DNA from: a virus
IMG/VR virus record: IMGVR_UViG_3300000303_000010
Reading direction: 5' to 3' (one strand)
Length of the DNA: 64,000 bases
Shown here: positions 1 to 64,000 of the stretch, one piece after another
Position numbering within the stretch: position 1 is the first letter of the stretch
How the letters are laid out: each line of letters starts with the position of its first letter
The notes under the pieces: model-generated
Databases searched by the model: none
Seen by the model: only the letters and a program-made list of their open reading frames with translations
What the model was told of the DNA's origin: nothing
Program-made: the position numbers and the translations under genes

Positions 1-1
1 A

Positions 2-289
2 AATGCAGTACTTTCAGGTATATCTAATGATAAATTGCCTTATTTATTGAGAAGAGGTAAAATCTTAGAAATGTATAAGGAGGGATTTTCATATACCGAG
101 ATTGCAAAGGAATTATACCCGGATAAAAAACAAGCTCATAAATTCATTAAGAGAATTATAGAAGATAGAGGAAGTAGAGTATATATATCTAAGTTGCATT
201 TAAGAAAGAAAACTCTTAGAACAATTTATGATATACATGTAGAGGATGATGAATCCTATATAACTGCCAATAATTTCGTAAATCATAAT
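2..289 (+). mobile_element. C-terminal part of an intein in terminase
   Basis: Intein blocks F/G: IYDIHVEDDESYITANNFVNHN followed by extein Thr (cat aat act at 284-292). Preceded by an HTH-like segment ILEMYKEGFSYTEIAKEL. Confidence 0.85.
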
Positions 290-1219
290 ACTGGTGGAGC
301 TGCTATAGTAAATTCTACACCCTACGGCATAGGCGGTTTCTACCACTCTACATGGGTTGATTCACTGAATCATAATAATCCTTTTAACCCTATCCGGTTA
401 TATTGGAAGATGCACCCAGAACGAGATGATAATTGGTACAATGAAATGGCAAGGGCTCTTGGCCCAAGAAGAACAGCCCAAGAGGTAGATGGAGACTTTC
501 TTGGATCAGGAAATACGGTATTCGATCTTGCTGATATTAAATCAATAGAAGATTGCTTATCGGATTACCCCCCAATCCAGGTTAAGTTAAATGGTCAATA
601 TCGAAGATTCAAGGATCCTGATTTCAATAAGGAATACTTTATAGGAGCGGATGTTGCAACTGGTAGAGCTACCGACTACTCTTCTTTCACCTGTATGGAT
701 AGAGATGGAGAAGAACAAGTAGTATATAAGGGAAGAATGGCAGTAGATCAATATGCTAAACTCTTAGGAGATACTGGATCCCTATTTAATGATGCAGTGA
801 TAGCTCCTGAATCCAATGATGTTGGATTGGCAGTTACTTCCTGGTTACAAGCCGAAGGTTATCCTAATCTTTACTTCTATCAGAAAATGGTAAAGAAGAA
901 AGGAGAGTCTAGACCCGAAATGGATAAATCCCCAGGATGGATGACTACTACTAAGAACCGATCAGTAATTATAAATGGATTGGAAACGGATGTTCGAGAA
1001 GGTAACTGTATTATCAAGGATCCCTTTTTCGTACAGGAAGCTTATACTTTCATTTATGATAGTATGAACCGTCCAGTAGCTTTGGGAAAACACCAAGCTA
1101 ATACTACTGGAGATATAGATATGGAATCTGAGGTATATGCAGATGATGATATTATGGGTAAAGCCATAACTAATCATATTAGGAAAGGTAAACAAAACAT
1201 AATCGTATTACCCAAATGA
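2..1219 (+). CDS. terL: Terminase large subunit (5' part outside the window; intein-containing)
   Basis: Frame is open from base 2. After the intein end come TGGAAIVNSTPYG (ATPase motif III region) and an RNase H-like nuclease domain (FIGADVATG...DYS, APESND, DDDIMG). Lies directly upstream of the portal. Confidence 0.92.
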   Translation, partial: NAVLSGISNDKLPYLLRRGKILEMYKEGFSYTEIAKELYPDKKQAHKFIKRIIEDRGSRVYISKLHLRKKTLRTIYDIHVEDDESYITANNFVNHNTGGAAIVNSTPYGIGGFYHSTWVDSLNHNNPFNPIRLYWKMHPERDDNWYNEMARALGPRRTAQEVDGDFLGSGNTVFDLADIKSIEDCLSDYPPIQVKLNGQYRRFKDPDFNKEYFIGADVATGRATDYSSFTCMDRDGEEQVVYKGRMAVDQYAKLLGDTGSLFNDAVIAPESNDVGLAVTSWLQAEGYPNLYFYQKMVKKKGESRPEMDKSPGWMTTTKNRSVIINGLETDVREGNCIIKDPFFVQEAYTFIYDSMNRPVALGKHQANTTGDIDMESEVYADDDIMGKAITNHIRKGKQNIIVLPK

Positions 1220-2697
1220 AAAATATTTTTGATTATTTTAGAAGAAAACCCACTCCTATTGATACCAAGAGAAAAGAGAATGAGGCTAAAACTATAGCTT
1301 CTATTTCTCCTGGTAGAGTTTCTGAACCGGAGGATAATAACGGAGATTTTGTTGCCGTATTATCTAATATGACCTCTATGGTAACACCCTCTTTTAGAAG
1401 GGAAGTTATTCCTTTGATAAGGAAACTCTATAAGGTAAATCCCGATGTGGGTATTGCTTTGCAGGATATGTTCAAGTTAACCAATACTGGGCATATTATA
1501 ACTTTCCCCAATAATACCGATGAAGAAGCTGAAAGGATGAGAGATCATCTTAGAGATGTATCTAAAAATTGGTCCAGGTATACTTCAGGTATGGATGGAT
1601 TAGTTAATAAGATGCTAGTGCAATTAATGGTTGGCGGAGCAATATCTATAGAGGCAGTACCAAATGAAGACTTAGATGGGCTCTCTACTATCCTATTCCT
1701 TAAGCCAGAAAATATATACTTCCACCAAACTAATAATGGAGTATATGAACCTTACCAAAAGGTAACTCAGGGATTAAAAGCTGTTAAGGAACAATTTATC
1801 AAATTGAACCCCGAAACCTATTTTTATATAGGTATGTTCAATGATACCGATGAACCCTACGGAATACCTCCTTTCATGACTGCTCTTGATTCTCTCAAAG
1901 GACAGCAAGATATGAGAATCAATTTCAAGCATATCATGGATATGGTTGGTATGGTTGGATTCCTTGAAGCGAAGATCCAAAAACCTATGCAAAAGGGTAA
2001 TGAATCTCTACATGCCTACGAGGGGAGGTTAAATCGATTGCTTAGGGATTTAAAACGTAACATGAAGGATTCTCTTAAGGATGGTATTGTTACGGGATTT
2101 ATTGATGATGCCGAATTTAATCTCAACTCTACAACTAAGGAGCTGGGAAATATAAATGCTCCCTGGGATATGAATCAGCAATCGGTTGCCAATGGTTTGG
2201 GAGTAAATGGTTCTATAATTGGAGTTAATTCTTCAAATACCGAATCGGGATCAGGCGTAGTGTTATCTAAGCTTATCTCGCAGTTAAAGAATTTTCAAGT
2301 TATTGTAAGTTATGCTTTAACTAAGATATATTCTCTAGAACTGCTTCTTGCTGGGTATAATAATAAGGGATTAACCATTACTTGGGGAACTTCTACTATC
2401 TCTGATGAAGTTAAAGTACAACAGGCAAGGCAATATAAGATTCAGAACTTAGATCTCCTTTATAAAGCTGGAATCATATCTCAAGCCCAATATGCTTGGG
2501 AAATGGGTTATGATGCTCCTGATCAGGATGAACCTCGTATTTCATTAGAGGATCAGAATGGAGTAAATAATGGTGATCCTCAAGAGGGAACCAAGAAAAA
2601 GCAAAGGCAAGCTGATAAAAATCAATCCGCAAGGAGAACTAGGGATAAAAATAATCCCAGTCCAAAACGACAGGATCAAAACTCTAAACCAAGATAA
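1216..2697 (+). CDS. Portal protein
   Basis: 493 aa directly after terL. Portal-like segments LKPENIYF and PYGIPPFMTALDSL; basic disordered C-tail. Confidence 0.85.
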   Translation: MKNIFDYFRRKPTPIDTKRKENEAKTIASISPGRVSEPEDNNGDFVAVLSNMTSMVTPSFRREVIPLIRKLYKVNPDVGIALQDMFKLTNTGHIITFPNNTDEEAERMRDHLRDVSKNWSRYTSGMDGLVNKMLVQLMVGGAISIEAVPNEDLDGLSTILFLKPENIYFHQTNNGVYEPYQKVTQGLKAVKEQFIKLNPETYFYIGMFNDTDEPYGIPPFMTALDSLKGQQDMRINFKHIMDMVGMVGFLEAKIQKPMQKGNESLHAYEGRLNRLLRDLKRNMKDSLKDGIVTGFIDDAEFNLNSTTKELGNINAPWDMNQQSVANGLGVNGSIIGVNSSNTESGSGVVLSKLISQLKNFQVIVSYALTKIYSLELLLAGYNNKGLTITWGTSTISDEVKVQQARQYKIQNLDLLYKAGIISQAQYAWEMGYDAPDQDEPRISLEDQNGVNNGDPQEGTKKKQRQADKNQSARRTRDKNNPSPKRQDQNSKPR

Positions 2698-2699
2698 TT

Positions 2700-4148
2700 A
2701 TGTCAAGACCTATTAACAAAAACAAGGAACATCTGGAAACCCTAACCATCGGTCAGGGTCATTCTGTGATGGCGGGATTTATTCCAAAAGGAGTAGGTCC
2801 TGCAAAATTCTCCGAGGATTATTATGGGTTGGTTAAACCCAGTAGAGAATCCATGGAGAAATTTGGATTTTTTGGTTCGGATATAGATTATAATACCTAT
2901 TACCCGGATCTTAATCTCGAGGATCTCAAACCTAAGGATGAGGAATTTATAGAGCCTATGTTTCGATTACTTTCGGAAACAATAGTATCTAGAAATTGGT
3001 TACCTACGGATTTCTCAAGGAATGGAGTTCTTAAGGCTTCTATGAAAATGCTCTTGGGTCAAACTGTAAACTGTGACCATTCCACTGATATTGGTAATGC
3101 CATAGGATCAGTTAAGGAAGTTATTTGGCAAGAAGCTTATACCGATGGGAAATTCCATATCCCAGCAGGTATCAATGGAGTACTTAAGATAGATGCTAAG
3201 GCAAATCCTCGTATTGCTAGAGGTATTCTTATGGATCCTCCTTCTATCCATTCTAATTCAGTAACTATACAGTTTAAATGGGATAAATCCCATCCTGAAA
3301 TGTCCGATGATGAATTCTGGGATCAGATGGGTAAATATGATAAAAAGGGTAATATGATATGCCGAGTATGTACAGAAATTGTTCGGTATATGGAAACATC
3401 CCTTGTATCTCATGGAGCAGATCCCTTTGCCCAAAAGATTGGTGAAGATGGAGGTATAATAAATCCTGCTTATGCTAACCAAGTAGTTAAAACTTTTAAG
3501 GAGTATGAGGAACAGGATCACAAATATTATACCTTTTCCGATTATAAATGCGAGACACAAGAATCTCTTACTGAAAAGAAAATTATTAACCCAAAAGATA
3601 ATAAGGATATGAACGAAGAACTGAGAGCATTTTTGGAGAAACTGTTCGGAGAGAACATGCTCCAATTGGTCGAAGGTCAGGAAATGACTACTGAGCTTGC
3701 TGAGCAGGCAGTAGCTACTTTAATTTCTGATCTTAACAAGGCTAAAGGTGATGTTGAAACACTCACTACCGAAAGAGATACTCTTTCTGAGAAAGTAACT
3801 AACCTGGAGACTGAAGTTGCTAACCTGAAGGAAATGGCAACTGTAGGCACCAATTATATTGCCCAGCTCCGTGAATCAACCGTAGCGGCCTACAAGAAGT
3901 TGAAAGGTGATAAGGTTGATGAGACAATCGTTAACATGATTAACTCGGATACTACAGGTCTTAATACTCTTAAATCCCTTGAAAAAGATTATAATGCTCA
4001 GTTGGAAGAGAAATTCCCTCTTACTTGTGCAAAATGCGGATCAAAGGATGTAAGCCGTGCTTCTTCTAAGAAGGATGATCACGAGGATGATGAGGTTAAG
4101 GATGATCAGTTCAGTTTCGAAGAGATGTATCGCAATAAGATAAAGTAA
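2700..4148 (+). CDS. Prohead protease / scaffold fusion
   Basis: Between portal and capsid genes. N-terminal half has VNCDHS and ETSLVSHGADPFA (His/Ser prohead protease pattern); C-terminal half is coiled-coil and acidic. Confidence 0.7.
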   Translation: MSRPINKNKEHLETLTIGQGHSVMAGFIPKGVGPAKFSEDYYGLVKPSRESMEKFGFFGSDIDYNTYYPDLNLEDLKPKDEEFIEPMFRLLSETIVSRNWLPTDFSRNGVLKASMKMLLGQTVNCDHSTDIGNAIGSVKEVIWQEAYTDGKFHIPAGINGVLKIDAKANPRIARGILMDPPSIHSNSVTIQFKWDKSHPEMSDDEFWDQMGKYDKKGNMICRVCTEIVRYMETSLVSHGADPFAQKIGEDGGIINPAYANQVVKTFKEYEEQDHKYYTFSDYKCETQESLTEKKIINPKDNKDMNEELRAFLEKLFGENMLQLVEGQEMTTELAEQAVATLISDLNKAKGDVETLTTERDTLSEKVTNLETEVANLKEMATVGTNYIAQLRESTVAAYKKLKGDKVDETIVNMINSDTTGLNTLKSLEKDYNAQLEEKFPLTCAKCGSKDVSRASSKKDDHEDDEVKDDQFSFEEMYRNKIK

Positions 4149-4167
4149 ACCATTAAAAATTAAAATT

Positions 4168-4617
4168 ATGCTTAAAGAAACTCCAATGACACTCTTTGGG
4201 GAAAAAACTCCAAGGGTAGTGATTTATAAAAGTGAATCACACAAACTTCATCAGGCTTTTGTAGTAGCCGATGGTGAGAAGATAGTAAAGGGTATGCCAG
4301 TAGCTCTTACCGAAGATGGTAAGATTAAGCCTTATAAGGATGGTGAAAAGGTATATCTGGGTATTGCTGTTACAGATAATGTAAATCCTGCATACGGAGC
4401 TCAGAGGAATTTCCCTGTAGAGGTTACCGTTATGATGGAAGGTTATGCTATCTGTAACTGGGTATCAAATGGTGAAATTAAATGTGGAGCTGTTATACCT
4501 TCTGGTGATCTTCTCAATGATCGCTTCGTAAAGGCTAACCAGGGTATCGATACTCCTTTCATCGCTATTACTCCGGCTGATGAGGCAAATGAACTTATTC
4601 AGGTAATAATCCGATAA
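4168..4617 (+). CDS. Head decoration / capsid cement protein
   Basis: 149 aa beta-rich protein (KGMPVALTEDG, YLGIAV) immediately before the major capsid gene. Confidence 0.65.
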   Translation: MLKETPMTLFGEKTPRVVIYKSESHKLHQAFVVADGEKIVKGMPVALTEDGKIKPYKDGEKVYLGIAVTDNVNPAYGAQRNFPVEVTVMMEGYAICNWVSNGEIKCGAVIPSGDLLNDRFVKANQGIDTPFIAITPADEANELIQVIIR

Positions 4618-4630
4618 ATCAAAAACAACT

Positions 4631-5749
4631 ATGTCACAGATTGATATAACAAAAATGAAAGCTCAGGATTTTCGTAATGAACTTCCTGGTATCGTAAAGC
4701 ACATGGATGCTCTCCGTGCTGGAGATACACAGCACAAGCCAGTAGATGTTACACTGGAAGAGGTAGTAAAGGGTAAATGGGGAATTTCTCAGGATGAGTT
4801 CTTCGAGAAGATGGGTATCAATCCTAAAATCGATACCATGCAGAACTTGTTCACTATGCCGGACCCGACGGTAAGGTGGATTGTTCCTGAGATTATTCGT
4901 TCGGCCATTACCCTTGGTATGCGTCAGGCACCCTTCTATCCTAACATAATTGCATCCGACCAGTCTATCAACGGTCTCTCAGCAATCATGCCTCACATTA
5001 ACATGAGTGATGCTGCTCCTGCTAAGGTAAATGAAGCTGAGACCATTCCGTTGGGAACTATCAGCTTCGGACAGAAGTCAGTTAGGCTGTTCAAGATCGG
5101 AAAGGGATTCAAACTTACCGATGAGGTTAAGAATTATGTATCTCTCGATGTACTTGGCATTTATCTTCGTGACTTCGGAATCCAGCTGGGTTATGCAATG
5201 GATACTCTGGCAATGGATGTTGCTATCAATGGTAACCAGCCTGATGGTTCTGAATCTGCTCCGGTAATCGGTGTATATGCAACCGCAGATGGTATCACTT
5301 ATAAGGATCTTCTCCATCTCTGGGTACGTGCTGCTCGTATGGGCCGTAACTTTACTACGATCATTGGTGGTGAGGACCAGGCAATTGAGATGCTGAATCT
5401 TCCCGAGTTCAAGGAACGTCATGCTGGTACTACAGAGGCAACCCTGAATGTACAGTCTCCAGTTCCTAATTCGGCAAACTTCTATATCCATCCGGGAACT
5501 CCTGAGAATCAGATACTTATGTTGGATAAGTCTGCTGCAATGATTAAGCTTACTGCTCGTCAGCTTATGCTTGAATCAGAGAGAATCGTATCTAACCAGA
5601 CTGAGGCAGTTTATGCTACTCTCACAACGGGATTCAGCAAGATGTATCAGGATGCAGTGGTTATGATGGATTCTAGTAAGACATTCACGGATAATCCGTT
5701 CCCGGAGTTCATGAATGTAGATCCATATCTTTTGGTAAATCTTGAGTAA
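4631..5749 (+). CDS. Major capsid protein (HK97 fold)
   Basis: 372 aa. WIVPEIIR, KVNEAETIP and KIGKGFKLTDE fit HK97-type capsids; codon usage looks highly expressed; followed by a terminator. Confidence 0.88.
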   Translation: MSQIDITKMKAQDFRNELPGIVKHMDALRAGDTQHKPVDVTLEEVVKGKWGISQDEFFEKMGINPKIDTMQNLFTMPDPTVRWIVPEIIRSAITLGMRQAPFYPNIIASDQSINGLSAIMPHINMSDAAPAKVNEAETIPLGTISFGQKSVRLFKIGKGFKLTDEVKNYVSLDVLGIYLRDFGIQLGYAMDTLAMDVAINGNQPDGSESAPVIGVYATADGITYKDLLHLWVRAARMGRNFTTIIGGEDQAIEMLNLPEFKERHAGTTEATLNVQSPVPNSANFYIHPGTPENQILMLDKSAAMIKLTARQLMLESERIVSNQTEAVYATLTTGFSKMYQDAVVMMDSSKTFTDNPFPEFMNVDPYLLVNLE

Positions 5750-5761
5750 TTATTACTCTTC

Positions 5762-5813
5762 GGGGCTGGGATGGACGTGCCATGACCAATTGAATGATCC
5801 CAGCCCCTTTTTT
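5762..5813 (+). terminator. Intrinsic terminator-like hairpin after the capsid gene (24-nt loop)
   Basis: GGGGCTGGGAT (5762-5772) pairs perfectly with ATCCCAGCCCC (5797-5807), followed by T6. Confidence 0.7.
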
Positions 5814-5839
5814 ATAAACCCCATAAATCTAACATCAAT

Positions 5840-6220
5840 ATGAAGTATCAAGTAACTACAGGTCCAAATGCTTACAGCTTTTATGACCAGTCAACCGGTA
5901 TTAATATCATCCGAGGAGAAGTAAAAGAACTTACAGGAGCTCAATATCGTACAAAAAGAATACAGATGGCCCTTAATTCAGGTCATCTTGTAATGGTTCA
6001 AGAAGGAGCAAAAGTAAATAAGTATGATGATAAGGCAGTTGAGAAGCTTTATAAAAAGATGAAGAAGCAGCAATCTAACGGTATGGAAATATCTAAGATA
6101 GCAAAAGCTTATTCACTTGAGGAAGCTAAATTAGTTGCCAAATCAAAAGGTGTAGAATACGATGAGAAGGACACCGTTCAGTCTATACTTGAAGTTCTTT
6201 TGTCTGATACCGAGGAATAA
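5840..6220 (+). CDS. Hypothetical virion-associated protein with small helical (HeH/Rho-N-like) C-terminus
   Basis: 126 aa; C-terminus SLEEAKLVAKSKGVEYDEKDTVQSILEVL. Position is typical of post-capsid small proteins. Confidence 0.5.
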   Translation: MKYQVTTGPNAYSFYDQSTGINIIRGEVKELTGAQYRTKRIQMALNSGHLVMVQEGAKVNKYDDKAVEKLYKKMKKQQSNGMEISKIAKAYSLEEAKLVAKSKGVEYDEKDTVQSILEVLLSDTEE

Positions 6221-6233
6221 AAAATAACCTATT

Positions 6234-7118
6234 ATGAATCTGGACTTTGCATATACAACACAAGGTCTAGAGGTTTCTTTTAGAGTCACTACCAAAGTCC
6301 CACCCAAATCCATTTATGAGTGGGACCTTGGTGATGATAAGGGGTACTTCTATAATAAGAAGGTGCCTACTTATACCTATGAAAAACCTGGCTTTTATTT
6401 GGTAACACTAACCGTTACTAACTCATCTCAAAAACTGAATGAGACCGTAACTAAACAAATTATTGTTACTGATAAGGTAAAAACACATTTATCCGATAGT
6501 ATTTATAATCTCATTGATAATTATATCCCATCAGATCTTTTTGAGAATGGTATGACTCATGAAGACAAGGAGATGTATATCAATAAATGGCAGCTGTATA
6601 TCCAGCCTCTAGTAAATCATTGTGTTCCTATTGAAGAATATAATAATGAGTTAGCCTATGAAGGACTAGAGAATCAATTGATAATGGAATTGGCAGCTTG
6701 GGATTTTTTAAATGTGAGGATAATGAATTTGTTGGTAACTGCCAATGAATATGTTTCAGGAGTGATATCCATTAAAAAGCCAGGTACTTCAGGAGGAGAA
6801 GAGGGAGAAGAAGTAGAATCAGAATCAGCTCGTGGAGATAGAATTAAATCTATCAAAACTGGCCCAACTGAAGTGGAGTATTATGATTCTCTATCAGAGT
6901 CTGGTAGTTCTCTTTTTACGGCATTTACCAATTCTCTTAAACCTGGAGGTATAATCGATGAATTGAGGCATAACTTATGTACATTGGCAAGTAGATTGGA
7001 TATATTCTTACCTTTCTGTGAGAATTACCAACCTATAATACCTCCAAAAGTAGGACATTTGAAGAGACCTGGACCATTTGATGTACCTAATCCTAGATCA
7101 GTATTAAGGAGGAGGTGA
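6234..7118 (+). CDS. PKD(Ig)-domain head-tail adaptor candidate
   Basis: N-terminal PKD signature (YEWDLGDD...TYTYEKPGFYLVTLTVTN). C-terminal part has IKSIKTGPTEVEY, resembling adaptor proteins. Confidence 0.6.
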   Translation: MNLDFAYTTQGLEVSFRVTTKVPPKSIYEWDLGDDKGYFYNKKVPTYTYEKPGFYLVTLTVTNSSQKLNETVTKQIIVTDKVKTHLSDSIYNLIDNYIPSDLFENGMTHEDKEMYINKWQLYIQPLVNHCVPIEEYNNELAYEGLENQLIMELAAWDFLNVRIMNLLVTANEYVSGVISIKKPGTSGGEEGEEVESESARGDRIKSIKTGPTEVEYYDSLSESGSSLFTAFTNSLKPGGIIDELRHNLCTLASRLDIFLPFCENYQPIIPPKVGHLKRPGPFDVPNPRSVLRRR

Positions 7119-7120
7119 TT

Positions 7121-7600
7121 ATGACTACGAAATACCCTTTTAGATTTGTAAGGAATAAATCCTGGGAAAGGTATAAATCTATTATCCGACAGTTTATGGA
7201 TGTAGATGCCGGACGCCAAACTATAACTTGGGCTAAACGGATAATGCAACCTATGACACATGGGGAGGATTATAACCCTGTATACCAGAATATTCAGATA
7301 GAAGCTCTTTGTTATTATAATTCATTCCGTAATTGGCCTATAAACAAGGAGACGGTAACGGGAGAATTAGATGATGAGAACCTATCTATTATGGTAACTG
7401 ATTCTTTCCTTCAATCTATAGGACATCTTAACTCTCATGGATACTGGGATTTTAATTGGTCCGAGGATAGGTTCATTATCAATGGTATTATTTACAAGCC
7501 TTCTGGTGATACCCAAGTAGCTCAAGCAAAGGACCAAGCTTTAGTATTCCTGGTAATCCTTAAAAGGGATAAAGATGTACTGAGCTTAAACTTTATTTAA
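7121..7600 (+). CDS. Head closure / neck protein candidate
   Basis: ATG at 7121 (the track starts at GTG 7115). Beta-rich 159 aa with DRFIINGIIYKP; synteny after the adaptor. Confidence 0.55.
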   Translation: MTTKYPFRFVRNKSWERYKSIIRQFMDVDAGRQTITWAKRIMQPMTHGEDYNPVYQNIQIEALCYYNSFRNWPINKETVTGELDDENLSIMVTDSFLQSIGHLNSHGYWDFNWSEDRFIINGIIYKPSGDTQVAQAKDQALVFLVILKRDKDVLSLNFI

Positions 7601-7610
7601 ACTTAAAACT

Positions 7611-8036
7611 ATGGCTAATTCCACAACATTACAGTTGCGATTTACCGAAATTATCCTAGATGGGAAGATTTGGTATGATAGTAACTTAATCAAGTTGAAC
7701 TCCGGAGTTTTGGGTTTACATATCGAAATGGATGATGAAGATGAGAGTCATTATATGGCTGTTCATCATAGTTTATCGGGTCAAAAGTTTACTTCTAAAT
7801 ACCACGATTATTTCGGTGTACTTTATGACAACTTGATTCCCGGGATTAAGGGAGTAGGGCAAATCTTAAAAGTTAGAATTGATAAGTTGCCTACTTATGC
7901 CGTAGTAATGGGTAATGTAGAGGATGCTGGTGATATAGATCCGGATAATCCTGACGATATACCCAATGCTTTTGCTACTCAAGATTTGGAGTATTTCAGG
8001 AGTGGTAGTAGTGAAATTTTCTGTTTTGGAACTTAA
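7611..8036 (+). CDS. Hypothetical structural protein
   Basis: 141 aa ORF with AT-rich leader in the virion operon. Confidence 0.55.
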   Translation: MANSTTLQLRFTEIILDGKIWYDSNLIKLNSGVLGLHIEMDDEDESHYMAVHHSLSGQKFTSKYHDYFGVLYDNLIPGIKGVGQILKVRIDKLPTYAVVMGNVEDAGDIDPDNPDDIPNAFATQDLEYFRSGSSEIFCFGT

Positions 8037-8047
8037 ATTCTATACCT

Positions 8048-10267
8048 ATGTACGTAAGTAAATATTATAAATCGGGAGAAGAGGTCGACCAGAGACTTTT
8101 GCAAGGTTACTACGATGATGCCGTAGGTGCTGGATTCGTAGGTACTTTACAGGAGTTTTGGAAGTTGATCCTTTCTATCTCAAACAAGGTAGATCAGAAG
8201 GAAGGTTATGGGCTTTCCAAAAATGATTTTACCGATGAGCTCAAGGCTAAGTTGGAGAATCTAGTAGCTAATGCAGTTACTAAGGTATCTCAATTAGAAA
8301 ATGACCTTCACTTCCAAACTAAAGAGGAAGTAGATCAGGCTATTAATGATCTTATTGATGGTTCAGGAGAAGCTCTTGATACACTTAAAGAACTTGCCGA
8401 TGCACTCAATAATGATCCTAACTTTGCCTCTAATATCATCAATCAGGTAACTGCTTTGCAGACTGCACTGAATGAGGAAATTAATAGGGCAAAGACTAAG
8501 GAAAACGAGTTGGATACTAAGATAACCAATCTCAATGTTGATTTGGTTAACAAGGTCCAGGAACTTTATACCCAATTATCGTCACTTCGGACTGAGTTAA
8601 CTCAGTCAATTAAGGATGTAGATACTAAGGTAAATAACCTTACTACTACGGTTGCTGAGCAGAAGACTGAGTTGATACAGCAAATCAATACTGTAAAATC
8701 CGATCTACAGGCTTCAATTACTACCGAGAAGGATAGAGCAGTTGCTGAGGAAACTAAACTTCAGAAGAATATCGATGATCTTACTGCTAAACATAATGCC
8801 GATATTGAGGAACTCAAGGGAGGTGTAAATGACAACAAGGCTTACACTGACCAAGAAATTGGCAAAATAAAGCAGGAGATTAAGGATGCTGTTGCAAAGG
8901 AGACTACCGATAGGCAAGCAGCTGATGAAGCTCTTAGTAGTTCCTTTGCAGAACAAATCCAGGATGCTAAGGATGAATTTAAGGATAACTTAGATTCATT
9001 ATCAGGTCGTATTACTGCTGAGACTTCGGCAAGAGAGCTAGCAGATACTAATCTTACTAACTCTATTGCAGCTGAACAACAGCAAAGAGCAAATGATGAT
9101 ACTGCCTTGGGTCATCGTATAGATGATCTTAATGATCGAATAACTCAGGAAGTAGGTAATATCGATTCTAATATTACTGCAGAGGTAGAGAAGATTCAGG
9201 TTAAACTCGATGATAAAGTAGATAAGGTAGATGGTAAAGGTCTTTCAGAGAATGACTTTACTGATGAGCTCCTTGCCAAACTTAATTCTATCCAAGAGGG
9301 TGCTAAGGTAATTACTAAGGTATCTGAGTTGGAGAATGATCTTGGGTATCAGACAGAAGCCCAAGTAAATGAGGCAATAGAAAAGATTATTGGTTCTGCT
9401 CCTGAGGTATTGGATACTCTAGAAGAGATTGCTAAGGCATTAGGCGATGATCCTAATTTTGCTGCTACCATTACCACAAAGATCTCAGCTATTACCGAAC
9501 AGTTGAATGATGAGATCGAATTAAGGGCTTCTGAAGATAAAAAGGTTAAGGATGAACTCCAGGCAAAGATAGATGCTGAAACATCAGCTCGTTCTGCAAA
9601 GGACACAGAACTTCAATCCGATATCCAGGAGGAGGCAACTACTAGAGCACAAGCAGTTATTACACTGCAGAATAATCTTGATAAGATAAATGAAACTCTT
9701 ACAAATGCTCTGAACACTGCCAAAGCAGAATTAGTTGCAGCAGATACTGCATTATCTAATAGGATCGATGCCCAGGATGCAAGGATTAATCAGAACGTAG
9801 CTAATATCCAGCATAACCTTGAACTTATCCAAGCTCTTCAGACAAGGGTAGATGAGTTTAAGACCAATATGGATACAGCTCTTGCCCTAATCCAAGAGCT
9901 CCAGGACCAACTTAATACGGTAGAGGATAACCTTGATAAGGAGATTGCTGATAGGGAAGAAGCAGATCAGGCTATCCGGGATGATATTAATAAGAGGATC
10001 GATGAGGAGGTAGCTAAGCTTCTTGCTGCAAACCAAGCAACTAATGAGAAGCTGGATCAAGAAATTCAGGATCGTACAGAGGCAGATACCGATCTCCAAA
10101 ACCAGATTACCAATTTGGATCAGAAATTTGAGGATTGGAAGGAAAACGATTTCTCTAATCACATAAAGGATTATGAGGCTCTCAAAGAGGCTCACGATAA
10201 TCTCAAAGATGATTATGATCAATTCAAAGCGGATGTAACGGCTTCATTAACTTTACAATTAGTATAA
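8048..10267 (+). CDS. Coiled-coil fibre protein (fibritin/whisker-like)
   Basis: Heptad-rich 739 aa. Two copies of a fibre module: GLSxNDFTDELxAKL...LDTLxExAxALxxDPNFA. Confidence 0.7.
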   Translation: MYVSKYYKSGEEVDQRLLQGYYDDAVGAGFVGTLQEFWKLILSISNKVDQKEGYGLSKNDFTDELKAKLENLVANAVTKVSQLENDLHFQTKEEVDQAINDLIDGSGEALDTLKELADALNNDPNFASNIINQVTALQTALNEEINRAKTKENELDTKITNLNVDLVNKVQELYTQLSSLRTELTQSIKDVDTKVNNLTTTVAEQKTELIQQINTVKSDLQASITTEKDRAVAEETKLQKNIDDLTAKHNADIEELKGGVNDNKAYTDQEIGKIKQEIKDAVAKETTDRQAADEALSSSFAEQIQDAKDEFKDNLDSLSGRITAETSARELADTNLTNSIAAEQQQRANDDTALGHRIDDLNDRITQEVGNIDSNITAEVEKIQVKLDDKVDKVDGKGLSENDFTDELLAKLNSIQEGAKVITKVSELENDLGYQTEAQVNEAIEKIIGSAPEVLDTLEEIAKALGDDPNFAATITTKISAITEQLNDEIELRASEDKKVKDELQAKIDAETSARSAKDTELQSDIQEEATTRAQAVITLQNNLDKINETLTNALNTAKAELVAADTALSNRIDAQDARINQNVANIQHNLELIQALQTRVDEFKTNMDTALALIQELQDQLNTVEDNLDKEIADREEADQAIRDDINKRIDEEVAKLLAANQATNEKLDQEIQDRTEADTDLQNQITNLDQKFEDWKENDFSNHIKDYEALKEAHDNLKDDYDQFKADVTASLTLQLV

Positions 10268-10286
10268 ACTTAAAACTTAAAAAACT

Positions 10287-11993
10287 ATGGCATTTATTAA
10301 TTTCGTAAAAGGTACTCGTGAAAAGTATTCACAGGAAACTTATCCTAATTCACTATTTTTTGCTAATGATACCCATGAACTCCTGTTTCAGGGAATATCA
10401 TACGGAGTGCCTACATCACTGAAGGCAGTTAAATCGGTAGAGATTAATGCTACTGGTTTGATGACCATCAACTATGTTAACGGTGGTTCTGATACTATCC
10501 AGTTGACTAAGGCGATGGTTGGCCTTGGCAATGTAGATAATACTTCAGATGCGGATAAGCCCGTATCTACTGCCGTAAGTGAATTGGTTAACAATACTAA
10601 GACCGCTATCGATAATTATACGGTAAATGGCAAGAAGATTTCAGAGAACCCGGTTCTTGCAAAGGGGGATGTAGGCCTTGGCAATGTAGATAATGTTAAA
10701 CAGATCCCTGCTACTGAGAAGGGTGCTGCTAATGGTGTTGTACCTTTGAATGCAGATGGTAAGATTGATTCGGCATATCTTGATGGCCAGCAATCTCCTG
10801 TACAGGGTGTAGATGGTACTTATACTACTTCTACTCTTCCTGGATCTCCTACTGAAGGTATGTTCATTTATACCTCAGATGATAAGAAGTTCCGGGAGTA
10901 TAATGGTTCTGAATGGGAAGTAGTAGAACCCAAACAGGATACTCTGTATAACTTCCGTAACAATCCTCCTTCAGGTGATTCTGGACGAGTTAATATTCTC
11001 TATCGTTGGGATGGTGAACAGCTTGCAGAGGTATCTTCTACAATCTCAATTGGTGAAGTAACCGGTACTGCTTATGATGGTGGTAAGGGTAATGAGAACA
11101 GAGATGCTATTGTTAGCTTGCCTGCAACCATTCTTACTTCTGTTGCTCAGGGAGCTGTAGCTGCTGATAGTATCACTATCACAGTTAAGAGAGTAACAAA
11201 GTCTGGCCTTAACTACGGAAGTGAGGCTAATTCAGACTTTACCCTAAATGCTGCTACTTCGGATGCTGCCGGTCTCATGAGTGCTACCGATAAGAGTCGT
11301 TTGGATACTCTTTATAAACAAATTTCTAAGACTGGTAAGTTTAGCTTCCTGGATGGTACAGTAACTCCTTCAGGTACTACAGTAGTAATCAAGAACCAGG
11401 TAATAAATACCGCTTCTGGAGAGCCTACGGATACTCCTATCACTCTTCCTGCTGCTACTCCTGATCTTGCTGGTGTAATGTCTGCAGCTGACAAGAAGAA
11501 GTTGAATGGTATTGCAGAAGGTGCTAATGCTTATGTTCTCCCGGTTGCTACAGATTCTGCCCTCGGAGGTATAATGATTGGTTATGCCGAGAGCGGTAAG
11601 AATTATGCGGTTAAGCTTGCAGAAAACAAGGCTTATGTAACGGTTAACTGGACCGACCAAAATGTTGCTCAGGCTGCTGCTATAAATGCCGATGGTTCTT
11701 ATAATGTATTGGTTGGCAATTCTGCTAATACCAATGCTGAGACTGCTGGAGTTAACAAGGCTGGTGGATTAACCTATAATCCTTCTACTAAGGTTCTCTC
11801 TACTACTACCTTCAAGGGTGCTCTCAATGGTAATGCCGATACCGCTAGCAGTGCAACTAAGGCAACTCAGGATGCAAGTGGCAATGTGATTACTACTACT
11901 TATGCAACTAAGTCAGAAGTTACATCACAGATCGAGGCTTTGATTTCTCGTATTGCTGCACTTGAGGTTGCACTTACAATTCAAAATGTCTAA
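10287..11993 (+). CDS. Fibre protein
   Basis: VGLGNVDN repeats and AATxDxAGxMSAxDKxxL repeats typical of phage fibre shafts. Confidence 0.75.
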   Translation: MAFINFVKGTREKYSQETYPNSLFFANDTHELLFQGISYGVPTSLKAVKSVEINATGLMTINYVNGGSDTIQLTKAMVGLGNVDNTSDADKPVSTAVSELVNNTKTAIDNYTVNGKKISENPVLAKGDVGLGNVDNVKQIPATEKGAANGVVPLNADGKIDSAYLDGQQSPVQGVDGTYTTSTLPGSPTEGMFIYTSDDKKFREYNGSEWEVVEPKQDTLYNFRNNPPSGDSGRVNILYRWDGEQLAEVSSTISIGEVTGTAYDGGKGNENRDAIVSLPATILTSVAQGAVAADSITITVKRVTKSGLNYGSEANSDFTLNAATSDAAGLMSATDKSRLDTLYKQISKTGKFSFLDGTVTPSGTTVVIKNQVINTASGEPTDTPITLPAATPDLAGVMSAADKKKLNGIAEGANAYVLPVATDSALGGIMIGYAESGKNYAVKLAENKAYVTVNWTDQNVAQAAAINADGSYNVLVGNSANTNAETAGVNKAGGLTYNPSTKVLSTTTFKGALNGNADTASSATKATQDASGNVITTTYATKSEVTSQIEALISRIAALEVALTIQNV

Positions 11994-12000
11994 CTAAAAT

Positions 12001-12035
12001 GGGATAAGGATTCATCAGAGTCCTTATCCCTATTA
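12001..12035 (+). terminator. Hairpin between fibre genes (weak U-tract)
   Basis: GGGATAAGGATTC-ATCA-GAGTCCTTATCCC, a 13-bp stem with one G-U pair, followed by TATTA. Confidence 0.55.
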
Positions 12036-12048
12036 AATTTGTAAAGTT

Positions 12049-13935
12049 ATGGCTTTTATGAAATTTTATGTGGGAAATGAGGCAAATGCTTCATCCCACA
12101 GAGATGGGATATATATTGCGGTAGATACCAAAAAGATATTCTATAATGGTTCTGCTTACGGAGGCAGCGAGGTAGATTTGAGTAATTATGCTACAAAGGC
12201 TGATTTGAATAAGTATCTTCCTTTAACTGGTGGTATATTAACAGGAAACCTATATGTCAATGGTAGAGATACTGAGGGAAATTTTGGTATAAGTATTGGT
12301 AGATCATCTATTCATGTACGTACTTCCTTAAGTACGAGTAGTTCCGACCCATATTACCGCTATGAATCACAACTGGATAATCATTCTTTAATTATAAGCT
12401 CATCAACTAATAATGAGATGGTATTAGATAAGAATGGTATACGGATTAGGAATAAGACTAATCAACACTTACTTCACGCAGCAGGTGGTACCATTTCTAT
12501 CGATGAACTTAAATCTCAGTTAAATATTCCTGATATTTCTAATCTTGCTACTAAGACTGAGTTGGAAGGATATCTTCCTCTATCTGGAGGTAAAATATAT
12601 GGAGATGGTTTGATTATCAGTTCAAATCTTCATAGTCGAGAATTCCCAAACCTGTTTATGAATATTGAAGATTCTTCTACTTGGGCTGGAACTATTGGAG
12701 GTACTGATTATTTGCCCACTCCAGACACTCAAGGTTTAATAGTTTCCGTAGCTACTAATATTGCTGGTAGTCCAGATGGCAAAGTTTATACATGCTTAAG
12801 AGCTGGAGGAATAATCTTTAGTAGTGGGATGGGAAGATATTCTTGTTATGGTGAAAATTTTGTGGTAATTGGTAATGGCCCATCTCAATTAGACACTGAT
12901 GGATGTGATGGGAGTATCAATTTAACTGATACTATAAATTTTTATTCCAACGATCGAGTTGGCTATAGCCCTTCTAAATTGAGTAGTATTTCATCAAATG
13001 GTTTTACAATCAAGGGTAAGACTGCAAATGATCTCCTCAATGCTGCAGGTGGAACAGTATCCATAAACGATATTATTGCTAAAGTACCTTCTCCTGATTT
13101 GTCCTCATATGCTACTAAAGAGGAAGTGGGATCTAATGTTTATACTGGAGCTAATTATATCTCTAAGGAAACTAACCTGACCGATGCGGTTCTCCAATTG
13201 GATACGGAAATTAAAGCTACCAATGACAACCTTGCACTCGAACATACCAATGCTGAAGCTACCTATGCCAAGAAGACTGAATTAAGTAATCAAATCGAGG
13301 TTGTACAAGCTGATGTAAATTCTACAAATACTAAGATAGTAAATGCTAAACTTAGTATGGCAAGTTGGACTTCCGGAGCTAATGCTACCAAACTTACTTT
13401 TACGGGAAGTATTACAGGATTAGGTGGAACTCCTGCTATATTCTTTGCTCAGGGAGGTATTACAGGAGGTGGTAATACCATACCTACCCGATCTTGTATT
13501 AGGTTTGAAGGATGTCATATATACCAGGATTCTAATGGATTTTATGTATCTTTACCTAAAGCATCTGATACCTCCGATGGTGTTATGAGTGGTGAGGATC
13601 ACAAGAAGTTGGGAGGTATATTAAATACTACTAAGAACTGGGTAAATGAAGTTAGGAATGATTCTATACCTACTTTACCTTCTTCGGCTACGGTATATAA
13701 GATTATGGATTTGCCAGGTAAGGTAGCAGAATGTAGAGCTTCACTTTATTTAATATGTGTACAAATTAGTAGTTCTTCTGATAAACCTCGAATATATTAC
13801 AATAATGAAACTTTGTGTTATTTACATCCGGTAGTAAACGGGACATATCAATATGCTACTGGCATTATGGTACTACCTGATTATTCTATTTCGGGTATTT
13901 ATTTAGGGGAAACTTATGATTATATAGATCATTAA
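12049..13935 (+). CDS. Fibre / receptor-binding protein
   Basis: N-terminus resembles that of 10287..11993. Repeated YLPLxGG and LLxAAGGTxSI...ATK modules; ASDTSDGVMSGEDHKKL module. Confidence 0.7.
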   Translation: MAFMKFYVGNEANASSHRDGIYIAVDTKKIFYNGSAYGGSEVDLSNYATKADLNKYLPLTGGILTGNLYVNGRDTEGNFGISIGRSSIHVRTSLSTSSSDPYYRYESQLDNHSLIISSSTNNEMVLDKNGIRIRNKTNQHLLHAAGGTISIDELKSQLNIPDISNLATKTELEGYLPLSGGKIYGDGLIISSNLHSREFPNLFMNIEDSSTWAGTIGGTDYLPTPDTQGLIVSVATNIAGSPDGKVYTCLRAGGIIFSSGMGRYSCYGENFVVIGNGPSQLDTDGCDGSINLTDTINFYSNDRVGYSPSKLSSISSNGFTIKGKTANDLLNAAGGTVSINDIIAKVPSPDLSSYATKEEVGSNVYTGANYISKETNLTDAVLQLDTEIKATNDNLALEHTNAEATYAKKTELSNQIEVVQADVNSTNTKIVNAKLSMASWTSGANATKLTFTGSITGLGGTPAIFFAQGGITGGGNTIPTRSCIRFEGCHIYQDSNGFYVSLPKASDTSDGVMSGEDHKKLGGILNTTKNWVNEVRNDSIPTLPSSATVYKIMDLPGKVAECRASLYLICVQISSSSDKPRIYYNNETLCYLHPVVNGTYQYATGIMVLPDYSISGIYLGETYDYIDH

Positions 13936-13937
13936 CT

Positions 13938-14687
13938 ATGGCAAGAATACCTAATGTAACCATACGTTCAGAACCTTGGAAAATTCTCCCCATGAAAGGA
14001 GAGGATTTTCAGGGTTCTATGAACTTTTTTATTAAAGTGGATGATGGTAGAGCTAGGAAAGTTCAAGCTTTTCTGGATGAATTTCCTGGAGAGATCTATA
14101 TGGGATCCTTCTTGGGAGCTCGTAAGTTTGCAAGAAAATTACATCAGTTAGTAAGAAGATGTATAAGAACAGGTATTCCTCCAAAAGGGGTTTCTTGGCC
14201 ACCTCATGCAGCTTCAACTGTTAAAAGGTTAGGAGCACATAAATTATTAAATCTTACGGGATTTTATTTAAAATCCATACGTATAGTAGAGGATCTTTAT
14301 AGGGATACTATTGCAGTGGGATTACCAAAAGGACTAAGAAGACCTAGCAATATTAAGGGTAGTCATAGTATGACTATGAAGCAAATTGCTCAAATTTTAG
14401 AGTATGGAGGTCCTAAAATCCCAGCTCGACCTTTGTGGAGACCGGCTTTTCAACAAATAGGAGGTAATGCTAGATTAAAGAAGGATATAATCAATGGTAT
14501 TAGGAAACAGATTCGTTCTAAGTTGGTATCCGATCAGAAATATAACATCAAGGGTATAGGTTATGAAAAAGAGATGCAAAGAGGATACCGAGGAAATTGG
14601 GGAGATTTTTGGAGTGATGTATCTTTTAAATCCACACCTTCTACTTATATTCCTCATTCTGATGGTCCCGATGATTTACCCTTTTAA
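13938..14687 (+). CDS. Tail completion / virion morphogenesis protein (P2 gpS / Mu gpG-like)
   Basis: WPPHAASTVKR...LLNLTGFYLKSI...LEYGGPKIPARPLWRP pattern. Confidence 0.7.
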   Translation: MARIPNVTIRSEPWKILPMKGEDFQGSMNFFIKVDDGRARKVQAFLDEFPGEIYMGSFLGARKFARKLHQLVRRCIRTGIPPKGVSWPPHAASTVKRLGAHKLLNLTGFYLKSIRIVEDLYRDTIAVGLPKGLRRPSNIKGSHSMTMKQIAQILEYGGPKIPARPLWRPAFQQIGGNARLKKDIINGIRKQIRSKLVSDQKYNIKGIGYEKEMQRGYRGNWGDFWSDVSFKSTPSTYIPHSDGPDDLPF

Positions 14688-14698
14688 TTGAAACTACT

Positions 14699-15397
14699 AT
14701 GGTACAATCTGAAGAAATTGTAGAGAGGACCTTTTATGTAAGTCTTCTTAGTACAGCCGTAAAAATGGGCTATACTATTAATCCCGATGATTACCTACCA
14801 GCATCTCCTGAAAATGAGCAGAGATATAATGCCGATAAAAACTCTATAGAGAACTTTGTTAGTATATTTGGTGTAGGTAATAACCATGCCAGAGGTGCAA
14901 AAATTGCTCCAAGGATAACGGTAAATCTCAATGCTTATTATCCTGGGATGATTGGAATGGAAAAATTTGGTATAGAGGCAGACCAAGGTAATCAGTTCAA
15001 TCTTATAGAGTATCCCTTTGAAACTAAGGATATATCCATAGATATCCATTTGGTAGCTAAGAATATGCAAGAATTACGAATCTTGCATAATATTATGTAT
15101 AGGGCTTTGCCTGCTAGAGGGTATATTAGACCTTATCTAAATAATTACTACGAATGGATAAACCAAAAAGTACTACCTTCAGGGAATCTCTATATTGAGA
15201 TTGCTAATTGGTATGACTATGATGATAAAGAACATGGCTTATTAGAGAAGGTATATAATTATACTTGTGTAGATGGAGTTCTCAATGAATATCAGGATGA
15301 GGAGATAACTATTGCTCCTATTAATGATATCCTTACTTTAATAGGCACCTATGATAAAGAAGAAAATGATATGTTACCTCTACATATCTCAGAGTAA
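14699..15397 (+). CDS. Tail terminator / neck protein candidate
   Basis: 232 aa directly before the sheath; terminator-like DISIDIHLVAKN segment. Confidence 0.55.
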   Translation: MVQSEEIVERTFYVSLLSTAVKMGYTINPDDYLPASPENEQRYNADKNSIENFVSIFGVGNNHARGAKIAPRITVNLNAYYPGMIGMEKFGIEADQGNQFNLIEYPFETKDISIDIHLVAKNMQELRILHNIMYRALPARGYIRPYLNNYYEWINQKVLPSGNLYIEIANWYDYDDKEHGLLEKVYNYTCVDGVLNEYQDEEITIAPINDILTLIGTYDKEENDMLPLHISE

Positions 15398-15455
15398 TAT
15401 TGCGATACATTAACTTGTAATTAAAATAGGTATAACCTTTTAAAAATACAACAAT

Positions 15456-17219
15456 ATGTCAGTTTCACCTTATGTAAAATTCAATTTCCAAAACAATAAT
15501 GTGATGGAAACAACTCCCTTAATGGGAGTATCATGTATACTGACTAGAACTACTAAAGGTCCATTTAATGATCCTTCTAAGGTAATTACCTCTTATGCCC
15601 AGTTCCAAAGGGAATTCGGTGAAGAGATATGCCCAGATGGTACCGTATCCAATGTTAAAAAAGCATTGGAATTAGGTTCTAAACTTAGGGTCATAAAGGT
15701 ATTGGGTCAAGTAGCTGAAGAGGGTCAGTATGGTTTCTATGGAACCTTAGATAACCTAGAAGAAAAAGGAGAGTCTAGTCCTTCCATGAAACTACTTGCT
15801 GTAAATGGTAAAAATCTTAATGTTAAGATAAAGTATATCGGACAAGAGAGTGATAAATTCCGAATATCTTTAAAGAGTAATACCTCTGAAAATGGGGTAA
15901 GTACTCTTAAGTATGAGATATATGATTTGAATTCTGAGGATCTTGTAGAAACTAATACCCTTATTAGTTTTAAAAATGCCGTAGAAGGTTCAGATCAACC
16001 CGGAAGACCCTCAAGAGATTTGCCTGCTCAAGTAGACTATCAAGCTCTTAGTGATGCTTTAGATAATTCAGTATACCTCAAACCTGAGGATGATGCAGAA
16101 TTCGAAAAGATACTTAGTGATCTGAGGGTATTGGATCAGTCTACCAATAAATCTCTCCCAATAAGTATTATAAGCAAAGGTACCGAGAACAACTATTTTA
16201 TCCCTCAGTATGAGGTAACTCCTGCCATATCAGGTGAGGGTGGCATATCTGATACCCAAACTATCATCAATTGTTGGGTTAAAGCTGTGAATACCCTTTT
16301 GGATTATACTGATGTATACCAGGTAGGATGCTCTTTCCTCAATGAGGCCATGCTTGATAATTCAGGAGTTAGGAATGATGAACTAATCCGTCAGATTCAT
16401 GCAGCTATTGCCGATGTATTAGTACCTCTACAGGAATATACCTATTATATTGAAGTTCCCAAATATCTGGAGGATTATGAAAAGATAAATGCTTGGGTAA
16501 CTCCTACTCTTGGAGCTGTGGGTAATTCCAAATATATTGCTTTCTTTGCGGGAGGTATTAAGTACTACAGTGATTCTGGAAGACTTCAGGGATGCGATAT
16601 CTTAGGTACTATAATGGGATTAGGAGATACTTCAGCTTCCAATTATGGTCCTTGGAAATCATTTGCAGGTATGAATCGTGGGGTTATTTGGGATGGAAAT
16701 GGTCCTGTATGTCCCAATTATGGTTCACCTTCCCAGTATGAGTATCTGAATGTTTTGGCTCAGAATTATGTGAATATGATAGTTGTTAAGGATACGGCTT
16801 CTTCAGGGAAGCAGACTATGCTTTGGCATCTATTTACTTCACAGATTAAACAGGATTCTGAAAGGTTCCTCTCTATAGTTAGACTTAATCTTTACCTTAA
16901 GAAGACACTTCGTCCTATATTGGAGAATTATCTTGAAGAGCCTAACACTTGGGGAACTTGGAAGAATATTTGGTTGAGAGTTAAGCCTATTCTGGATAAC
17001 CTTATCGATCAGCAGGCTATGACCGAATATACTTGGATGGGTGATCAGAATGCCACTTCTTATAACGATCTTACCGTTAATAATGAAGCAGATGTAAGGC
17101 AAGGTAAATATAAGGTAGTTCTTAAGTATAAGGACGTAGTTCCTATGCAAGAGATCATTATTAATATTACTATAGATGCTGCTTCTCAGACAGTTAACAT
17201 TAATTCAGATAACGAATAA
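15456..17219 (+). CDS. Contractile tail sheath protein
   Basis: 587 aa. C-terminal sheath domain: RFLSIVRLNLYLKKTL...LEEPNTWGTWKNI; followed by the tube gene. Confidence 0.92.
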   Translation: MSVSPYVKFNFQNNNVMETTPLMGVSCILTRTTKGPFNDPSKVITSYAQFQREFGEEICPDGTVSNVKKALELGSKLRVIKVLGQVAEEGQYGFYGTLDNLEEKGESSPSMKLLAVNGKNLNVKIKYIGQESDKFRISLKSNTSENGVSTLKYEIYDLNSEDLVETNTLISFKNAVEGSDQPGRPSRDLPAQVDYQALSDALDNSVYLKPEDDAEFEKILSDLRVLDQSTNKSLPISIISKGTENNYFIPQYEVTPAISGEGGISDTQTIINCWVKAVNTLLDYTDVYQVGCSFLNEAMLDNSGVRNDELIRQIHAAIADVLVPLQEYTYYIEVPKYLEDYEKINAWVTPTLGAVGNSKYIAFFAGGIKYYSDSGRLQGCDILGTIMGLGDTSASNYGPWKSFAGMNRGVIWDGNGPVCPNYGSPSQYEYLNVLAQNYVNMIVVKDTASSGKQTMLWHLFTSQIKQDSERFLSIVRLNLYLKKTLRPILENYLEEPNTWGTWKNIWLRVKPILDNLIDQQAMTEYTWMGDQNATSYNDLTVNNEADVRQGKYKVVLKYKDVVPMQEIIINITIDAASQTVNINSDNE

Positions 17220-17230
17220 ATCATCTAGTT

Positions 17231-17695
17231 ATGGGAGCAAAAGTTAAAAACCCAAGGAAGAAATTCCTATTTAGTATAAGTTTCCCAAATCACCCTATAA
17301 ATGCTTATCTTTGTCAAAAGGTAACTGCTCCGGATATTGAGATAGATCAGGTTGCTCATGGTGATATTAACCGGGATGTTAAGACTGCTGGTCGTGTAAC
17401 AGTGGGTAATATGACTGTAGAGAAACTACTTACTACTTCTGGATCAGATACCTGGATTTGGGATTGGCTTTTTTCTTGCCAAGATATGATTCTTGGTGGA
17501 GGATTGGTTCCTTCTGATTATTGGGAAGTAGTAGAGGTTTCGGATCTTGCTGAGGATGGTGTATCAGTTCTTAATGTGCATCATTATGAAGAGGTATGGC
17601 CTTGCAAGATTACCGGTCTTGAATGGGATCGTCAAGCATCAGAGAATACCATAGAATCTATAGAATTTTCAGTAGGTACTGTAGATAGATACTAG
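17231..17695 (+). CDS. Tail tube protein (T4 gp19-like)
   Basis: 154 aa with KTAGRVTVGNMTVEK, WIWDW, EVWPCKITGLEWD and IESIEFSV. Confidence 0.88.
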   Translation: MGAKVKNPRKKFLFSISFPNHPINAYLCQKVTAPDIEIDQVAHGDINRDVKTAGRVTVGNMTVEKLLTTSGSDTWIWDWLFSCQDMILGGGLVPSDYWEVVEVSDLAEDGVSVLNVHHYEEVWPCKITGLEWDRQASENTIESIEFSVGTVDRY

Positions 17696-17729
17696 TCTTC
17701 ATAATTGATTTGTTAGATTTAGGTTGGAT

Positions 17730-17770
17730 GGGGTGGGTTCCAGTAGTCACTGCGAGCTCACCCTTTTCTT
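17730..17770 (+). terminator. Long hairpin plus U-tract after the tube gene
   Basis: GGGTGGGTTC-CAGT-AGTC-ACTG-C-GAGCTCACCC followed by TTTTCTT. Confidence 0.65.
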
Positions 17771-17818
17771 CTGTCTAGCAAATCAATCATTTTATAACAA
17801 CCTAAAAACAACAAAACA

Positions 17819-18604
17819 ATGGAAAAACAATTTAATTTTAGAACTATGGAGTTCATAGCTCCCTCAGGTTTTAAGTATGTTATTCGTGAACAAAATGGCG
17901 AGGATGAGGATATCCTTACAAATCCTAAGGATGCAAGGGATCTCACCAATCTTATCAAGTTTGTTGCATCATTAGTAGTTGATACTAACTATACTAAAAG
18001 TGGAAAACTTACTCTAGAGGATGCAAAAAATATGCCCCTATTAGATAAATATTGTATCCTTATCCAGAATAATATTTTTTCACTTGGAGGTAAATTAGAG
18101 TTCGATCATACTTTCCAGGATGGAAGTACTTTTACTTTTGAACAGGATCTTAAAGAGTTAGTATTTGAGGATTATACTGAATTTCCTACCGATGAAGAAT
18201 TAAATGCAAAACCTGATGCAGTTCCCTATTATCCTCTTATGCCTAATGGTGATATAACCAAGATTATGGGCATAACCCATACCCTAGCTTCAGGTAAAGA
18301 AGTAAAATTTGATGTGATGACTTCATCATCAGAACAATATATACTTAGATTACCTGAAGAAAAGAGAACTCGAAATGCCGAGCTGATGGCCCGTAATCTT
18401 CGGCTTCAGGTAAATGGTAATTGGGAAAAGGTAACTAACTTCCGAAGTTTTAGTATGGCAGATATGAAGGAGCTTCGAAAAATAATCTCTGAAGTAGATC
18501 CCGTATTTGCAGGTACAGTAGTTTTGGAAAACCCTCGAGACCCTAATATTAAGGAACTGTATAGTTTGTTGGGGAATCCCGATTTTTTCGGGCTAATGAG
18601 CTAA
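17819..18604 (+). CDS. Tail assembly chaperone (G)
   Basis: Between tube and tape measure; YVIREQNGEDEDIL resembles T4 gp26-like/chaperone starts; slippery site near its 3' end. Confidence 0.75.
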   Translation: MEKQFNFRTMEFIAPSGFKYVIREQNGEDEDILTNPKDARDLTNLIKFVASLVVDTNYTKSGKLTLEDAKNMPLLDKYCILIQNNIFSLGGKLEFDHTFQDGSTFTFEQDLKELVFEDYTEFPTDEELNAKPDAVPYYPLMPNGDITKIMGITHTLASGKEVKFDVMTSSSEQYILRLPEEKRTRNAELMARNLRLQVNGNWEKVTNFRSFSMADMKELRKIISEVDPVFAGTVVLENPRDPNIKELYSLLGNPDFFGLMS

Positions 18605-18768
18605 GCTTAGAGGAACAATATTTTCTTTGTTGTCAGGCAAAGTTGAATATTGATTATTACACATTCTTACGTATCCCTTGTAGGGTACGTAAGAATTTTG
18701 TGTTTATTTCCCAACAAGTAGCTGAGGCTCGAAAGAAAGAATACGAAGAATTACAAAAAACCCTTTAA
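18583..18768 (+). other. Programmed -1 frameshift site T-TTT-TTC and the -1 frame extension (GT chaperone)
   Basis: gaT TTT TTC at 18581-18589. The -1 frame reads RANELSLEEQYFLCCQAKLNIDYYTFLRIPCRVRKNFVFISQQVAEARKKEYEELQKTL to TAA at 18766-18768, 3 nt before the tape measure ATG. Confidence 0.8.
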
Positions 18769-18771
18769 GAT

Positions 18772-20964
18772 ATGGCAAGATTTGGTTCAGGAGTAGTAGA
18801 TGTGGGAGTAGCCATATCTCTTCAGAATAATTTCTCTAATACGGCTAAGGTAGTTGCTAATGATTATCGCAGATTGATGGGAGAATTAAGTGCCCATTCT
18901 CAAATTACGAATAATACGGCAGGAGCTATTGGATCCCAATTATCTCAGATGCTTCAAGGGATGTATCAAGCTTATGACTATTCAGTTGGAGTACAAAGAG
19001 AGATTTGGATGACTTCCAAGATAGCAGGAGCATCTGCTCAGCAACAATCCGAGATGATGCAATTAGCTAAGGATATCAACGAACAAACTCCCTTAAGTGC
19101 TGCAGACGTAGCATCTGCTATGAGATACTTATCTATGGCAGGTTTTAAAACTGATCAGATTAATCAAATGATCGGTCCAGCTTCTCAATTAGCAACTATT
19201 TTGGGAACTCCCGTTGGTGGTAAGGGTGGAGTAGCAGATATGATGACTAATATCATGACTACCTTCAATATCCCCATGTCTCAAACTGCTAGTACAGTAG
19301 ATGATTTATATACAGCAGTTACTAATGCAAATATTTCTCTTACTGACTTAGCGGATTCTATAAGATACTCAGGAGCAGATGCTAAAAATGCTGGGCTAAA
19401 TCTTAGACAATTATCTGCAGCTATTGGAGTATTGGGAAATGCTGGTATACAAGGAAGTATGGCTGGTACTGCTATAGGTAATATGTTGAGATATCTCCAG
19501 CTCTCGGCTTCAGGTGCTAGACCCAAGGCTAATGATTGGTTATATAGAATGGGTCTTGATGCTAAATCATTCTACGATGCTAATGGTAACATGAAGAATT
19601 TCGATGAAATTCTTGTTACCTTGGCTCAGCACATGCAAGCCTTACCCGATATATACAAGACTCAGGCTTGGAATCAGATATTCCAGGTTCGAGGTTCTCG
19701 AGGTATTAGTGCTATGTTGGATGATATTGTCTCTGGTCAAAGTAAGTATTTCCAGATAATGAACTTATATGATCAGAATCAGGGTATTGTAAACGAGGTA
19801 AATGAGGAATTCCAAAAAACTCCTGCGGGAAGATTAGAGGCATTTAAATCATCTATAGAGAACTTGATAGTTACTTTTGGAGAAGCTATGAGTGTGATGA
19901 CTCCTTTTATAAATATGCTCACCGAACTCATAGATGGTATACAATGGATTTTGCAAACTGGCTTTGGGAAATTTATCGCTAATCTTACTCTTATCGGCAC
20001 TGCTGCTAATCTTCTCCGTATAGGGTTTTTGGTAATAAGGAATTCCCTTAGGATGATGGGTATACGAATATTACCCATCAAAAAGAACATGGCTCAAGCT
20101 TCAGTATCTACTACAGGCTGGGCAAATCAAACTAAAATTCTATTAGCTATATTTAATCAGTTAAATTATACCTTACAGACTATCGATTTTAGATTACAGG
20201 GGATACTTACTAAAATGATGACCCTTAATAGCGGATTAAGGTTTGCGGGATTTAATCCTCTTACTGGGGGCCCCATGTTTAGGAATGCCAATGGTACTTG
20301 GGCTGGTGTTGGACCCTATAAACATTATTTTGGTATGCCACCCTTTATGCCAATGGGTATGGGGATGCCTACGGGAAGTCCTGGAGCAACTGCTACTATG
20401 GCATCTAGTTCTTATGGAAGGTATGCTAATTTTAGCAGATCTCAAGTTATTAAAAGAGCTAGGAGTATATACAAAAATGGTGCATATCATGGACAAGTAG
20501 CTGTACGTCCTATTATGGATGCTCAAGGTACTATTGTGGACTATAGAAAGTTTCAAGCCAACGGTATAAGTGCTGGTACTGCTTTTAGGGCTAGATCTTT
20601 GGGGGCTCTTACTTCTAGTATTAATGGTTTGAAAACGGTAGGTAGTGGATTATTGGGCTTATTTGGAGGACCTTGGGGATTAGGTTTAACAGCAGCTATT
20701 GGAGTATTAACTTGGTCTTTGAATGATTTAAGTGAGGGTTTAGAACGTCAACAACAATACCGAGAGATGGTAGATAAAAACCTCACCCCAAATCAATCGG
20801 CTTGGTTTAGTGCTTTGGTTAAAGCCATAAAAGAAACTTATGGTAATAATACTGCTCAAATGAGATTGGATCTTTCTCTCAATGGTTATGGTATGGGAAG
20901 TTTTTTGGATGGGGATACTTTTAATGTAGATGCTAATTCTTTAGGAGATCCTTGGATGGTTTAA
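18772..20964 (+). CDS. Tape measure protein (TP901-like core)
   Basis: TPLSAADVASAMRYLSMAGF, LADSIRYSG and LGNAGIQGSMAGTAI motifs; C-terminal GLFGGPWGLGLTAAIGVL. Confidence 0.92.
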   Translation: MARFGSGVVDVGVAISLQNNFSNTAKVVANDYRRLMGELSAHSQITNNTAGAIGSQLSQMLQGMYQAYDYSVGVQREIWMTSKIAGASAQQQSEMMQLAKDINEQTPLSAADVASAMRYLSMAGFKTDQINQMIGPASQLATILGTPVGGKGGVADMMTNIMTTFNIPMSQTASTVDDLYTAVTNANISLTDLADSIRYSGADAKNAGLNLRQLSAAIGVLGNAGIQGSMAGTAIGNMLRYLQLSASGARPKANDWLYRMGLDAKSFYDANGNMKNFDEILVTLAQHMQALPDIYKTQAWNQIFQVRGSRGISAMLDDIVSGQSKYFQIMNLYDQNQGIVNEVNEEFQKTPAGRLEAFKSSIENLIVTFGEAMSVMTPFINMLTELIDGIQWILQTGFGKFIANLTLIGTAANLLRIGFLVIRNSLRMMGIRILPIKKNMAQASVSTTGWANQTKILLAIFNQLNYTLQTIDFRLQGILTKMMTLNSGLRFAGFNPLTGGPMFRNANGTWAGVGPYKHYFGMPPFMPMGMGMPTGSPGATATMASSSYGRYANFSRSQVIKRARSIYKNGAYHGQVAVRPIMDAQGTIVDYRKFQANGISAGTAFRARSLGALTSSINGLKTVGSGLLGLFGGPWGLGLTAAIGVLTWSLNDLSEGLERQQQYREMVDKNLTPNQSAWFSALVKAIKETYGNNTAQMRLDLSLNGYGMGSFLDGDTFNVDANSLGDPWMV

Positions 20965-20976
20965 AAGTTTACGGTT

Positions 20977-22119
20977 ATGGCAAAGTTTTTAAATAAACTG
21001 GCAGAGGAAGTTAGCTCTGTTAGACAAGATATACATGAATATCGTGGTTCAGTTGTGGGTAGATCTGTAAGGGAATTTTATAAACACAGTTCCCTTATAG
21101 ATGGTGGGGCTCTAGAAAGTGCACAGGAAGTTATAACAGATACTTTTAATGGGTTAACCACTATTACTACTCCCTGGAGAGCTAGGATTACTCGTGATAG
21201 GTTAGCTCATGCTTTATACTATGAGCAAAAAGATCCATTAACAGAAGGAATAAATAAAGCTTTTAATGATGTATCCAATGGTTTAAAAAAGATTGCTTCT
21301 ATGGGAAAGAAGCAAACCAAGGAGAACAGATCTGAAAGGCAAACTAAAGAAAAGGAAAGAATAGTTGAGAATATCTCTCCATTTACAGATCGGAATGACC
21401 TATTCATTGCAGGTACTTTGATGGGCAGCATTATCACTGAAGGGGACCATATAGAATCTGCTATGTATGATTATAATTCTAATGTAGCTCGAAAGGAGGG
21501 TCATAATGCTTATATGTATATTTTAAATACCTCTAGTAAAAGCGAGGTAGGTTATGAATATATACCCATTCAGAATACTCCCAGTACATTTGAAGTAAAG
21601 CCTGAAACTTCATGGGCTACTTTAAAAAGTTTAGGTAGGAATACACCCTTCTATCAATACATAGGTTCTGAGGATACTATCAGTTTTGAAATATCTTGGT
21701 ATTGTAACAATTCCTTTAACTTTATGGAAGTACTACATAAATGTAGGTTATTGGAATCTTGGTCTAAGTCTGATGGTTATGGAGCTTCGCCTCCCATACT
21801 AAATATTGTTTTGGGAGAAGGTGACACTAAACTTACTCAGATGTTTCAAGGATTCGATTTTATTTTAACCGATGCTTCATATACCTTGAATAATTTACAA
21901 AGTTTAGAGGGGTTAATGAGTTATCTTACGGCTGAACGTACTGATCCTCGTGATAAAGTACCAAAATTGAGAAAGCCTATCCATACTAGATTTTTATATC
22001 CTTCTACGGCTGTTCAAAAGCTAACTTTTAAACGAGTAAGTACGAGAAATATTACTTGGGAGGATATAATAAGTTCGGATGCTAAAGGTAGTATTACAAA
22101 ATATAAATATAAGATATGA
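20977..22119 (+). CDS. Tail tube initiator / baseplate protein
   Basis: After the TMP. C-terminal half with GRNTPFYQYIGSEDTISFEISW and PPILNIVLG resembles contractile tube initiators. Confidence 0.6.
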   Translation: MAKFLNKLAEEVSSVRQDIHEYRGSVVGRSVREFYKHSSLIDGGALESAQEVITDTFNGLTTITTPWRARITRDRLAHALYYEQKDPLTEGINKAFNDVSNGLKKIASMGKKQTKENRSERQTKEKERIVENISPFTDRNDLFIAGTLMGSIITEGDHIESAMYDYNSNVARKEGHNAYMYILNTSSKSEVGYEYIPIQNTPSTFEVKPETSWATLKSLGRNTPFYQYIGSEDTISFEISWYCNNSFNFMEVLHKCRLLESWSKSDGYGASPPILNIVLGEGDTKLTQMFQGFDFILTDASYTLNNLQSLEGLMSYLTAERTDPRDKVPKLRKPIHTRFLYPSTAVQKLTFKRVSTRNITWEDIISSDAKGSITKYKYKI

Positions 22120-22406
22120 ATATAGAATCTGTGATGAAAACCATTTCTCCCTATAATGGAGCTTATGGTTACCTAGTTAATGGGGTTATGGAATTAGAAT
22201 CTCCTCATATATTCTATAATGAATCCGATATAATGGGTTCTCATACAGTATTACCAGGAGAAACATTACAACATATAGCTTATAAGTATTTCGGAGATTC
22301 TGGTGGATGGTTTAAAATAGCTATGGCTAACAATATATTAAACCCCTTCAAAGAGGTAAAAGATGGTATGATTTTAAAAATACCCTTCTATGAAAAACGA
22401 GAGTAA
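22116..22406 (+). CDS. LysM-domain baseplate protein (P2 gpX-like)
   Basis: HTVLPGETLQHIAYKYFGDSGGWFKIAMANNILNP...GMILKIP is a LysM signature. Confidence 0.85.
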   Translation: MNIESVMKTISPYNGAYGYLVNGVMELESPHIFYNESDIMGSHTVLPGETLQHIAYKYFGDSGGWFKIAMANNILNPFKEVKDGMILKIPFYEKRE

Positions 22407-22896
22407 ACCTATACTTCATAAAGGAACTGGTACTCCTTATTTGGCTTTGTTCGATAATAAAGGTAATCCTATTAGAGATCCTCAAACAGGAGATTATATC
22501 AGTTCTTTTATTAACTCTTTCAGGCATAAACTTGGAGGAGAAAATTCGGATGAGGATTCTCAATTAGTAGTAAACTTTAATTATAATAATCCAAACCTGA
22601 TCGATATAGACTCTTTACAAGCTAAAAGGTATATATTTTTTCAGTATGGATATGTTTTTCCCGATAGAAGTTTTACTAGTGGTCCAGTATATAGTATGAA
22701 AATACTGAGGTTTGATATGAATCTATCTCCTTCCGGATGTAATTTTACTTTATATGCTAAGGATACTTCCATAGATTTAAGATATGAAGGTACTTATATC
22801 CCCAATGGAGATAATGAGTATACTTTTAAAAAACTAATGGATACAGGTTTTAGTAATGGTACTCAGGATTACCCCGTTATAATACTTAAATTTTAG
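22390..22896 (+). CDS. Baseplate hub, N-terminal part (candidate)
   Basis: Beta-rich 168 aa (FFQYGYVFPD, NFTLYAKD) between LysM and the hub-like gene. Confidence 0.5.
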   Translation: MKNESKPILHKGTGTPYLALFDNKGNPIRDPQTGDYISSFINSFRHKLGGENSDEDSQLVVNFNYNNPNLIDIDSLQAKRYIFFQYGYVFPDRSFTSGPVYSMKILRFDMNLSPSGCNFTLYAKDTSIDLRYEGTYIPNGDNEYTFKKLMDTGFSNGTQDYPVIILKF

Positions 22897-22901
22897 TCGA
22901 T

Positions 22902-24380
22902 ATGAAAACCATTAATGAATCATGTTATGAATCTTTACACTTTGATAAAAATTCCACCTATAATTCGGGAGGTATTCTATTATACTGTAATGGGTTAGCG
23001 GGATTTCCTAAAGTAGAACCTACTGATCCCGAGTTAGTTGAATTGTTAGATACTAATTTAGGTATTAGAGGGAATAACGTATTAAGCCAATTAAAAACTT
23101 TGTTTTTAAACTATTCGGGAGGTCCTTGGTTTGTGGATTGTATAAATGGTATGATCGTAATTCATAATCAAGATTTTAAGGACACTCCTCGAGAATCCTA
23201 TACTTTTATGGGAGAACCTGGTGAGTTGTTAAAGGTAAATATCTCATTACAAGATAAGCGTACTGATAAGAAGAGGACTTCTTTATTAAACCAAACTCAG
23301 GATATATTTAATAAGGCTAAATCTGCACTTTCACAATATAAAAAACAGGAAGAAGCTAATAGAAGTCCATCCAGTAAATTAAGGGATCAAACTTTGGGTC
23401 AGATTTATGATCCTGTTACGAAAAAACCCATAGGTGAAGTACATTATAATCCTGATGGTTTATTAGTTGAAAATGCTCCTAATGTAAGTAAAGCTGATAG
23501 AATAGAAGTTGGGATGGCTGTAACCGGAGCAGCTTCTAGAAGATTAGCGGCTAATATTAAGGCTAAAGCGATTATGGCTAGAGACGTTAAGAATATAGAA
23601 TCTAGGTCTGAGATAAACATAAAGGAGTTAGCCGAACTCATAAATACGAGAGGTTCCGATCCTGATATATCAGCTGCTATACAGGATGCTTATGAAAATG
23701 GTATGATCACTATCAATGGAGAAGAATATATTATAATGACTCTTGATCCCGAATTAACTGGTAGGAATTTATCTGCGGTTACTTATAATGGCCATTTGGG
23801 TGGAGAGACTAATACTCGACAACTAGATAAGAATTCGGTATTTTCTGGAACTATAACTACCATAACTGAAGATAAGGCTATTGTAAGGAGTATTTCAAGG
23901 AATCGTTATAGTGGAAAAATTACGGAGGTTAATAAAAGCAGTATAAATCCTACATCTACTGCATGGAATAACCTATATGGTAATCCCAGTATAGCTTATA
24001 ATAGGGGTTATAAATTTCAAGGGGCTATTAAGGCATCACCTGTAGGAGTATTTAGACGGGATGAATTCAGGCAATTAACCGCTAATTATAATCCTACCGC
24101 GGCTGCTATTGTAAAATTTAGTAACGTATTGGATAGGTTAGAGAATACTATGAAGAATATCCTTAATCATAAAAGGGAAAAGGAACTAGTTTGCAGTATA
24201 ACTGTAGTGGGTAAACCCACTTTAGTATATAATCGAAATATTGATATATTGAATATTTCACGTAAATATTCCGGTACGTGGCATATTAGGGAAGTAGTAC
24301 ATACTCTTGATGTTAAACAGGGTTATACTACTTCAGCTGATTTAACTTTTGTAAAAGCTAAAGATCCTATAGTAAAATGA
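22902..24380 (+). CDS. Baseplate hub (gpD / gp27-like), C-terminal part
   Basis: C-terminal CSITVVGKPTL...YSGTWHIREVVHTL...GYTTSADL is typical of hub proteins. Confidence 0.65.
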   Translation: MKTINESCYESLHFDKNSTYNSGGILLYCNGLAGFPKVEPTDPELVELLDTNLGIRGNNVLSQLKTLFLNYSGGPWFVDCINGMIVIHNQDFKDTPRESYTFMGEPGELLKVNISLQDKRTDKKRTSLLNQTQDIFNKAKSALSQYKKQEEANRSPSSKLRDQTLGQIYDPVTKKPIGEVHYNPDGLLVENAPNVSKADRIEVGMAVTGAASRRLAANIKAKAIMARDVKNIESRSEINIKELAELINTRGSDPDISAAIQDAYENGMITINGEEYIIMTLDPELTGRNLSAVTYNGHLGGETNTRQLDKNSVFSGTITTITEDKAIVRSISRNRYSGKITEVNKSSINPTSTAWNNLYGNPSIAYNRGYKFQGAIKASPVGVFRRDEFRQLTANYNPTAAAIVKFSNVLDRLENTMKNILNHKREKELVCSITVVGKPTLVYNRNIDILNISRKYSGTWHIREVVHTLDVKQGYTTSADLTFVKAKDPIVK

Positions 24381-25033
24381 ATGGTTTAGATTTATTATTC
24401 GATAATGGTATAGAGGCTATAGGTAGATTCTATTCTTACTATCAAGGTAATGTATTAGAAGTAGACAAATACCCTCTACTAAAAATAGAAGTAGTATCTT
24501 TGGGATATACTTTATCTACCGTAAGCCTATTAGGTTGGAGAGGTAATGGTTGGGGTACTAAAGGTATAACTCCTCAAGTAGGAGATAGTGTATGGGTTAT
24601 ATTTTTAAATGGGGATGTAGCTAATCCCTACTGGTTACCAGATGGTACTTGGAGAAAGCCACAAGAATTACCTCTAGAATTAATGCCCGAAGAAGTTTTT
24701 GGAGTAGTTACCCCTAGAGGTAATTCCTTATATATGGATGATAAAACAGGAGATATTCATATAAATACTCAAGGTACTGTATATGTAGATAGTGAGAGTA
24801 ATATTATATTTAATCAAGGAAAGAAGGGAGGTTTAATAAATATCTTAGACCTTACTAATAAACTTAATAATTTAGTCCAGGAAGTAAACCAGTTAAGATC
24901 TTTATTCAATATACATACCCACTATGGAGTACAACCTGGTTCTGGTTTAACGGGTAATCCCTCTTCATCCATGAATAAGTCCATCACTAGATTTGATTCC
25001 TCAGATTATGAGGATACAAAAGTTAAACATTAA
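24377..25033 (+). CDS. Baseplate central spike (gpV-like)
   Basis: N-terminal OB fold (PQVGDSVWVIFLNGDVANPYW); C-terminal HxH metal motif HTHYGVQPG. Confidence 0.85.
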   Translation: MNGLDLLFDNGIEAIGRFYSYYQGNVLEVDKYPLLKIEVVSLGYTLSTVSLLGWRGNGWGTKGITPQVGDSVWVIFLNGDVANPYWLPDGTWRKPQELPLELMPEEVFGVVTPRGNSLYMDDKTGDIHINTQGTVYVDSESNIIFNQGKKGGLINILDLTNKLNNLVQEVNQLRSLFNIHTHYGVQPGSGLTGNPSSSMNKSITRFDSSDYEDTKVKH

Positions 25034-25044
25034 ATAAACTAAAG

Positions 25045-25446
25045 ATGGAAACACAGAGAAATTTAATTGGTAATGGAGTTTTATTCCCTATAAAACTTAC
25101 CCATAGTGATAATGGTGTAGGATGGTATCCTGTAAAGGAGGATCCTAATCTAATAAAACACAATCTTATTACCTTGATAAGTTATAATATAGGTAGTAGA
25201 TTTAGGCAAGAATACTACGGTACTAAAATATGGAGTTTATTAGAAGAACCTGCTTTACCTATTCTATTCTATTTGGCCAATAAGTTTATATCCGAGAGTA
25301 TAGATACTTGGGAACCTCGTATATCCTTCTCTAATATAAGTGGATCTTTGGAGGGTGATAGAATTGTATTGAACCTTAGTTATATCCTTAGTGGCACTAC
25401 TACTGTAGAAAATCTGAAATTAGAATTTAATAACTTAAACACTTAA
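25045..25446 (+). CDS. Baseplate wedge gp25/gpW-like
   Basis: IGSRFRQEYYGT...IDTWEPRI motif. Confidence 0.85.
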   Translation: METQRNLIGNGVLFPIKLTHSDNGVGWYPVKEDPNLIKHNLITLISYNIGSRFRQEYYGTKIWSLLEEPALPILFYLANKFISESIDTWEPRISFSNISGSLEGDRIVLNLSYILSGTTTVENLKLEFNNLNT

Positions 25447-25450
25447 CATC

Positions 25451-27148
25451 ATGGCATTCTTAAATAAATGGTTGGAACCATATCAGAGATCATTCATCAG
25501 TATTAAGAGTAAATTACTTTTAGAACTTGATAATATCAAGGATGATGAAGGTAAACCCTTGATTACGGATAAATCCGAAGGGAACATTTTAGTACTTTTA
25601 ATCTCGATGTTTTCAGCAATAGCTGAAGTATTACATTTTTACATTGATAGAGTTGGAGAAGAGAGTTTTCTTGGTACAGCTAACCGTAGAGAATCTCTAG
25701 TCCGTCATGCTAACTCAGTAGATTATAATTTAAAGAGTTATAACCCTGCTACAGTAGATGTAATACTATCTCGAGAAGATACCTCTTCTACGGTGATATT
25801 ATCTTCTACTACTGTTCTAGAAGATTCTCAAGGATTGCCTTGGAAATTAATCAGAGATGAGGTGTTCCCTAAAAATGCCTCTTTAAAAACCGTAAGTTTA
25901 ATCCAGGTATCAGATTTAGTTTCTAAACAAATCCCCATAGAGGATATTGATGATGAGGGTAATTTAATCGTAGAGGGTTTTTCTAATGAATATTATTATG
26001 CAGAAGGTACTATGTCTTTGAGTATCTCTGGAGAAACCTATACATTAGTAGATAGTTTTAGTAAGGCTAAATCTACTGATACCGTGTTCAAAGTTACTCC
26101 TCTTAATAATACTTCGGTATTAGTTACTTTTGGAGATGGTCAATTTGGTAAAAAACCTTCCACTACGGGAACTATATTTTGTACATATCGAGTTACTAGT
26201 GGTTCTAGAGGTAATATCCCCGTAGGAACTTTAGATATTACTTGGCCTAATCATTCAGATATCCAAATAAAGAATGTTACTCCTGGTAGTGGAGGTTTTA
26301 ATATAGAGAATGGGGAAGTTTTACGCAACAGGATATCGGCTTCTATAAAAACTTTGGATGTAGCTATTTCTAAAGAAGATTTTAGGGATTTAGCTTTAAC
26401 TAGATCAGGAGTTGGTCAAGCTGCTATAGAATATGAGTGTGGTAGAAAACTTAATATTTATATAGCTACTACTGAAGGTAATGTTCCTAGCAAAGGATTA
26501 TGTTCAGATGTAAAAAATTATATTCAACAGCATTGTCCTCTGACTACTTGGCTGGATGTTAAACCTGTAGGAATTACTCCTATTGTATTAGAGGTTAATA
26601 TTACAGGGAAGAAATCTTATAAGAAAGATTATATACAAAATCAAGTAATTCTAGCACTTAATAATAGATATTCTGCTGGCAATACTAAAATAAACGAGGC
26701 AGTAAGATTATCCGATATATATGCACTTATAGATAATCTGGAATCGGTAGATTACCTTACTATCTCTAAATTTTATTTAGTACCTTGGCCTAAAAGGTTA
26801 AGTGGAGGTTCACAATTAAATATAGGGACTTACACTTTAACTAAATGTAACAATCCTCAAGAATATATCCTGGTAAAAACTCGCTATAGTTGGGCAGTAT
26901 ATTCCAAGTATAATAATACAACTAACTTACAGTTAAGTACCGGTAATGATATTAAAGTAGAGGATAAAAACAATGGTAACTCATTTACTATAGCTTTTGA
27001 CCCAACTACTGAATTACCCTCTGAAGGATCTAGGTATTCTATTTATATAACTTGGGGAAATGCTACTACCCAAGATCCTGGATTTAATCTTCCTGTGATA
27101 GATACTTCTTCTAATAATGTTACTTTAAATATAACAGAAACCTTATGA
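25451..27148 (+). CDS. Baseplate wedge protein (gpJ / T4 gp6-like)
   Basis: FYIDRVGEESFLGTA, VTFGDGQFGKKP, YRVTSGSRGN and AISKEDF motifs. Confidence 0.88.
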   Translation: MAFLNKWLEPYQRSFISIKSKLLLELDNIKDDEGKPLITDKSEGNILVLLISMFSAIAEVLHFYIDRVGEESFLGTANRRESLVRHANSVDYNLKSYNPATVDVILSREDTSSTVILSSTTVLEDSQGLPWKLIRDEVFPKNASLKTVSLIQVSDLVSKQIPIEDIDDEGNLIVEGFSNEYYYAEGTMSLSISGETYTLVDSFSKAKSTDTVFKVTPLNNTSVLVTFGDGQFGKKPSTTGTIFCTYRVTSGSRGNIPVGTLDITWPNHSDIQIKNVTPGSGGFNIENGEVLRNRISASIKTLDVAISKEDFRDLALTRSGVGQAAIEYECGRKLNIYIATTEGNVPSKGLCSDVKNYIQQHCPLTTWLDVKPVGITPIVLEVNITGKKSYKKDYIQNQVILALNNRYSAGNTKINEAVRLSDIYALIDNLESVDYLTISKFYLVPWPKRLSGGSQLNIGTYTLTKCNNPQEYILVKTRYSWAVYSKYNNTTNLQLSTGNDIKVEDKNNGNSFTIAFDPTTELPSEGSRYSIYITWGNATTQDPGFNLPVIDTSSNNVTLNITETL

Positions 27149-30100
27149 TGGATCTTAAAAAACTTATAGATCTCTTACCATATTACTTTAAGGAAAACGA
27201 TACTTATAAGGATTCTAATGGTAAGGGCATCTTAGAGCGTTTTCTAGAGATTTGTGGAGGATACTTTGAAGATCAAGTAGTGTCTAACACTGAGTCTTTA
27301 CTAGAAAATTTAGATGTAGAGAAATGCCCAGAGCATTTCCTACAATATTTTTGGGAATGGTTCGGATGTATACCTTATGCCGAGGGAGAATTTATTGACC
27401 CTAACAAATGGGCTCAATATTACAATGGCTTTGATTCCAAAGAGGAATATGAAGCTAAGAAGTATCACTGGATATACCAGAATGCTAAGGATCCTCTGAA
27501 TCTTTCTATGGATACTAAAAGAAGGATCCTTAAGTATGCTATCTCCTTATTGAAGTGCCGAGGTTCAAGGATATTCTTCGAAACTATGTTTAGGCTTTAT
27601 GGTATAGAGTTATACGAAGATATAATCAATGGTATAGAAACTGGAGAGGTACAAGATAGTACTAGAGACATTATTTTCGATGACCAAGATTATACCCAGT
27701 TCGATATAAACCACTTCGATAAGGAAAGATTCTGTACTCAATGTATACCTGTATATTTCAAAATCAAATACAAGGGGTCAGGAGATAAAGATTCGGAGGA
27801 GTTTAGGAATTTTGTTAATGCAGTAACTAATTTCATAAACAAGTATATACCTTTTAATGCTCATCCAATAATTAAATTCTATGATGGAGATACGGGTAGT
27901 TCTATAGACTATAATAAGATCTTTTACATTAGAGTAACCAATTTGGTTAATGGAGAAAGTATCTTATCTTCTTCTCGAGTAGATTCCGAAGGTAGTTCTA
28001 AAAATAACATTTTGACAATAAATCCCATTATTATAGGTTCTACTAAAATTCGCTATAAAGTGGATGTTTGGTCAGAAGAAGATCCTACAGGAGAAAATTC
28101 TACCTGGGCATTCTACGATGATTTAGATATTATTAATTGGGAAGGAGTAGTTATAGGTCAACAATTTAAAACTAATAAACAGGGGATTTTCACATTTACT
28201 TCGGAGGATTCTCGTAGGGTTATATATAATGTACAATCCTTACAAGCTCTTAGAGCTCAAGATACTAATGTACAACTTATAGCTTCCGTTAGCATCCTAC
28301 ACGGAGAGGATATCAAACAACCTAGTTATCAATATGTAAGGTATGAATGGTTAACCAAAGTAGTTACTCAGGAGGGTAAAGAGATATATAACCCATCTTC
28401 TATAAATGTGAATGATAGGTTTTATATAAGAACCATAAAATTTTCTAGGAATGAACAGGGTGTATTAGAGATAGATTATAAACCTACTGTAGAGGTAATA
28501 CCAGTACCCTTGGACACTCAGATGATAGTAAACCTTCCTTCAGGAGAATGGAGAGAAATTACTAACTTAGTTCCAGGAGAATATTATTTAGGTATAGAGG
28601 GTACTAACTATGGTTCATGGATAAAGATAACCGAGGATAGTTTTAATTTCTTGGTTACTTGTACTCCTGATAAACAATCCGTAAATTTTGCTTCAGAAGC
28701 TGAACGAGTATTAATCACTATCATTCCTGAAAATGTAAAAGAAGGTACTGATGCTTATAATCGAGCTATGAACATGATAAATGGTAAGAATGTTCTTTAT
28801 AGTAAGAAGGATAATCTTACCTTTACGTATAGGGAGGGTGGTTATTACTATACTTCAGGTAGAATTAAAGATTTTGGTATATATGACTTTACCTGTACTC
28901 TTAATAGGGCTAATATAAGAGAAGTACAGCCCTACATGGGTAGATTTTTTATAAATCGTGCCAGTACTTTTAATACTTGGGCTAATATAGATTCTATTAC
29001 TCCTAATCCCTTAGATTTAACTCCCACTGATGATAACCCTAATCCTAATAGGATATTAACCATAAGAGTATCTAAGTCTACGGGATTAGATAGTGAAAAT
29101 ATAACTAGGGGAGAGATATATGTAACCGTTCATTGTGATTTAGATAAACCCAATGAATATACTTACGGAGACAAATGGTTTAATCAATATGCGGGTAATA
29201 GAGTAAGGCCTGGGTATTACCGATTCACAGGTATACAGGAATTACAGGATATAAATCATGGTATGTTTTCATTAGAAGTACCTTTTGTTCAATATGAAGA
29301 ATTAGGTGAATCTGGGGAAAAACTTCGGGATAATGCTTATAAGGGTTATTTGGAAATAGAATTTAGGTACAATTCTCCCAATGGGATCCATATCTCTGAT
29401 CCTTTAGATGCTTATGTTACTTATAACCCAAGTGCAATCTATACACCAGAGTTTATTTCCATTATCCCTAAGAATTTAATTGAAAGGAATTGGTATGATT
29501 ACAACAGCGGAAAAGAAATAAACTGGAGTCAAAAATACCAGGGTACTCCAGAAACTGAAAACAATCCCTGTGTTGGTCAGGTAATATATCAAAAAACTTC
29601 TGATAATAGTGAAGCTGTATTTAGAATATATGGGGCTGACTTAACATCTTATACACTAGTTACAGAAGATGGTATCACTACTGAAGTAGAAGATATAGAT
29701 GCTAAAGAGATACATTTAAAAGAAGTAGGTACTTATACTTTTAATACTACTTTCCGAGAAAATCCCCTAGAACCTCCTTCGGAAGGAAATAACTGGAAGG
29801 ATATCATTGTAGTTGTTAAAGACTTTGTACCTACAACAAATATCTCTTGTTATCCTACACAGGAGATTATAGATAATGGGCCTTACCAAAATGGTACTAT
29901 TCAGGAGATAAATTTGGTACTTACTCCAGATAACCCTCGGTATTCTCATAGGGTAGTTATTTTTGATGGTGTTTATGTAAATGAAAGTGGAGGCTTATCT
30001 TTTAATGAAGGTGTAACTCCTACTTCTAAAATATATGAAGCTTCGATGGCATTAACCAATATTGCCATACTAAATAAACCTGGAGCGGTAATTTGTTGGG

Positions 30101-32172
30101 AAGGTAATTTCAAGACTCAACGAGAAAATTATACTTTGGAGGATTGGGTTAATAATCGTAAGGATGATTGGGTACTAGGAGTTAATTATTGTACCTATAA
30201 TTTTAACGATAAGAATGGTTTGATACATAGTATAGAGGTTAATCCCGAAACGGATTATATTAATCTAGAAAAATCCACGGCTTCTACTACAGCTATATTA
30301 AGGGACTCCTATGGAAATATACTTAGTGGGGATGATTATTTAATACGAGCTGTATATAGGTTTAACCTCGAGGGAGTATCGGGAGTTCAAGAAAAAACTC
30401 TTATACAAGCTTCACCTTTTGAATTCGAAATAGATTTTATACCTCTGGATAATAAGGTAGAATTCTATGCAGAGGGTAATAGTGAATTAGATCCAGCTGT
30501 ATTTAACATTACCGATGTAAAACCAAAAGTTGGAAGTATTCACATAGTTACTCCTGATGTTACAGAAGTAAGTCCTTGGACTGGACCTCATGAATTAGAG
30601 TTTCAGATTTTAGATAGTAACGGTAATAATATATCCAACGGACAGTTTACCCCAGCATATCTAAGGTCAGTATTGACTGTAAAAGATTCTCAAGGAAAGT
30701 TATATGATCCTGATGCCGGCTACCGTATAGAAAAGGGTTCTAACAGTTGGATCTTGATATTTTATAATCCCCCTATTTGGGAAGCTACGGGTAGTATTAC
30801 TATATCTATGGAAGGGTCTGAGGGTACTTGGCATTATACTTCTAAAGAGCCTGTAGTTCCTAGTGAATTAGAATTATATGATTTAGGAGTTGGTCAAAAC
30901 GAAACTTATATACCTGGAAGTTGGATTTGTAAATTTAGGATTAAACAATCTGATGGCAGTTATATGAGTTATTCAGATTTTCTTCTGAATGGTAATAAGG
31001 GTATCTTATATATTAATGGTAAAGCCATTACATCTATAGATTATAATCCAGGAGAAACTGATTATGACCATTTCTATATGGAAAGTAGTTCTGATGGAAA
31101 TGGTATATTGTATTTTAATCTTAGTGAAAGCCCCTCTCAGATATACTGGGAATGGAATAACCTAAGATCTAATACTCTTACAGCTGAGGGTGAACCCGAG
31201 GTAACTTCTTATAAGACTTTAGGTATATTAGTAGGCGCAGAATCTTCTGGTGTATTAGGAGGTGATCTTAATGAAATGCCTTGGCAATATCCTGATCAGG
31301 GAGTTAGAAAAGAAGTAACTTTACCAGTATGGGCAAGTCCTAGTACAGATAATAGTAGTTGGTTACATGGTCCATTCTTCATATGTGTATTGGAGGTATT
31401 TACAGATGGTCGTTTTGAAGCTAGACCAACAGATACTTTTGAAATGATCTCGGATAATAGTGAAGGCTTCTTACTTACTACTTTTGATAAACCCAGTCCA
31501 GAAGCTGGTATGATTGCAGTAGTTAAGGATAAACCTATGAATTGGGGAGAGGAAGGTGGAACTTTTGCTACACTATGGGATAAAGCCTTATACATTTCTA
31601 GAGAGTATGAGTTCAAAGTATCAGGTCAATCTAAAGGTGTTTTATTAGTAAAGGCTTCTAATGAAGATCAAGAACCTCCTACTATAAATGATTTGATTAT
31701 TACCTTTGGAGTAAACTCTTCTTTCTCGGGAGATCATAAGGATACTTTTAAATATGGTATAACCTTTGATATGGACTTGCAGACTAAGGATGGCTTCTCA
31801 GTTTCAGGTATTTTCCAATTATCTCGAAAGGATGATGGGTCTTTTGAAAGTGTAGCTCATGAATATACCTTTGATAGGCAGGGATCTAAGTTTGATTTCA
31901 GTATACTTAAGTCTAGTGTAATCCATTACTTATATTCAAGTGGTCAAAATACTCAACCAGAGACTGGATGTAACTTCGAACTTCAAATAGAATCTCTCAA
32001 TGATACTTGTAAAGTTATTACTGGAGGAGATAATTCCTCTGTGGCTTATTTAAAGCCCCATGATTGGCATACTACTAAGGAATATCCCTTAGTATCTGAT
32101 CGTAACTTCAGTGTGGAGATTAATAAGTCTGGAGATATACATCTTTATATACAACTAACGTTATCTAATTAA
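27145..32172 (+). CDS. Baseplate wedge gpI-like domain fused to a long beta-rich (Ig-like) arm
   Basis: The first ~150 aa resemble P2 gpI (LDVEKCPEHFLQYFWEWFG...RRILKYAISLLKCRGS). The remaining ~1500 aa are beta-strand rich. Confidence 0.6.
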   Translation: MMDLKKLIDLLPYYFKENDTYKDSNGKGILERFLEICGGYFEDQVVSNTESLLENLDVEKCPEHFLQYFWEWFGCIPYAEGEFIDPNKWAQYYNGFDSKEEYEAKKYHWIYQNAKDPLNLSMDTKRRILKYAISLLKCRGSRIFFETMFRLYGIELYEDIINGIETGEVQDSTRDIIFDDQDYTQFDINHFDKERFCTQCIPVYFKIKYKGSGDKDSEEFRNFVNAVTNFINKYIPFNAHPIIKFYDGDTGSSIDYNKIFYIRVTNLVNGESILSSSRVDSEGSSKNNILTINPIIIGSTKIRYKVDVWSEEDPTGENSTWAFYDDLDIINWEGVVIGQQFKTNKQGIFTFTSEDSRRVIYNVQSLQALRAQDTNVQLIASVSILHGEDIKQPSYQYVRYEWLTKVVTQEGKEIYNPSSINVNDRFYIRTIKFSRNEQGVLEIDYKPTVEVIPVPLDTQMIVNLPSGEWREITNLVPGEYYLGIEGTNYGSWIKITEDSFNFLVTCTPDKQSVNFASEAERVLITIIPENVKEGTDAYNRAMNMINGKNVLYSKKDNLTFTYREGGYYYTSGRIKDFGIYDFTCTLNRANIREVQPYMGRFFINRASTFNTWANIDSITPNPLDLTPTDDNPNPNRILTIRVSKSTGLDSENITRGEIYVTVHCDLDKPNEYTYGDKWFNQYAGNRVRPGYYRFTGIQELQDINHGMFSLEVPFVQYEELGESGEKLRDNAYKGYLEIEFRYNSPNGIHISDPLDAYVTYNPSAIYTPEFISIIPKNLIERNWYDYNSGKEINWSQKYQGTPETENNPCVGQVIYQKTSDNSEAVFRIYGADLTSYTLVTEDGITTEVEDIDAKEIHLKEVGTYTFNTTFRENPLEPPSEGNNWKDIIVVVKDFVPTTNISCYPTQEIIDNGPYQNGTIQEINLVLTPDNPRYSHRVVIFDGVYVNESGGLSFNEGVTPTSKIYEASMALTNIAILNKPGAVICWEGNFKTQRENYTLEDWVNNRKDDWVLGVNYCTYNFNDKNGLIHSIEVNPETDYINLEKSTASTTAILRDSYGNILSGDDYLIRAVYRFNLEGVSGVQEKTLIQASPFEFEIDFIPLDNKVEFYAEGNSELDPAVFNITDVKPKVGSIHIVTPDVTEVSPWTGPHELEFQILDSNGNNISNGQFTPAYLRSVLTVKDSQGKLYDPDAGYRIEKGSNSWILIFYNPPIWEATGSITISMEGSEGTWHYTSKEPVVPSELELYDLGVGQNETYIPGSWICKFRIKQSDGSYMSYSDFLLNGNKGILYINGKAITSIDYNPGETDYDHFYMESSSDGNGILYFNLSESPSQIYWEWNNLRSNTLTAEGEPEVTSYKTLGILVGAESSGVLGGDLNEMPWQYPDQGVRKEVTLPVWASPSTDNSSWLHGPFFICVLEVFTDGRFEARPTDTFEMISDNSEGFLLTTFDKPSPEAGMIAVVKDKPMNWGEEGGTFATLWDKALYISREYEFKVSGQSKGVLLVKASNEDQEPPTINDLIITFGVNSSFSGDHKDTFKYGITFDMDLQTKDGFSVSGIFQLSRKDDGSFESVAHEYTFDRQGSKFDFSILKSSVIHYLYSSGQNTQPETGCNFELQIESLNDTCKVITGGDNSSVAYLKPHDWHTTKEYPLVSDRNFSVEINKSGDIHLYIQLTLSN

Positions 32173-32174
32173 GA

Positions 32175-32813
32175 ATGATTAATTTATTCCTTCTTCAATC
32201 TGGTGTAACCGATGCTACACTAGAAGTAGCTCAAAATATCCACGAATATGGCATTGCAGTAGTAATCTGCAGCCTATTCGTGGTATTATCTGCAGCTCTG
32301 ATGATAACCTGTTTTAAATGGTTTAAGTCTATCATAGAGCAAATTATGAGTAATTATTCTGTACAGTTATCCAAACTGTATGAAGTCTCTAATCGTAATG
32401 GTGAAGTTCTAGTGGATATTGCAGAAGGTTTAGTATCTGAAACTATACTGAGAACAAAGACTATATGTGAATCCTTGTTAGATACTGCTTTTCTCAAGAG
32501 TAAGGATTTAGTACCTCGAGTAATTGAAGAAAACAATATTCAAGATAAAGAAGCTACTAAAAAGAAAGTAATGGTACTTATATCTAATATATTTGAGGAT
32601 GTATATACCAAAGCTAATTACTTTACTTTTAAGGGGAAACCCTTATCTCATTATATGGATAAAGAATCTTGGGTTAAACTGGTATCAGAAGCGGTATATA
32701 ATGAGATATACCTTAAAGTAAATTCCGATAGAACTTATACCAATGTTAAGATGATCTATGATAATATAGAACTAGAGATATTCCATAACATTAACAATAT
32801 TAAAAGAAGATGA
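32175..32813 (+). CDS. Membrane-anchored protein (holin-like candidate)
   Basis: One strong hydrophobic helix GIAVVICSLFVVLSAALMITCFKWF, then an amphipathic cytoplasmic domain. Confidence 0.45.
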   Translation: MINLFLLQSGVTDATLEVAQNIHEYGIAVVICSLFVVLSAALMITCFKWFKSIIEQIMSNYSVQLSKLYEVSNRNGEVLVDIAEGLVSETILRTKTICESLLDTAFLKSKDLVPRVIEENNIQDKEATKKKVMVLISNIFEDVYTKANYFTFKGKPLSHYMDKESWVKLVSEAVYNEIYLKVNSDRTYTNVKMIYDNIELEIFHNINNIKRR

Positions 32814-34435
32814 GTCAGAAAACTTTATTTGGATACCAATCGGTAATAAGATCTTCCGAGGTATCTCGGGCAATATCAATACCTCCTGGAGTAGGCCCAA
32901 TTTTTGGATATGGTTCGGGAGTAGTAGATAACTCTACTGGAGTTTGGAAAGTTCTAATATATCCAAATTATTATGGAGATACCAATGCTGCAGAAGGAGT
33001 TATACAAGTTAAGGATACTAACTATAAACGTACTGCAGATAAATACATTAGGCCTATAATTAGAGATTTGGTAAATTCCCATAATATTCAAGTTGAAAGT
33101 GAAACTATAAACAACCAGGGTCAATCTAATAATCAAGGTTCATCCGGTATTGCTAAGTTTGGTTTAATTACTAGGGATGGTCATCTCTTATATGATGATA
33201 CTGATCATATAGAGGTAGAGATTTTAAATGCCGACACCTTTGGTAATAATGGTCCTGCTGAAGTAGCTGTTTTCGCTATACACAATAATATTGAGGAAAA
33301 TGTAGAAAGTGAAGTTACTTATATGGCTTTTCCCAATATTAATGCGGGATCTAAGCCAGAGGGAACTTATTCCGGTATTTCTAGTGATTACTCAGGTATT
33401 AAAACTTTCTATGATTTATTCAGGGTATCTGCTGATGCTTATACTTACAAGGATATATCTGAGCCTAATTTTGGTTTAGATAATATTGCTTCTGAAACTA
33501 ATAATTTTGGGGATTTGAAGTTAAATTACTCTAAACTATTGGGTTATGTAAGAAGTATATTGGGAAATGCTGTTACCATACCTATAGATGGTCCCGATGT
33601 TACTCTAGTCGGAGTCTATGGAGTAGGTAATTACCAAGATGAAGACGGTAATACTCAATTGGAATCCTTTTCCATAGTTCCCTATGGAGGTAAATGGCCA
33701 TATGATATACCCTTTAGTTTGGCTATGTTAAATGGGATAGCTAAAAACTTTAATTTCCTTAGAGGTTTAATGGAGGGATTCCCCTTTACTGAAACCAATG
33801 GAGGTACCGTATATAATAATATTAAGGGGTATATCGATGATAAGATTTCTGAGATAGCTAATTCTTTACAATCACAACATAGTGCTTTAATACCTTCTGG
33901 ATTAATCTGTTTATGGGATAATGCCGATAATATACCTGAAGGGTGGTCTGTATACAATGATGCGGGAGGTAGAATAGTTATTGGTTTTGTATCGGGTAAT
34001 GGATTGACCTTAGGTACAGGACAAGTTCAAATACAAAGCCCCGGACAAACTTATGGTACGGGTAGTGATGATGATTGGAAATTAGTTATAAAAGGTACCG
34101 ATCTCCCAGCTCATACTCATGCAATAGCGGTATTTCCCTGGGGAATGGAAGATGATGGTTCAGCTTCTGATAGTAGGGATAACTTTATTCCTGCTGATTG
34201 GTCTGCCTATAATTTTACTTCAAGCGTTACTAGTGGAGGAGGATGGAAGAACAACAGTATGTCTCAAACATCTTGGGATTCAGCTAGACTTAAGGGTAAT
34301 GCCTTTGGAACTAGTAAGAACTTAACTAAAGAACTTTCTAATACTAATGTAGAGAATCTTCTTCAAACTAAGGATGAGATTACTTTAAATAAAGCTTTCC
34401 CAATGATTGCCTTGATATATATTAAGAAAGATTGA
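32810..34435 (+). CDS. Tail collar-domain / short fibre protein
   Basis: C-terminal IPSGLICLWD...IPEGWSVY...GGRIVIG...DLPAHTH...PMIALIYIKK collar-type motif. Confidence 0.7.
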   Translation: MSQKTLFGYQSVIRSSEVSRAISIPPGVGPIFGYGSGVVDNSTGVWKVLIYPNYYGDTNAAEGVIQVKDTNYKRTADKYIRPIIRDLVNSHNIQVESETINNQGQSNNQGSSGIAKFGLITRDGHLLYDDTDHIEVEILNADTFGNNGPAEVAVFAIHNNIEENVESEVTYMAFPNINAGSKPEGTYSGISSDYSGIKTFYDLFRVSADAYTYKDISEPNFGLDNIASETNNFGDLKLNYSKLLGYVRSILGNAVTIPIDGPDVTLVGVYGVGNYQDEDGNTQLESFSIVPYGGKWPYDIPFSLAMLNGIAKNFNFLRGLMEGFPFTETNGGTVYNNIKGYIDDKISEIANSLQSQHSALIPSGLICLWDNADNIPEGWSVYNDAGGRIVIGFVSGNGLTLGTGQVQIQSPGQTYGTGSDDDWKLVIKGTDLPAHTHAIAVFPWGMEDDGSASDSRDNFIPADWSAYNFTSSVTSGGGWKNNSMSQTSWDSARLKGNAFGTSKNLTKELSNTNVENLLQTKDEITLNKAFPMIALIYIKKD

Positions 34436-34442
34436 TTATGAG

Positions 34443-34477
34443 AAAAGAGGATCCTATTTTATAAGGATCCTCTTTTT
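34443..34477. terminator. Bidirectional intrinsic terminator between convergent genes
   Basis: AAAAGAGGATCCT-ATTTTATA-AGGATCCTCTTTT(T): a perfect 13-bp inverted repeat with A/T tracts on both sides. Confidence 0.85.
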
Positions 34478-34481
34478 GTGT

Positions 34482-35129
34482 TTAATAATGTAGTTCTTTT
34501 TTGGCTTTATCTAACCAAAATTCTATATCCTCTTTTAGTTCGGTAAAGTATCTGATAGAATTCCTGGTTTTAGGCATATTAAAGAAATCTACTAAAATTA
34601 AATTAGTTACTCTAGCTCCATCCTTAATCTGCTCTTTTATATAAGGTGGAGGTGTAACTGTTACTTCCCAAACTAACTTAGCATCTGTATTTAGATGTTC
34701 CATCATATAATCATTTAACATCTTCCACATTTCATTGTGAGCAGTAACTTCCTTAGTATCATCCTCTAACTCTTTACTATCATCAAATAAATCTTCTAAT
34801 CGACATTGATTTTGATAATAGGATGCTCGTTCAGTATAGGCATATCGAAGTAATTTACTTTTATAAGTACTAAGGGAGGCAAGGATCTGGGCTTTTAAAT
34901 GTTCCTCTGTATCGGTCCCATAATATTTATTAAATACAAATAACATCTTATCCCAAAAATAGGACTGTATAATATCCGGAGTGAGATCAAATCTCTTGGC
35001 ATCAATTTGCCTAACAAGGTTTCGAATAACTGGCTTACAGATTTTATACATCCGTTGGAATACGGCTTGGTCATATTCCTTCATAGGTTTTAACCTATGG
35101 ATCTCGGAGCCATTGTAATTAGTTTGCAT
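34482..35129 (-). CDS. Phage sigma-70-like (ECF-size) transcription factor
   Basis: Region-2-like segment AVFQRMYKICKPVIRNLVRQ...DIIQSYFWDKMLFVFNKY and region-4-like C-terminus ending DKAKKELHY. Only credible minus-strand gene in the window. Confidence 0.6.
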   Translation of the reverse strand: MQTNYNGSEIHRLKPMKEYDQAVFQRMYKICKPVIRNLVRQIDAKRFDLTPDIIQSYFWDKMLFVFNKYYGTDTEEHLKAQILASLSTYKSKLLRYAYTERASYYQNQCRLEDLFDDSKELEDDTKEVTAHNEMWKMLNDYMMEHLNTDAKLVWEVTVTPPPYIKEQIKDGARVTNLILVDFFNMPKTRNSIRYFTELKEDIEFWLDKAKKELHY

Positions 35130-35153
35130 AATTATAATTATTTAAAGTGTTAA

Positions 35154-35187
35154 TGCAAATATAATAATAATATATGTAATATGCAAA
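35154..35187 (-). promoter_or_regulatory. Bacteroidota primary-sigma promoter for the sigma-like gene
   Basis: Minus strand reads TTTG(-33)-N20-TATATTTG(-7)CA (plus-strand CAAA 35184-35187 and CAAATATA 35156-35163), 26 nt upstream of the ATG. Matches the TTTG...TAnnTTTG consensus. Confidence 0.8.
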
Positions 35188-35305
35188 TATTTTAATAAAA
35201 ATTATATATTTAAGCTGTGGATGGTAGCTATATGGTAAGAGGTTAGATTGAGCTACACTTCATCCAGTACTATATCAGTGTACATCTAAACTATGTTTAT
35301 GCAAT

Positions 35306-36748
35306 ATGAAAGCAAAAGATAAAACTAAATTCGAATTCAGTATAGAATTTCAATTGGAGATCCTAAGATTTTTAATTAGGAGTAAGGAAGCTGGTTTAGT
35401 GATTAATCGGATTAAACCCAGTTATCTGGTACTTATTGAGCATGCCATTATTGCCGAGGGCATATTTAAGTATTATAAAAAGAATAAAAGAGTACCCTCC
35501 GAGAATATTCTTAAAGAGGTAATAAAAGAGTTGCTAGAATCTAAGGATTATATTGACCTGGTAACTAAGGATGACATCCCAAATATATTCAAGATAGTTC
35601 ACAATCTCTATAATGAACCTCTGAAAGATGCCGATTTTATTCGAGAGAAGATATACCAATTCTCCACCTATGTTCAGATGAAAAATCTAAATGATTCTTT
35701 CGATCTGAATAATTTTGATCAGTACGAAGAATATGCTAAGAAAATCGATAATATCCTTAAAAAATCCAAACCTAAACAGGATGATGAACCCATATATCTT
35801 ATTAGGGATACTACTGAGAGGCAATTTAAACGCCAAGCAGAACCCGATGTAATACCTTCTCCATTTAGGCAATTAAATCAACTCACAAATGCCAATGGAT
35901 TCCCCTCTGGATCTGTGATTGTATTATTGGATAAACCTAAGGCAAAGAAAACCTTCTTCCTTATCAATACTGCTAGAGGATATCTAAGGATGAAAAAATC
36001 CGTCCTATATATAGATACAGAAAATGGTAAAAATCAAATAATGGATCGAATGATCCAATCCTCTATCAATAAAACCAAGGCTGAATTATATTCAGGAGAA
36101 TATGATAAACTCGAATCCCAACACATGAGGAAACTTGCAAGGTTTGGGGTGGAATTTATTGTTGATAGAGTTCCCGCAATTATTACGGATTGTAATTATA
36201 TAAGGGATTTAATCCTTAAACTTAGGAATCAAGGAATAGATATCCGGGTATTAATGATTGATTACGCTGCAAAATTAGCCTCAATAAATAGAGATAAGGA
36301 AGACTTCGATAGGATTAGTAATATATATGTAGATATCCAAAATCTGGCAGATGATATGCAATTAGATTGTATATGGACTGCTAACCACATTACAAGGGAT
36401 GGAGCAAAGCATAGAGAAACTCGATATGAGGAAAATGATATATCGGGAGCAATATCCATTGTTCGTAATGCTCAGTGTATATTGGGATTAAATGCTACTC
36501 CTCAAGAGGAAAAGGATAATATCCAAAGGCTTGAGGTAGTAGTTAATAGGGATGGACTTCCTTTTGGAAGGGCATTATTTAAAGTAGATGTTGATAGACA
36601 ACGTGCAATCGAATTCACAAAAGAGCAAAGAAAGTCATATGATTCCGTATATGGGAAGCAGTTAGAGGAAAAACTTAAAGGTAGAACTAAGAGAGTTAAT
36701 CCTGATGCTGATCCTAATAAACGGAATAGAACAACTGGAGATGTATGA
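35306..36748 (+). CDS. dnaB: Replicative DnaB-like helicase
   Basis: IPSPFRQLNQLTNANGF, Walker B VLMIDYA, WTANH and RYEENDISGAISIVRNA. Walker A is atypical (DKPKAKKT). Confidence 0.8.
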   Translation: MKAKDKTKFEFSIEFQLEILRFLIRSKEAGLVINRIKPSYLVLIEHAIIAEGIFKYYKKNKRVPSENILKEVIKELLESKDYIDLVTKDDIPNIFKIVHNLYNEPLKDADFIREKIYQFSTYVQMKNLNDSFDLNNFDQYEEYAKKIDNILKKSKPKQDDEPIYLIRDTTERQFKRQAEPDVIPSPFRQLNQLTNANGFPSGSVIVLLDKPKAKKTFFLINTARGYLRMKKSVLYIDTENGKNQIMDRMIQSSINKTKAELYSGEYDKLESQHMRKLARFGVEFIVDRVPAIITDCNYIRDLILKLRNQGIDIRVLMIDYAAKLASINRDKEDFDRISNIYVDIQNLADDMQLDCIWTANHITRDGAKHRETRYEENDISGAISIVRNAQCILGLNATPQEEKDNIQRLEVVVNRDGLPFGRALFKVDVDRQRAIEFTKEQRKSYDSVYGKQLEEKLKGRTKRVNPDADPNKRNRTTGDV

Positions 36749-37698
36749 AAATAACTAATCACTTTAAATCTCAGATTAAGACCTATTTGGTTAAGAGATT
36801 GGGGTGCTTCGATTATAAGCACGGGTGGATGAGAGTTCCTATTTGTCCATATTGTGGAAGGAAAGAGAAGATGGGTGTTAACCTTACTATGTTTAGATGT
36901 AATTGTTTTAGGTGTAATGCCCATCCTTCTCCTTCCCAATTAATAATGGATATCGAAAATATAGATACTTATTCCGAACTTATCCAATTCCTTAATCAGG
37001 GGGATTTTAATGAGCTTACCTTCAAAGAAGAGAAATATGAATTAGCCGAAACTAAACCCATTTACCTTCCAGAAGGGTTTGTTAATATCTCAGTAGGTAC
37101 AGGTACACTTGGTAAGATAATGCAGAATTATGTTAAGAAAAGAGGTTTTACGATCGATTACCTTTCTCGTATGGGAGTTGGTTATTGTAATTCGGGCCCC
37201 TTGTTTGGCTACCTTATAATACCTTTCACATATCAGGGGAAGCTTACTTATTATAATGCCCGATTAGTTGTGGGTAATGGTCCCCGATATAATAATCCCA
37301 ATAAAGATATAACTGGATTGGGGAAAGAATTTATTATATTTAATAGGGATGCTTTGGATATGTATCGAACCATATTTATTTGTGAAGGAGCAATAAATGC
37401 CCTAACTATGGGAGAAAGAGGTATAGCTACTATGGGGAAAGCCATAAGCAGGTTCCAACTTAACCTCCTTATCAAATCACAAGTAGAGAGGATTATTATC
37501 CTGTTAGATTCTGATGCTAAATTATATGCGATAAACTTAGCATTAAAACTGGTACCATTTAAGAAGGTAAAAGTAATCCTATTTGAGGATGAAAAGGATG
37601 TCAATGATCTGGGCTATCATAAGGTAATGAGAATGGTATATAATACTCATTATCAATCTTATAAAGATCTGATAACTATGAAGAACTCTCTCGATTGA
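36745..37698 (+). CDS. dnaG: DNA primase
   Basis: Zn finger CPYC...CNCFRC; TOPRIM motifs ICEG and LDSD; KDVNDL. Confidence 0.88.
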   Translation: MKITNHFKSQIKTYLVKRLGCFDYKHGWMRVPICPYCGRKEKMGVNLTMFRCNCFRCNAHPSPSQLIMDIENIDTYSELIQFLNQGDFNELTFKEEKYELAETKPIYLPEGFVNISVGTGTLGKIMQNYVKKRGFTIDYLSRMGVGYCNSGPLFGYLIIPFTYQGKLTYYNARLVVGNGPRYNNPNKDITGLGKEFIIFNRDALDMYRTIFICEGAINALTMGERGIATMGKAISRFQLNLLIKSQVERIIILLDSDAKLYAINLALKLVPFKKVKVILFEDEKDVNDLGYHKVMRMVYNTHYQSYKDLITMKNSLD

Positions 37699-37928
37699 GG
37701 AGTTCATATATTATTATAAATAACACTTTGAATATGGAACTATTATTTAAATTCATTCGAAACTTAGGCATATTAATTATTGGGGTTATCCTAGTTTTAA
37801 CTATTGTGGTACCTTTAGTTAGGGTAATTCAAGAACCTTGGAATTACCTATCCTCTGGTATAATTCTTATAATCCTAGTTGCTTTTATAGTATCCTTAAT
37901 CCAGTATCTAAATGGAAAAGATAAATAA
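37695..37928 (+). CDS. Small two-TM membrane protein
   Basis: Two hydrophobic helices; overlaps both neighbours, consistent with translational coupling. Confidence 0.55.
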   Translation: MRSSYIIINNTLNMELLFKFIRNLGILIIGVILVLTIVVPLVRVIQEPWNYLSSGIILIILVAFIVSLIQYLNGKDK

Positions 37929-38757
37929 AAGAGATCCCTCAATCCACATTACTAAATCCCAGTTCCAGGAAATTTGTAAGGATCTTGGGATTGAGCTTCC
38001 TGTTGATATTATCTTTACTTATGCTCAACGTAAGGCAATAAATACTAGAAGTATATTAGTTAGTAACGATAAAATCAATAAGCAAGTTAATAATGTTTTA
38101 CTAGCAGATAAGGGAGATGCTCAAATGGTTGCCGATATTATATATGCAACCCGTATCAAACTTAAGCATAGAGGAGTAAGGAAAATAAATCAAGGCAATC
38201 TAAGGGAATGGACTAATTGTAAAAAGCTTGCCGAGATTTGTAATACCTTTTGCCAAGATTTTGAATTACCTACCAGAGAGGGATTTATTAAGTATATCGA
38301 ACTTGGTATAAAGAAAATGCCCGATGCCCGAGGATTAACTACTCGTTTAATAGGACTACAAGATTCTATTACCGAGGAATTCTCTGCAATTAAAGAGATC
38401 CAAGAATTATCACCTAAAGATAAACAAACAATATCACAAATACAAGATTTTTATGTTAGGCAAATTGCTGACCGAACTGGGATATACGAACCGATTAAAG
38501 ATCCCGGGAAGTTTACTCATTTTATTAGGTTATATGATTTTCTTAATAAAAAAGGGTGGAACTACAAAGAATATATAATTGCCCAATTTGAAGGGTTAGC
38601 TTGGTGTAATGGTATACCCGAGTTATCTCAATTAACTTCGGAAAAGGCAATATCAAGGTATAATAAATACCTATATAAACATGGGGAGGATATTACTCAA
38701 GAGGATGATGATGAGGAAGGTTCTCTCTGGGATAAGATAAATCAAAAAGACGATTAA
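37912..38757 (+). CDS. Hypothetical replication-associated protein
   Basis: 281 aa helical protein between primase and SF2 helicase; no motif recognised. Confidence 0.5.
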   Translation: MEKINKRDPSIHITKSQFQEICKDLGIELPVDIIFTYAQRKAINTRSILVSNDKINKQVNNVLLADKGDAQMVADIIYATRIKLKHRGVRKINQGNLREWTNCKKLAEICNTFCQDFELPTREGFIKYIELGIKKMPDARGLTTRLIGLQDSITEEFSAIKEIQELSPKDKQTISQIQDFYVRQIADRTGIYEPIKDPGKFTHFIRLYDFLNKKGWNYKEYIIAQFEGLAWCNGIPELSQLTSEKAISRYNKYLYKHGEDITQEDDDEEGSLWDKINQKDD

Positions 38758-38758
38758 T

Positions 38759-41488
38759 ATGGGAAAGATTTTAATTAGAAACTGTAATCAATGTGAGTTG
38801 GATATACCTTTAAAGTATGCCAACCAATTGTATAAGGATTTACAAATTCGACATCCCCAAGCATTTTACCTTACTACTCGTATGAGGAATTTAAGAAACT
38901 GGGATGGATATGTGAAATTTATTACTGCTCGAGGACAATTTAAAATAGGATTACTTCCTCGAGTTTGTAATTTATTAAGGGATTATGGATATGAGGATTT
39001 TGAGGTAATTGATTTTCGAAAACCCGTACCTATCATTGCAAAACCTATTACTCAGATTGGGGATTTTAAATTGAGACCGGAACAGATTAAGGCAGTTAAT
39101 GCAGTTCTCCATTCTAAGGTAGAAGGTATACCTTATCATATTGGGGTGATTGACTACACGGTTAATGCAGGTAAATGTACTGGTAAAGGTACTTTAATAC
39201 ATACCGAAGATGGTTTATTACCCATTGAACAAATTGTTTCGGAGGAGGGTAAAATAATATATAAGGGTAAGGTTCTTACGAAAGAAGGTGAATTAGTAAA
39301 ACCCAAAGCGGGGGTATTTAATAATATTAGGGTGGTTAAAATAACCACTACTCAAGGTTATAATCTCATATGTGGTTATGATAATCATAAGCTGTATACT
39401 TATTATAAAGGTAAATTGCAATGGATTTATGCTCGAGATTTAAAGAAGGGTGATTATTTACCTATATCCTTAGAATATTCAAGATCCGAAAATAAGATCG
39501 GTAAGGACTTATGTTATGTATTAGGAGCTTTATCAGGAGATGGGCATATACATAGAGTTTCAGATAATCAGATAGTTATATCTATTTCTGGACAAGATAT
39601 AGAAGTAGCTGAAATGGTAAAATCCGTTTTAGATAATATATGTAAAACTCCCGTAAAGATAAAACCCCATAGAGGATTCGATGGTTTTCATATATCAAAA
39701 TCTGATACTAACTTTACTCATATTCTACAATCTGAATATCCAGAGTTAATAAACTTAGCCCATAGTAAATATGTACCAGATAAAATCCTCAGATCTTCTT
39801 ATGAAGATATGAGGAATTATATAGCGGGATTATTTGATACAGATGGTCATAATTCATCATCACATGGTAGAAGATCTTTATCATTTAGTACGGTAAATTA
39901 TGAGAATGCTAAACGAGTACAACAAATGTTATTATCTCTGGGTATAGCTTCTTGTTTAAGACCTAAGAAAACTTTATTTAAAGGCAAGAGAGGTATTACT
40001 TATAGATTAACTATTCATAGTGAATACTATGATGAGTTTTTAGAGATTATACCTTTGAGAATTAAGAGAAAGTGTATACCTAGTAATCCTAAACGTAATA
40101 ATTACAGCAACAAACTTCCCTTTGGGGATCTAGCTAAATTCTTATATAATATTCTTTCTTGGAAAGAGAGGGGAGAATTTAAAGAATTATATGGTGATAC
40201 TATAAGGAATCAGATTACTCATAAAGGTAGAATAACTTTAACAGCTTTTATATATTTAATTGAATTTTTAGAATCTAAAGGTTTTAAGGATCCAAAAGCT
40301 AATCAATTACTAAGTTTATCCCAATATTGTTACTGGGATAAGATAGATAAGGTAGAAATAATAGATGAATATCCTTGTTATGATATGGAGATACCTAAAT
40401 ATCATAATTATATATCTAATGGATTTATATCTCATAACACCCTGATCATGTCAGCTCTTTACTTATCCTTCCAGAGAAAATTAAAGACTTTACTTATAAC
40501 CAATGATGCAGATTGGTTAAATCAAGCTAAGAAGGAGTTCAAGGATTATCTCCCTGATGAGGAAATTACTTTTATACAGGGATCTAAGGTAAATCATTGG
40601 GCTAATTTTTCGATTGGTATGGTACAATCCATTTCCAGGAATGTTAAGACTTATCAATCGGAAATGGCAACTGTAGATATGGTACTAGTGGATGAAGCAG
40701 ATTTAGCTGGTAGTAAACAATATCAAACTGTTTTAACTCACTTGTATAATACCCGAGTAAGACTGGGATTATCAGGAACAATTTATATGAGTAACCTTGC
40801 TAAGGATAGGCTTAAGAATATGAATCTCGAATCCTTCTTTGGTCCTACCCTGGCAAAATTCACCTTAAAACAATCCATTAAAAAGGGATATTCTACTGAT
40901 ACCGTAGTAAAAATAATACCCACCAAATCCTATTATGGTAATTATGAATCTCCCTATAATACTTACCAAGAGATTTATAATGACATGATCACTAACAATC
41001 CTCATGCTTGGAAAATAGTATTAGATAGAATATTATTCAATTTAAAGTATGGCAGGATTCCAATGCTCGTAGTATGCAAAATAATAAATCATGCAGAAAA
41101 TCTTTATAGAGTATTTGCTAATGATTCTAGATTAAAAGGATTACGATTAGCTTGTGTTCATGTAGATACTCCAACTAAACAGAGAAATAAAATCTTATCC
41201 GATTTTAGAGAAGGTAATATTGATATCCTAATATCCACTACCATTATTGCTCGAGGTAAAAACTTCCCTAAATTGAGATGTATGATTAATGCTGCCTCAA
41301 TGGATTCCCAGGAAAAATCGATCCAATTCCTTGGTCGATTAGTTCGAACTTGTGAAGGGAAAAATAAAGTTTACCTTGATGATATTCACTATCCTGGAGA
41401 TTATTTGGATAGACATGGGAAACATAGGAAACGGTATTATTTACAGCAAAATCTAAAGGTTATTGATCTATCCAAGTTTCATAGGTAA
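38759..41488 (+). CDS. SF2 DNA helicase (UvsW-like), intein-containing
   Basis: LRPEQ; split Walker A NAGK|T; VDEAD; GLSGT; ISTTIIARGKNFP; QFLGRLVR. Confidence 0.9.
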   Translation: MGKILIRNCNQCELDIPLKYANQLYKDLQIRHPQAFYLTTRMRNLRNWDGYVKFITARGQFKIGLLPRVCNLLRDYGYEDFEVIDFRKPVPIIAKPITQIGDFKLRPEQIKAVNAVLHSKVEGIPYHIGVIDYTVNAGKCTGKGTLIHTEDGLLPIEQIVSEEGKIIYKGKVLTKEGELVKPKAGVFNNIRVVKITTTQGYNLICGYDNHKLYTYYKGKLQWIYARDLKKGDYLPISLEYSRSENKIGKDLCYVLGALSGDGHIHRVSDNQIVISISGQDIEVAEMVKSVLDNICKTPVKIKPHRGFDGFHISKSDTNFTHILQSEYPELINLAHSKYVPDKILRSSYEDMRNYIAGLFDTDGHNSSSHGRRSLSFSTVNYENAKRVQQMLLSLGIASCLRPKKTLFKGKRGITYRLTIHSEYYDEFLEIIPLRIKRKCIPSNPKRNNYSNKLPFGDLAKFLYNILSWKERGEFKELYGDTIRNQITHKGRITLTAFIYLIEFLESKGFKDPKANQLLSLSQYCYWDKIDKVEIIDEYPCYDMEIPKYHNYISNGFISHNTLIMSALYLSFQRKLKTLLITNDADWLNQAKKEFKDYLPDEEITFIQGSKVNHWANFSIGMVQSISRNVKTYQSEMATVDMVLVDEADLAGSKQYQTVLTHLYNTRVRLGLSGTIYMSNLAKDRLKNMNLESFFGPTLAKFTLKQSIKKGYSTDTVVKIIPTKSYYGNYESPYNTYQEIYNDMITNNPHAWKIVLDRILFNLKYGRIPMLVVCKIINHAENLYRVFANDSRLKGLRLACVHVDTPTKQRNKILSDFREGNIDILISTTIIARGKNFPKLRCMINAASMDSQEKSIQFLGRLVRTCEGKNKVYLDDIHYPGDYLDRHGKHRKRYYLQQNLKVIDLSKFHR
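39176..40438 (+). mobile_element. LAGLIDADG intein in helicase Walker A (421 aa)
   Basis: Starts CTGKGTLIHTEDG after GK and ends GFISHN before T. LAGLIDADG motifs VLGALSGDG and IAGLFDTDG. Confidence 0.92.
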
Positions 41489-41648
41489 TAATACCTTCCA
41501 ACTATGATTTTCCAAAGTACTATGTATGTGTGCAATATCATTCCGAGGGAACTGAGGAATGATATTAGGCCTACTACTAAAGAAAATCCCAGAAAAGGAT
41601 TCCACTAAAAATCAATAAACATAAGTATAACATAAAACTTTAAACACA

Positions 41649-41996
41649 ATGATTAACGTATTTGTATTCAATCTCAAACATTTTAGAGAAGGTATAATAT
41701 CTTCTAATGAGGATGGCATTACCCTTAAATTATCCTTCATTGATGAGAATAATCCTCTTTATGAGTATGTATTTATTAAAGATACTTATTCTGAGAAGTA
41801 TTTAAATATGATTTGTTCTTTACTGGGTGATATTTATCAGGAAATGAAAACTGGAGGTTCTAATTATAGATTGAATTTTAATCCGTATAATTCTCGACTA
41901 TGTGGTTCAGAAGGGTATATTTTCGATAGAGTGATTATTAGTAGGAAAGAGAGGAATTCTTCACAAATGACATGTACAGAATATAAGTTATCATGA
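41649..41996 (+). CDS. Hypothetical protein
   Basis: 115 aa ORF with AT-rich leader. Confidence 0.6.
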   Translation: MINVFVFNLKHFREGIISSNEDGITLKLSFIDENNPLYEYVFIKDTYSEKYLNMICSLLGDIYQEMKTGGSNYRLNFNPYNSRLCGSEGYIFDRVIISRKERNSSQMTCTEYKLS

Positions 41997-42292
41997 TAAT
42001 CAATAAGAATAACATATTGCATATCCAGGAGCCTGAGCATAATGATCAATTGGTATGGATCGATATTTATATGGTATCAGGTATACTCAGACTGGGATTT
42101 ACCTATAATAAGCCGATTGAGAAGTTAGTAATGGCGAAAGCTAATGACTTCTATCAGGAATTGGATAAGGAAATGGGAGACAGTCATAATTTCTTTACAG
42201 TGGATAACCTACTGGTAGAATTTATAAAGTTCATCAATTTTCATCAGGTAGAAGACTTTGTAATCAAATCCTCTGCTAAGAATAGCAAATAG
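41993..42292 (+). CDS. Hypothetical protein
   Basis: 99 aa; ATGA overlap with the upstream gene. Confidence 0.6.
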   Translation: MIINKNNILHIQEPEHNDQLVWIDIYMVSGILRLGFTYNKPIEKLVMAKANDFYQELDKEMGDSHNFFTVDNLLVEFIKFINFHQVEDFVIKSSAKNSK

Positions 42293-42358
42293 GACCTATT
42301 ATTAAATGCTTCTAACAATCTTAAAGTCGTAATATTAACTAATTAAAACTCAAAAACA

Positions 42359-42706
42359 ATGGCAGAAGAACATGTATTAAATCCTGAAATACAGGATGCA
42401 GACAAGGAACAGAAACCCGTAGAAAAGAAGGAAGATCAGATACAAATTAATCTGGCTACTTCTTTGATAATCACTCCAATGATTAAGTTCATAGGAGAAA
42501 TTAAACCGGAAGTTCAGGGAGCTAATCCCCTATTTAGTTTGGTAGTGGTAACCGATGCAATCAAACTCAAGTTCACCGGTAAGATGCAAGCAATAAGAGG
42601 ATTGAAAGCTGGTCTTCTTAATGCTCTTACTCAAAACCAGATATACATTGCAAATGTATCGGAATCACTGGTAGAAGAAGGAGATCTGATGTATGAAGTC
42701 CTCTAA
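42359..42706 (+). CDS. Hypothetical protein
   Basis: 115 aa with AT-rich leader. Confidence 0.6.
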   Translation: MAEEHVLNPEIQDADKEQKPVEKKEDQIQINLATSLIITPMIKFIGEIKPEVQGANPLFSLVVVTDAIKLKFTGKMQAIRGLKAGLLNALTQNQIYIANVSESLVEEGDLMYEVL

Positions 42707-43100
42707 AAAGAAGAAACTACCTGATCTAACAAAGCAAGACCCTTTGACTCCAATTAATCTGGAGTCATTGGGTTCTAATGGAGATCCTTGCTTTGGTAAA
42801 TCCTATGATCTCTCAACTAAGGAATGTAAGTTATGCGGAGATTCCGAATTATGTGCATTGAAAATGTCTCAGAATCTAAGAATTACTCGCAAAGAACTAG
42901 AAGATAAGAATCATTATAAAGATTTAGATACTCTTCTGGATATTCAAGCGGTAAAGAAATATATTCGTTCGTTGAAGAGAAAGGGAATGACAAGAAGGGA
43001 AATTGTAAATAAGTGTTCAACTAAGTACGAAGCTCCCACTAAGGATATTCGTAAGATATACCGAGAACTATATGGAAAACAAAGTGATAATGGAAAATGA
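42693..43100 (+). CDS. Hypothetical Cys-containing basic protein
   Basis: C-x11-CxxC-x5-C cluster (CFGKSYDLSTKECKLCGDSELC) and a basic helical C-terminus. Confidence 0.55.
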   Translation: MKSSKKKKLPDLTKQDPLTPINLESLGSNGDPCFGKSYDLSTKECKLCGDSELCALKMSQNLRITRKELEDKNHYKDLDTLLDIQAVKKYIRSLKRKGMTRREIVNKCSTKYEAPTKDIRKIYRELYGKQSDNGK

Positions 43101-43737
43101 TTGGAATACTGATCCTATAAACAGAGTATGGGATAATGATCCCATAAACAGAGTATCAATATCCTTTACTAAGGTAAGAGAAGTCAAGGATCCCAGCACA
43201 TCTTATGATTCGGCTGGTCTTGATTTTTATATGCCCAATAATCTCAAGGAGGAGGACTTTACCAATTACAACAGTGTAAAGTTCGAATTAAACCTTTTCA
43301 ACGAAGTAGAGAAAATAATATTAGCACCTCACGGAAGAGTATTGATCCCATCAGGTATAAAAGTTAAGATCCCTAAAATGTTTGCATTGATTGCTCATAA
43401 TAAGTCTGGAGTATCCTCTAAGAAAGGATTGATATTCTCTGCCCAAGTAGTAGATGCGGATTATACTGGAGAGGTACATTTGGGGATAATTAATACTGGA
43501 AATGAGGAAACTTCTATTCAGGCAGGTACTAAGGTATTGCAATTCTTATTGGTACCAGTATTCCATGTAACTCTTAATGCAATCTCTAATGAGCAATATG
43601 CTACATTCAAGTCTTCTCGAGGTTCTAAGGGATTTGGTAGTAGTGATAAAATATCCACTATGGTTACCGGAGATTTTCCCAATAATCCAAATCCTCTTGG
43701 TATAATGTATGATGCAAGTAAAAGTGATCCAGATTAA
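43072..43737 (+). CDS. dut: Trimeric dUTPase
   Basis: All five motifs: SAGLDF, NKSGVS, VVDADYTGE, LQFLL and RGSKGFGSS. Confidence 0.92.
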   Translation: MENKVIMENDWNTDPINRVWDNDPINRVSISFTKVREVKDPSTSYDSAGLDFYMPNNLKEEDFTNYNSVKFELNLFNEVEKIILAPHGRVLIPSGIKVKIPKMFALIAHNKSGVSSKKGLIFSAQVVDADYTGEVHLGIINTGNEETSIQAGTKVLQFLLVPVFHVTLNAISNEQYATFKSSRGSKGFGSSDKISTMVTGDFPNNPNPLGIMYDASKSDPD

Positions 43738-43748
43738 TTTCATATATT

Positions 43749-44582
43749 ATGGATATACGTAATATTAAAGAGGAAGTCCCAAAGGTAGAGAATAGCCAAT
43801 ACTTGGAACAAATGTTTCAATTCGGTAGAGAACAACTAGTGGCTTATATAAATGATGGTCCTGAGGATCTTCCTGAAGAATTCCCCCTCAATGTAAATAT
43901 TCCTCGTAATCAAGTAGTTCTTAAAGACTTCATTAATAGGGTAATGGAAGAACTAATGGAAGGGTATGAATCTACTCAATTAGCTTTTAATATTATTTAC
44001 AATAAGGGTTGGAATGAAGAATTGCTTCATGAGGAGGAAGTAGAAGAACTTAATAACCATTTGCAAAATGCCTGTGAGGAACAAGCTGATGCTATGGGAT
44101 TTTTTATGACTCTTTTCCTGTATGCTAATATAGGGCCTGAAGATATTTATGAGTACGGTAATACTTGTATGAACTACCCTAATAAAATTGACAATTTATC
44201 TAAGGTGATGACTGCTGGTAGAGTACTCCATGATTTTGATGAGGATGAAAGGAGTTTATTTTACTTACCCATATTAGAAAAGAATGAAGATTATATACCT
44301 GGATTCTATACTATGAATGTTCCTTCTCATCTAATAACCGAAAAAGAAGGTATATTTAATGTCATGTATTATTTGAATATGGCAAGAAATTCTCTTAAGT
44401 GCAGACCTTGGAAAAATACTCAAGTAATGACTAAGGAAATAGAATTTCAGGAATGCTTGGTAAAGGCCTTTTATATGTATATGGGTTTCCTTTGTGAATT
44501 TAAGTTTACTCCAAGAAAACTATGTACTGAATATTTCAAAAAGTTTAAGCTTAACATGTGGCGACTTGCGTCAGCATATTAA
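43749..44582 (+). CDS. All-alpha NTP pyrophosphatase (T4 gp56 dCTPase / dimeric dUTPase-like)
   Basis: EELMEGYE and EEQAD acidic motifs, KCRPWK, and C-terminal YFKKFKLNMWRLASAY (family pattern Y..KN..N..RQ..GY). Confidence 0.75.
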   Translation: MDIRNIKEEVPKVENSQYLEQMFQFGREQLVAYINDGPEDLPEEFPLNVNIPRNQVVLKDFINRVMEELMEGYESTQLAFNIIYNKGWNEELLHEEEVEELNNHLQNACEEQADAMGFFMTLFLYANIGPEDIYEYGNTCMNYPNKIDNLSKVMTAGRVLHDFDEDERSLFYLPILEKNEDYIPGFYTMNVPSHLITEKEGIFNVMYYLNMARNSLKCRPWKNTQVMTKEIEFQECLVKAFYMYMGFLCEFKFTPRKLCTEYFKKFKLNMWRLASAY

Positions 44583-44592
44583 TTATTAATTT

Positions 44593-45525
44593 ATGGGAGG
44601 TTGGAATAAACCCTTAGAAGGATTAGAGAACATGGATGTTTCAGAGAACATCCATTCTCTTGAGTTTGCTACTTCACAGGAGGCATGGGAGAGATTGAAC
44701 GAGTATTTCCTTCAGATGAATCCCATTCTCTTTAACAAAGGAGCACTTGCAAATAGCGGATTGGCCGTATGCTATAACGTTTTTATTCGCATAAGAAAAG
44801 CATGGGTTGATCCAGAGTTTGATTATGGAAGACACTTTAATTATACTTCGTCTAAATGGAGTGTTCTTCTAAATAACTATATCGACTTTAATAAGTTGGA
44901 TTTGATGAGATCTCGAATAAGAACTCTAAAGAACAGTTACAATCAGAATTACAATGTTACCTATATATTCAACAATAAGCATGATAATGGTAAACAATGT
45001 CTGATTGCTGCAACTTTTTCAAAGAGATTTCAGGAAGATATACCCGTAATAACGATGGTATTAAGGGCATCAGAGATAACTAAAAGGTTAATGTTCGATT
45101 TTCTTCTCGTACAAAGGATGGCAGAATATGTATATGGTCCCAATCAATCCGTACAATTAAATCTGTTCGCTACACAGATGTATGGAAATACCGAGACTTT
45201 AATTATGTATGATGCTCATAAACCAGTTTCTAAGGTAATTAAGAAATACGATAATCCCTGGGTGGATAATGTAAAGAAGGTATACAAAAAATTCAAGGAG
45301 GGTACAGAGAAGGATTTTTATTCTTTTAAGGTATACTTTAGGAGTTTTAAGGTTGTACGTCCCGATCTTTATCAATATAAACCTTTGCTTGCTAAAAACC
45401 TGGTTATAGAGGATGATCCTATAGAGTATCCAGAAAATTGCATATCCTATTCACAAAGGAAAAAGTTCCGTACTAAATACTTAAGAAAACAGAAGAAAAA
45501 TGAAAAAGTGGATAGTACTGATTGA
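44593..45525 (+). CDS. Divergent thymidylate-synthase-fold protein
   Basis: KQCLIAATF (QC in place of PC; Cys at 44998) and LRASEITKRLMFDF (aligns with RSxD...N/D; Asp at 45097). N-terminal FATSQEAWERL resembles TS starts. Confidence 0.65.
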   Translation: MGGWNKPLEGLENMDVSENIHSLEFATSQEAWERLNEYFLQMNPILFNKGALANSGLAVCYNVFIRIRKAWVDPEFDYGRHFNYTSSKWSVLLNNYIDFNKLDLMRSRIRTLKNSYNQNYNVTYIFNNKHDNGKQCLIAATFSKRFQEDIPVITMVLRASEITKRLMFDFLLVQRMAEYVYGPNQSVQLNLFATQMYGNTETLIMYDAHKPVSKVIKKYDNPWVDNVKKVYKKFKEGTEKDFYSFKVYFRSFKVVRPDLYQYKPLLAKNLVIEDDPIEYPENCISYSQRKKFRTKYLRKQKKNEKVDSTD

Positions 45526-45658
45526 TAATTATGAAACTTTTATCACTGATGATGAGACAGAAGCATACAAGATGTATAACTACTTTCGCGATATGAAGTT
45601 ACCTGTTGCTTTATATGAATGTAAACAATTTTCCAATTTTCATACTAAACAAAAATGA
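45500..45658 (+). CDS. 52-aa ORF not in the ORF track
   Basis: MKKWIVLIDNYETFITDDETEAYKMYNYFRDMKLPVALYECKQFSNFHTKQK. Overlaps the upstream gene and ends in an ATGA overlap with 45655. Confidence 0.55.
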   Translation: MKKWIVLIDNYETFITDDETEAYKMYNYFRDMKLPVALYECKQFSNFHTKQK

Positions 45659-46455
45659 GGATATATCAAAATTCATTCGAACTAATGTCCGAAATGGGCA
45701 GAGAGTTAAATTCCTATGGTACAATAGTAAAACCTAAGCATTACCAAAATAAGGATATTGAAGGTAATGAGGATTTTATTACTAAGGAGATAATATGCCA
45801 ACAGTATTGCCTAACTAATTTGGGTGATCCCATATGGTTGTTTGTATTTACTCATGCGAAGGAATGGGCAGATGCTGAGTTTAAGGAGAGGATTTCCGTT
45901 AAAAAGATAAATCCTGGAGAAGCTTGGGAACTTAGAGAGGATCTTTGGAAAGAATTTCTAACTGATAGAGGTAGTGATCGAGAAGTATTTGATTATACCT
46001 ATAATGAGAGAATGTCCAACTTGGTATATTATGAGTCCCCATCAGTAATACAAGATAATCGTCAATGGGATACCCATCTAAATCATATAATTGACCTCTT
46101 AAGGGATGACCCTGATACTCGTAAAGCAGTATTAAGTATATACGATACTACTATTGATGCTTATCATTTATGGGGAGATAGAAGAATTCCTTGCTCAATG
46201 TATTATGATTTTCTTATAAGGGAAAACCCAAAAGGAGAAAAACAATTGAACATATGCTACCATCAAAGGTCCTGCGATTATGCAACCTTCTTTGGTAGTG
46301 ATGTATACCTTGCATGGAGATTGATGGAATATGTTGCAGAGAAAGTGGGAGTTAAACCCGGTTATCTATTCCATACCATTGACTCTTTACATGTATATAA
46401 GAAGGATTGGCATGTTCTCTCAATGAATTTGGAGGACCTACAAGACAATTATTGA
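45655..46455 (+). CDS. Thymidylate-synthase-family enzyme with dCMP-type specificity residue (putative dCMP hydroxymethylase / methylase)
   Basis: DPDTRKAV, catalytic IPC (Cys at 46192), HQRSCDYATFFGSD with Asp (46300) where dUMP-specific ThyA has Asn, and DSLHVY. Confidence 0.8.
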   Translation: MRIYQNSFELMSEMGRELNSYGTIVKPKHYQNKDIEGNEDFITKEIICQQYCLTNLGDPIWLFVFTHAKEWADAEFKERISVKKINPGEAWELREDLWKEFLTDRGSDREVFDYTYNERMSNLVYYESPSVIQDNRQWDTHLNHIIDLLRDDPDTRKAVLSIYDTTIDAYHLWGDRRIPCSMYYDFLIRENPKGEKQLNICYHQRSCDYATFFGSDVYLAWRLMEYVAEKVGVKPGYLFHTIDSLHVYKKDWHVLSMNLEDLQDNY

Positions 46456-46456
46456 T

Positions 46457-48727
46457 ATGGAAACTAAATATCACATAATAAAAAACTTACAGGAACTGGA
46501 CACTTTAATCCAGTCCTGTAAGTATACAGGGTATTGCTGCTATGATTTTGAGTCAAATGCACAACCCTTGTATAACCATGATTTTAGAGCAACCATATTA
46601 TCCATATCATTTCAGCCTGGATTTGGTTGCTCTATTCCGTTACAACATCCTGAAACTCCAAAGAATTTCCCTTGGAAAAAGGCATTACTTAAAATAGGTC
46701 ATGAGCTTATTGAGGATTATGATGTAATCAAAGTAGGATGGAATATAAAATTCGATAACCAGATATGGGAGAAGTTCGGTATATATTATAGAGGTACTGC
46801 CATAGATGGAATGCTTGCTAAATATATCCTAAATGAGGAACGTCCCAATGATCTAAAATCTATGGTAAGGAGATACTTACCTGAGTATGGCAATTACGAG
46901 AAACAGGATGCCTTTGATAAAATACCTTGGGATAAAAAGGAACTGGAACCTCTTTGCAAATATGGATGCCAAGATACTGATTATACCTTGAGATTAACCT
47001 TATTCTTTGAAAAGAAACTAATAGACTTGGGATTGTATGATTTGTATCGTAATCTTATAATGACTGCATCCCGAGTACTTACTTCAGCGGAGAGACGTGG
47101 ATTATATTTAGATCGAAAATTCAACCAACAATTATTGGAAGAGTATAAACCTAAAATAGAACAAGCCAAGAGCAATGTATATAATCTTCCAAGAGTAAAA
47201 AGATTTACTAAAGAATATAATCAACAGAAAGTAGATGCTTATATTTCTAGCATTGAAAAAGAATTAGAGGATTTGGATCCCAATGATCCTAAGGATGCTC
47301 GTAAAATAAAATCCCGGGAGGAGAAAATTGCAAGGATTAAGGCAGGAGAATTTACTACTAAAAAGGAACAGGAACTTATAAGACCTATAAACTTGGGTAG
47401 TTCTGTAGATTTACCTGCAATTATGTTCGGTGAAAGTGGATTTAACTTTAAACCCATAAAAATGACTGATAAGGGCAAACCTTCAACAGATGAGGAATCC
47501 TTAACTGAAATGAGATTAAAGGTAAAAAATCCTGAATCACCTAAAGCAATATTCCTGGATAATCTTTTGGAATTAAGGGCATTACAAAAGATGTATACTA
47601 CCTATATTGAGGGGTGGCATGATAAAGTACAGGATGATAATTGTTTACATGGTAAATTTAATCTAATAGGAACTACGAGTGGAAGATTATCTTCATCTGA
47701 GCCAAATATGCAACAAGTACCCAAAACTTCCGTGGATCCAAATATTAAAAAGCAACTAATAGCTAAACCTGGAACTTTATATTTAGTAATGGATTTTAGC
47801 CAAGCTGAATTGAGAATTATGGCTTACTTATCAGGAGATGAAACTTACCTTCATGCTTTTGCAAATGGTCAGGATCCTCACTTAGCTATTGCAGCTAAAA
47901 AATATGGAGTTCCTTATGAAGAAGCTTTTAAGGTTTATTCCGATGAAAATCATCCTGATTATAAGCTTTGGAAAACTAGAAGAAAGCAAGCTAAACAAAT
48001 TGCGTTCGGAATTATATATGGAATTCAGGCAAAACTTTTATCCCAAAAATTATCCGATCCTAAGGCAGGATTGATAGTTACTCCATCCGAAGCACAGCAA
48101 CAATTGGATGAATTCTTTGAGGAACATCCCGCTATTAAGAAATTCATGAAACATCAAGCTAAAATTCTACATAGAGATGGGTATGTTAAATCTCTGTTTG
48201 GAAGGAAGAGAAGATTACCTCAGGTATATTCCGAAGATATGGGGGAAGTTGCTTATGCTGAAAGATTATCTGTAAATTTCCCCTGTCAATCTGCAGCATC
48301 AGATATGAATTTGTTTGGTAGTATATTACTGTATTGGGAAATGATACAGGGTAAATTTCCAATGATGGAATTGAATTGTTTAGTTCATGATGCTTCTTAC
48401 TTTTATGTAGATCCAAAATATATAAATACTTGGGTAATATATAAGATGTGGGATATATTTAGGAATCCTAAAACTAAACCCTATTTTGGATTCCAAATAG
48501 ATACCGTAGATATGTCTATGGATTTTTCTATTGGAAGAACCATGGCAGAAGAATTGCCCTTTATTCCTGGTTATGACTACAACAAAATGCTTCAACCAGA
48601 TTTTTCAGTAGAAGAATACATGGAGGAGTACAAAAAGTTTAAACATATCCCCATAAAGGATTATAAAAAGTTATTTGGAAAGGAGATGGATAAATATGAA
48701 CAACAATTCAGAAAACGAAAACTATAG
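46457..48727 (+). CDS. polA: Family A DNA polymerase with 3'-5' exonuclease
   Basis: Exo motifs YDFES, WNIKFD and YGCQDT. Pol motifs TTSGRLSSSEPNMQQVP, DFSQAELRI, RKQAKQIAFGIIYG and VHDA. Confidence 0.95.
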   Translation: METKYHIIKNLQELDTLIQSCKYTGYCCYDFESNAQPLYNHDFRATILSISFQPGFGCSIPLQHPETPKNFPWKKALLKIGHELIEDYDVIKVGWNIKFDNQIWEKFGIYYRGTAIDGMLAKYILNEERPNDLKSMVRRYLPEYGNYEKQDAFDKIPWDKKELEPLCKYGCQDTDYTLRLTLFFEKKLIDLGLYDLYRNLIMTASRVLTSAERRGLYLDRKFNQQLLEEYKPKIEQAKSNVYNLPRVKRFTKEYNQQKVDAYISSIEKELEDLDPNDPKDARKIKSREEKIARIKAGEFTTKKEQELIRPINLGSSVDLPAIMFGESGFNFKPIKMTDKGKPSTDEESLTEMRLKVKNPESPKAIFLDNLLELRALQKMYTTYIEGWHDKVQDDNCLHGKFNLIGTTSGRLSSSEPNMQQVPKTSVDPNIKKQLIAKPGTLYLVMDFSQAELRIMAYLSGDETYLHAFANGQDPHLAIAAKKYGVPYEEAFKVYSDENHPDYKLWKTRRKQAKQIAFGIIYGIQAKLLSQKLSDPKAGLIVTPSEAQQQLDEFFEEHPAIKKFMKHQAKILHRDGYVKSLFGRKRRLPQVYSEDMGEVAYAERLSVNFPCQSAASDMNLFGSILLYWEMIQGKFPMMELNCLVHDASYFYVDPKYINTWVIYKMWDIFRNPKTKPYFGFQIDTVDMSMDFSIGRTMAEELPFIPGYDYNKMLQPDFSVEEYMEEYKKFKHIPIKDYKKLFGKEMDKYEQQFRKRKL

Positions 48728-48902
48728 ATTTATCGTATTTGTTGAAAGTCATGATGTTGGATATTATTCTTCAATGTACGATAGTAAACCTCACAATAGA
48801 ATAGATGATATAGTTGCTATAGTTAAGTCCGAAGATACTGCTAAGGATATGTGTAAAGATCGTAAAGAATTAAGTTATACTAGAGTAAAATGGGAGGATT
48901 AA
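48696..48902 (+). CDS. Small hypothetical protein
   Basis: Likely start at ATG 48696 (MNNNSENENYRF...) rather than 48675. Confidence 0.5.
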   Translation: MNNNSENENYRFIVFVESHDVGYYSSMYDSKPHNRIDDIVAIVKSEDTAKDMCKDRKELSYTRVKWED

Positions 48903-48905
48903 ATT

Positions 48906-49463
48906 ATGGATCGTCAAAGGCAATTATTACTTAGCCAACTTAAAGAAAACAAATATTACAAGGAGGCTAACTGGAGATTACACTTAGTTTATATTCTTTC
49001 AGGTGTACTCCAAAAGAATTATGAATACCTTGATAATGCTTTAAAGATGATGGGAGTAAAACTTAATCCCAATGATAAATGGCATATAACCGAAATACTG
49101 AAGGCATCAAAAAGATCCATTTATCATGCCGAGCAATTATATAAGGAAATACCCAATGAAAATGATGGAGAGAATGCTAGTTATATCCATGAAAATTGGG
49201 TAGATATATTCTATGCGTTATTCTTAAAAATGCTAGAAATATCAGGGGATGAGGATACTTATGCTAAAGTAAGGATGTATGAAATATATAATTACTTAGA
49301 TAGATTTAAAAGGCATATAGAAGCTCCTGAAATGAGTACACAGGAACAATATGCTTTTGGTAAGTTAAAAGAACTTATAAAAGAAGGAAATATACAGTAT
49401 GATAAAGAAAAACTGTTCAGGCCTAAATTCAGTGCCCTTGACACCTTTAAAGGTAAAGATTGA
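48906..49463 (+). CDS. Hypothetical helical protein
   Basis: 185 aa ORF in the operon. Confidence 0.55.
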   Translation: MDRQRQLLLSQLKENKYYKEANWRLHLVYILSGVLQKNYEYLDNALKMMGVKLNPNDKWHITEILKASKRSIYHAEQLYKEIPNENDGENASYIHENWVDIFYALFLKMLEISGDEDTYAKVRMYEIYNYLDRFKRHIEAPEMSTQEQYAFGKLKELIKEGNIQYDKEKLFRPKFSALDTFKGKD

Positions 49464-49848
49464 TGGCAACTATTATTATATCGATCCCAAAAAGGAGATG
49501 GATATAGATGAGGATAATTTGGATGAAGAACTTAAAAAATCTTTGTTCAATTATACTATATTATGTCGTGCTAGAGATTATCTTATAAAGAAAAGAGATT
49601 TACTTGCAAGGGAGAAAGAAGAGGCTTATTCCAAAGCTTGGTTATTCTATAAAGATACCAATGAAAGGTGGAATAATGATTATGTTTCGAATAAGGCAAA
49701 TACTAATTCGAAATATAAATCTCTTTCAGAGAAATATATTAAGGCTTGCGAAGCTGCAAGTAATTTAATCTCTTTCTGTAGAGCCTACGAGAATCGTATA
49801 GATGTATTAAGAACCCTAAATGCTAACCAAAGAAAACTTAATGGATAG
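49399..49848 (+). CDS. Recombination mediator UvsY-like
   Basis: IDEDNLDEELKK followed by a long coiled-coil ending RIDVLRTLNANQRK; lies near SSB and RecA. Confidence 0.6.
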   Translation: MIKKNCSGLNSVPLTPLKVKIDGNYYYIDPKKEMDIDEDNLDEELKKSLFNYTILCRARDYLIKKRDLLAREKEEAYSKAWLFYKDTNERWNNDYVSNKANTNSKYKSLSEKYIKACEAASNLISFCRAYENRIDVLRTLNANQRKLNG

Positions 49849-49877
49849 TTATCATTTTTAATCAAAATCACATATTT

Positions 49878-50273
49878 ATGGAACGTATAAAACTTGATTA
49901 CATCTCTTCAGCTGTAGCTGAATTGATTAACAAAATCCTTAGCTCAAAAGGTATACCTGCTGAGGATAAAGTAGTAGTTGCAACCCCTATCGGGGAAACT
50001 AAGGTGGGAAATATTATACTCCCGGGAACTATGGATGAATCCAGACCCAAAAAGGGTGTAATAGTCCAACATGGTAGTATATCCGAAGCTTATCAAAGAC
50101 AGGAGTATCTATTTAATATTGGTAATATCATTACTTACGGATTGTATTCTGGTAAAGAGATTCAGTTTGATGCTGATGAATTCCCTCAAGAATTACAAAA
50201 GGAACTTGAGAATACCAAATTCACAATCCTATCACTTTCAGAAATTGCATACGTTGAAATAAATCCTAAATAA
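49878..50273 (+). CDS. groES: Phage GroES-like co-chaperonin
   Basis: PAEDKVVV...ETKVGNIILP...RPKKGVIVQHG...GNIITYGLYSGKEI...ILSLSEI follows the GroES pattern. Confidence 0.75.
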   Translation: MERIKLDYISSAVAELINKILSSKGIPAEDKVVVATPIGETKVGNIILPGTMDESRPKKGVIVQHGSISEAYQRQEYLFNIGNIITYGLYSGKEIQFDADEFPQELQKELENTKFTILSLSEIAYVEINPK

Positions 50274-50274
50274 T

Positions 50275-51042
50275 ATGAAAAAAGTAAAGAAATTATCCAC
50301 ATCTGGTATGTCCACAAGGGACAAGATGTTGGCCAGGAAAAAGAAGCTCCAGGAAAAAGGGGGTAGTGGATTTGTATTTCCTAAAGAGGGTATTACTCGT
50401 ATAAGGATGAAATCTCCAGGTGATGATAAGGAACTGGGTATGGAGCTTATACAGTTCTATCCCAATCCTAAAATAGGTGGCATTATATCCCCAGCTACTT
50501 TTGATGAACCTTGTCCTTGGATGGAGAAATACCAGGAACTTAAAAATTCAAAAGATGAATCGGATAAGGAACTGGCAAAGAAACTTATTCCTCGTAGGAA
50601 ATACGTAATAGGAGGTATAGTATATGAGGATGAGAAAGGTCTTAAACCGGATTATAATGGAGAGGATAAAGCTGTTCTGATAGCTTCGGGAGTTTATCAA
50701 GATATAATCGATCTCTATTTAGATGAGGATGACTATGGAGATATGACTGACCCAATAAAGGGATACGATATAAAAATCCAAAGATCTGGGTCAGGTAAAA
50801 ATGATACTACCTATTCAGTAAGACCTTGTAAACCTTCTAAGTTAGATCCCAAATTTAGGGGTAATATAGATCTGGAAGGAATAGTTAGGAAACAGGTACT
50901 TTCTTATGATGAGCTTGAATCCAAATTAAAGGAATTCTTAAATGAGGATTTTGAGGAGGAAGAAGAGGATACAGAAGAACCTAAAAAGAAGGTTAAAAAG
51001 GTAAAGAAGGTATCTAAGAAGAAATTCAAATCCGATATTTGA
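50275..51042 (+). CDS. Single-stranded DNA-binding protein (gp32-like)
   Basis: PCPWMEK, RRKYVIGGIV, MTDPIKGYDIKIQRSGSGKNDTTYSV; acidic then basic tail. Confidence 0.75.
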   Translation: MKKVKKLSTSGMSTRDKMLARKKKLQEKGGSGFVFPKEGITRIRMKSPGDDKELGMELIQFYPNPKIGGIISPATFDEPCPWMEKYQELKNSKDESDKELAKKLIPRRKYVIGGIVYEDEKGLKPDYNGEDKAVLIASGVYQDIIDLYLDEDDYGDMTDPIKGYDIKIQRSGSGKNDTTYSVRPCKPSKLDPKFRGNIDLEGIVRKQVLSYDELESKLKEFLNEDFEEEEEDTEEPKKKVKKVKKVSKKKFKSDI

Positions 51043-51083
51043 TTGTTTCCATAAGTAATATATTAGTAATGTGTTGGTTGAAG

Positions 51084-51124
51084 GGAGTGGTAGAAGGATA
51101 ATATCTAACTATCACTCCTTTTAT
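51084..51124 (+). terminator. Hairpin plus U-tract after the SSB gene
   Basis: GGAGTGGTAG...CTATCACTCC followed by TTTT. Confidence 0.6.
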
Positions 51125-51141
51125 TGTAGATTAAAATCATT

Positions 51142-53337
51142 ATGGCTAAGAACAAATTGAAAATCCCCACAAAGAATGAACTTCTAAAGAAGTATGGGGA
51201 TATTATTAAAGTAGCCTCTAATAAGGAGGATACAGGTTTATGGTTACCTTCTACATTCTTTGCCCTTAATTATCAGATGGGTGGAGGTATACCTTTTGGG
51301 AAAATCCTTGAGATAGCTGGTGAGGAGAGTTCAGGAAAATCCCTAATAGCTTATAACTTTGCCTATGCTTGTCAACAACTGGGTGGACATGTTATATGGG
51401 TAGATGCCGAACAATCCTGGATGAACTCATGGGCAGAAGAGAATGGAGTTGATCCTGAAAAGGTAACTGTAATAAATGAAACTCGAATAGAATATATTGC
51501 AGATGCCGTAGCAGATTTAGCATTATATCTAAGAGCACAATTAACTAATAATGAACCAATATTACTGGTATTGGATTCGATTGCTGCTACTGATTGCTCG
51601 GATAATATAGATGCAAAGATGACCGATGCAAAAGCTGAAATGGGAGGTAGAGCAAAGGCATTGTATAAATATTTCCGAATTAGGAACGAATTGTTTTTCA
51701 GATTAGGTATAACCCAGATATATATTAACCAATTAAGAACTGCCTTAAATGTCGGATTTGGAAAAGATAATACCTGCCTACATTATGATACTGTAATACC
51801 TTTTGTAGATGGTACTTCTATGAAAATAGGGGAAATAGTTAAGAATAAGGTATCTAAAGAGGTATGGAGTTATAATGAGGTTACACATAAATTCGAACCT
51901 AAACCCATTGTGGATTGGATAAGGAAATCCGAAACTAAAAAATGGATCCAATTTAAGACTGAGGGTCCAGAAACTACTAATGGTTTTAATGGGTTTACTT
52001 GTACTTATACTCATCATTGTTTAACTAATCATGGATGGAAAAAAGCCATAGATATTACTTTTGAGGATAAGCTTATTACCAAACAAAGGGGAGTAATAAA
52101 TGGTACTCTTAAAGATTTTCTTTGGGGTACTATACCTTTTGATTGTTCACTTTATAGTAAACATGGTAAGGGTATTACTCGTATAACTTTTAGTAATGGT
52201 ATACAGGAAGAGTATTTACTTTGGAAAACTCACATGATAGAAAAGGCATTTCCTATGGTGAATAAGGGAGAATCTAAGTATATCTCTAAAAGGGGTTATG
52301 CTGAGTTATATGATATTCAACAACAAATAGGTAAAGAAAGAGACCCTCTAAAATTATGGGATACGGATCGCGATTTATCAGATCTTACTTTAGCTATTTG
52401 GTACATGGATGATGGTCATAAGTATAATTCAGTAACTGTAGGTATTGCTATATCTCCTAAACGTACGGATTTAAATAAATTGGCCCAGTACCTCACTGAT
52501 AAATGTGGTTTACCCTGTAAAACTTATGAATACGGTATAAAGTTTACCAACAAGGGCACAATTAAGTTGATGGAAAGGATAAATAGATATGTTATACCTT
52601 CTATGCAATATAAACTCTTAGATGCCTATAAAGGTAACTTTAAAGAGTTTGAGTTAGAGTATCAAGAAGAATATATACCAAAAGAGGTAAATATCCTATC
52701 CATAAACAAAGAATTCGATATTAAGAATAGAAGATTCAGAAGACCCTATAAGAGATTTAAATATGACATCACAATCCCAGGAAACCACAATTTCCTCGCA
52801 GGATCAACCGAACAAGGTATCCTCGTTCATAACACAACTACGGGAGGTGCAGCACTTAAATTCTATGCTTCTATCAGACTTGCTTTCTATTCAGGCAAAA
52901 CAGTTACAATTAAAAGCAAAGGTAAAGAACGTAAGGTTGGAAAACTTGTCACCATCAGATTACTTAAGAATAAAGTTGCTCCTCCAAGACCTACAATATC
53001 AAAATGTCCTGTGTATTTCAACCCTAAATTCCATGATGTTGGATTTGATAGATACTATGGATTAGAAGATGTATTAGTAGAAAATGATATTGTAGAAAAA
53101 TCCTCAGGAGGAGTTTATAAATACAAGGGTAGTACATTATGCCGTGGTGAAGAGAAATTCCAAAAGCTAATGGAAGAAGATGATTCTCTCAGACGCAAAT
53201 TACTTAGGAAAGCAAATATAAATACGATTGGAACTACTAAAAAGAGGATCCAAGAGTTAAATAAAAATTACTTCCCAGTAGAGGGAGTAGAATACGAATC
53301 TTATAATACGGAGGGAGAAGAAAATGAAGATGAATAA
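51142..53337 (+). CDS. recA: RecA/UvsX recombinase, intein-containing
   Basis: GGGIPFGKILEIAGEESSGKS, WVDAE, LVLDSIAA, INQLR, TTTGGAALKFYAS and KNKVAPP. Confidence 0.95.
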   Translation: MAKNKLKIPTKNELLKKYGDIIKVASNKEDTGLWLPSTFFALNYQMGGGIPFGKILEIAGEESSGKSLIAYNFAYACQQLGGHVIWVDAEQSWMNSWAEENGVDPEKVTVINETRIEYIADAVADLALYLRAQLTNNEPILLVLDSIAATDCSDNIDAKMTDAKAEMGGRAKALYKYFRIRNELFFRLGITQIYINQLRTALNVGFGKDNTCLHYDTVIPFVDGTSMKIGEIVKNKVSKEVWSYNEVTHKFEPKPIVDWIRKSETKKWIQFKTEGPETTNGFNGFTCTYTHHCLTNHGWKKAIDITFEDKLITKQRGVINGTLKDFLWGTIPFDCSLYSKHGKGITRITFSNGIQEEYLLWKTHMIEKAFPMVNKGESKYISKRGYAELYDIQQQIGKERDPLKLWDTDRDLSDLTLAIWYMDDGHKYNSVTVGIAISPKRTDLNKLAQYLTDKCGLPCKTYEYGIKFTNKGTIKLMERINRYVIPSMQYKLLDAYKGNFKEFELEYQEEYIPKEVNILSINKEFDIKNRRFRRPYKRFKYDITIPGNHNFLAGSTEQGILVHNTTTGGAALKFYASIRLAFYSGKTVTIKSKGKERKVGKLVTIRLLKNKVAPPRPTISKCPVYFNPKFHDVGFDRYYGLEDVLVENDIVEKSSGGVYKYKGSTLCRGEEKFQKLMEEDDSLRRKLLRKANINTIGTTKKRIQELNKNYFPVEGVEYESYNTEGEENEDE
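51775..52833 (+). mobile_element. Intein in RecA loop L2 region (353 aa)
   Basis: Starts CLHYDTVIPFVDG and ends GILVHN before T. LAGLIDADG-type motif LAIWYMDDG; the first motif is degenerate (LWGTIPFDCSL). Confidence 0.92.
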
Positions 53338-53761
53338 TTCGCAGGAAGTGGGAGGTAACCATTATGAGAGGTTTAAGATAGAACCCGTACATTTAATGGT
53401 TACTTATTCCCTTAATTGGTTTCAGGGTGAAGCTCTGAAATATGTTTCTCGACATTGGTTTAAGGGAAAGGAACAGGATTTAGATAAAGCCTATCACATA
53501 ATGGACATGGCTAAAAATTTGGATCCATTAACAGTTAAACATACTATGGATCAGTTAGATTCTGGATCTATACTACATGATTATGTAGCTCAGTATTGGT
53601 CACAAATGTTGATAGATGCTGATTTTGGTAGTAATAGTGATACTCCTGGCCAATATTGGTTTCATTCAATATTGTCTATCATAATGGGTGAGTATAAAAT
53701 GGCAATGGAAAACATCAAAATATATAAGGAGAAATATTATGGAACCGAAAGTAAAGATTGA
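53324..53761 (+). CDS. DUF3310 (SaV-like) protein
   Basis: VGGNHY...FQGEALKYVSR...KGKEQDLDKA signature. Confidence 0.8.
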   Translation: MKMNNSQEVGGNHYERFKIEPVHLMVTYSLNWFQGEALKYVSRHWFKGKEQDLDKAYHIMDMAKNLDPLTVKHTMDQLDSGSILHDYVAQYWSQMLIDADFGSNSDTPGQYWFHSILSIIMGEYKMAMENIKIYKEKYYGTESKD

Positions 53762-54050
53762 TCATGGTAGAGAGCTAGATGAATTGACTAAGTTCACTAA
53801 GAAATTTTTTGATGACCTTCAGGAATATAACAAGGATAAAGAAGATACTCCAAAGGAAGCTAATATAATGGTAATAGCTTGCGATAGTATTGGGGGAGCA
53901 TCTTTCCTATGTGGTGATCCTGATAAGTTATCTCATGAATTATTAACCTTAGTAAGTAGGAATAAGGCTTTTGAGAAATTCCTTAAAGAACTTATTGAGA
54001 AAATACAACTAATAATGCTTAGTGATGAGAGAGAAAGTATTGCTAATTGA
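53739..54050 (+). CDS. Hypothetical protein
   Basis: Likely start at ATG 53739 (MEPKVKIDH). Confidence 0.55.
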   Translation: MEPKVKIDHGRELDELTKFTKKFFDDLQEYNKDKEDTPKEANIMVIACDSIGGASFLCGDPDKLSHELLTLVSRNKAFEKFLKELIEKIQLIMLSDERESIAN

Positions 54051-54915
54051 TGCCGAAAATGTACTGCATCAATCCTTTCACAAGTTCGAAAAATTCAAAA
54101 GTACCGATGGAAAACCCTCTGGAGCAATTTTTGGATTCTTCAAATCTCTCCACATGTACATGGAGAGATTTTATCCAGATAATATTTGTTTGGCTTTTGA
54201 TAATGGGCATTCACCATATAGATCGGAGTTACTCCCAAATTACAAAGGGCATAGGAAAAATATCTCAGTGGATTATGAATCCCTTCAATCACAAAAAGCC
54301 GTGATAATGAAAATGCTTAGATACCTAAGAATACCCTATGTATTCGATAAGAAAAAACTTACTGGGTATGAGGGGGATGATTTTATTGCTTGGCTTAGGT
54401 ATAAGAAGTATGGAGATAGAAACAAATATGTTCAAACCATAGTATCTTCAGATAAGGATTATAACCAGCTAATATCCAAAGATGTAAAGGTATTCAATCC
54501 CAGGAAAAATGAGGTAGTAACTGTAGGTAATTGTAAACAATTATTTGGGTATACTAACGAAGAAACTGTTGATTACCTTTGTTTAGTTGGGGATAGTTCT
54601 GATGATATTCCCGGAGTAAAAGGATATGGACCCGTTAAAACTAGAAAGTTTCTTGATAAATATTGGTGGGTAGATGAAGCATTTAAGAAAGGAGAATGCT
54701 TAGATATAAAAGAAACATACGAAAGGAATAAGAAATTGATAGACTTATCATGGTTTATAAATGAACACCCTTTAGATGAAAAGGATCTACCATTACATTA
54801 CCTAAATAAGCCTATCAATTGGAAGAAATTCAAAGAAGTATGTATCGAATACTCTTTAGCATCTTTCATGACAGATATATTTATGAAACCCTTTAAAGAA
54901 TACAACCATGAATGA
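54022..54915 (+). CDS. 5'-3' exonuclease / flap endonuclease (T4 RNase H-like)
   Basis: LLIDAEN, AFDNG, YKGHR, YEGDD, SSDKD and LVGDSSDDIPGVKGYG (H3TH). Confidence 0.92.
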   Translation: MMREKVLLIDAENVLHQSFHKFEKFKSTDGKPSGAIFGFFKSLHMYMERFYPDNICLAFDNGHSPYRSELLPNYKGHRKNISVDYESLQSQKAVIMKMLRYLRIPYVFDKKKLTGYEGDDFIAWLRYKKYGDRNKYVQTIVSSDKDYNQLISKDVKVFNPRKNEVVTVGNCKQLFGYTNEETVDYLCLVGDSSDDIPGVKGYGPVKTRKFLDKYWWVDEAFKKGECLDIKETYERNKKLIDLSWFINEHPLDEKDLPLHYLNKPINWKKFKEVCIEYSLASFMTDIFMKPFKEYNHE

Positions 54916-55015
54916 GGATTATAAAAAGTACAAAAAGGAATTTGGGGTAGATCCCCGAGAAGTATATCATAGAGATATGGAGATTTTAACTTCTAATAGT
55001 TATGATTATGAGTAA
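54908..55015 (+). CDS. 35-aa micro-ORF not in the ORF track
   Basis: MNEDYKKYKKEFGVDPREVYHRDMEILTSNSYDYE; overlaps both flanking genes. Confidence 0.5.
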   Translation: MNEDYKKYKKEFGVDPREVYHRDMEILTSNSYDYE

Positions 55016-55703
55016 AATAATGTTTGCAGGTGCAAGTGGTACTGGAAAATCCACCCTTGCAGAATGGATTGCTAACGGAGCTGAATTATTTAGCTCCAAT
55101 AGTATGCCCTTTGTATCAGGTAGTGTATCTGATTTGCTCCCTAAGACAAAAGATATGCCTCATAAGGATATGCTTGCAAGAGATCCTATGGAATTATACC
55201 ATGAGGATATGCAAATACTAAATCTTAGGCATAAAAAGTTCAAAGAGTATGAAAATTTTGTATCTGATAGATCTTATCTTGATAGTGCTGCTTATTTTCT
55301 ATATAAACAAGCCGACAAACAACCCGAATGCGAAGTAGAACATTTCATGGAATTAAGTAAGATGCTCCTTAATCAGGAATGTACTCACTTAATATTCATC
55401 CGATTCCATACTGGTTTATATAAAGAATGGGTAACCGAGGATAATGGGAAACGAATAGTTAGCTCATTCTTTCAAATGGAAATAAGTGCTATCATGGAGA
55501 TGATACTTAAATTATGGGGATTCACTCCAGAGGATCATATAAGGTCATTAAAAGATTCCTGGTTAAAAGCTCCTAAGACTTTGGATTATCCCTGTCCAGT
55601 AGGTAGTATAAAATCCTTATATGGGGAAACTAAAGTATTGGTATTGGATGAGCCTAATTTGGATTTACGTAAATCAGTAATTGAACTATTCTTAAAAGTA
55701 TGA
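55008..55703 (+). CDS. Deoxynucleoside monophosphate kinase-like P-loop protein
   Basis: FAGASGTGKST Walker A at the N-terminus; SDRSYLD (NMP-kinase DR motif). Confidence 0.7.
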   Translation: MSKIMFAGASGTGKSTLAEWIANGAELFSSNSMPFVSGSVSDLLPKTKDMPHKDMLARDPMELYHEDMQILNLRHKKFKEYENFVSDRSYLDSAAYFLYKQADKQPECEVEHFMELSKMLLNQECTHLIFIRFHTGLYKEWVTEDNGKRIVSSFFQMEISAIMEMILKLWGFTPEDHIRSLKDSWLKAPKTLDYPCPVGSIKSLYGETKVLVLDEPNLDLRKSVIELFLKV

Positions 55704-56671
55704 AAAACTTAGTAGCGTATGTAATATCGGATTTGCATATTAACGACTGGGCTAAGTTTAATGAGGGTGATACCAGGACTCATAATCAAATGAGGATCCT
55801 GGTATCCCTGTTATCTAAGTCCTATAACGAGAGAGTGCCTATATTATTTTGTGGGGATTTATTCCATAAGCCCGATATGATAAGACCCGAGTTACTCAAT
55901 CTAATTTTTCATGATTCCTTAGTAGTACACACAAGGTATATGGGATACCCCATTATGTATGCCATAAGTGGGAATCATGAAATTAACCATATAAGTAAGA
56001 TTGGAGAACATCCTGTAAGTTGGACAAGGCTATTTACTAAAATGTTTCCTTGGCTAGTATGTTTAGATTATTGCCAAATCCTTATCAAGGATAATATCAT
56101 GATACACGGGGTACCATATATAGATCACAATATAGGGTTAAGTAAATATCTTAAAGAGATGAAACTGGATCCTAAACAAAAACATATCCTTATGCTTCAT
56201 ACAGATTATCCTGGAGCAAGAGATACTGATGGTAGGGAAGTAGGGTCTGTAGAAAATTTAAATCTCAATGTATTAGATCGATTCGATTTAGTATTATGTG
56301 GTCATATACATAAACCCCAAAGATTATCCAAGAAGGTATACATGATAGGGGCTCCTATTCAACAAAGGAGAACTGATAGAGATTGTGATATGGGATATTG
56401 GAAATTATATGATGACCTATCTATGACCTTTGTGAAGTTAAAAGGGTATCCCAGATTTATCGATGTGGAATCCCAGGATGAAATTAAGGATGATGGTAAT
56501 TATTATACTGTAATACCCAAAATTGCTAGTACTCCAGTAGAAACTAAACATAAGATTACTAAGCAATTAACAAATAAAACTCTAGCAAAGAGATATATGA
56601 AGGTCAAAGGCATAAAAGATAAGAACAAAGAACAACTTTTAATTAAGGTACTTAAGGAGGCAGATCAATGA
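55700..56671 (+). CDS. sbcD: SbcD/Mre11-like nuclease (gp47)
   Basis: SDLH, GDLFH, SGNHE and CGHIH metallophosphoesterase motifs. Confidence 0.9.
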   Translation: MKNLVAYVISDLHINDWAKFNEGDTRTHNQMRILVSLLSKSYNERVPILFCGDLFHKPDMIRPELLNLIFHDSLVVHTRYMGYPIMYAISGNHEINHISKIGEHPVSWTRLFTKMFPWLVCLDYCQILIKDNIMIHGVPYIDHNIGLSKYLKEMKLDPKQKHILMLHTDYPGARDTDGREVGSVENLNLNVLDRFDLVLCGHIHKPQRLSKKVYMIGAPIQQRRTDRDCDMGYWKLYDDLSMTFVKLKGYPRFIDVESQDEIKDDGNYYTVIPKIASTPVETKHKITKQLTNKTLAKRYMKVKGIKDKNKEQLLIKVLKEADQ

Positions 56672-58380
56672 TAGAATTTACAAGGTTAGTTACCGAAGGA
56701 TTTTGTTCAATATCCCAAGCAGATATTGCACTGAATCAAAATCAGATAGTATGGATACGTGGTGCTAATGGGTTTGGAAAGTCTAGTTTAATCTCCTCAT
56801 TAGTATGGTGTATATATGGAAAGAATCTAAAAGGTAAATCCCAAGTAAATACCTGGGAAGAATTAAGACCCAAGGATTATAAGGGAACTAAGGTATGTAT
56901 ATATTTCCTAAAAGATGGTGTACCTTACAATATTATTCGATGCCAAAAATATACATCCGAAATTGAGGATGGTGTAAAGGGAAAGGATAGGGTTTTACTT
57001 ATAAGGGATGGAGAACTTTTGGATTTAAAAGGTAAGTTCTCTATTCAACAAGAGATAAATAAGGTATTGGGATTACCCTATGAGTTATTTATTAATTCGA
57101 TAGTATTTGGTCAAGGATTAAAAAGATTGATTGAGGAGGATAATTCGAATAAAAGGGCAATATTCGAAGAGATATTTAATCTCAATTTCCTTAATACCGC
57201 TAAGGATATAGCCAAAGGTAAAAAGGATGCCATGAGGGAAGGTATCCTGGATATGGAGGGAGATCTCAATGTAATGACTGATAAACTGGAGAATTACAAG
57301 GAATTAAAGAGAAAACTCAAAACCCAGGAATTAGAGGCTAAGATTAATAGGTCTAAGCAGATAACAGAATTAGAATCTACAAGGTTGGATTATGCTAAGA
57401 AATTGGGAAATATTCAAAGGTCCAAGAGTGAAGAGGTATTGCAAACTTTACCCATAAGAATAAGGAATACTAATGAACTTATATCTAAGTATAAAACGAC
57501 TAAAGATCTCTGTGAGGAAACTATAGATATACCCTTGGAAGAATTTATTGATGATATATATAAATTGGTAAAGAATAAAAGGTATAGCGAAGCTTTATCC
57601 TCCTTGAAAAAACTTAAGAAAGCCTATAAGGGTATATCTGATTGTGATAAAGAATTATCCCAACTATACGATAGAAAATCTAAGCTAATGGATATCAAGA
57701 GTAATTATGATAAGTTAGAAATGAAAGCTACTTGGTATTCCAGAAAAATGGTTGAGATCGATGATGAAATAAGAAAACTAAAGGAAGCTAAATATGATAC
57801 CTTTAGTGAGGATTATGAAGGTAAAATATCACATTTGAGGAAGAAGATAAAACCTCTAAAAGCTAAGTATGAATCTCAGTTATCTGAATATAGGGATTAT
57901 CAATGGTTATTAGATGATCCATTGGGTAATCAAGGAATAAAAGCATTCCTATTCGATTCTTCTATTGATCTTATTAATGAGATACTGAACAAGTACGTGC
58001 CTATATTAGGATTTAAAATAGAGTTTGGAGTTAATCTGGATTCAGCAAGGAAGGATTTTGTTACTACCATAGAAAGAGACGACATAATAATGGAGTATGA
58101 TGAACTTTCTGGTGGAGAAAAGCAATTGGTAAACATTTCCTTAGCATTAGCTATGAATGAATTACTCACGGTATCTCAGGGATTTAATATTGCTTTCATG
58201 GATGAAGTATTTGAAAGCTTAAGTTCAGAGAATATAGAGTTAGTAACTTCACTAATAAGAGAAATATTCAAGGATAAAACTTTATTCCTTATCACCCATC
58301 AAAATACTATCCCATTGGGCAATGTAAAAATCCTACAAGTCGAAAAAGTGAAAGGGCTAAGTAGTTACAAGGTACTATAA
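56668..58380 (+). CDS. sbcC: SbcC/Rad50-like SMC ATPase (gp46)
   Basis: GANGFGKSS, coiled-coil, LSGGEKQ, FMDEVF and LITHQ. Confidence 0.92.
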   Translation: MIEFTRLVTEGFCSISQADIALNQNQIVWIRGANGFGKSSLISSLVWCIYGKNLKGKSQVNTWEELRPKDYKGTKVCIYFLKDGVPYNIIRCQKYTSEIEDGVKGKDRVLLIRDGELLDLKGKFSIQQEINKVLGLPYELFINSIVFGQGLKRLIEEDNSNKRAIFEEIFNLNFLNTAKDIAKGKKDAMREGILDMEGDLNVMTDKLENYKELKRKLKTQELEAKINRSKQITELESTRLDYAKKLGNIQRSKSEEVLQTLPIRIRNTNELISKYKTTKDLCEETIDIPLEEFIDDIYKLVKNKRYSEALSSLKKLKKAYKGISDCDKELSQLYDRKSKLMDIKSNYDKLEMKATWYSRKMVEIDDEIRKLKEAKYDTFSEDYEGKISHLRKKIKPLKAKYESQLSEYRDYQWLLDDPLGNQGIKAFLFDSSIDLINEILNKYVPILGFKIEFGVNLDSARKDFVTTIERDDIIMEYDELSGGEKQLVNISLALAMNELLTVSQGFNIAFMDEVFESLSSENIELVTSLIREIFKDKTLFLITHQNTIPLGNVKILQVEKVKGLSSYKVL

Positions 58381-58410
58381 AGTATTGTATAAAATTACAA
58401 TACTGATATT

Positions 58411-58980
58411 ATGAACTCTAAACGCAAATACCAATTTAGTAATCTATATTCTATCAGAAAAAATAGTAAGAAAATATTGACAAGGCATCATTGGTTATCT
58501 AATGTACCTGGCCATGATTATCATGTTACTAAGCATGGTAAAGTATATAAGAGATTAGATAATAATTATAGATGGATACGTATATCCACTTATTCGGATG
58601 GAAAGCCTGATAGTTATTTAAAATGTAAAATAGATTGTAAATCCTGGTTATTACATAGGTTAATAGCTACGGTATATTTACCTAATCCAAATGGTTTACC
58701 TTTAGTTATGCACCTAAACAATAATAAAAGAGATTGTAGGGTACATAATTTAAAATGGGGAACCGAATTAGAAAATATGTTACAAGCTTGGTTTGATGGC
58801 TGTTTTAAAGTACCTAATAAAATTGTTTATTATAGGGATGTACACAACCTATACAATCAAGGTTTATCTATTAAAGAGATAGCTAATATAGTACCCATAC
58901 ATATCTCATCAATACGTAGGATACTTAAAAACGATGGATTAATACGTCATATTTCTAAATTTAAAGGTTATGATAAATAG
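58411..58980 (+). mobile_element. Free-standing HNH homing endonuclease (NUMOD4-like + HNH + HTH)
   Basis: YHVTKHGKV; HRLIATVYLPNPNGLPLVMHLNNNKRDCRVHNLKWGTELEN; C-terminal HTH GLSIKEIAN. Confidence 0.88.
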
Positions 58981-59518
58981 TAAGAAAAAGGGCTCTAAAT
59001 TCGAAAGGGCTATTGCTAAGTGGTTTACAGAATGGTCTGGATATAAATTTGAAAGGAATCGGGCAGGATCTGGGGCATGGCATTCTAACAAGGATTCCAC
59101 TTCAGATCTTACCTGTACTGATGAAAAACATGCTCATAGATGTAAAATATCTATAGAATGTAAAAACTACAAGGATATAAAATTCGAACATATCCTATTA
59201 GGTAATAAGAATTGTGATATTCTCAAATTTTGGGAACAAGCTTATAAGGATGCTAAAAGATCAAAGAAAGTTCCTATACTTTGTATGAGATATAACTCTA
59301 TGCCTAAGGAAGAATTCTTCTTTGTAGTGGGAAATGCTTTAGCCCAAATTATATTCGCATATCCCCCCGTGATGGCTTACCCTTTTATGACCATTAGTAC
59401 ACCAAATCATGGAGATCTGAATATATTTATGGCAAGTGCCATATTTAAAACTGTACCGTATAAAGCTATCCATAAGCAAGCTAAATTTATATTAAGGGAA
59501 AGAAATGAAGACGCATAG
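58970..59518 (+). CDS. Holliday junction resolvase (Hjc-like PD-(D/E)XK)
   Basis: SKKKGSKFERAIAKWF...SDL...SIECKN. Confidence 0.8.
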   Translation: MINSKKKGSKFERAIAKWFTEWSGYKFERNRAGSGAWHSNKDSTSDLTCTDEKHAHRCKISIECKNYKDIKFEHILLGNKNCDILKFWEQAYKDAKRSKKVPILCMRYNSMPKEEFFFVVGNALAQIIFAYPPVMAYPFMTISTPNHGDLNIFMASAIFKTVPYKAIHKQAKFILRERNEDA

Positions 59519-60230
59519 GACATACTGTATATTTTACCTTGAACCCAAATATTATAAGGATATTAATGAGAAGTTGGAAGAACTGGGATTAAATAGAAAG
59601 GTAAAAGCCATAATCCCAGTTCTTCAGATACTTAAGCGTAATAGTAGAGGTAAAATGTTATTCGAAAATGTTCCTATACTGTTCAACTATGGATTTATGA
59701 AAATGCCTACAGAATTGGCGTACTCTAGATCTTTTCTCAATAAACTACGTAAAGGAATACCTGGGATAAAAGCTTGGCTTAAAGATACTGAAACTTTATT
59801 CTCTAGAAAGAAAAGAAGGAGAATAGACAATGCTGAGGATTGGGATGACTTCTCAAAGGTAGCTACGGTTCCTAAAAAGGTAGTAAGAAGATTTATCAAG
59901 TTAGCTAAGGCAAATAAAACTTATTCAGTAGAAGAGTTGATGAGCCTTAAGATAGGGGATTATATTACCTTAATTAATTACCCTTATGAAGGAGTAGATG
60001 CTACGGTATTATCTATCGATTATAATGAGAAGATGGTAGAGGTAGTAATGTATCCAGAATATGGAAAACTTATTACTAAGTTACCCTTTGATGATGTATT
60101 CTATACCATATACCGAGATTATAATCCAGATATACTAATAGGTCAGGATAAACCCTTTAATCCCAATACCTATACCCAGGATTATTTGGATAGATTGAAA
60201 ACCCTTAAACGTAAAAGTAAGAGAAAATGA
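59505..60230 (+). CDS. nusG: NusG-family transcription elongation factor paralogue
   Basis: NGN domain (YCIFY..., AIIPVLQI..., PILFNYGFMKM, LRKGIPGIKAWL) and KOW domain (KIGDYITLINYPYEGVDATVLSIDY...LPFDDV) align by eye with E. coli NusG. Confidence 0.85.
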   Translation: MKTHRTYCIFYLEPKYYKDINEKLEELGLNRKVKAIIPVLQILKRNSRGKMLFENVPILFNYGFMKMPTELAYSRSFLNKLRKGIPGIKAWLKDTETLFSRKKRRRIDNAEDWDDFSKVATVPKKVVRRFIKLAKANKTYSVEELMSLKIGDYITLINYPYEGVDATVLSIDYNEKMVEVVMYPEYGKLITKLPFDDVFYTIYRDYNPDILIGQDKPFNPNTYTQDYLDRLKTLKRKSKRK

Positions 60231-61207
60231 CACCCTATCAAGAGAAAGCTTGGGATTGCTTAAAAGAAAAGGAAAGGCAATGCCTATTCTTAGCTATATC
60301 CGAAAATAAATCTACTTGTGAAGCTAGTCAGCTTATGGGTATGACTCATTACAAGTATATGGAGTTAAAAGAACGGGCTGAGAAATTCTTTAGATTATTC
60401 AGTGACTTCTTTGAAAAACACGAGGCAATATTTAGACCAGATTGTCCTTGTGAATTCCAATTTAGGCATTATATAGAAGGGGTTATCGAAAAAAGAATAG
60501 GATCTAAGGAAGCCAGATTATTTACAGGTGATGCTAGCCAAATACTTCCAAAGGTAAATCACAGAACTATCACAAGGAATATGAGATGGCTTATAGAAAC
60601 AGGTAATCCTTGGGATATTGATACCGTGAAATTTATTCGAGAATTCGATAGATGGAATACTTTTAGGATTCTACCTGTAATGCTTCAACAGCCATCAGCA
60701 TACAAGAGAAGATTAAATAGAAAATATAAAGCTTATATCAAATATTTACTTCATAAGATGCCAGAATGGTTCTTAGACAAAGTAAAAGAAAAGTATTGGT
60801 ATAAGACTAATTACCCCAAAGAAAAGTATTATATTGTGATAATATATCCTTCAGATAGGATTAATTATAAGATAATATCTGTAAGACCAAAAGAGGAAGT
60901 AGTTAAGCAATTAACTCAATGGTATTTCTATGTATTCAAAACTGAGGATGATGCAGATACTTTCGGATTTATGGTTACTAGGTTTAATGTTAAATCTCGA
61001 GGAGTTTCACTGGGACAAAAATTCTGGCCAGAATTTCGATTATGTATATCTCAGGCAATAAATTACAAAGAGATTAATAACATGGACCTTGGGGTATCTT
61101 CTCTCGACAATGCTTACCATGTAAGTAGAAGGAAGAAAAAACTCTCCAAAGACGATCCTAACCACATGGTCGGGCTAGCCAGAGCAAAAGAGAAAATTTT
61201 TTATTAA
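60227..61207 (+). CDS. Putative transcription regulator with N-terminal sigma-region-4-like HTH
   Basis: WDCLKEKERQCLFLAISENKSTCEASQLMGMTHYKYMELKERA follows the L..L..KER..L.L....S..E.A..LG pattern. Confidence 0.55.
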   Translation: MTPYQEKAWDCLKEKERQCLFLAISENKSTCEASQLMGMTHYKYMELKERAEKFFRLFSDFFEKHEAIFRPDCPCEFQFRHYIEGVIEKRIGSKEARLFTGDASQILPKVNHRTITRNMRWLIETGNPWDIDTVKFIREFDRWNTFRILPVMLQQPSAYKRRLNRKYKAYIKYLLHKMPEWFLDKVKEKYWYKTNYPKEKYYIVIIYPSDRINYKIISVRPKEEVVKQLTQWYFYVFKTEDDADTFGFMVTRFNVKSRGVSLGQKFWPEFRLCISQAINYKEINNMDLGVSSLDNAYHVSRRKKKLSKDDPNHMVGLARAKEKIFY

Positions 61208-61210
61208 AAT

Positions 61211-61244
61211 ATTGCATACATAAAAAATTATATGTATATTTGCA
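61211..61244 (+). promoter_or_regulatory. Bacteroidota primary-sigma (early) promoter
   Basis: ATTGCA-...-TATATTTGCA with the same 20-bp spacing as the 35154-35187 promoter, upstream of ATG 61270. Confidence 0.75.
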
Positions 61245-61269
61245 GAAAATTTAATTAACACTTTAAATA

Positions 61270-61545
61270 ATGGACGTAAATATAATAAATAGGCTAAACG
61301 CATATCTAAATATGCGTAAATTAGCCGATAGAATGGACAACAACCATCCCATCATAAGGATGTCAGTAATAACTCCTAATAAACACTCTATAGAAGCCTT
61401 ATTCAAGGGATCCGACGGAAAATTATGGGTAATATACAATTTCCCCACAGAAACTTGTAATTTGCCCATATCAACGTTCAAGGATTCAGTACTTTATCAA
61501 ATTGAGGATGCAATCTTAAATTCAATATTATATGGCAGTAACTAA
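61270..61545 (+). CDS. Hypothetical early protein
   Basis: First ORF after a host-type promoter. Confidence 0.6.
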   Translation: MDVNIINRLNAYLNMRKLADRMDNNHPIIRMSVITPNKHSIEALFKGSDGKLWVIYNFPTETCNLPISTFKDSVLYQIEDAILNSILYGSN

Positions 61546-62110
61546 GAAAAAACTAAAGCCTAAGATGGCAAACAAGGAGAAAGCCAATCTCCTTACATCT
61601 GCTGGTAGGCATATGACTTACCGAGATTTGAAAAGACAAGCAGTAATACTTGGTATGCCTTTTCCTGATGCTTGCAAAGCATCAGTATTTGGATTAATTG
61701 GATATATCAACAATTCTACCAATAAACCAAACCAGGAACTTATTAATCAATACGATGACTGGATGGATAAACAATTGGAGGAAATTGGATATGATAAGGA
61801 CCATCCTTTAAGACATTCAAGGTTAAGGCTTGGGTTTCTCGGAGAAGAAGACGAAAACGGAAATAGAAGAACAAAACGAGTCCCGGGAATAAGGAAGAAA
61901 AAGGAAAGGAAACCTCCAAGAGAAAGGGATGAGTTTAATCTTATCAAGGGAACTAAAAAATCCTATACTTATGAACTAGCTGGAAAAGGATTTTCATTAG
62001 AAAGGGTTATTCGAAGAGTTAAAAAGAAATTCCCTGATGCCAATGATAAATCCATAAACCTATGGTATAGGAAAGCTAAAAGGGATACTAAAAATGGCAA
62101 GAATAGCTGA
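61532..62110 (+). CDS. Basic hypothetical protein (possible DNA-binding)
   Basis: Lys/Arg-rich; C-terminal HTH-like KGFSLERVIRRVKKKFPDANDKSINLWY. Confidence 0.55.
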   Translation: MAVTKKKLKPKMANKEKANLLTSAGRHMTYRDLKRQAVILGMPFPDACKASVFGLIGYINNSTNKPNQELINQYDDWMDKQLEEIGYDKDHPLRHSRLRLGFLGEEDENGNRRTKRVPGIRKKKERKPPRERDEFNLIKGTKKSYTYELAGKGFSLERVIRRVKKKFPDANDKSINLWYRKAKRDTKNGKNS

Positions 62111-62894
62111 GAATCCTCAAATAATATGGGAAGATAGATATTATCTTTGGAGCTATGTACCAGATCCCACAGGTATTTATAAAAATAGGAACAATTCAAA
62201 ACTATTCCTTAGGAAACACATCTGTGGGATCCCCTTTTATACTAAACTACATGCTAAGAGGATGATGGTATATCAACTGGGAGTAGAATCTTTACTAGAG
62301 ATTAAAATTGCTTCTGGTAGAAAACTACTAGCCGAAGGGATAGAATTTTTACCTAAATATGCCGTAAAAAGAGTTTGGTATAAAAATAAGCTTCGAAAAA
62401 TGAGGAAGTGGATAATGCCTCCCGATTATTTACAGAATAAGCACTTAAGAAGGAGATTCACAGTAAAAATGCGTAATATATTAGATAAATATGGGAAAAA
62501 GAGATTCAACCAGGAACTTATCCGCAATTACTACGGCTACCGAATTGGGTTCAAGTTTTCATATCAAAACACCCAGAGATATAAGGTCAATCGTGCTCTC
62601 TTATCGGAGATATGCAAGGCTATCAGAATCCCAGAAGAAGATATTATCCTCCAATGGAAATATGGTAGTGCACTCTATTATCGGGGATCTATCACTCCAT
62701 TTCTTCAAAAAGGAACACCTCAGTATGAAGCAATCCATCCAAAAATCGACAAGGATAGTAAAAAGAGGACTGTGGGACGAATTTCTCACATCCTTAACAA
62801 TCTCGAAAGGATGCCCGATACCGAATCTATCAGAAAAACAGTTGAAGAGAGAAGTAGAATATCGAGGCTTCGTGCCGCTGGAGAAATACCCTAA
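62094..62894 (+). CDS. Basic hypothetical protein
   Basis: 266 aa ORF; its last ~77 codons overlap another + strand ORF. Confidence 0.5.
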   Translation: MARIAENPQIIWEDRYYLWSYVPDPTGIYKNRNNSKLFLRKHICGIPFYTKLHAKRMMVYQLGVESLLEIKIASGRKLLAEGIEFLPKYAVKRVWYKNKLRKMRKWIMPPDYLQNKHLRRRFTVKMRNILDKYGKKRFNQELIRNYYGYRIGFKFSYQNTQRYKVNRALLSEICKAIRIPEEDIILQWKYGSALYYRGSITPFLQKGTPQYEAIHPKIDKDSKKRTVGRISHILNNLERMPDTESIRKTVEERSRISRLRAAGEIP

Positions 62895-63087
62895 ATACAA
62901 TCCTAAAAAATATTGCTATATCATGGTAAATCGATTAATCGAGGGGAAAGAATATATTTATCCCGCTAGATATACCAATAACTATAGATTGATGAAAAAG
63001 GGAATTCCTCATATACATGATGAGTTTACCCTAAAAAGCATTATGGGATATACTAAAATACAATATACGTTAAACCAATACCAATAA
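62662..63087 (+). CDS. Hypothetical protein (141 aa; start reassigned)
   Basis: ATG at 62662 in the frame of track ORF 62491..63087 (MVVHSIIGDLSLHFF...). Needed to fill 62895-63087; followed closely by 63091. Confidence 0.45.
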   Translation: MVVHSIIGDLSLHFFKKEHLSMKQSIQKSTRIVKRGLWDEFLTSLTISKGCPIPNLSEKQLKREVEYRGFVPLEKYPKYNPKKYCYIMVNRLIEGKEYIYPARYTNNYRLMKKGIPHIHDEFTLKSIMGYTKIQYTLNQYQ

Positions 63088-63090
63088 AAT

Positions 63091-63327
63091 ATGGAAATGA
63101 ATTTCAAAGAAGCCCAATCCCAGTTTCCCAAACAGGTATATAAAATTACCTGGGTAGAAGAGGAAGCCGTTGGTGAAGAGTCTATAACTCTGAATTCAAT
63201 GGTAGATTTTACTACTCTACTAGAAGAGGTGAAACAATATAACAATGATTTAGAACATAAGGAACACGGTTATCACCAAACCGTAATTACCAGGGATAAA
63301 ACCGGTAAATGTGATAAACAACTATAA
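63091..63327 (+). CDS. Hypothetical protein
   Basis: 78 aa ORF. Confidence 0.55.
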   Translation: MEMNFKEAQSQFPKQVYKITWVEEEAVGEESITLNSMVDFTTLLEEVKQYNNDLEHKEHGYHQTVITRDKTGKCDKQL

Positions 63328-63356
63328 GTAATTAACCCTTTTAAAAACTTAAAACA

Positions 63357-63893
63357 ATGGCAAAGAAAAATGCAAAGAAAGCCAAGGAATTGGCAGTAGT
63401 TTCAGAAGTGACACTTGAAAATGGAACTAAGATCATCCGTTATGAGGATGGTTCAGTAGAGATTATCCCGGCTCCTTTCAAACTCTCTGCAGAGGATGTA
63501 GAATCTATCTTTGGAGAAGAGGAAGAAGAAGAGGATGATGACGATGATGATTCGGAAGAGGAAGAGGATAATGAAGACTCTGACGATGAGGATGAAGAAG
63601 AAGACGATGAGGAAGACGATGATGATGATGATGATGATGAGGCCGAGGAGGAAGATGACGATGACTCCGATGACGATGACGACGAAGAGGAGGAAGAGGA
63701 GGAAGAAATAACTCCGGAATCTCTTGCAGAAATGGACTTCGAGGAACTCGAGGATGTATGCGAAGATAAGGAATTGGATGTAGATCCCGATGATTACGAT
63801 GAAGATGAGGTAGAGAAACTCCGCAAGGATGTTGCAAAGGCCCTCGGAATCAAGCTTCCTGCTCCTAAGAAGTCTAAAAAAGGAAAGAAGTAA
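63357..63893 (+). CDS. Highly acidic protein with C-terminal Rho-N/SAP-like helices
   Basis: 59 of 64 residues are D/E in 63516-63707; Lys-rich termini; LAEMDFEELEDVCEDKEL motif. Confidence 0.75.
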   Translation: MAKKNAKKAKELAVVSEVTLENGTKIIRYEDGSVEIIPAPFKLSAEDVESIFGEEEEEEDDDDDDSEEEEDNEDSDDEDEEEDDEEDDDDDDDDEAEEEDDDDSDDDDDEEEEEEEEITPESLAEMDFEELEDVCEDKELDVDPDDYDEDEVEKLRKDVAKALGIKLPAPKKSKKGKK

Positions 63894-63899
63894 AATCAT

Positions 63900-63924
63900 A
63901 GAGGGAGGTAATACTCCCTCTTTT
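63900..63924 (+). terminator. Hairpin plus short U-tract
   Basis: AGAGGGAG-GTAATA-CTCCCTCT-TTT. Confidence 0.6.
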
Positions 63925-63961
63925 AAACCCAAATTAATAACCGTATTTAAACTTTAAAATC

Positions 63962-64000
63962 ATGGCTAAGAAACAAGAAAAGAAAAAGGCAATGACTGCT
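63962..64000 (+). CDS. 5' fragment of a Lys-rich protein running off the window
   Basis: ATG 63962, MAKKQEKKKAMTA, after an AT-rich leader. Confidence 0.45.
   Translation, partial: MAKKQEKKKAMTA

Follow-up and report, generated by a model that had tools for sequence, protein, structure and literature searches.

A replication-linked gene block with two thymidylate synthase-fold proteins that probably modifies cytosine nucleotides in a gut phage

We analysed a 64,000-nucleotide stretch of viral DNA (IMG/VR record IMGVR_UViG_3300000303_000010), referred to here as the window. The genes and features considered are the following.

42693..43100, plus strand: Cys-rich ORF of 135 aa, directly 5' of the module; conserved, with matches only to PHROG families of unknown function
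43072..43737, plus strand: trimeric-type dUTPase, 221 aa (PF00692, 2.4e-15; phrog_135, 7.9e-28; NF001862, 3.6e-23)
43749..44582, plus strand: P0001, 277 aa, all-alpha NTP pyrophosphatase of the dimeric dUTPase/T4 gp56 kind (phrog_12184)
44593..45525, plus strand: TS1 (P0002), 310 aa, highly divergent thymidylate synthase (TS) fold according to a structure model
45500..45658, plus strand: micro-ORF of 52 aa that bridges the gap between TS1 and TS2; no family match
45655..46455, plus strand: TS2 (P0003), 266 aa, TS-family enzyme of an 'Arg143/Asp177' clade (PF00303)
46457..48727, plus strand: PolA, family A DNA polymerase with 3'-5' exonuclease (PF00476, 4.4e-69; PF01612, 3e-18)
55002..55703, plus strand: P-loop kinase, 233 aa (PF13521 AAA_28, 2.6e-7; phrog_2107 'thymidylate kinase', 1.7e-8)

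A preliminary description of this DNA had reported the run dUTPase, pyrophosphatase, TS1, TS2 and PolA. We found this run at the same coordinates, all on the plus strand, and its order is kept in 80 of the 80 related viral contigs that reach far enough, so that it is not due to chance. PolA starts 1 bp past the end of TS2, and TS2 is followed by PolA in every related lineage examined. The kinase gene lies 6 kb downstream of the PolA block. The micro-ORF that had been placed between the two TS genes was detected by tblastn in 3 of the 80 related loci, compared with all 80 for TS1 and TS2, and is probably not a real gene. The Cys-rich ORF, in whose translation a four-Cys cluster is visible, lies 5' of the module in 76/80 related loci and also occurs in MT121964 and in a metagenome locus (L005). 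It may lie outside the pathway.

TS2 is a member of the TS superfamily, with a match to PF00303 at E 5.9e-16 (58.9 bits, cut-off 24.3). Alignment with E. coli ThyA, T4 gp42 and RB69 gp48 mapped residues W80, Y94, R126, K127, R143, C146, S147, R166, S167, D169, D177, H207 and Y209. The catalytic Cys146 is kept with Tyr94, Arg126, Arg166, Ser167, His207, and Tyr209, beyond which there are 18 residues compared with 28 in gp42. The alignment also bears out an earlier observation that TS2 has Asp where E. coli ThyA has Asn177; an Asp at this position together with a catalytic Cys is common to TS1 and TS2. The closest PDB sequences to TS2 are 9iqu/9iqc, the HY126 dCMP hydroxylase (1.5e-8), and MilA (4e-6). 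The change Asn177Asp switches TS to dCMP, and viral contigs with modified cytosine are enriched for Asp177 TS homologs along with PRA-PH/MazG-type pyrophosphatases (PMC8670742). Judging from its residues, TS2 is predicted to act at C5 of dCMP with a folate cofactor.

The type of product is a separate matter. A canonical ThyA needs Asn177, Leu143, His147 and a lid of ~55 residues; TS2 has Asp177, Arg143, Ser147 and 18 residues. It shares two traits with gp42, the Asp at the Asn177 position and the lack of a C-terminal tail. However, the signature of T4-type dCMP hydroxymethylases (dCH) is Asp or Glu at Cys-3 (Asp145) and Ser or Thr at Tyr-2 (Tyr96), and T4 dCH with D145N is inactive (PMC6400193). 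TS2 has Arg at Cys-3 and Tyr at Tyr-2 (before Tyr94). This Arg was found in TS2 and all six other members of the clade examined, with Tyr or His at Tyr-2. The 5-hydroxy-dCMP synthases of the RB69 gp48/AfhB type are marked by D169N and Glu at 143 (PMC13326640), whereas TS2 has Asp169 and Arg143, and in TS1 the equivalent of Asp169 is Glu. With E. coli ThyA as the reference for methyl-forming TS, TS2 has Asp177 but neither Leu143 nor the C-terminal lid. Because TS2 fails the dCH, 5-hydroxy-dCMP synthase and methylase signatures, its product appears to fit no published rule and cannot be predicted from the signatures tested. None of the products proposed earlier (5mC, 5hmC and 5hC) is indicated. 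What seems to be new here, on the aligned residues, is a TS2 clade with a conserved Arg at the position where T4 dCH needs Asp145.

TS1 had no match in Pfam, NCBIfam or PDB sequence searches. In its family of 72 members, PF00303 was found in none at E 0.1 and there was no Pfam match in any. An alignment-based AlphaFold model of TS1 (pLDDT 93.8) had MilA, T4 dCH and HY126 AfhB as its best Foldseek matches, and its PDB and AFDB matches were TS, dCH, MilA or AfhB proteins. Using VIA-align, we obtained Z 13.3 with 9iqc, 11.0 with MilA and 9.5-8.7 with ThyA; the best seven matches all belong to the TS superfamily (Z 13.3-8.7), after which scores drop to 4.4. On this model, TS1 has a TS-like fold. 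Cys136, Arg158, Glu161 and Asp169 are conserved in TS1, whose C terminus is extended by a basic stretch, and hhalign (E 8e-5, probability 61%) aligned the four conserved residues with Cys146, Arg166, Asp169 and Asn177 of TS. In the Atlas, 87 of the 100 clusters closest to TS1 belong to the PF00303-listed set, where PF00303 is present in a minority of members. By these searches TS1 is a separate, unnamed family outside PF00303 (phrog_34294, function unknown).

TS-family enzymes are obligate dimers in which active-site arginines are shared across the interface. TS1 could serve TS2 in a regulatory or structural capacity rather than act as an independent enzyme, for example in a heterodimer with one working site. 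The shared arginines of such dimers, the constant adjacency of TS1 and TS2, and the Arg126/Arg127 loop, which is weakly kept in TS1, are consistent with this. By contrast, across 72 diverse TS1 members the Cys, Arg and Asp are invariant and the Glu and Tyr near-invariant, which points to catalysis. Also, some relatives have two TS1 paralogs plus TS2, and TS2, having retained Arg126, is able to form a full active site as a homodimer. We consider a purely supporting role for TS1 improbable.

In the dUTPase, all five motifs (I-V) are readable after an N-terminal extension of ~40 aa, and dCTP deaminase models score far below NF001862. P0001 itself had no match in a Pfam search. It matches phrog_12184, 'nucleotide pyrophosphohydrolase', at 3.3e-13 among the PHROG NTP-pyrophosphohydrolase families, and PF08761 (dUTPase_2) is found in homologs with 47-64% identity, some of which are named dUTPase by NCBI. 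Its C-terminal motif aligns to T4 gp56 (hhalign E 1.2e-3, probability 19%), and it is homologous to the ORF 5' of TS1 in Clostridium phage P21 (E 2e-9). These results agree with the earlier call of an all-alpha dNTP pyrophosphatase, of the gp56/dUTPase_2 kind, and make P0001 a candidate dCTPase whose base specificity is not readable from sequence. A dNMP kinase had been placed at 55008. The AAA_28 P-loop kinase is there, at 55002..55703, and a (d)NMP kinase activity on the modified nucleotide is plausible for it. Its closest relatives in the Atlas are clusters of phage AAA_28 kinases, of which some have Cytidylate_kin, dNK or Thymidylate_kin domains; PDB and NCBIfam searches gave no match, and it has no similarity to RB69 p045.

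The TS1 and TS2 pair is present in several cultured phages: C. perfringens phage P21 and nine relatives, Yersinia vB_YenM_P744, Serratia Tlacuache and Gordonia Emalyn. In the unrelated cultured carriers the pair adjoins an NTP pyrophosphatase with PolA close by, and P744 and Emalyn have the kinase too. TS2 of all cultured carriers has Arg143, Asp169, Asp177, Ser or Thr at 147 and a short C-terminus.

These data support the idea that the module probably serves cytosine modification at the nucleotide level. We lean towards the view that 43072-48727 and the kinase at 55002 form a module, linked to replication, whose output is a deoxycytidine nucleotide modified at C5 ahead of DNA synthesis. The preliminary description had proposed a modified dCTP made before replication; the Asp177 TS pair, the pyrophosphatase and the kinase favour that part of the proposal, its named products are not indicated, and its genome-wide extent is doubtful. 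We infer the substrates, the product and the extent of incorporation from the observed folds, residues, gene order and co-occurrence. P0001 would turn dCTP into dCMP by hydrolysis, with dUTP being cleared by the trimeric dUTPase. TS2 would then bind dCMP, with Asp at the Asn177 position reading cytosine, Arg166, Ser167 and Arg126 holding the phosphate and His207/Tyr209 holding the 3'-OH. Its Cys would attack C6, and a one-carbon unit would come from methylene-tetrahydrofolate, in keeping with the retained Asp169 and Trp80. Water or another nucleophile would capture the exocyclic methylene intermediate. Since TS2 lacks the C-terminal lid, a methyl group is unlikely to be formed by hydride transfer, and the clade-invariant Arg in place of the water-activating Asp145 of T4 dCH suggests chemistry unlike that of T4. 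TS1, which is catalytically equipped and always the 5' neighbour, may catalyse a subsequent or parallel step on a cytosine nucleotide. The P-loop kinase, together with host NDP kinase, would form the triphosphate, which the phage PolA would incorporate.

The earlier proposal that C is replaced throughout the genome is doubtful. A C5 DNA-cytosine-methylase-like gene is conserved and intact in six of six complete relative genomes, and it recurs in 172 or more viral contigs as well as MT121964; were every C5 substituted, the methylase of the relatives would be without a substrate. In the window the 4-bp palindromes GATC, CATG, CCGG, GTAC, TGCA and GGCC are avoided (O/E 0.60-0.80) and AT-only ones are not, while in short samples of T4 and RB69 CCGG, GGCC and TGCA are not avoided. 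This avoidance is a weaker argument against complete replacement than the methylase-like gene. Replacement may be partial rather than complete. No window ORF of at least 90 aa had a Pfam match to a glycosyltransferase, deaminase or DNA methylase, in line with the earlier remark that no classical glycosyltransferase is visible there. No other post-replicative modifier was found in our searches, nor an arabinose or hexose pathway.

The methylase-like gene in 6/6 relatives and the avoided C-containing palindromes also bear on a different use of the pair. The pair could modify dCMP at C5 and the product could be deaminated to dTMP or a 5-substituted dUMP, leaving canonical C in DNA, with C sites guarded site-specifically by the phage C5 methylase. 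Deaminases in related modules elsewhere open such a route to uracil or thymine derivatives: a dCMP/cytidine deaminase lies within or beside the pair in L005, Yersinia P744 and Gordonia Emalyn. In the present phage, deamination could fall to a host enzyme, to a phage enzyme that went unrecognised or, as a speculation, to TS1, which is conceivable because Cys addition at C6 promotes hydrolytic deamination. The window has no Asn177 ThyA, a ThyX scores above the family cut-off in one of five relatives, and in related Gordonia phages these genes have been annotated as thymine synthesis (PMC10353413). However, the complete 85-kb relative G002 has no PF00383 deaminase, the L005 deaminase has no homolog in the window, and TS1 does not simply stand in for a deaminase, since both are encoded in L005. 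The lid required for methyl formation is also missing from TS2. The relative that has a true ThyX still has the pair, which argues that the pair is not simply the phage thymidylate synthase. In addition, Asp177 TS together with deaminases are enriched on contigs with APOBEC/USER-resistant cytosines (PMC8670742). On balance, this conversion of the pool seems unlikely.

The methylase and palindrome data, which suggest ordinary cytosine in DNA, and the failure to find a post-replicative modifier would also suit a nucleotide aimed at the host, for example one that drains or poisons the dCTP pool or blocks a nucleotide-sensing defence instead of entering phage DNA. But the pair is repeatedly and tightly linked to the replicative PolA and the kinase in five unrelated phage lineages, and TS-fold enzymes have no known precedent for such a role. 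We regard a host target as very improbable and retain synthesis of a modified deoxycytidine nucleotide for replication as the preferred reading.

As a comparison, the T4 hydroxymethylcytosine pathway (gp56 dCTPase/dUTPase, gp42 and gp1) likewise combines a kinase, a pyrophosphatase (with a gp56-like C-terminal motif here) and a TS-family enzyme that lacks the C-terminal lid and carries Asp in place of Asn177, all encoded among replication genes. The differences are that TS2 has Arg for the essential Asp145 of gp42 and Tyr for its Ser94, that this phage has a second TS-fold enzyme, which T4 does not, as well as a separate trimeric dUTPase, that its kinase is of the AAA_28 type, and that no glucosyltransferase was found. 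Relatives of this phage have a C5 DNA methylase-like gene and T4 has only Dam. The flavin-dependent 5-hydroxy-dCMP synthases (RB69 gp48, DLP3 gp80 and HY126 AfhB; 9iqu/9iqc; PMC13326640) share Asp177, a short C-terminus and Thr or Ser at 147, and the HY126 type is the best PDB match of TS2 by sequence (1.5e-8) and of TS1 by structure (Z 13.3). Unlike these, neither protein has D169N (Asp in TS2, Glu in TS1), TS2 has Arg rather than Glu at 143, and the arabinose/hexose pathway and DNA glycosyltransferase were not found. The MetaGPA neighbourhoods of Asp177 TS with PRA-PH/MazG (PMC8670742) similarly place an Asp177 TS homolog with an all-alpha pyrophosphatase on phage DNA, and modified contigs there also have a residue other than His at 147. 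Those neighbourhoods can add a deaminase and a carbamoyltransferase, which this phage lacks, and the MetaGPA study did not describe the Arg143 clade or its Pfam-invisible TS1 partner. Xp12-type 5-methyl-dCMP synthesis also directs a TS-family enzyme at dCMP at the nucleotide level, but TS2, judged by E. coli ThyA features, has neither the hydrophobic residue at 143 nor the lid, which together close the site so that hydride can be transferred. Finally, the CMP hydroxymethylase MilA (5b6d/5jnh) has Asp177 and is the second-best sequence/fold match of TS2 and TS1. MilA has Asp143, a ribonucleotide substrate and a role in antibiotic synthesis, whereas TS2 keeps His207/Tyr209, the 3'-OH binders in dUMP/dCMP enzymes.

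The window is a fragment of a phage genome. The stretch at 1-34 kb encodes structural proteins of a phage with a contractile tail (tail tube gp19, baseplate J, gp25, and base-V spike), and a replication module with a DnaB-like helicase, primase, intein-containing helicase, PolA, gp32-like SSB, intein-containing RecA, 5'-3' exonuclease, and SbcCD occupies 35-64 kb. The SF2 helicase (38759-41488) and the RecA-like recombinase (51142-53337) are each split by an intein with a LAGLIDADG domain (Pfam Intein_splicing and LAGLIDADG). The preliminary description reported a run of genes from a dUTPase to PolA in this module, plus a kinase further along, and we found every named gene in that order, preceded by a further conserved ORF:

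42693-43100, 135-aa ORF, four clustered cysteines, kept immediately ahead of the nucleotide module
43072-43737, + strand, dUTPase, trimeric type with all five motifs present
43749-44582, + strand, P0001, NTP pyrophosphatase (PPase), PHROG pyrophosphohydrolase families
44593-45525, + strand, P0002 (TS1), TS fold by structure model
45655-46455, + strand, P0003 (TS2), TS-family protein
46457-48727, + strand, PolA
55002-55703, P-loop kinase, phage AAA_28 kinase group

The gaps between the genes from dUTPase to PolA are 1 to 130 bp. There are no terminator-like sites on the + strand within 43072-48504, and sigma-70-like promoters and terminators are at chance level in 41400-49200. The block 43072-48727 is probably co-transcribed. 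A Bacteroidota host had been proposed for this phage; the Bacteroidota-type promoter pattern, with 3 matches vs 2.15 expected, lends that assignment no support. The four-cysteine ORF is also kept in the gut-phage lineage, in MT121964, and in metagenome locus L005.

TS2 is a clear member of the TS family; among solved proteins, the HY126 dCMP hydroxylase AfhB (9iqu/9iqc) and MilA are closest to it in sequence. We aligned TS2 and its relatives with E. coli ThyA, T4 gp42, and RB69 gp48 taken from annotated records (position numbers are those of E. coli ThyA). The Asp at the Asn177 position and the retained catalytic Cys, both noted previously, are seen in this alignment. TS2 retains Trp80, Tyr94, Arg126, Cys146, Arg166, Ser167, Asp169, His207, and Tyr209, and carries the variants Asp177, Ser147, Lys127, and Arg143. 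After Tyr209 there are 18 residues in TS2, 55 in ThyA, 28 in gp42, and 12 in gp48. Four published rules bear on these residues. Specificity for dCMP comes from Asn177Asp (PMC8670742, PMC13326640); hydroxymethylases are marked by Asp/Glu at 143 together with Ser/Thr two residues before Tyr94, and T4 dCMP hydroxymethylase (dCH) is dead with D145N (PMC6400193); D169N marks the flavin-dependent 5-hydroxy-dCMP synthase (PMC13326640); and ThyA is sealed for hydride transfer by Leu143 and a C-terminal lid (PMC6400193). TS2 follows the Asn177Asp rule alone and departs from the other three, and its product is therefore not predictable from sequence. A plain methyl product seems the least likely because the predicted TS2 site is open.

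TS1 had no match in Pfam, NCBIfam, or PDB sequence searches. A HMMER search of 1.8 billion representatives placed its relatives in 134 clusters at 50% identity. AlphaFold from the single sequence gave a pLDDT of 35, and a model based on a 72-member alignment was used instead (pLDDT 93.8, pTM 0.90). With this model, Foldseek against the PDB ranked MilA, T4 dCH, and AfhB first. A structure search independent of Foldseek returned 9iqc (Z 13.3), MilA (Z 11.0), and five ThyA/dCH entries (Z 9.5-8.7), with the next, unrelated match at only Z 4.4; AFDB clusters and language-model neighbours concur on a TS fold. The top structure matches are thus all from the TS superfamily, and because the searches agree, the earlier label of a first TS-fold gene is correct. 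Profile-profile alignment pairs Cys136 of TS1 with Cys146 of ThyA, Arg158 with Arg166, Glu161 with Asp169, Asp169 with Asn177, and Tyr206 with Tyr209. Cys136, Arg158, and Asp169 are invariant over the 72 members, where mean column identity is 23%. This residue pattern indicates that TS1 is a predicted enzyme that would also attack C6 of a cytosine nucleotide rather than a decayed copy. Longer TS1 homologs showed no fusion partners, and the matches to distant members were mostly on contigs of ~1.4 kb. Annotations of the family vary: the gene in Clostridium phage CPAS-15 (MN417334.1, 13271-13999) is called 'colanic acid biosynthesis glycosyltransferase', apparently in error, and the homolog in Yersinia phage P744 is called 'pyrimidine hmase synthase'.

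We also compared related loci. A search with a 12-sequence alignment, which returned only close relatives, gave 80 IMG/VR loci with TS1 identities of 69-98%. Wherever the locus extends, the order is dUTPase, PPase, TS1, TS2, and PolA, with the Cys-rich ORF at the head in 76 of the 80. The micro-ORF listed between TS1 and TS2 (45500-45658, 52 aa) is probably not a gene, being present in only 3 of these 80 loci. That it might be a decayed deaminase was ruled out, as it has no similarity to one and is not conserved. The pair is abundant: contigs of ~85 kb contain over 1,400 near homologs of TS2. In a sequencing-run search that excludes human runs, kin of 43072-48727 (a quarter to a third of sampled 31-mers) occurred in chicken-gut, bird, and faeces metagenomes from nine studies.

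The pair also extends to more distant phages. In the human-gut phage record MT121964, TS2 is 60% identical and is preceded by two TS1 paralogs. These lie in tandem at 6030-6866 and 6964-7749 of MT121964.1, so that three TS-fold genes stand in a row. PPase, TS1, and TS2 follow one another in this order in ten cultured C. perfringens phages, and metagenome contig L005 has TS1, a dCMP deaminase, TS2, and PolA. Yersinia phage vB_YenM_P744, Serratia phage Tlacuache, and Gordonia phage Emalyn each have a TS1-family member as the gene just before the TS2 homolog, with HMM scores against the TS1 family of 49, 51, and 19 bits and hhalign probabilities of 96, 96, and 92%, respectively. P744 and Emalyn have kinase and NTP-pyrophosphatase genes upstream and deaminase and PolA genes downstream; the neighbours in Tlacuache are annotated only as hypothetical. 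The TS2 homologs of these phages all have Arg143, Asp169, Asp177, Ser/Thr147, and a tail of 8-18 residues. The unit of TS1 and an Arg143/Asp177 TS2 is thus conserved across phages whose hosts differ widely, and no other evidence speaks as strongly for the two enzymes acting together.

One close relative, L011 (TS1 98% identical, DNA 77-96% identical across the locus), differs from the window in two places. PolA is split by ~1.3 kb (L011:6871-10497), and the insert contains a 319-aa ORF with DUF559 (endonuclease-like) that the window lacks; it looks like a mobile insertion in the polymerase gene. Between the dUTPase and NTP pyrophosphatase genes lies an additional gene of 276 aa (L011:3330-4160), also missing from the window, that encodes an N-terminal coiled coil and a weakly dUTPase-like C-terminal half.

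Pfam gives no match for P0001 itself. Its homologs (47-64% identity) carry PF08761, the family of dimeric all-alpha dUTPases, and NCBI calls some of them dUTPase. The C-terminus of P0001 aligns weakly with that of T4 gp56 (E 1.2e-3), and its family profile had no matches among solved structures. Clusters neighbouring the kinase bear cytidylate, thymidylate, or deoxynucleoside kinase domains.

We also looked for other modifying enzymes. Among 69 ORFs in the window, including all non-overlapping ones of at least 90 aa, Pfam found no glycosyltransferase, carbamoyltransferase, deaminase, or methylase. The earlier statement that no classical glycosyltransferase is visible holds for the ORFs covered here; many small ORFs carry no annotation. 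The ~21 kb of genome beyond the window were read from G002, a complete 85,266-bp relative (IMGVR_UViG_3300045988_148323; 77-96% DNA identity across the cluster). The 18 largest ORFs there likewise included no glycosyltransferase, carbamoyltransferase, or deaminase; the exception was a C5 DNA-cytosine-methylase-like gene (354 aa, G002 locus L089:2418-3482, - strand, PF00145 5e-14). The SAM-binding, Cys, ENx, and QxRxR motifs are readable in its product, which is divergent, with a catalytic motif of P-D-C-G where P-C-Q is usual, and which had no PDB sequence matches. Five further complete relatives have an intact copy of the gene (61-74% identity; six of six with G002); it occurs in at least 172 viral contigs and also in MT121964, where the GenBank title names it. 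It was not found in the window, nor by tblastn in the C. perfringens phages. G002 had no TET/JBP match, but the control for this search also gave no signal.

Complete C5 substitution, as first proposed, is doubtful because a C5 methylase would then have no substrate. Six C-containing 4-bp palindromes are avoided in the window (observed/expected 0.60-0.80, z -3.4 to -5.8), where AT-only palindromes are not, and short samples of T4 and RB69 do not avoid CCGG, GGCC, or TGCA. T-even phages also avoid GATC, CATG, and GTAC, so palindrome avoidance is weak evidence. As a separate observation, CpG observed/expected is 0.49 in the window without an excess of TpG or CpA, 0.12 in the locus of C. perfringens phage P21, and near 1.0 in the T4 and RB69 samples; GCGC occurs once in the 64 kb, and ATGCAT is absent vs ~10 expected. 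Through the deaminases of related modules, uracil or thymine derivatives could also be reached. Three observations point the other way. An Asp177 TS and deaminases have been tied to contigs with deamination-resistant cytosines (MetaGPA, PMC8670742). G002 has no PF00383 deaminase, and a genuine flavin-dependent thymidylate synthase, ThyX, is present in addition to the TS1 and TS2 pair in one of five complete relatives (G005, the contig behind L066, 80930-81748). Literature searches turned up nothing usable on whether the C. perfringens or Yersinia phages resist restriction.

Together, these data partly support the first interpretation. A probable cytosine-directed TS module stands, and that it makes a modified cytosine nucleotide for DNA is the best reading, which we hold to be somewhat probable. 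The proposed product and genome-wide replacement do not stand in the same way; the conserved methylase-like gene, palindrome avoidance, and deaminases urge caution. Replacement in the DNA is perhaps incomplete. A bolder and rather unlikely reading is that TS1 and TS2 form a two-enzyme system whose TS-fold chemistry is new, placing an undescribed 5-substituted cytosine in phage DNA. TS2 would form a 5-methylene-dCMP intermediate, on which a nucleophile that is neither water nor hydride would be installed; alternatively, the TS1 Cys would add at C6 and re-activate and exchange the C5 substituent. This would span phages of Bacteroidota-like gut hosts, Clostridium, Enterobacterales, and Actinobacteria. 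Such a base, if real, would affect sequencing, restriction mapping, engineering, and host-range prediction, and would be a new reaction for the TS fold. Two cytosine-C5 systems per genome also raise the question of whether they duplicate each other, act in sequence, or exclude each other in time. C. perfringens and Yersinia phages are under study for biocontrol, and cultured carriers put these questions within direct experimental reach.

Phages are known to counter host defences through TS homologs that modify cytosine at the nucleotide level, yielding 5hmC and 5mC, to which 5-hydroxy-C has been added since 2025-26. The module represents a further branch, with an invariant Arg at the product-determining position of TS2 and an obligate neighbour from a TS-fold family unseen by Pfam and NCBIfam. 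Systems of this kind are already known from T4, Xp12, RB69, and the MetaGPA neighbourhoods; here the Arg143 TS clade and its obligate TS-fold partner, which no library names, form an uncharacterised variant.

Follow-up and report, generated by a model that had tools for sequence, protein, structure and literature searches.

Of all transcription factors, only NusG is conserved across every domain of life; capsules, toxins, antibiotics and conjugation are under the control of its specialised paralogues. One of these paralogues, LoaP (Bacillota and others), suppresses intrinsic termination in long operons, and no other paralogue is known to require an RNA element. Arg73 of RfaH is one of the residues binding ops DNA. 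In the UpxY proteins of Bacteroides, ~40 bp of DNA, comprising the non-template strand and the upstream duplex, are recognised through the NGN domain alone, which does not read the RNA of the pause hairpin. With regard to phages, a NusG-like late regulator has been proposed for the prophages of H. pylori. Phage-encoded copies of NusG are annotated here and there, and we know of none that has been studied.

The stretch of DNA analysed here (64 kb, referred to as the window) represents most of a myovirus genome, with nearly all genes on the + strand and organized in two co-directional gene trains. The virion block (> 34 kb) encodes the TerL C-terminus, portal, protease, major head protein, tail sheath, tape measure and baseplate. 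The replication block (~26 kb) encodes a DnaB-like helicase, primase, helicase, nucleotide metabolism genes, PolA, a gp32-like SSB, a UvsX-like recombinase, an exonuclease and SbcDC, and these are followed 3' of SbcDC by an HNH endonuclease, a PDDEXK_15 nuclease, the NusG-like gene and a gene of 326 codons (Table 1). The NusG-like gene is therefore the penultimate gene of the replication train, which is closed by this gene and its 3' neighbour. Its first codon (ATG) overlaps the preceding nuclease gene at the 3' end of the latter, and its last codon the start of the next gene (ATGA). No match to an RNA polymerase family was obtained among the scanned ORFs of the window, and a minus-strand gene of 215 codons (34482-35129), which an earlier note on this DNA had read as a phage sigma factor, gave no family matches.

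Table 1. Coordinates of the features in the 64-kb window.
Feature	Position	Strand	Remarks
Intrinsic-terminator-like hairpin	5762..5813	+	11-bp GC-rich stem and T6, directly after the major head protein gene
Terminator-like hairpin with T-rich tail	17730..17773	+	After the gene 3' of the tail sheath gene (presumed tube)
PDDEXK_15 / RusA-like resolvase gene	58970..59518	+	Upstream neighbour; conserved synteny SbcD-SbcC-PDDEXK-NusG-like
NusG-like protein gene	59505..60230	+	241 aa; ORF and homologue searches
NGN domain	59505..59915	+	Residues 1-137; contains the beta3 motif VPILFNYGF
Family-specific loop insertion	59784..59855	+	Residues 94-117, DTETLFSRKKRRRIDNAEDWDDFS; gap in NusG/RfaH (hhalign)
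RKKRRR	59805..59822	+	Residues 101-106
KOW beta-barrel	59943..60104	+	Residues 147-200; profile and fold matches
C-terminal extension with basic tail	60105..60227	+	Residues 201-241
326-aa neighbour	60227..61207	+	N-terminal ~60 residues (60227-60409) with sigma-70 region 4 / LuxR-type HTH fold
Near-consensus Bacteroidota host promoter	61211..61242	+	ATTG-N20-TATATTTG, directly 3' of the gene pair

A host-type promoter lies directly 3' of the 326-aa gene and marks the start of a region of small ORFs that is presumed to be early; the gene pair thus closes the replication train just before this region. Three relatives (L004, L008 and L012) possess the exact TTTG-N20-TAnnTTTG at the equivalent site, and more copies in the ensuing small-ORF region. 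The consensus TTTG-N19-21-TAnnTTTG was found in none of the + strand intergenic gaps of the virion and replication blocks but clusters in the small-ORF region that follows the pair, and one consensus Bacteroidota promoter drives the minus-strand gene. The late block, as seen in a near-identical contig (L016), starts ~4.3 kb upstream of position 1 of the window. It is preceded by a divergent regulatory region in which 45 nt of the 35150-35195 region recur; the two minus-strand genes beside these duplicated promoter cassettes are not paralogues. The likely assignment of the host to the Bacteroidota was made from two lines only, the gut origin and the promoter consensus, as seen 3' of the pair in the window and its relatives. 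A search of bacterial genome contigs identified no prophage and no host, and the matches comprised phage contigs that had been wrongly binned into MAGs (labelled Collinsella, Romboutsia, Mycoplasma and Dysosmobacter) and a single contig of 598 bp from a Streptomyces tendae assembly. It is worth noting that the gene pair is located at the end of an operon and not at its head, unlike UpxY, LoaP and TaA; this placement was counted against the elongation role that we favour below.

The open reading frame and its RKKRRR hexamer, both pointed out in the earlier note, were confirmed on the sequence at the positions listed in Table 1. A Pfam search of the 241-aa protein gave no match at E<=1, NusG_N and KOW included, and a PHROGs search gave no meaningful match. 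Matches to NCBIfam models were all sub-threshold (15-21 bits, against model cut-offs of 100-150 bits) and all to the NusG family, namely UpxY (E 3.5e-4), mycoplasma-type NusG and RfaH. When 39 close homologues, sharing 41-85% identity, were scanned singly, the UpxY model was matched by 19 (best E 4e-7) and the LoaP, RfaH, NusG and Spt5 models by fewer, while no family outside the NusG models was identified; the scores per model give the family no subfamily placement. About 168 homologues, nearly all of 225-250 aa, were present in a collection clustered at 90%, the longest contigs with homologues being those of 70-93 kb from gut metagenomes. An exhaustive phmmer search resulted in 164 clusters at the 50% level, and a few of the homologues carry the JGI name 'NusG'. 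A set of 96 cluster representatives was used as the wider family throughout.

The profile of the 39 close homologues matched only NusG/Spt5 KOW domains in the PDB. Using hhalign, the profile of the 96 sequences aligned with E. coli NusG with a probability of 88% (E 3e-6), spanning residues 4-200 of the phage protein and 4-178 of NusG, i.e. the full length, and with RfaH with a probability of 79% (E 1.6e-5). The AF2 model has a pLDDT of ~90 for residues 1-96 and moderate values for the KOW barrel, with values < 50 at residues 97-116, 137-146 and 200-219. The top 50 PDB matches of this model in Foldseek were all NusG/RfaH/Spt5 (E down to 1e-11), and the same outcome was obtained with the AlphaFold DB clusters. 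The NGN domain superimposed on that of RfaH (8pen_P) with a Z of 10.4 and an rmsd of 2.6 A over 101/101 residues, and on that of Mtb NusG with a Z of 9.6; for the KOW domain and the E. coli NusG CTD, the values were Z 8.2 and 2.1 A over 59/59 residues. Since the profile-profile and fold matches were to NusG/RfaH/Spt5 only, the NGN and KOW architecture claimed in the earlier note is real, though the curated sequence thresholds were not reached. The basic C-tail that had been described with it is present, with 8 K/R among the final 15 residues, but lacks conservation, the relatives having 0-9 such residues; within the C-terminal extension, Y203 is conserved and the tail is variable.

The most invariant stretch of the family, V-P-[LI]-L-F-N-Y-G-F (residues 56-64), is located in beta3, and P57, Y62, G63 and F64 were each kept in at least 93 of the 96 family members. 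In the hhalign alignments, this motif corresponds to E48-P-L-F-P-N-Y-L-F56 of RfaH (residues 49-57 cited) and to F-F-P-G-Y-V-L-V of NusG, such that its near-invariant residues are aligned with F51, Y54 and F56 of RfaH. This region of RfaH forms the hydrophobic pocket in which the beta-prime clamp helices are bound, and we take the motif to serve in RNAP docking. From the motif and the model, the NGN domain of the phage protein is predicted to dock on the beta-prime clamp helices of the host RNAP. As the Pfam and NCBIfam thresholds were not reached, RNAP binding is proposed here from the fold and this one motif only.

The alignments also revealed an insertion between beta4 and alpha3. In both of them, ~20 phage residues, TETLFSRKKRRRIDNAEDWDDFS, have no counterpart in NusG/RfaH; the gap is flanked on the beta4 side by phage IPGIKAWLK (versus PRVMGFIGG in NusG and GVSHFVRFG in RfaH) and on the alpha3 side by phage VATVPKKVVRRF (versus RPAPISDKEVDAI in NusG). 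Relative to the E. coli proteins NusG and RfaH, the insert measures ~20-24 residues, and it comprises a cluster of basic residues and, after it, an acidic/aromatic DDFS motif. It is predicted to be disordered in the AF2 model (pLDDT < 50) and is the best-conserved part of the protein among the 39 close homologues, all of which follow the consensus [KR]-K-K-[KR]-x-R-I-D-N-A-E-D-[FW]-D-D-F-S, with R106, N109, D114, D115, F116 and S117 invariant. At least four K/R in the six positions of the basic cluster are kept by 39/39 of these sequences, and on this showing the cluster is evidently not a product of chance. Positions 101-104 are most often Lys and position 105 most often Ala, leaving R106 as the sole fixed arginine. 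The charged insert that had been noticed late in the NGN domain is therefore genuine and conserved in the clade, as evidenced by the hhalign gap and the close homologues. Conservation did not extend to the wider family, in which the region is hypervariable: loop lengths range from 5 to 50 residues with a median of 24 (3-4 in NusG/RfaH), loops of > 8 residues are found in 88/96 and a short NusG-like loop in eight members, at least four K/R in the six positions in only 30/96, and a DDF/DDY motif in only 15/96.

The insertion begins one residue beyond K93, which is aligned with R73 of RfaH by hhalign, and a K/R is found at position 93 in 38/39 close and 60/96 distant members. By analogy with this neighbouring RfaH position and with the UpxY NGN, which reads DNA, the charged loop is more likely to be an element contacting DNA, RNAP or a partner than an RNA reader of the boxB type.

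The 326-aa protein encoded next to the NusG-like gene yielded an AF2 model with a pLDDT of 86. Its N-terminus superimposed on sigma region 4 with a Z of 8.8 and an rmsd of 1.3 A over 55 residues, and Foldseek gave TM values of 0.7-0.79 (normalised to the sigma4 chains) at 0.9 A. The same sigma4 lead was obtained in an Atlas feature search, and a full-length relative in the AlphaFold DB is annotated as a sigma70 region 4 type 2 (r4_2) domain protein; the remaining 260 residues matched no solved structure in the PDB. Pairing of the two genes was strict: a homologue of the neighbour (290-330 aa) was observed 3' of the NusG-like gene in all 10 distinct evaluable loci, the window included, a locus being evaluable when its sequence continues past the NusG-like gene. 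The two reading frames overlap in most of these loci, and the pairing holds in members only 22-30% identical to the query and in one member lacking the loop insertion. A complex prediction for the two proteins scored 0.00, which speaks neither for nor against binding.

A role in reading long phage operons, as proposed in the earlier note, is the most plausible function of the protein. Our preferred reading, to which we assign a probability of roughly 0.55, is that of a phage NusG-family elongation or antitermination factor that would substitute for NusG and its paralogues on host RNAP and keep the polymerase processive over long, promoter-poor gene trains, probably with the sigma4 neighbour. 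In such a mechanism, the NGN domain would bind host (Bacteroidota) RNAP at the beta-prime clamp helices and displace the host NusG and its paralogues, so that elongation complexes on phage DNA would become resistant to pausing and to both Rho-dependent and hairpin termination. The two long trains, replication (~26 kb) and virion (> 34 kb), would then be transcribed in full. The charged loop would project from the edge of the NGN domain beside the RfaH R73 position and most likely add contacts with a protein partner, with a surface of RNAP specific to the lineage, or with DNA (the non-template strand or the duplex upstream); specific reading of RNA hairpins by the loop would be less likely. Location of the two genes as the last of the replication train is consistent with production in mid-infection, which would be in time for late gene expression. 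In favour of this reading, besides the fold, the beta3 motif, the insertion and K93, we count the UpxY precedent in the likely host phylum, the terminator-like hairpins within the virion block, the scarcity of host promoters inside the two blocks, the lack of RNAP matches among the scanned ORFs and the conserved synteny with the sigma4 neighbour.

The strict pairing among members only 22-30% identical, together with the sigma region 4 fold of the neighbour, could also point to a role in initiation, in which the NGN protein and its neighbour would appropriate the host core RNAP for middle/late promoters in the manner of T4 gp55 and gp33. We regard such a role as unlikely. The geometry it calls for, with the NGN domain on the beta-prime clamp helices (the site of sigma region 2) and the sigma4 domain of the neighbour bound to both promoter DNA and the beta flap, we hold to be likewise doubtful. 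The heads of the replication and virion blocks, which are devoid of consensus host promoters, and the T4-like replication module (gp32, UvsX, SbcCD) are consistent with initiation. Against it, we know of no NGN protein that takes part in recognising or melting promoters, the 215-aa minus-strand gene has no family matches, and no promoter-like motif is shared beyond the duplicated cassette, which is limited to close relatives. A broader arrangement, in which the two proteins would together take over the RNAP, with the NGN domain on the clamp-helix site, the sigma4 domain of the partner on the flap and DNA, and the loop (KKKxR-IDNAEDFDDFS) touching DNA or the partner, appears rather improbable to us; if true, this two-part system would be an undescribed way to switch host RNAP to middle/late genes while keeping processivity.

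As the site predicted for the NGN domain is the one used by all NGN proteins (on the basis of RfaH and NusG), the protein might instead act mainly by competition, blocking host NusG and its UpxY-type paralogues without being recruited to particular operons; we think this quite unlikely. Effects such as relief of the Rho-dependent silencing of foreign DNA or disturbed expression of capsule operons would be expected from a blocker, but we are just as sceptical of them. The failure to find a recruitment element in the window agrees with such competition, and so does the distance of the KOW domain and C-terminal extension from NusG (13-18% identity), a divergence through which contacts with Rho or S10 may be lost. 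The mechanism overlaps with that of the elongation or antitermination factor and is hard to separate from it by sequence. On the other hand, the strict pairing with a neighbour of DNA-binding type hints at greater specificity, and the gene lies in the replication train and not among the small genes behind the host-type promoters, presumed early, a location which argues against an immediate take-over function. Competition with host UpxY, which the earlier note had suggested for the factors controlling capsule loci, is possible in principle, since both proteins would occupy the same site on RNAP.

The earlier note had further proposed that RKKRRR guides the factor to hairpins within the virion operon. 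Hairpins resembling terminators are indeed present in the virion block (at 12001 and 18663 in addition to those of Table 1), in the replication block at 51080 and, as a bidirectional element, at 34442. Those at 5762 and 17730 are ordinary terminator-like structures, the element at 41534 has no T tract, and the sequences at the sites named as recognition targets are unrelated to one another. Folding of the 35218 leader (35205-35305) was no better than that of shuffled sequences (z +0.24), as was that of the late-operon leader of L016 (z ~+0.25), and a non-exhaustive search identified no conserved leader hairpin in the regions examined. Exact k-mers common to at least three intergenic regions of the window included none that was informative, the UpxY ops consensus YGCGNAGCR had 0 matches in the 64 kb, and neither an ops-like sequence nor any other shared element for recruitment turned up in the window; scans for generic sigma-70 promoters and for terminators showed no enrichment over shuffles. 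The 12-mer AGCTGWGGATGG, common to both operon heads, was considered as a recruitment site and rejected; it is confined to the closest relatives, L016 and L036, and hence offers no family-wide site. Phages that lack a dedicated antiterminator commonly carry internal hairpins behind their abundant structural genes, and this, together with the lack of a recruitment element in the window, was counted against the elongation or antitermination factor.

Motifs of the lambda N/Tat type combine conserved arginines with one defined target hairpin, and positions 101-105 are mostly Lys or variable. That RKKRRR is an arginine-rich motif which binds RNA hairpins, as lambda N does boxB, in order to read through those of the virion operon is therefore the least probable of the readings weighed, for while the basic cluster is conserved in the close clade, the late block does contain terminator-like hairpins and one NusG paralogue, LoaP, requires an RNA hairpin, the cluster is dominated by lysine with a single invariant Arg, is missing or altered in most of the wider, hypervariable family, is predicted to be disordered and is followed by an equally conserved acidic DDFS motif, the loop adjoins the position of a DNA contact (RfaH R73), the hairpins share no common motif, the 35218 and late-leader regions fold no more strongly than shuffles, and LoaP itself binds through E40, R41 and I143 from both domains with no arginine-rich motif. 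RNA-guided recognition of the N type is thus unsupported, with nothing specific to favour it.

Phage NusG/RfaH-like proteins are already present in annotation, though uncharacterised. What is added here is the mapping of the loop and its evolutionary behaviour, the rejection of the arginine-rich-motif reading, the pairing with the sigma4-fold neighbour, and the position of the pair relative to host-type promoters. Phage contigs of 70-93 kb from the human gut commonly carry the family, some clusters of which have > 1,000 member sequences, and two of its features are directly testable with the recombinant Bacteroides RNAP system (PMC11685472), namely the charged loop, which is expanded, clade-specific and located on the DNA-facing edge of the NGN domain, and the sigma4 neighbour. 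Should the pair act together, this would explain the expression of trains of 26 kb and > 34 kb that have no recognisable internal host promoters, and the pair might serve as a portable processivity module for the genetics of Bacteroidota.

Other phage proteins named NusG or RfaH in BFVD have the same fold, and neither the expansion of the beta4-alpha3 loop nor an obligatory sigma4 neighbour was described in the literature that we searched. With housekeeping NusG/Spt5, the phage protein shares the two-domain NGN-KOW organization over its full length, but it has no Pfam NusG_N/KOW match, possesses the loop as well as an extended C-terminus, and is encoded by a phage, away from the secE-nusG-rplK context. 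LoaP is likewise of the NusG family and is itself an antiterminator of long operons; unlike what was proposed for the phage protein, its RNA is bound through the three residues named above and not through a basic insert, and its model (NF033641) was matched below the cut-off by 8/39 members, with a best E of 1.8e-5.

RfaH provides the best structural match for the NGN fold (8pen_P), and the resemblance extends to beta3 (PLFPNYLF versus PILFNYGF in the phage protein) and to K93 at the position of the DNA-contacting R73; the two proteins would share a site on RNAP and have the same presumed role in long operons. They differ in that identity is only ~16-20%, the NCBIfam RfaH models score far below their cut-offs, and the phage protein has a loop of 20-24 aa after beta4 and a C-terminal extension of 40 aa, while the HTT motif is not kept. 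Among the residues with which RfaH reads ops (K10, H20, R23, Q24 and R73), only the R73 position is kept, as K/R. The position of E48 is occupied by Val, and the CTD is modelled as a beta-barrel and not as the autoinhibited alpha-helical form with its interdomain lock of the E48-R138 type, so that neither autoinhibition of the RfaH kind nor fold switching is indicated.

UpxY differs from the phage protein in several respects. The query scored 20.6 bits against a cut-off of 100 bits for NF033644; UpxY is encoded by the first gene of a polysaccharide operon, followed by upxZ, whereas the phage gene is penultimate in a replication train; the phage partner is a sigma4-type HTH protein of 326 aa and not the small inhibitor UpxZ; and the opsX leader hairpin with its YGCGNAGCR sequence is nowhere in the window. 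Nevertheless, the UpxY model was the NCBIfam model most often matched (19/39 members), the likely host phylum is the same, UpxY too is encoded beside a dedicated second regulator gene, and its DNA-reading NGN domain offers the best analogy for the loop in the NGN domain of the phage protein.

The regulatory signals at the heads of the gene trains proved to be duplicated: one regulatory cassette occurs in two copies, one at the head of the replication train and the other at the head of the late train. The cassette comprises the following parts: (i) a hairpin with the stem AGAGGATCC, (ii) one or more minus-strand genes, (iii) a near-identical 45-nt block that encloses a consensus minus-strand host promoter, and (iv) AGCTGWGGATGG on the plus strand. 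The 12-mer of the cassette was present only in the closest relatives, L036 and the near-identical contig L016. The two minus-strand proteins that adjoin the copies are unrelated to each other. For the 215-aa minus-strand gene of the window, a consensus host promoter was confirmed, and its product matched nothing in Pfam or PHROG.

Coordinates of the features, in the window or in related phage loci
Feature	Locus	Position	Strand	Remark
Regulatory cassette	window	34442-35305
Regulatory cassette	L016	1340-2673
215-aa protein gene	window	34482-35129	-
1675-aa ORF	window	27145-32172		behind baseplate wedge gene
UvsX/RecA-like recombinase	window	51142-53337		731 aa
HNH endonuclease	window	58411-58980		free-standing, C-terminal HTH; between SbcC and PDDEXK_15 genes
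Large terminase	L016	5652-8201		849 aa; window 2-1219 is its C-terminal part
178-aa protein	window	63357-63893		presumed early region
Bacteroidota-type promoter	window	61211-61242	+	directly after sigma4-like gene
Bacteroidota-type promoter	L004	11714-11745		directly after sigma4-like gene
Bacteroidota-type promoter	L008	7712-7743		directly after sigma4-like gene
Bacteroidota-type promoter	L012	9571-9602		directly after sigma4-like gene

The HNH endonuclease is probably a mobile homing enzyme, because the same position lacks it in the relatives L004, L006 and L012. Matches to intein-splicing, NUMOD4 and HNH_3 domains lie in the middle of the L016 large terminase, which is probably interrupted by an intein. 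The recombinase measures 731 aa in the window versus 377 aa in L004, and its residues 354-492 match a LAGLIDADG homing endonuclease, which makes an intein or endonuclease insertion likely. The 1675-aa ORF returned zero matches in Pfam and PHROG.

Directly 3' of the sigma4-like gene, a Bacteroidota-type promoter, TTTG-N20-TAnnTTTG followed by CA, was found in four related phages, the window copy being near-consensus. Further copies occur in the small-ORF region next downstream, which is probably the early region. There, a stretch of about 100 residues in the 178-aa protein consists almost entirely of Asp and Glu; this protein may mimic DNA or serve take-over in some other way. As a clue to the host phylum, the Bacteroidota-type promoters behind the sigma4-like gene and in the small-ORF region are the best pointer.
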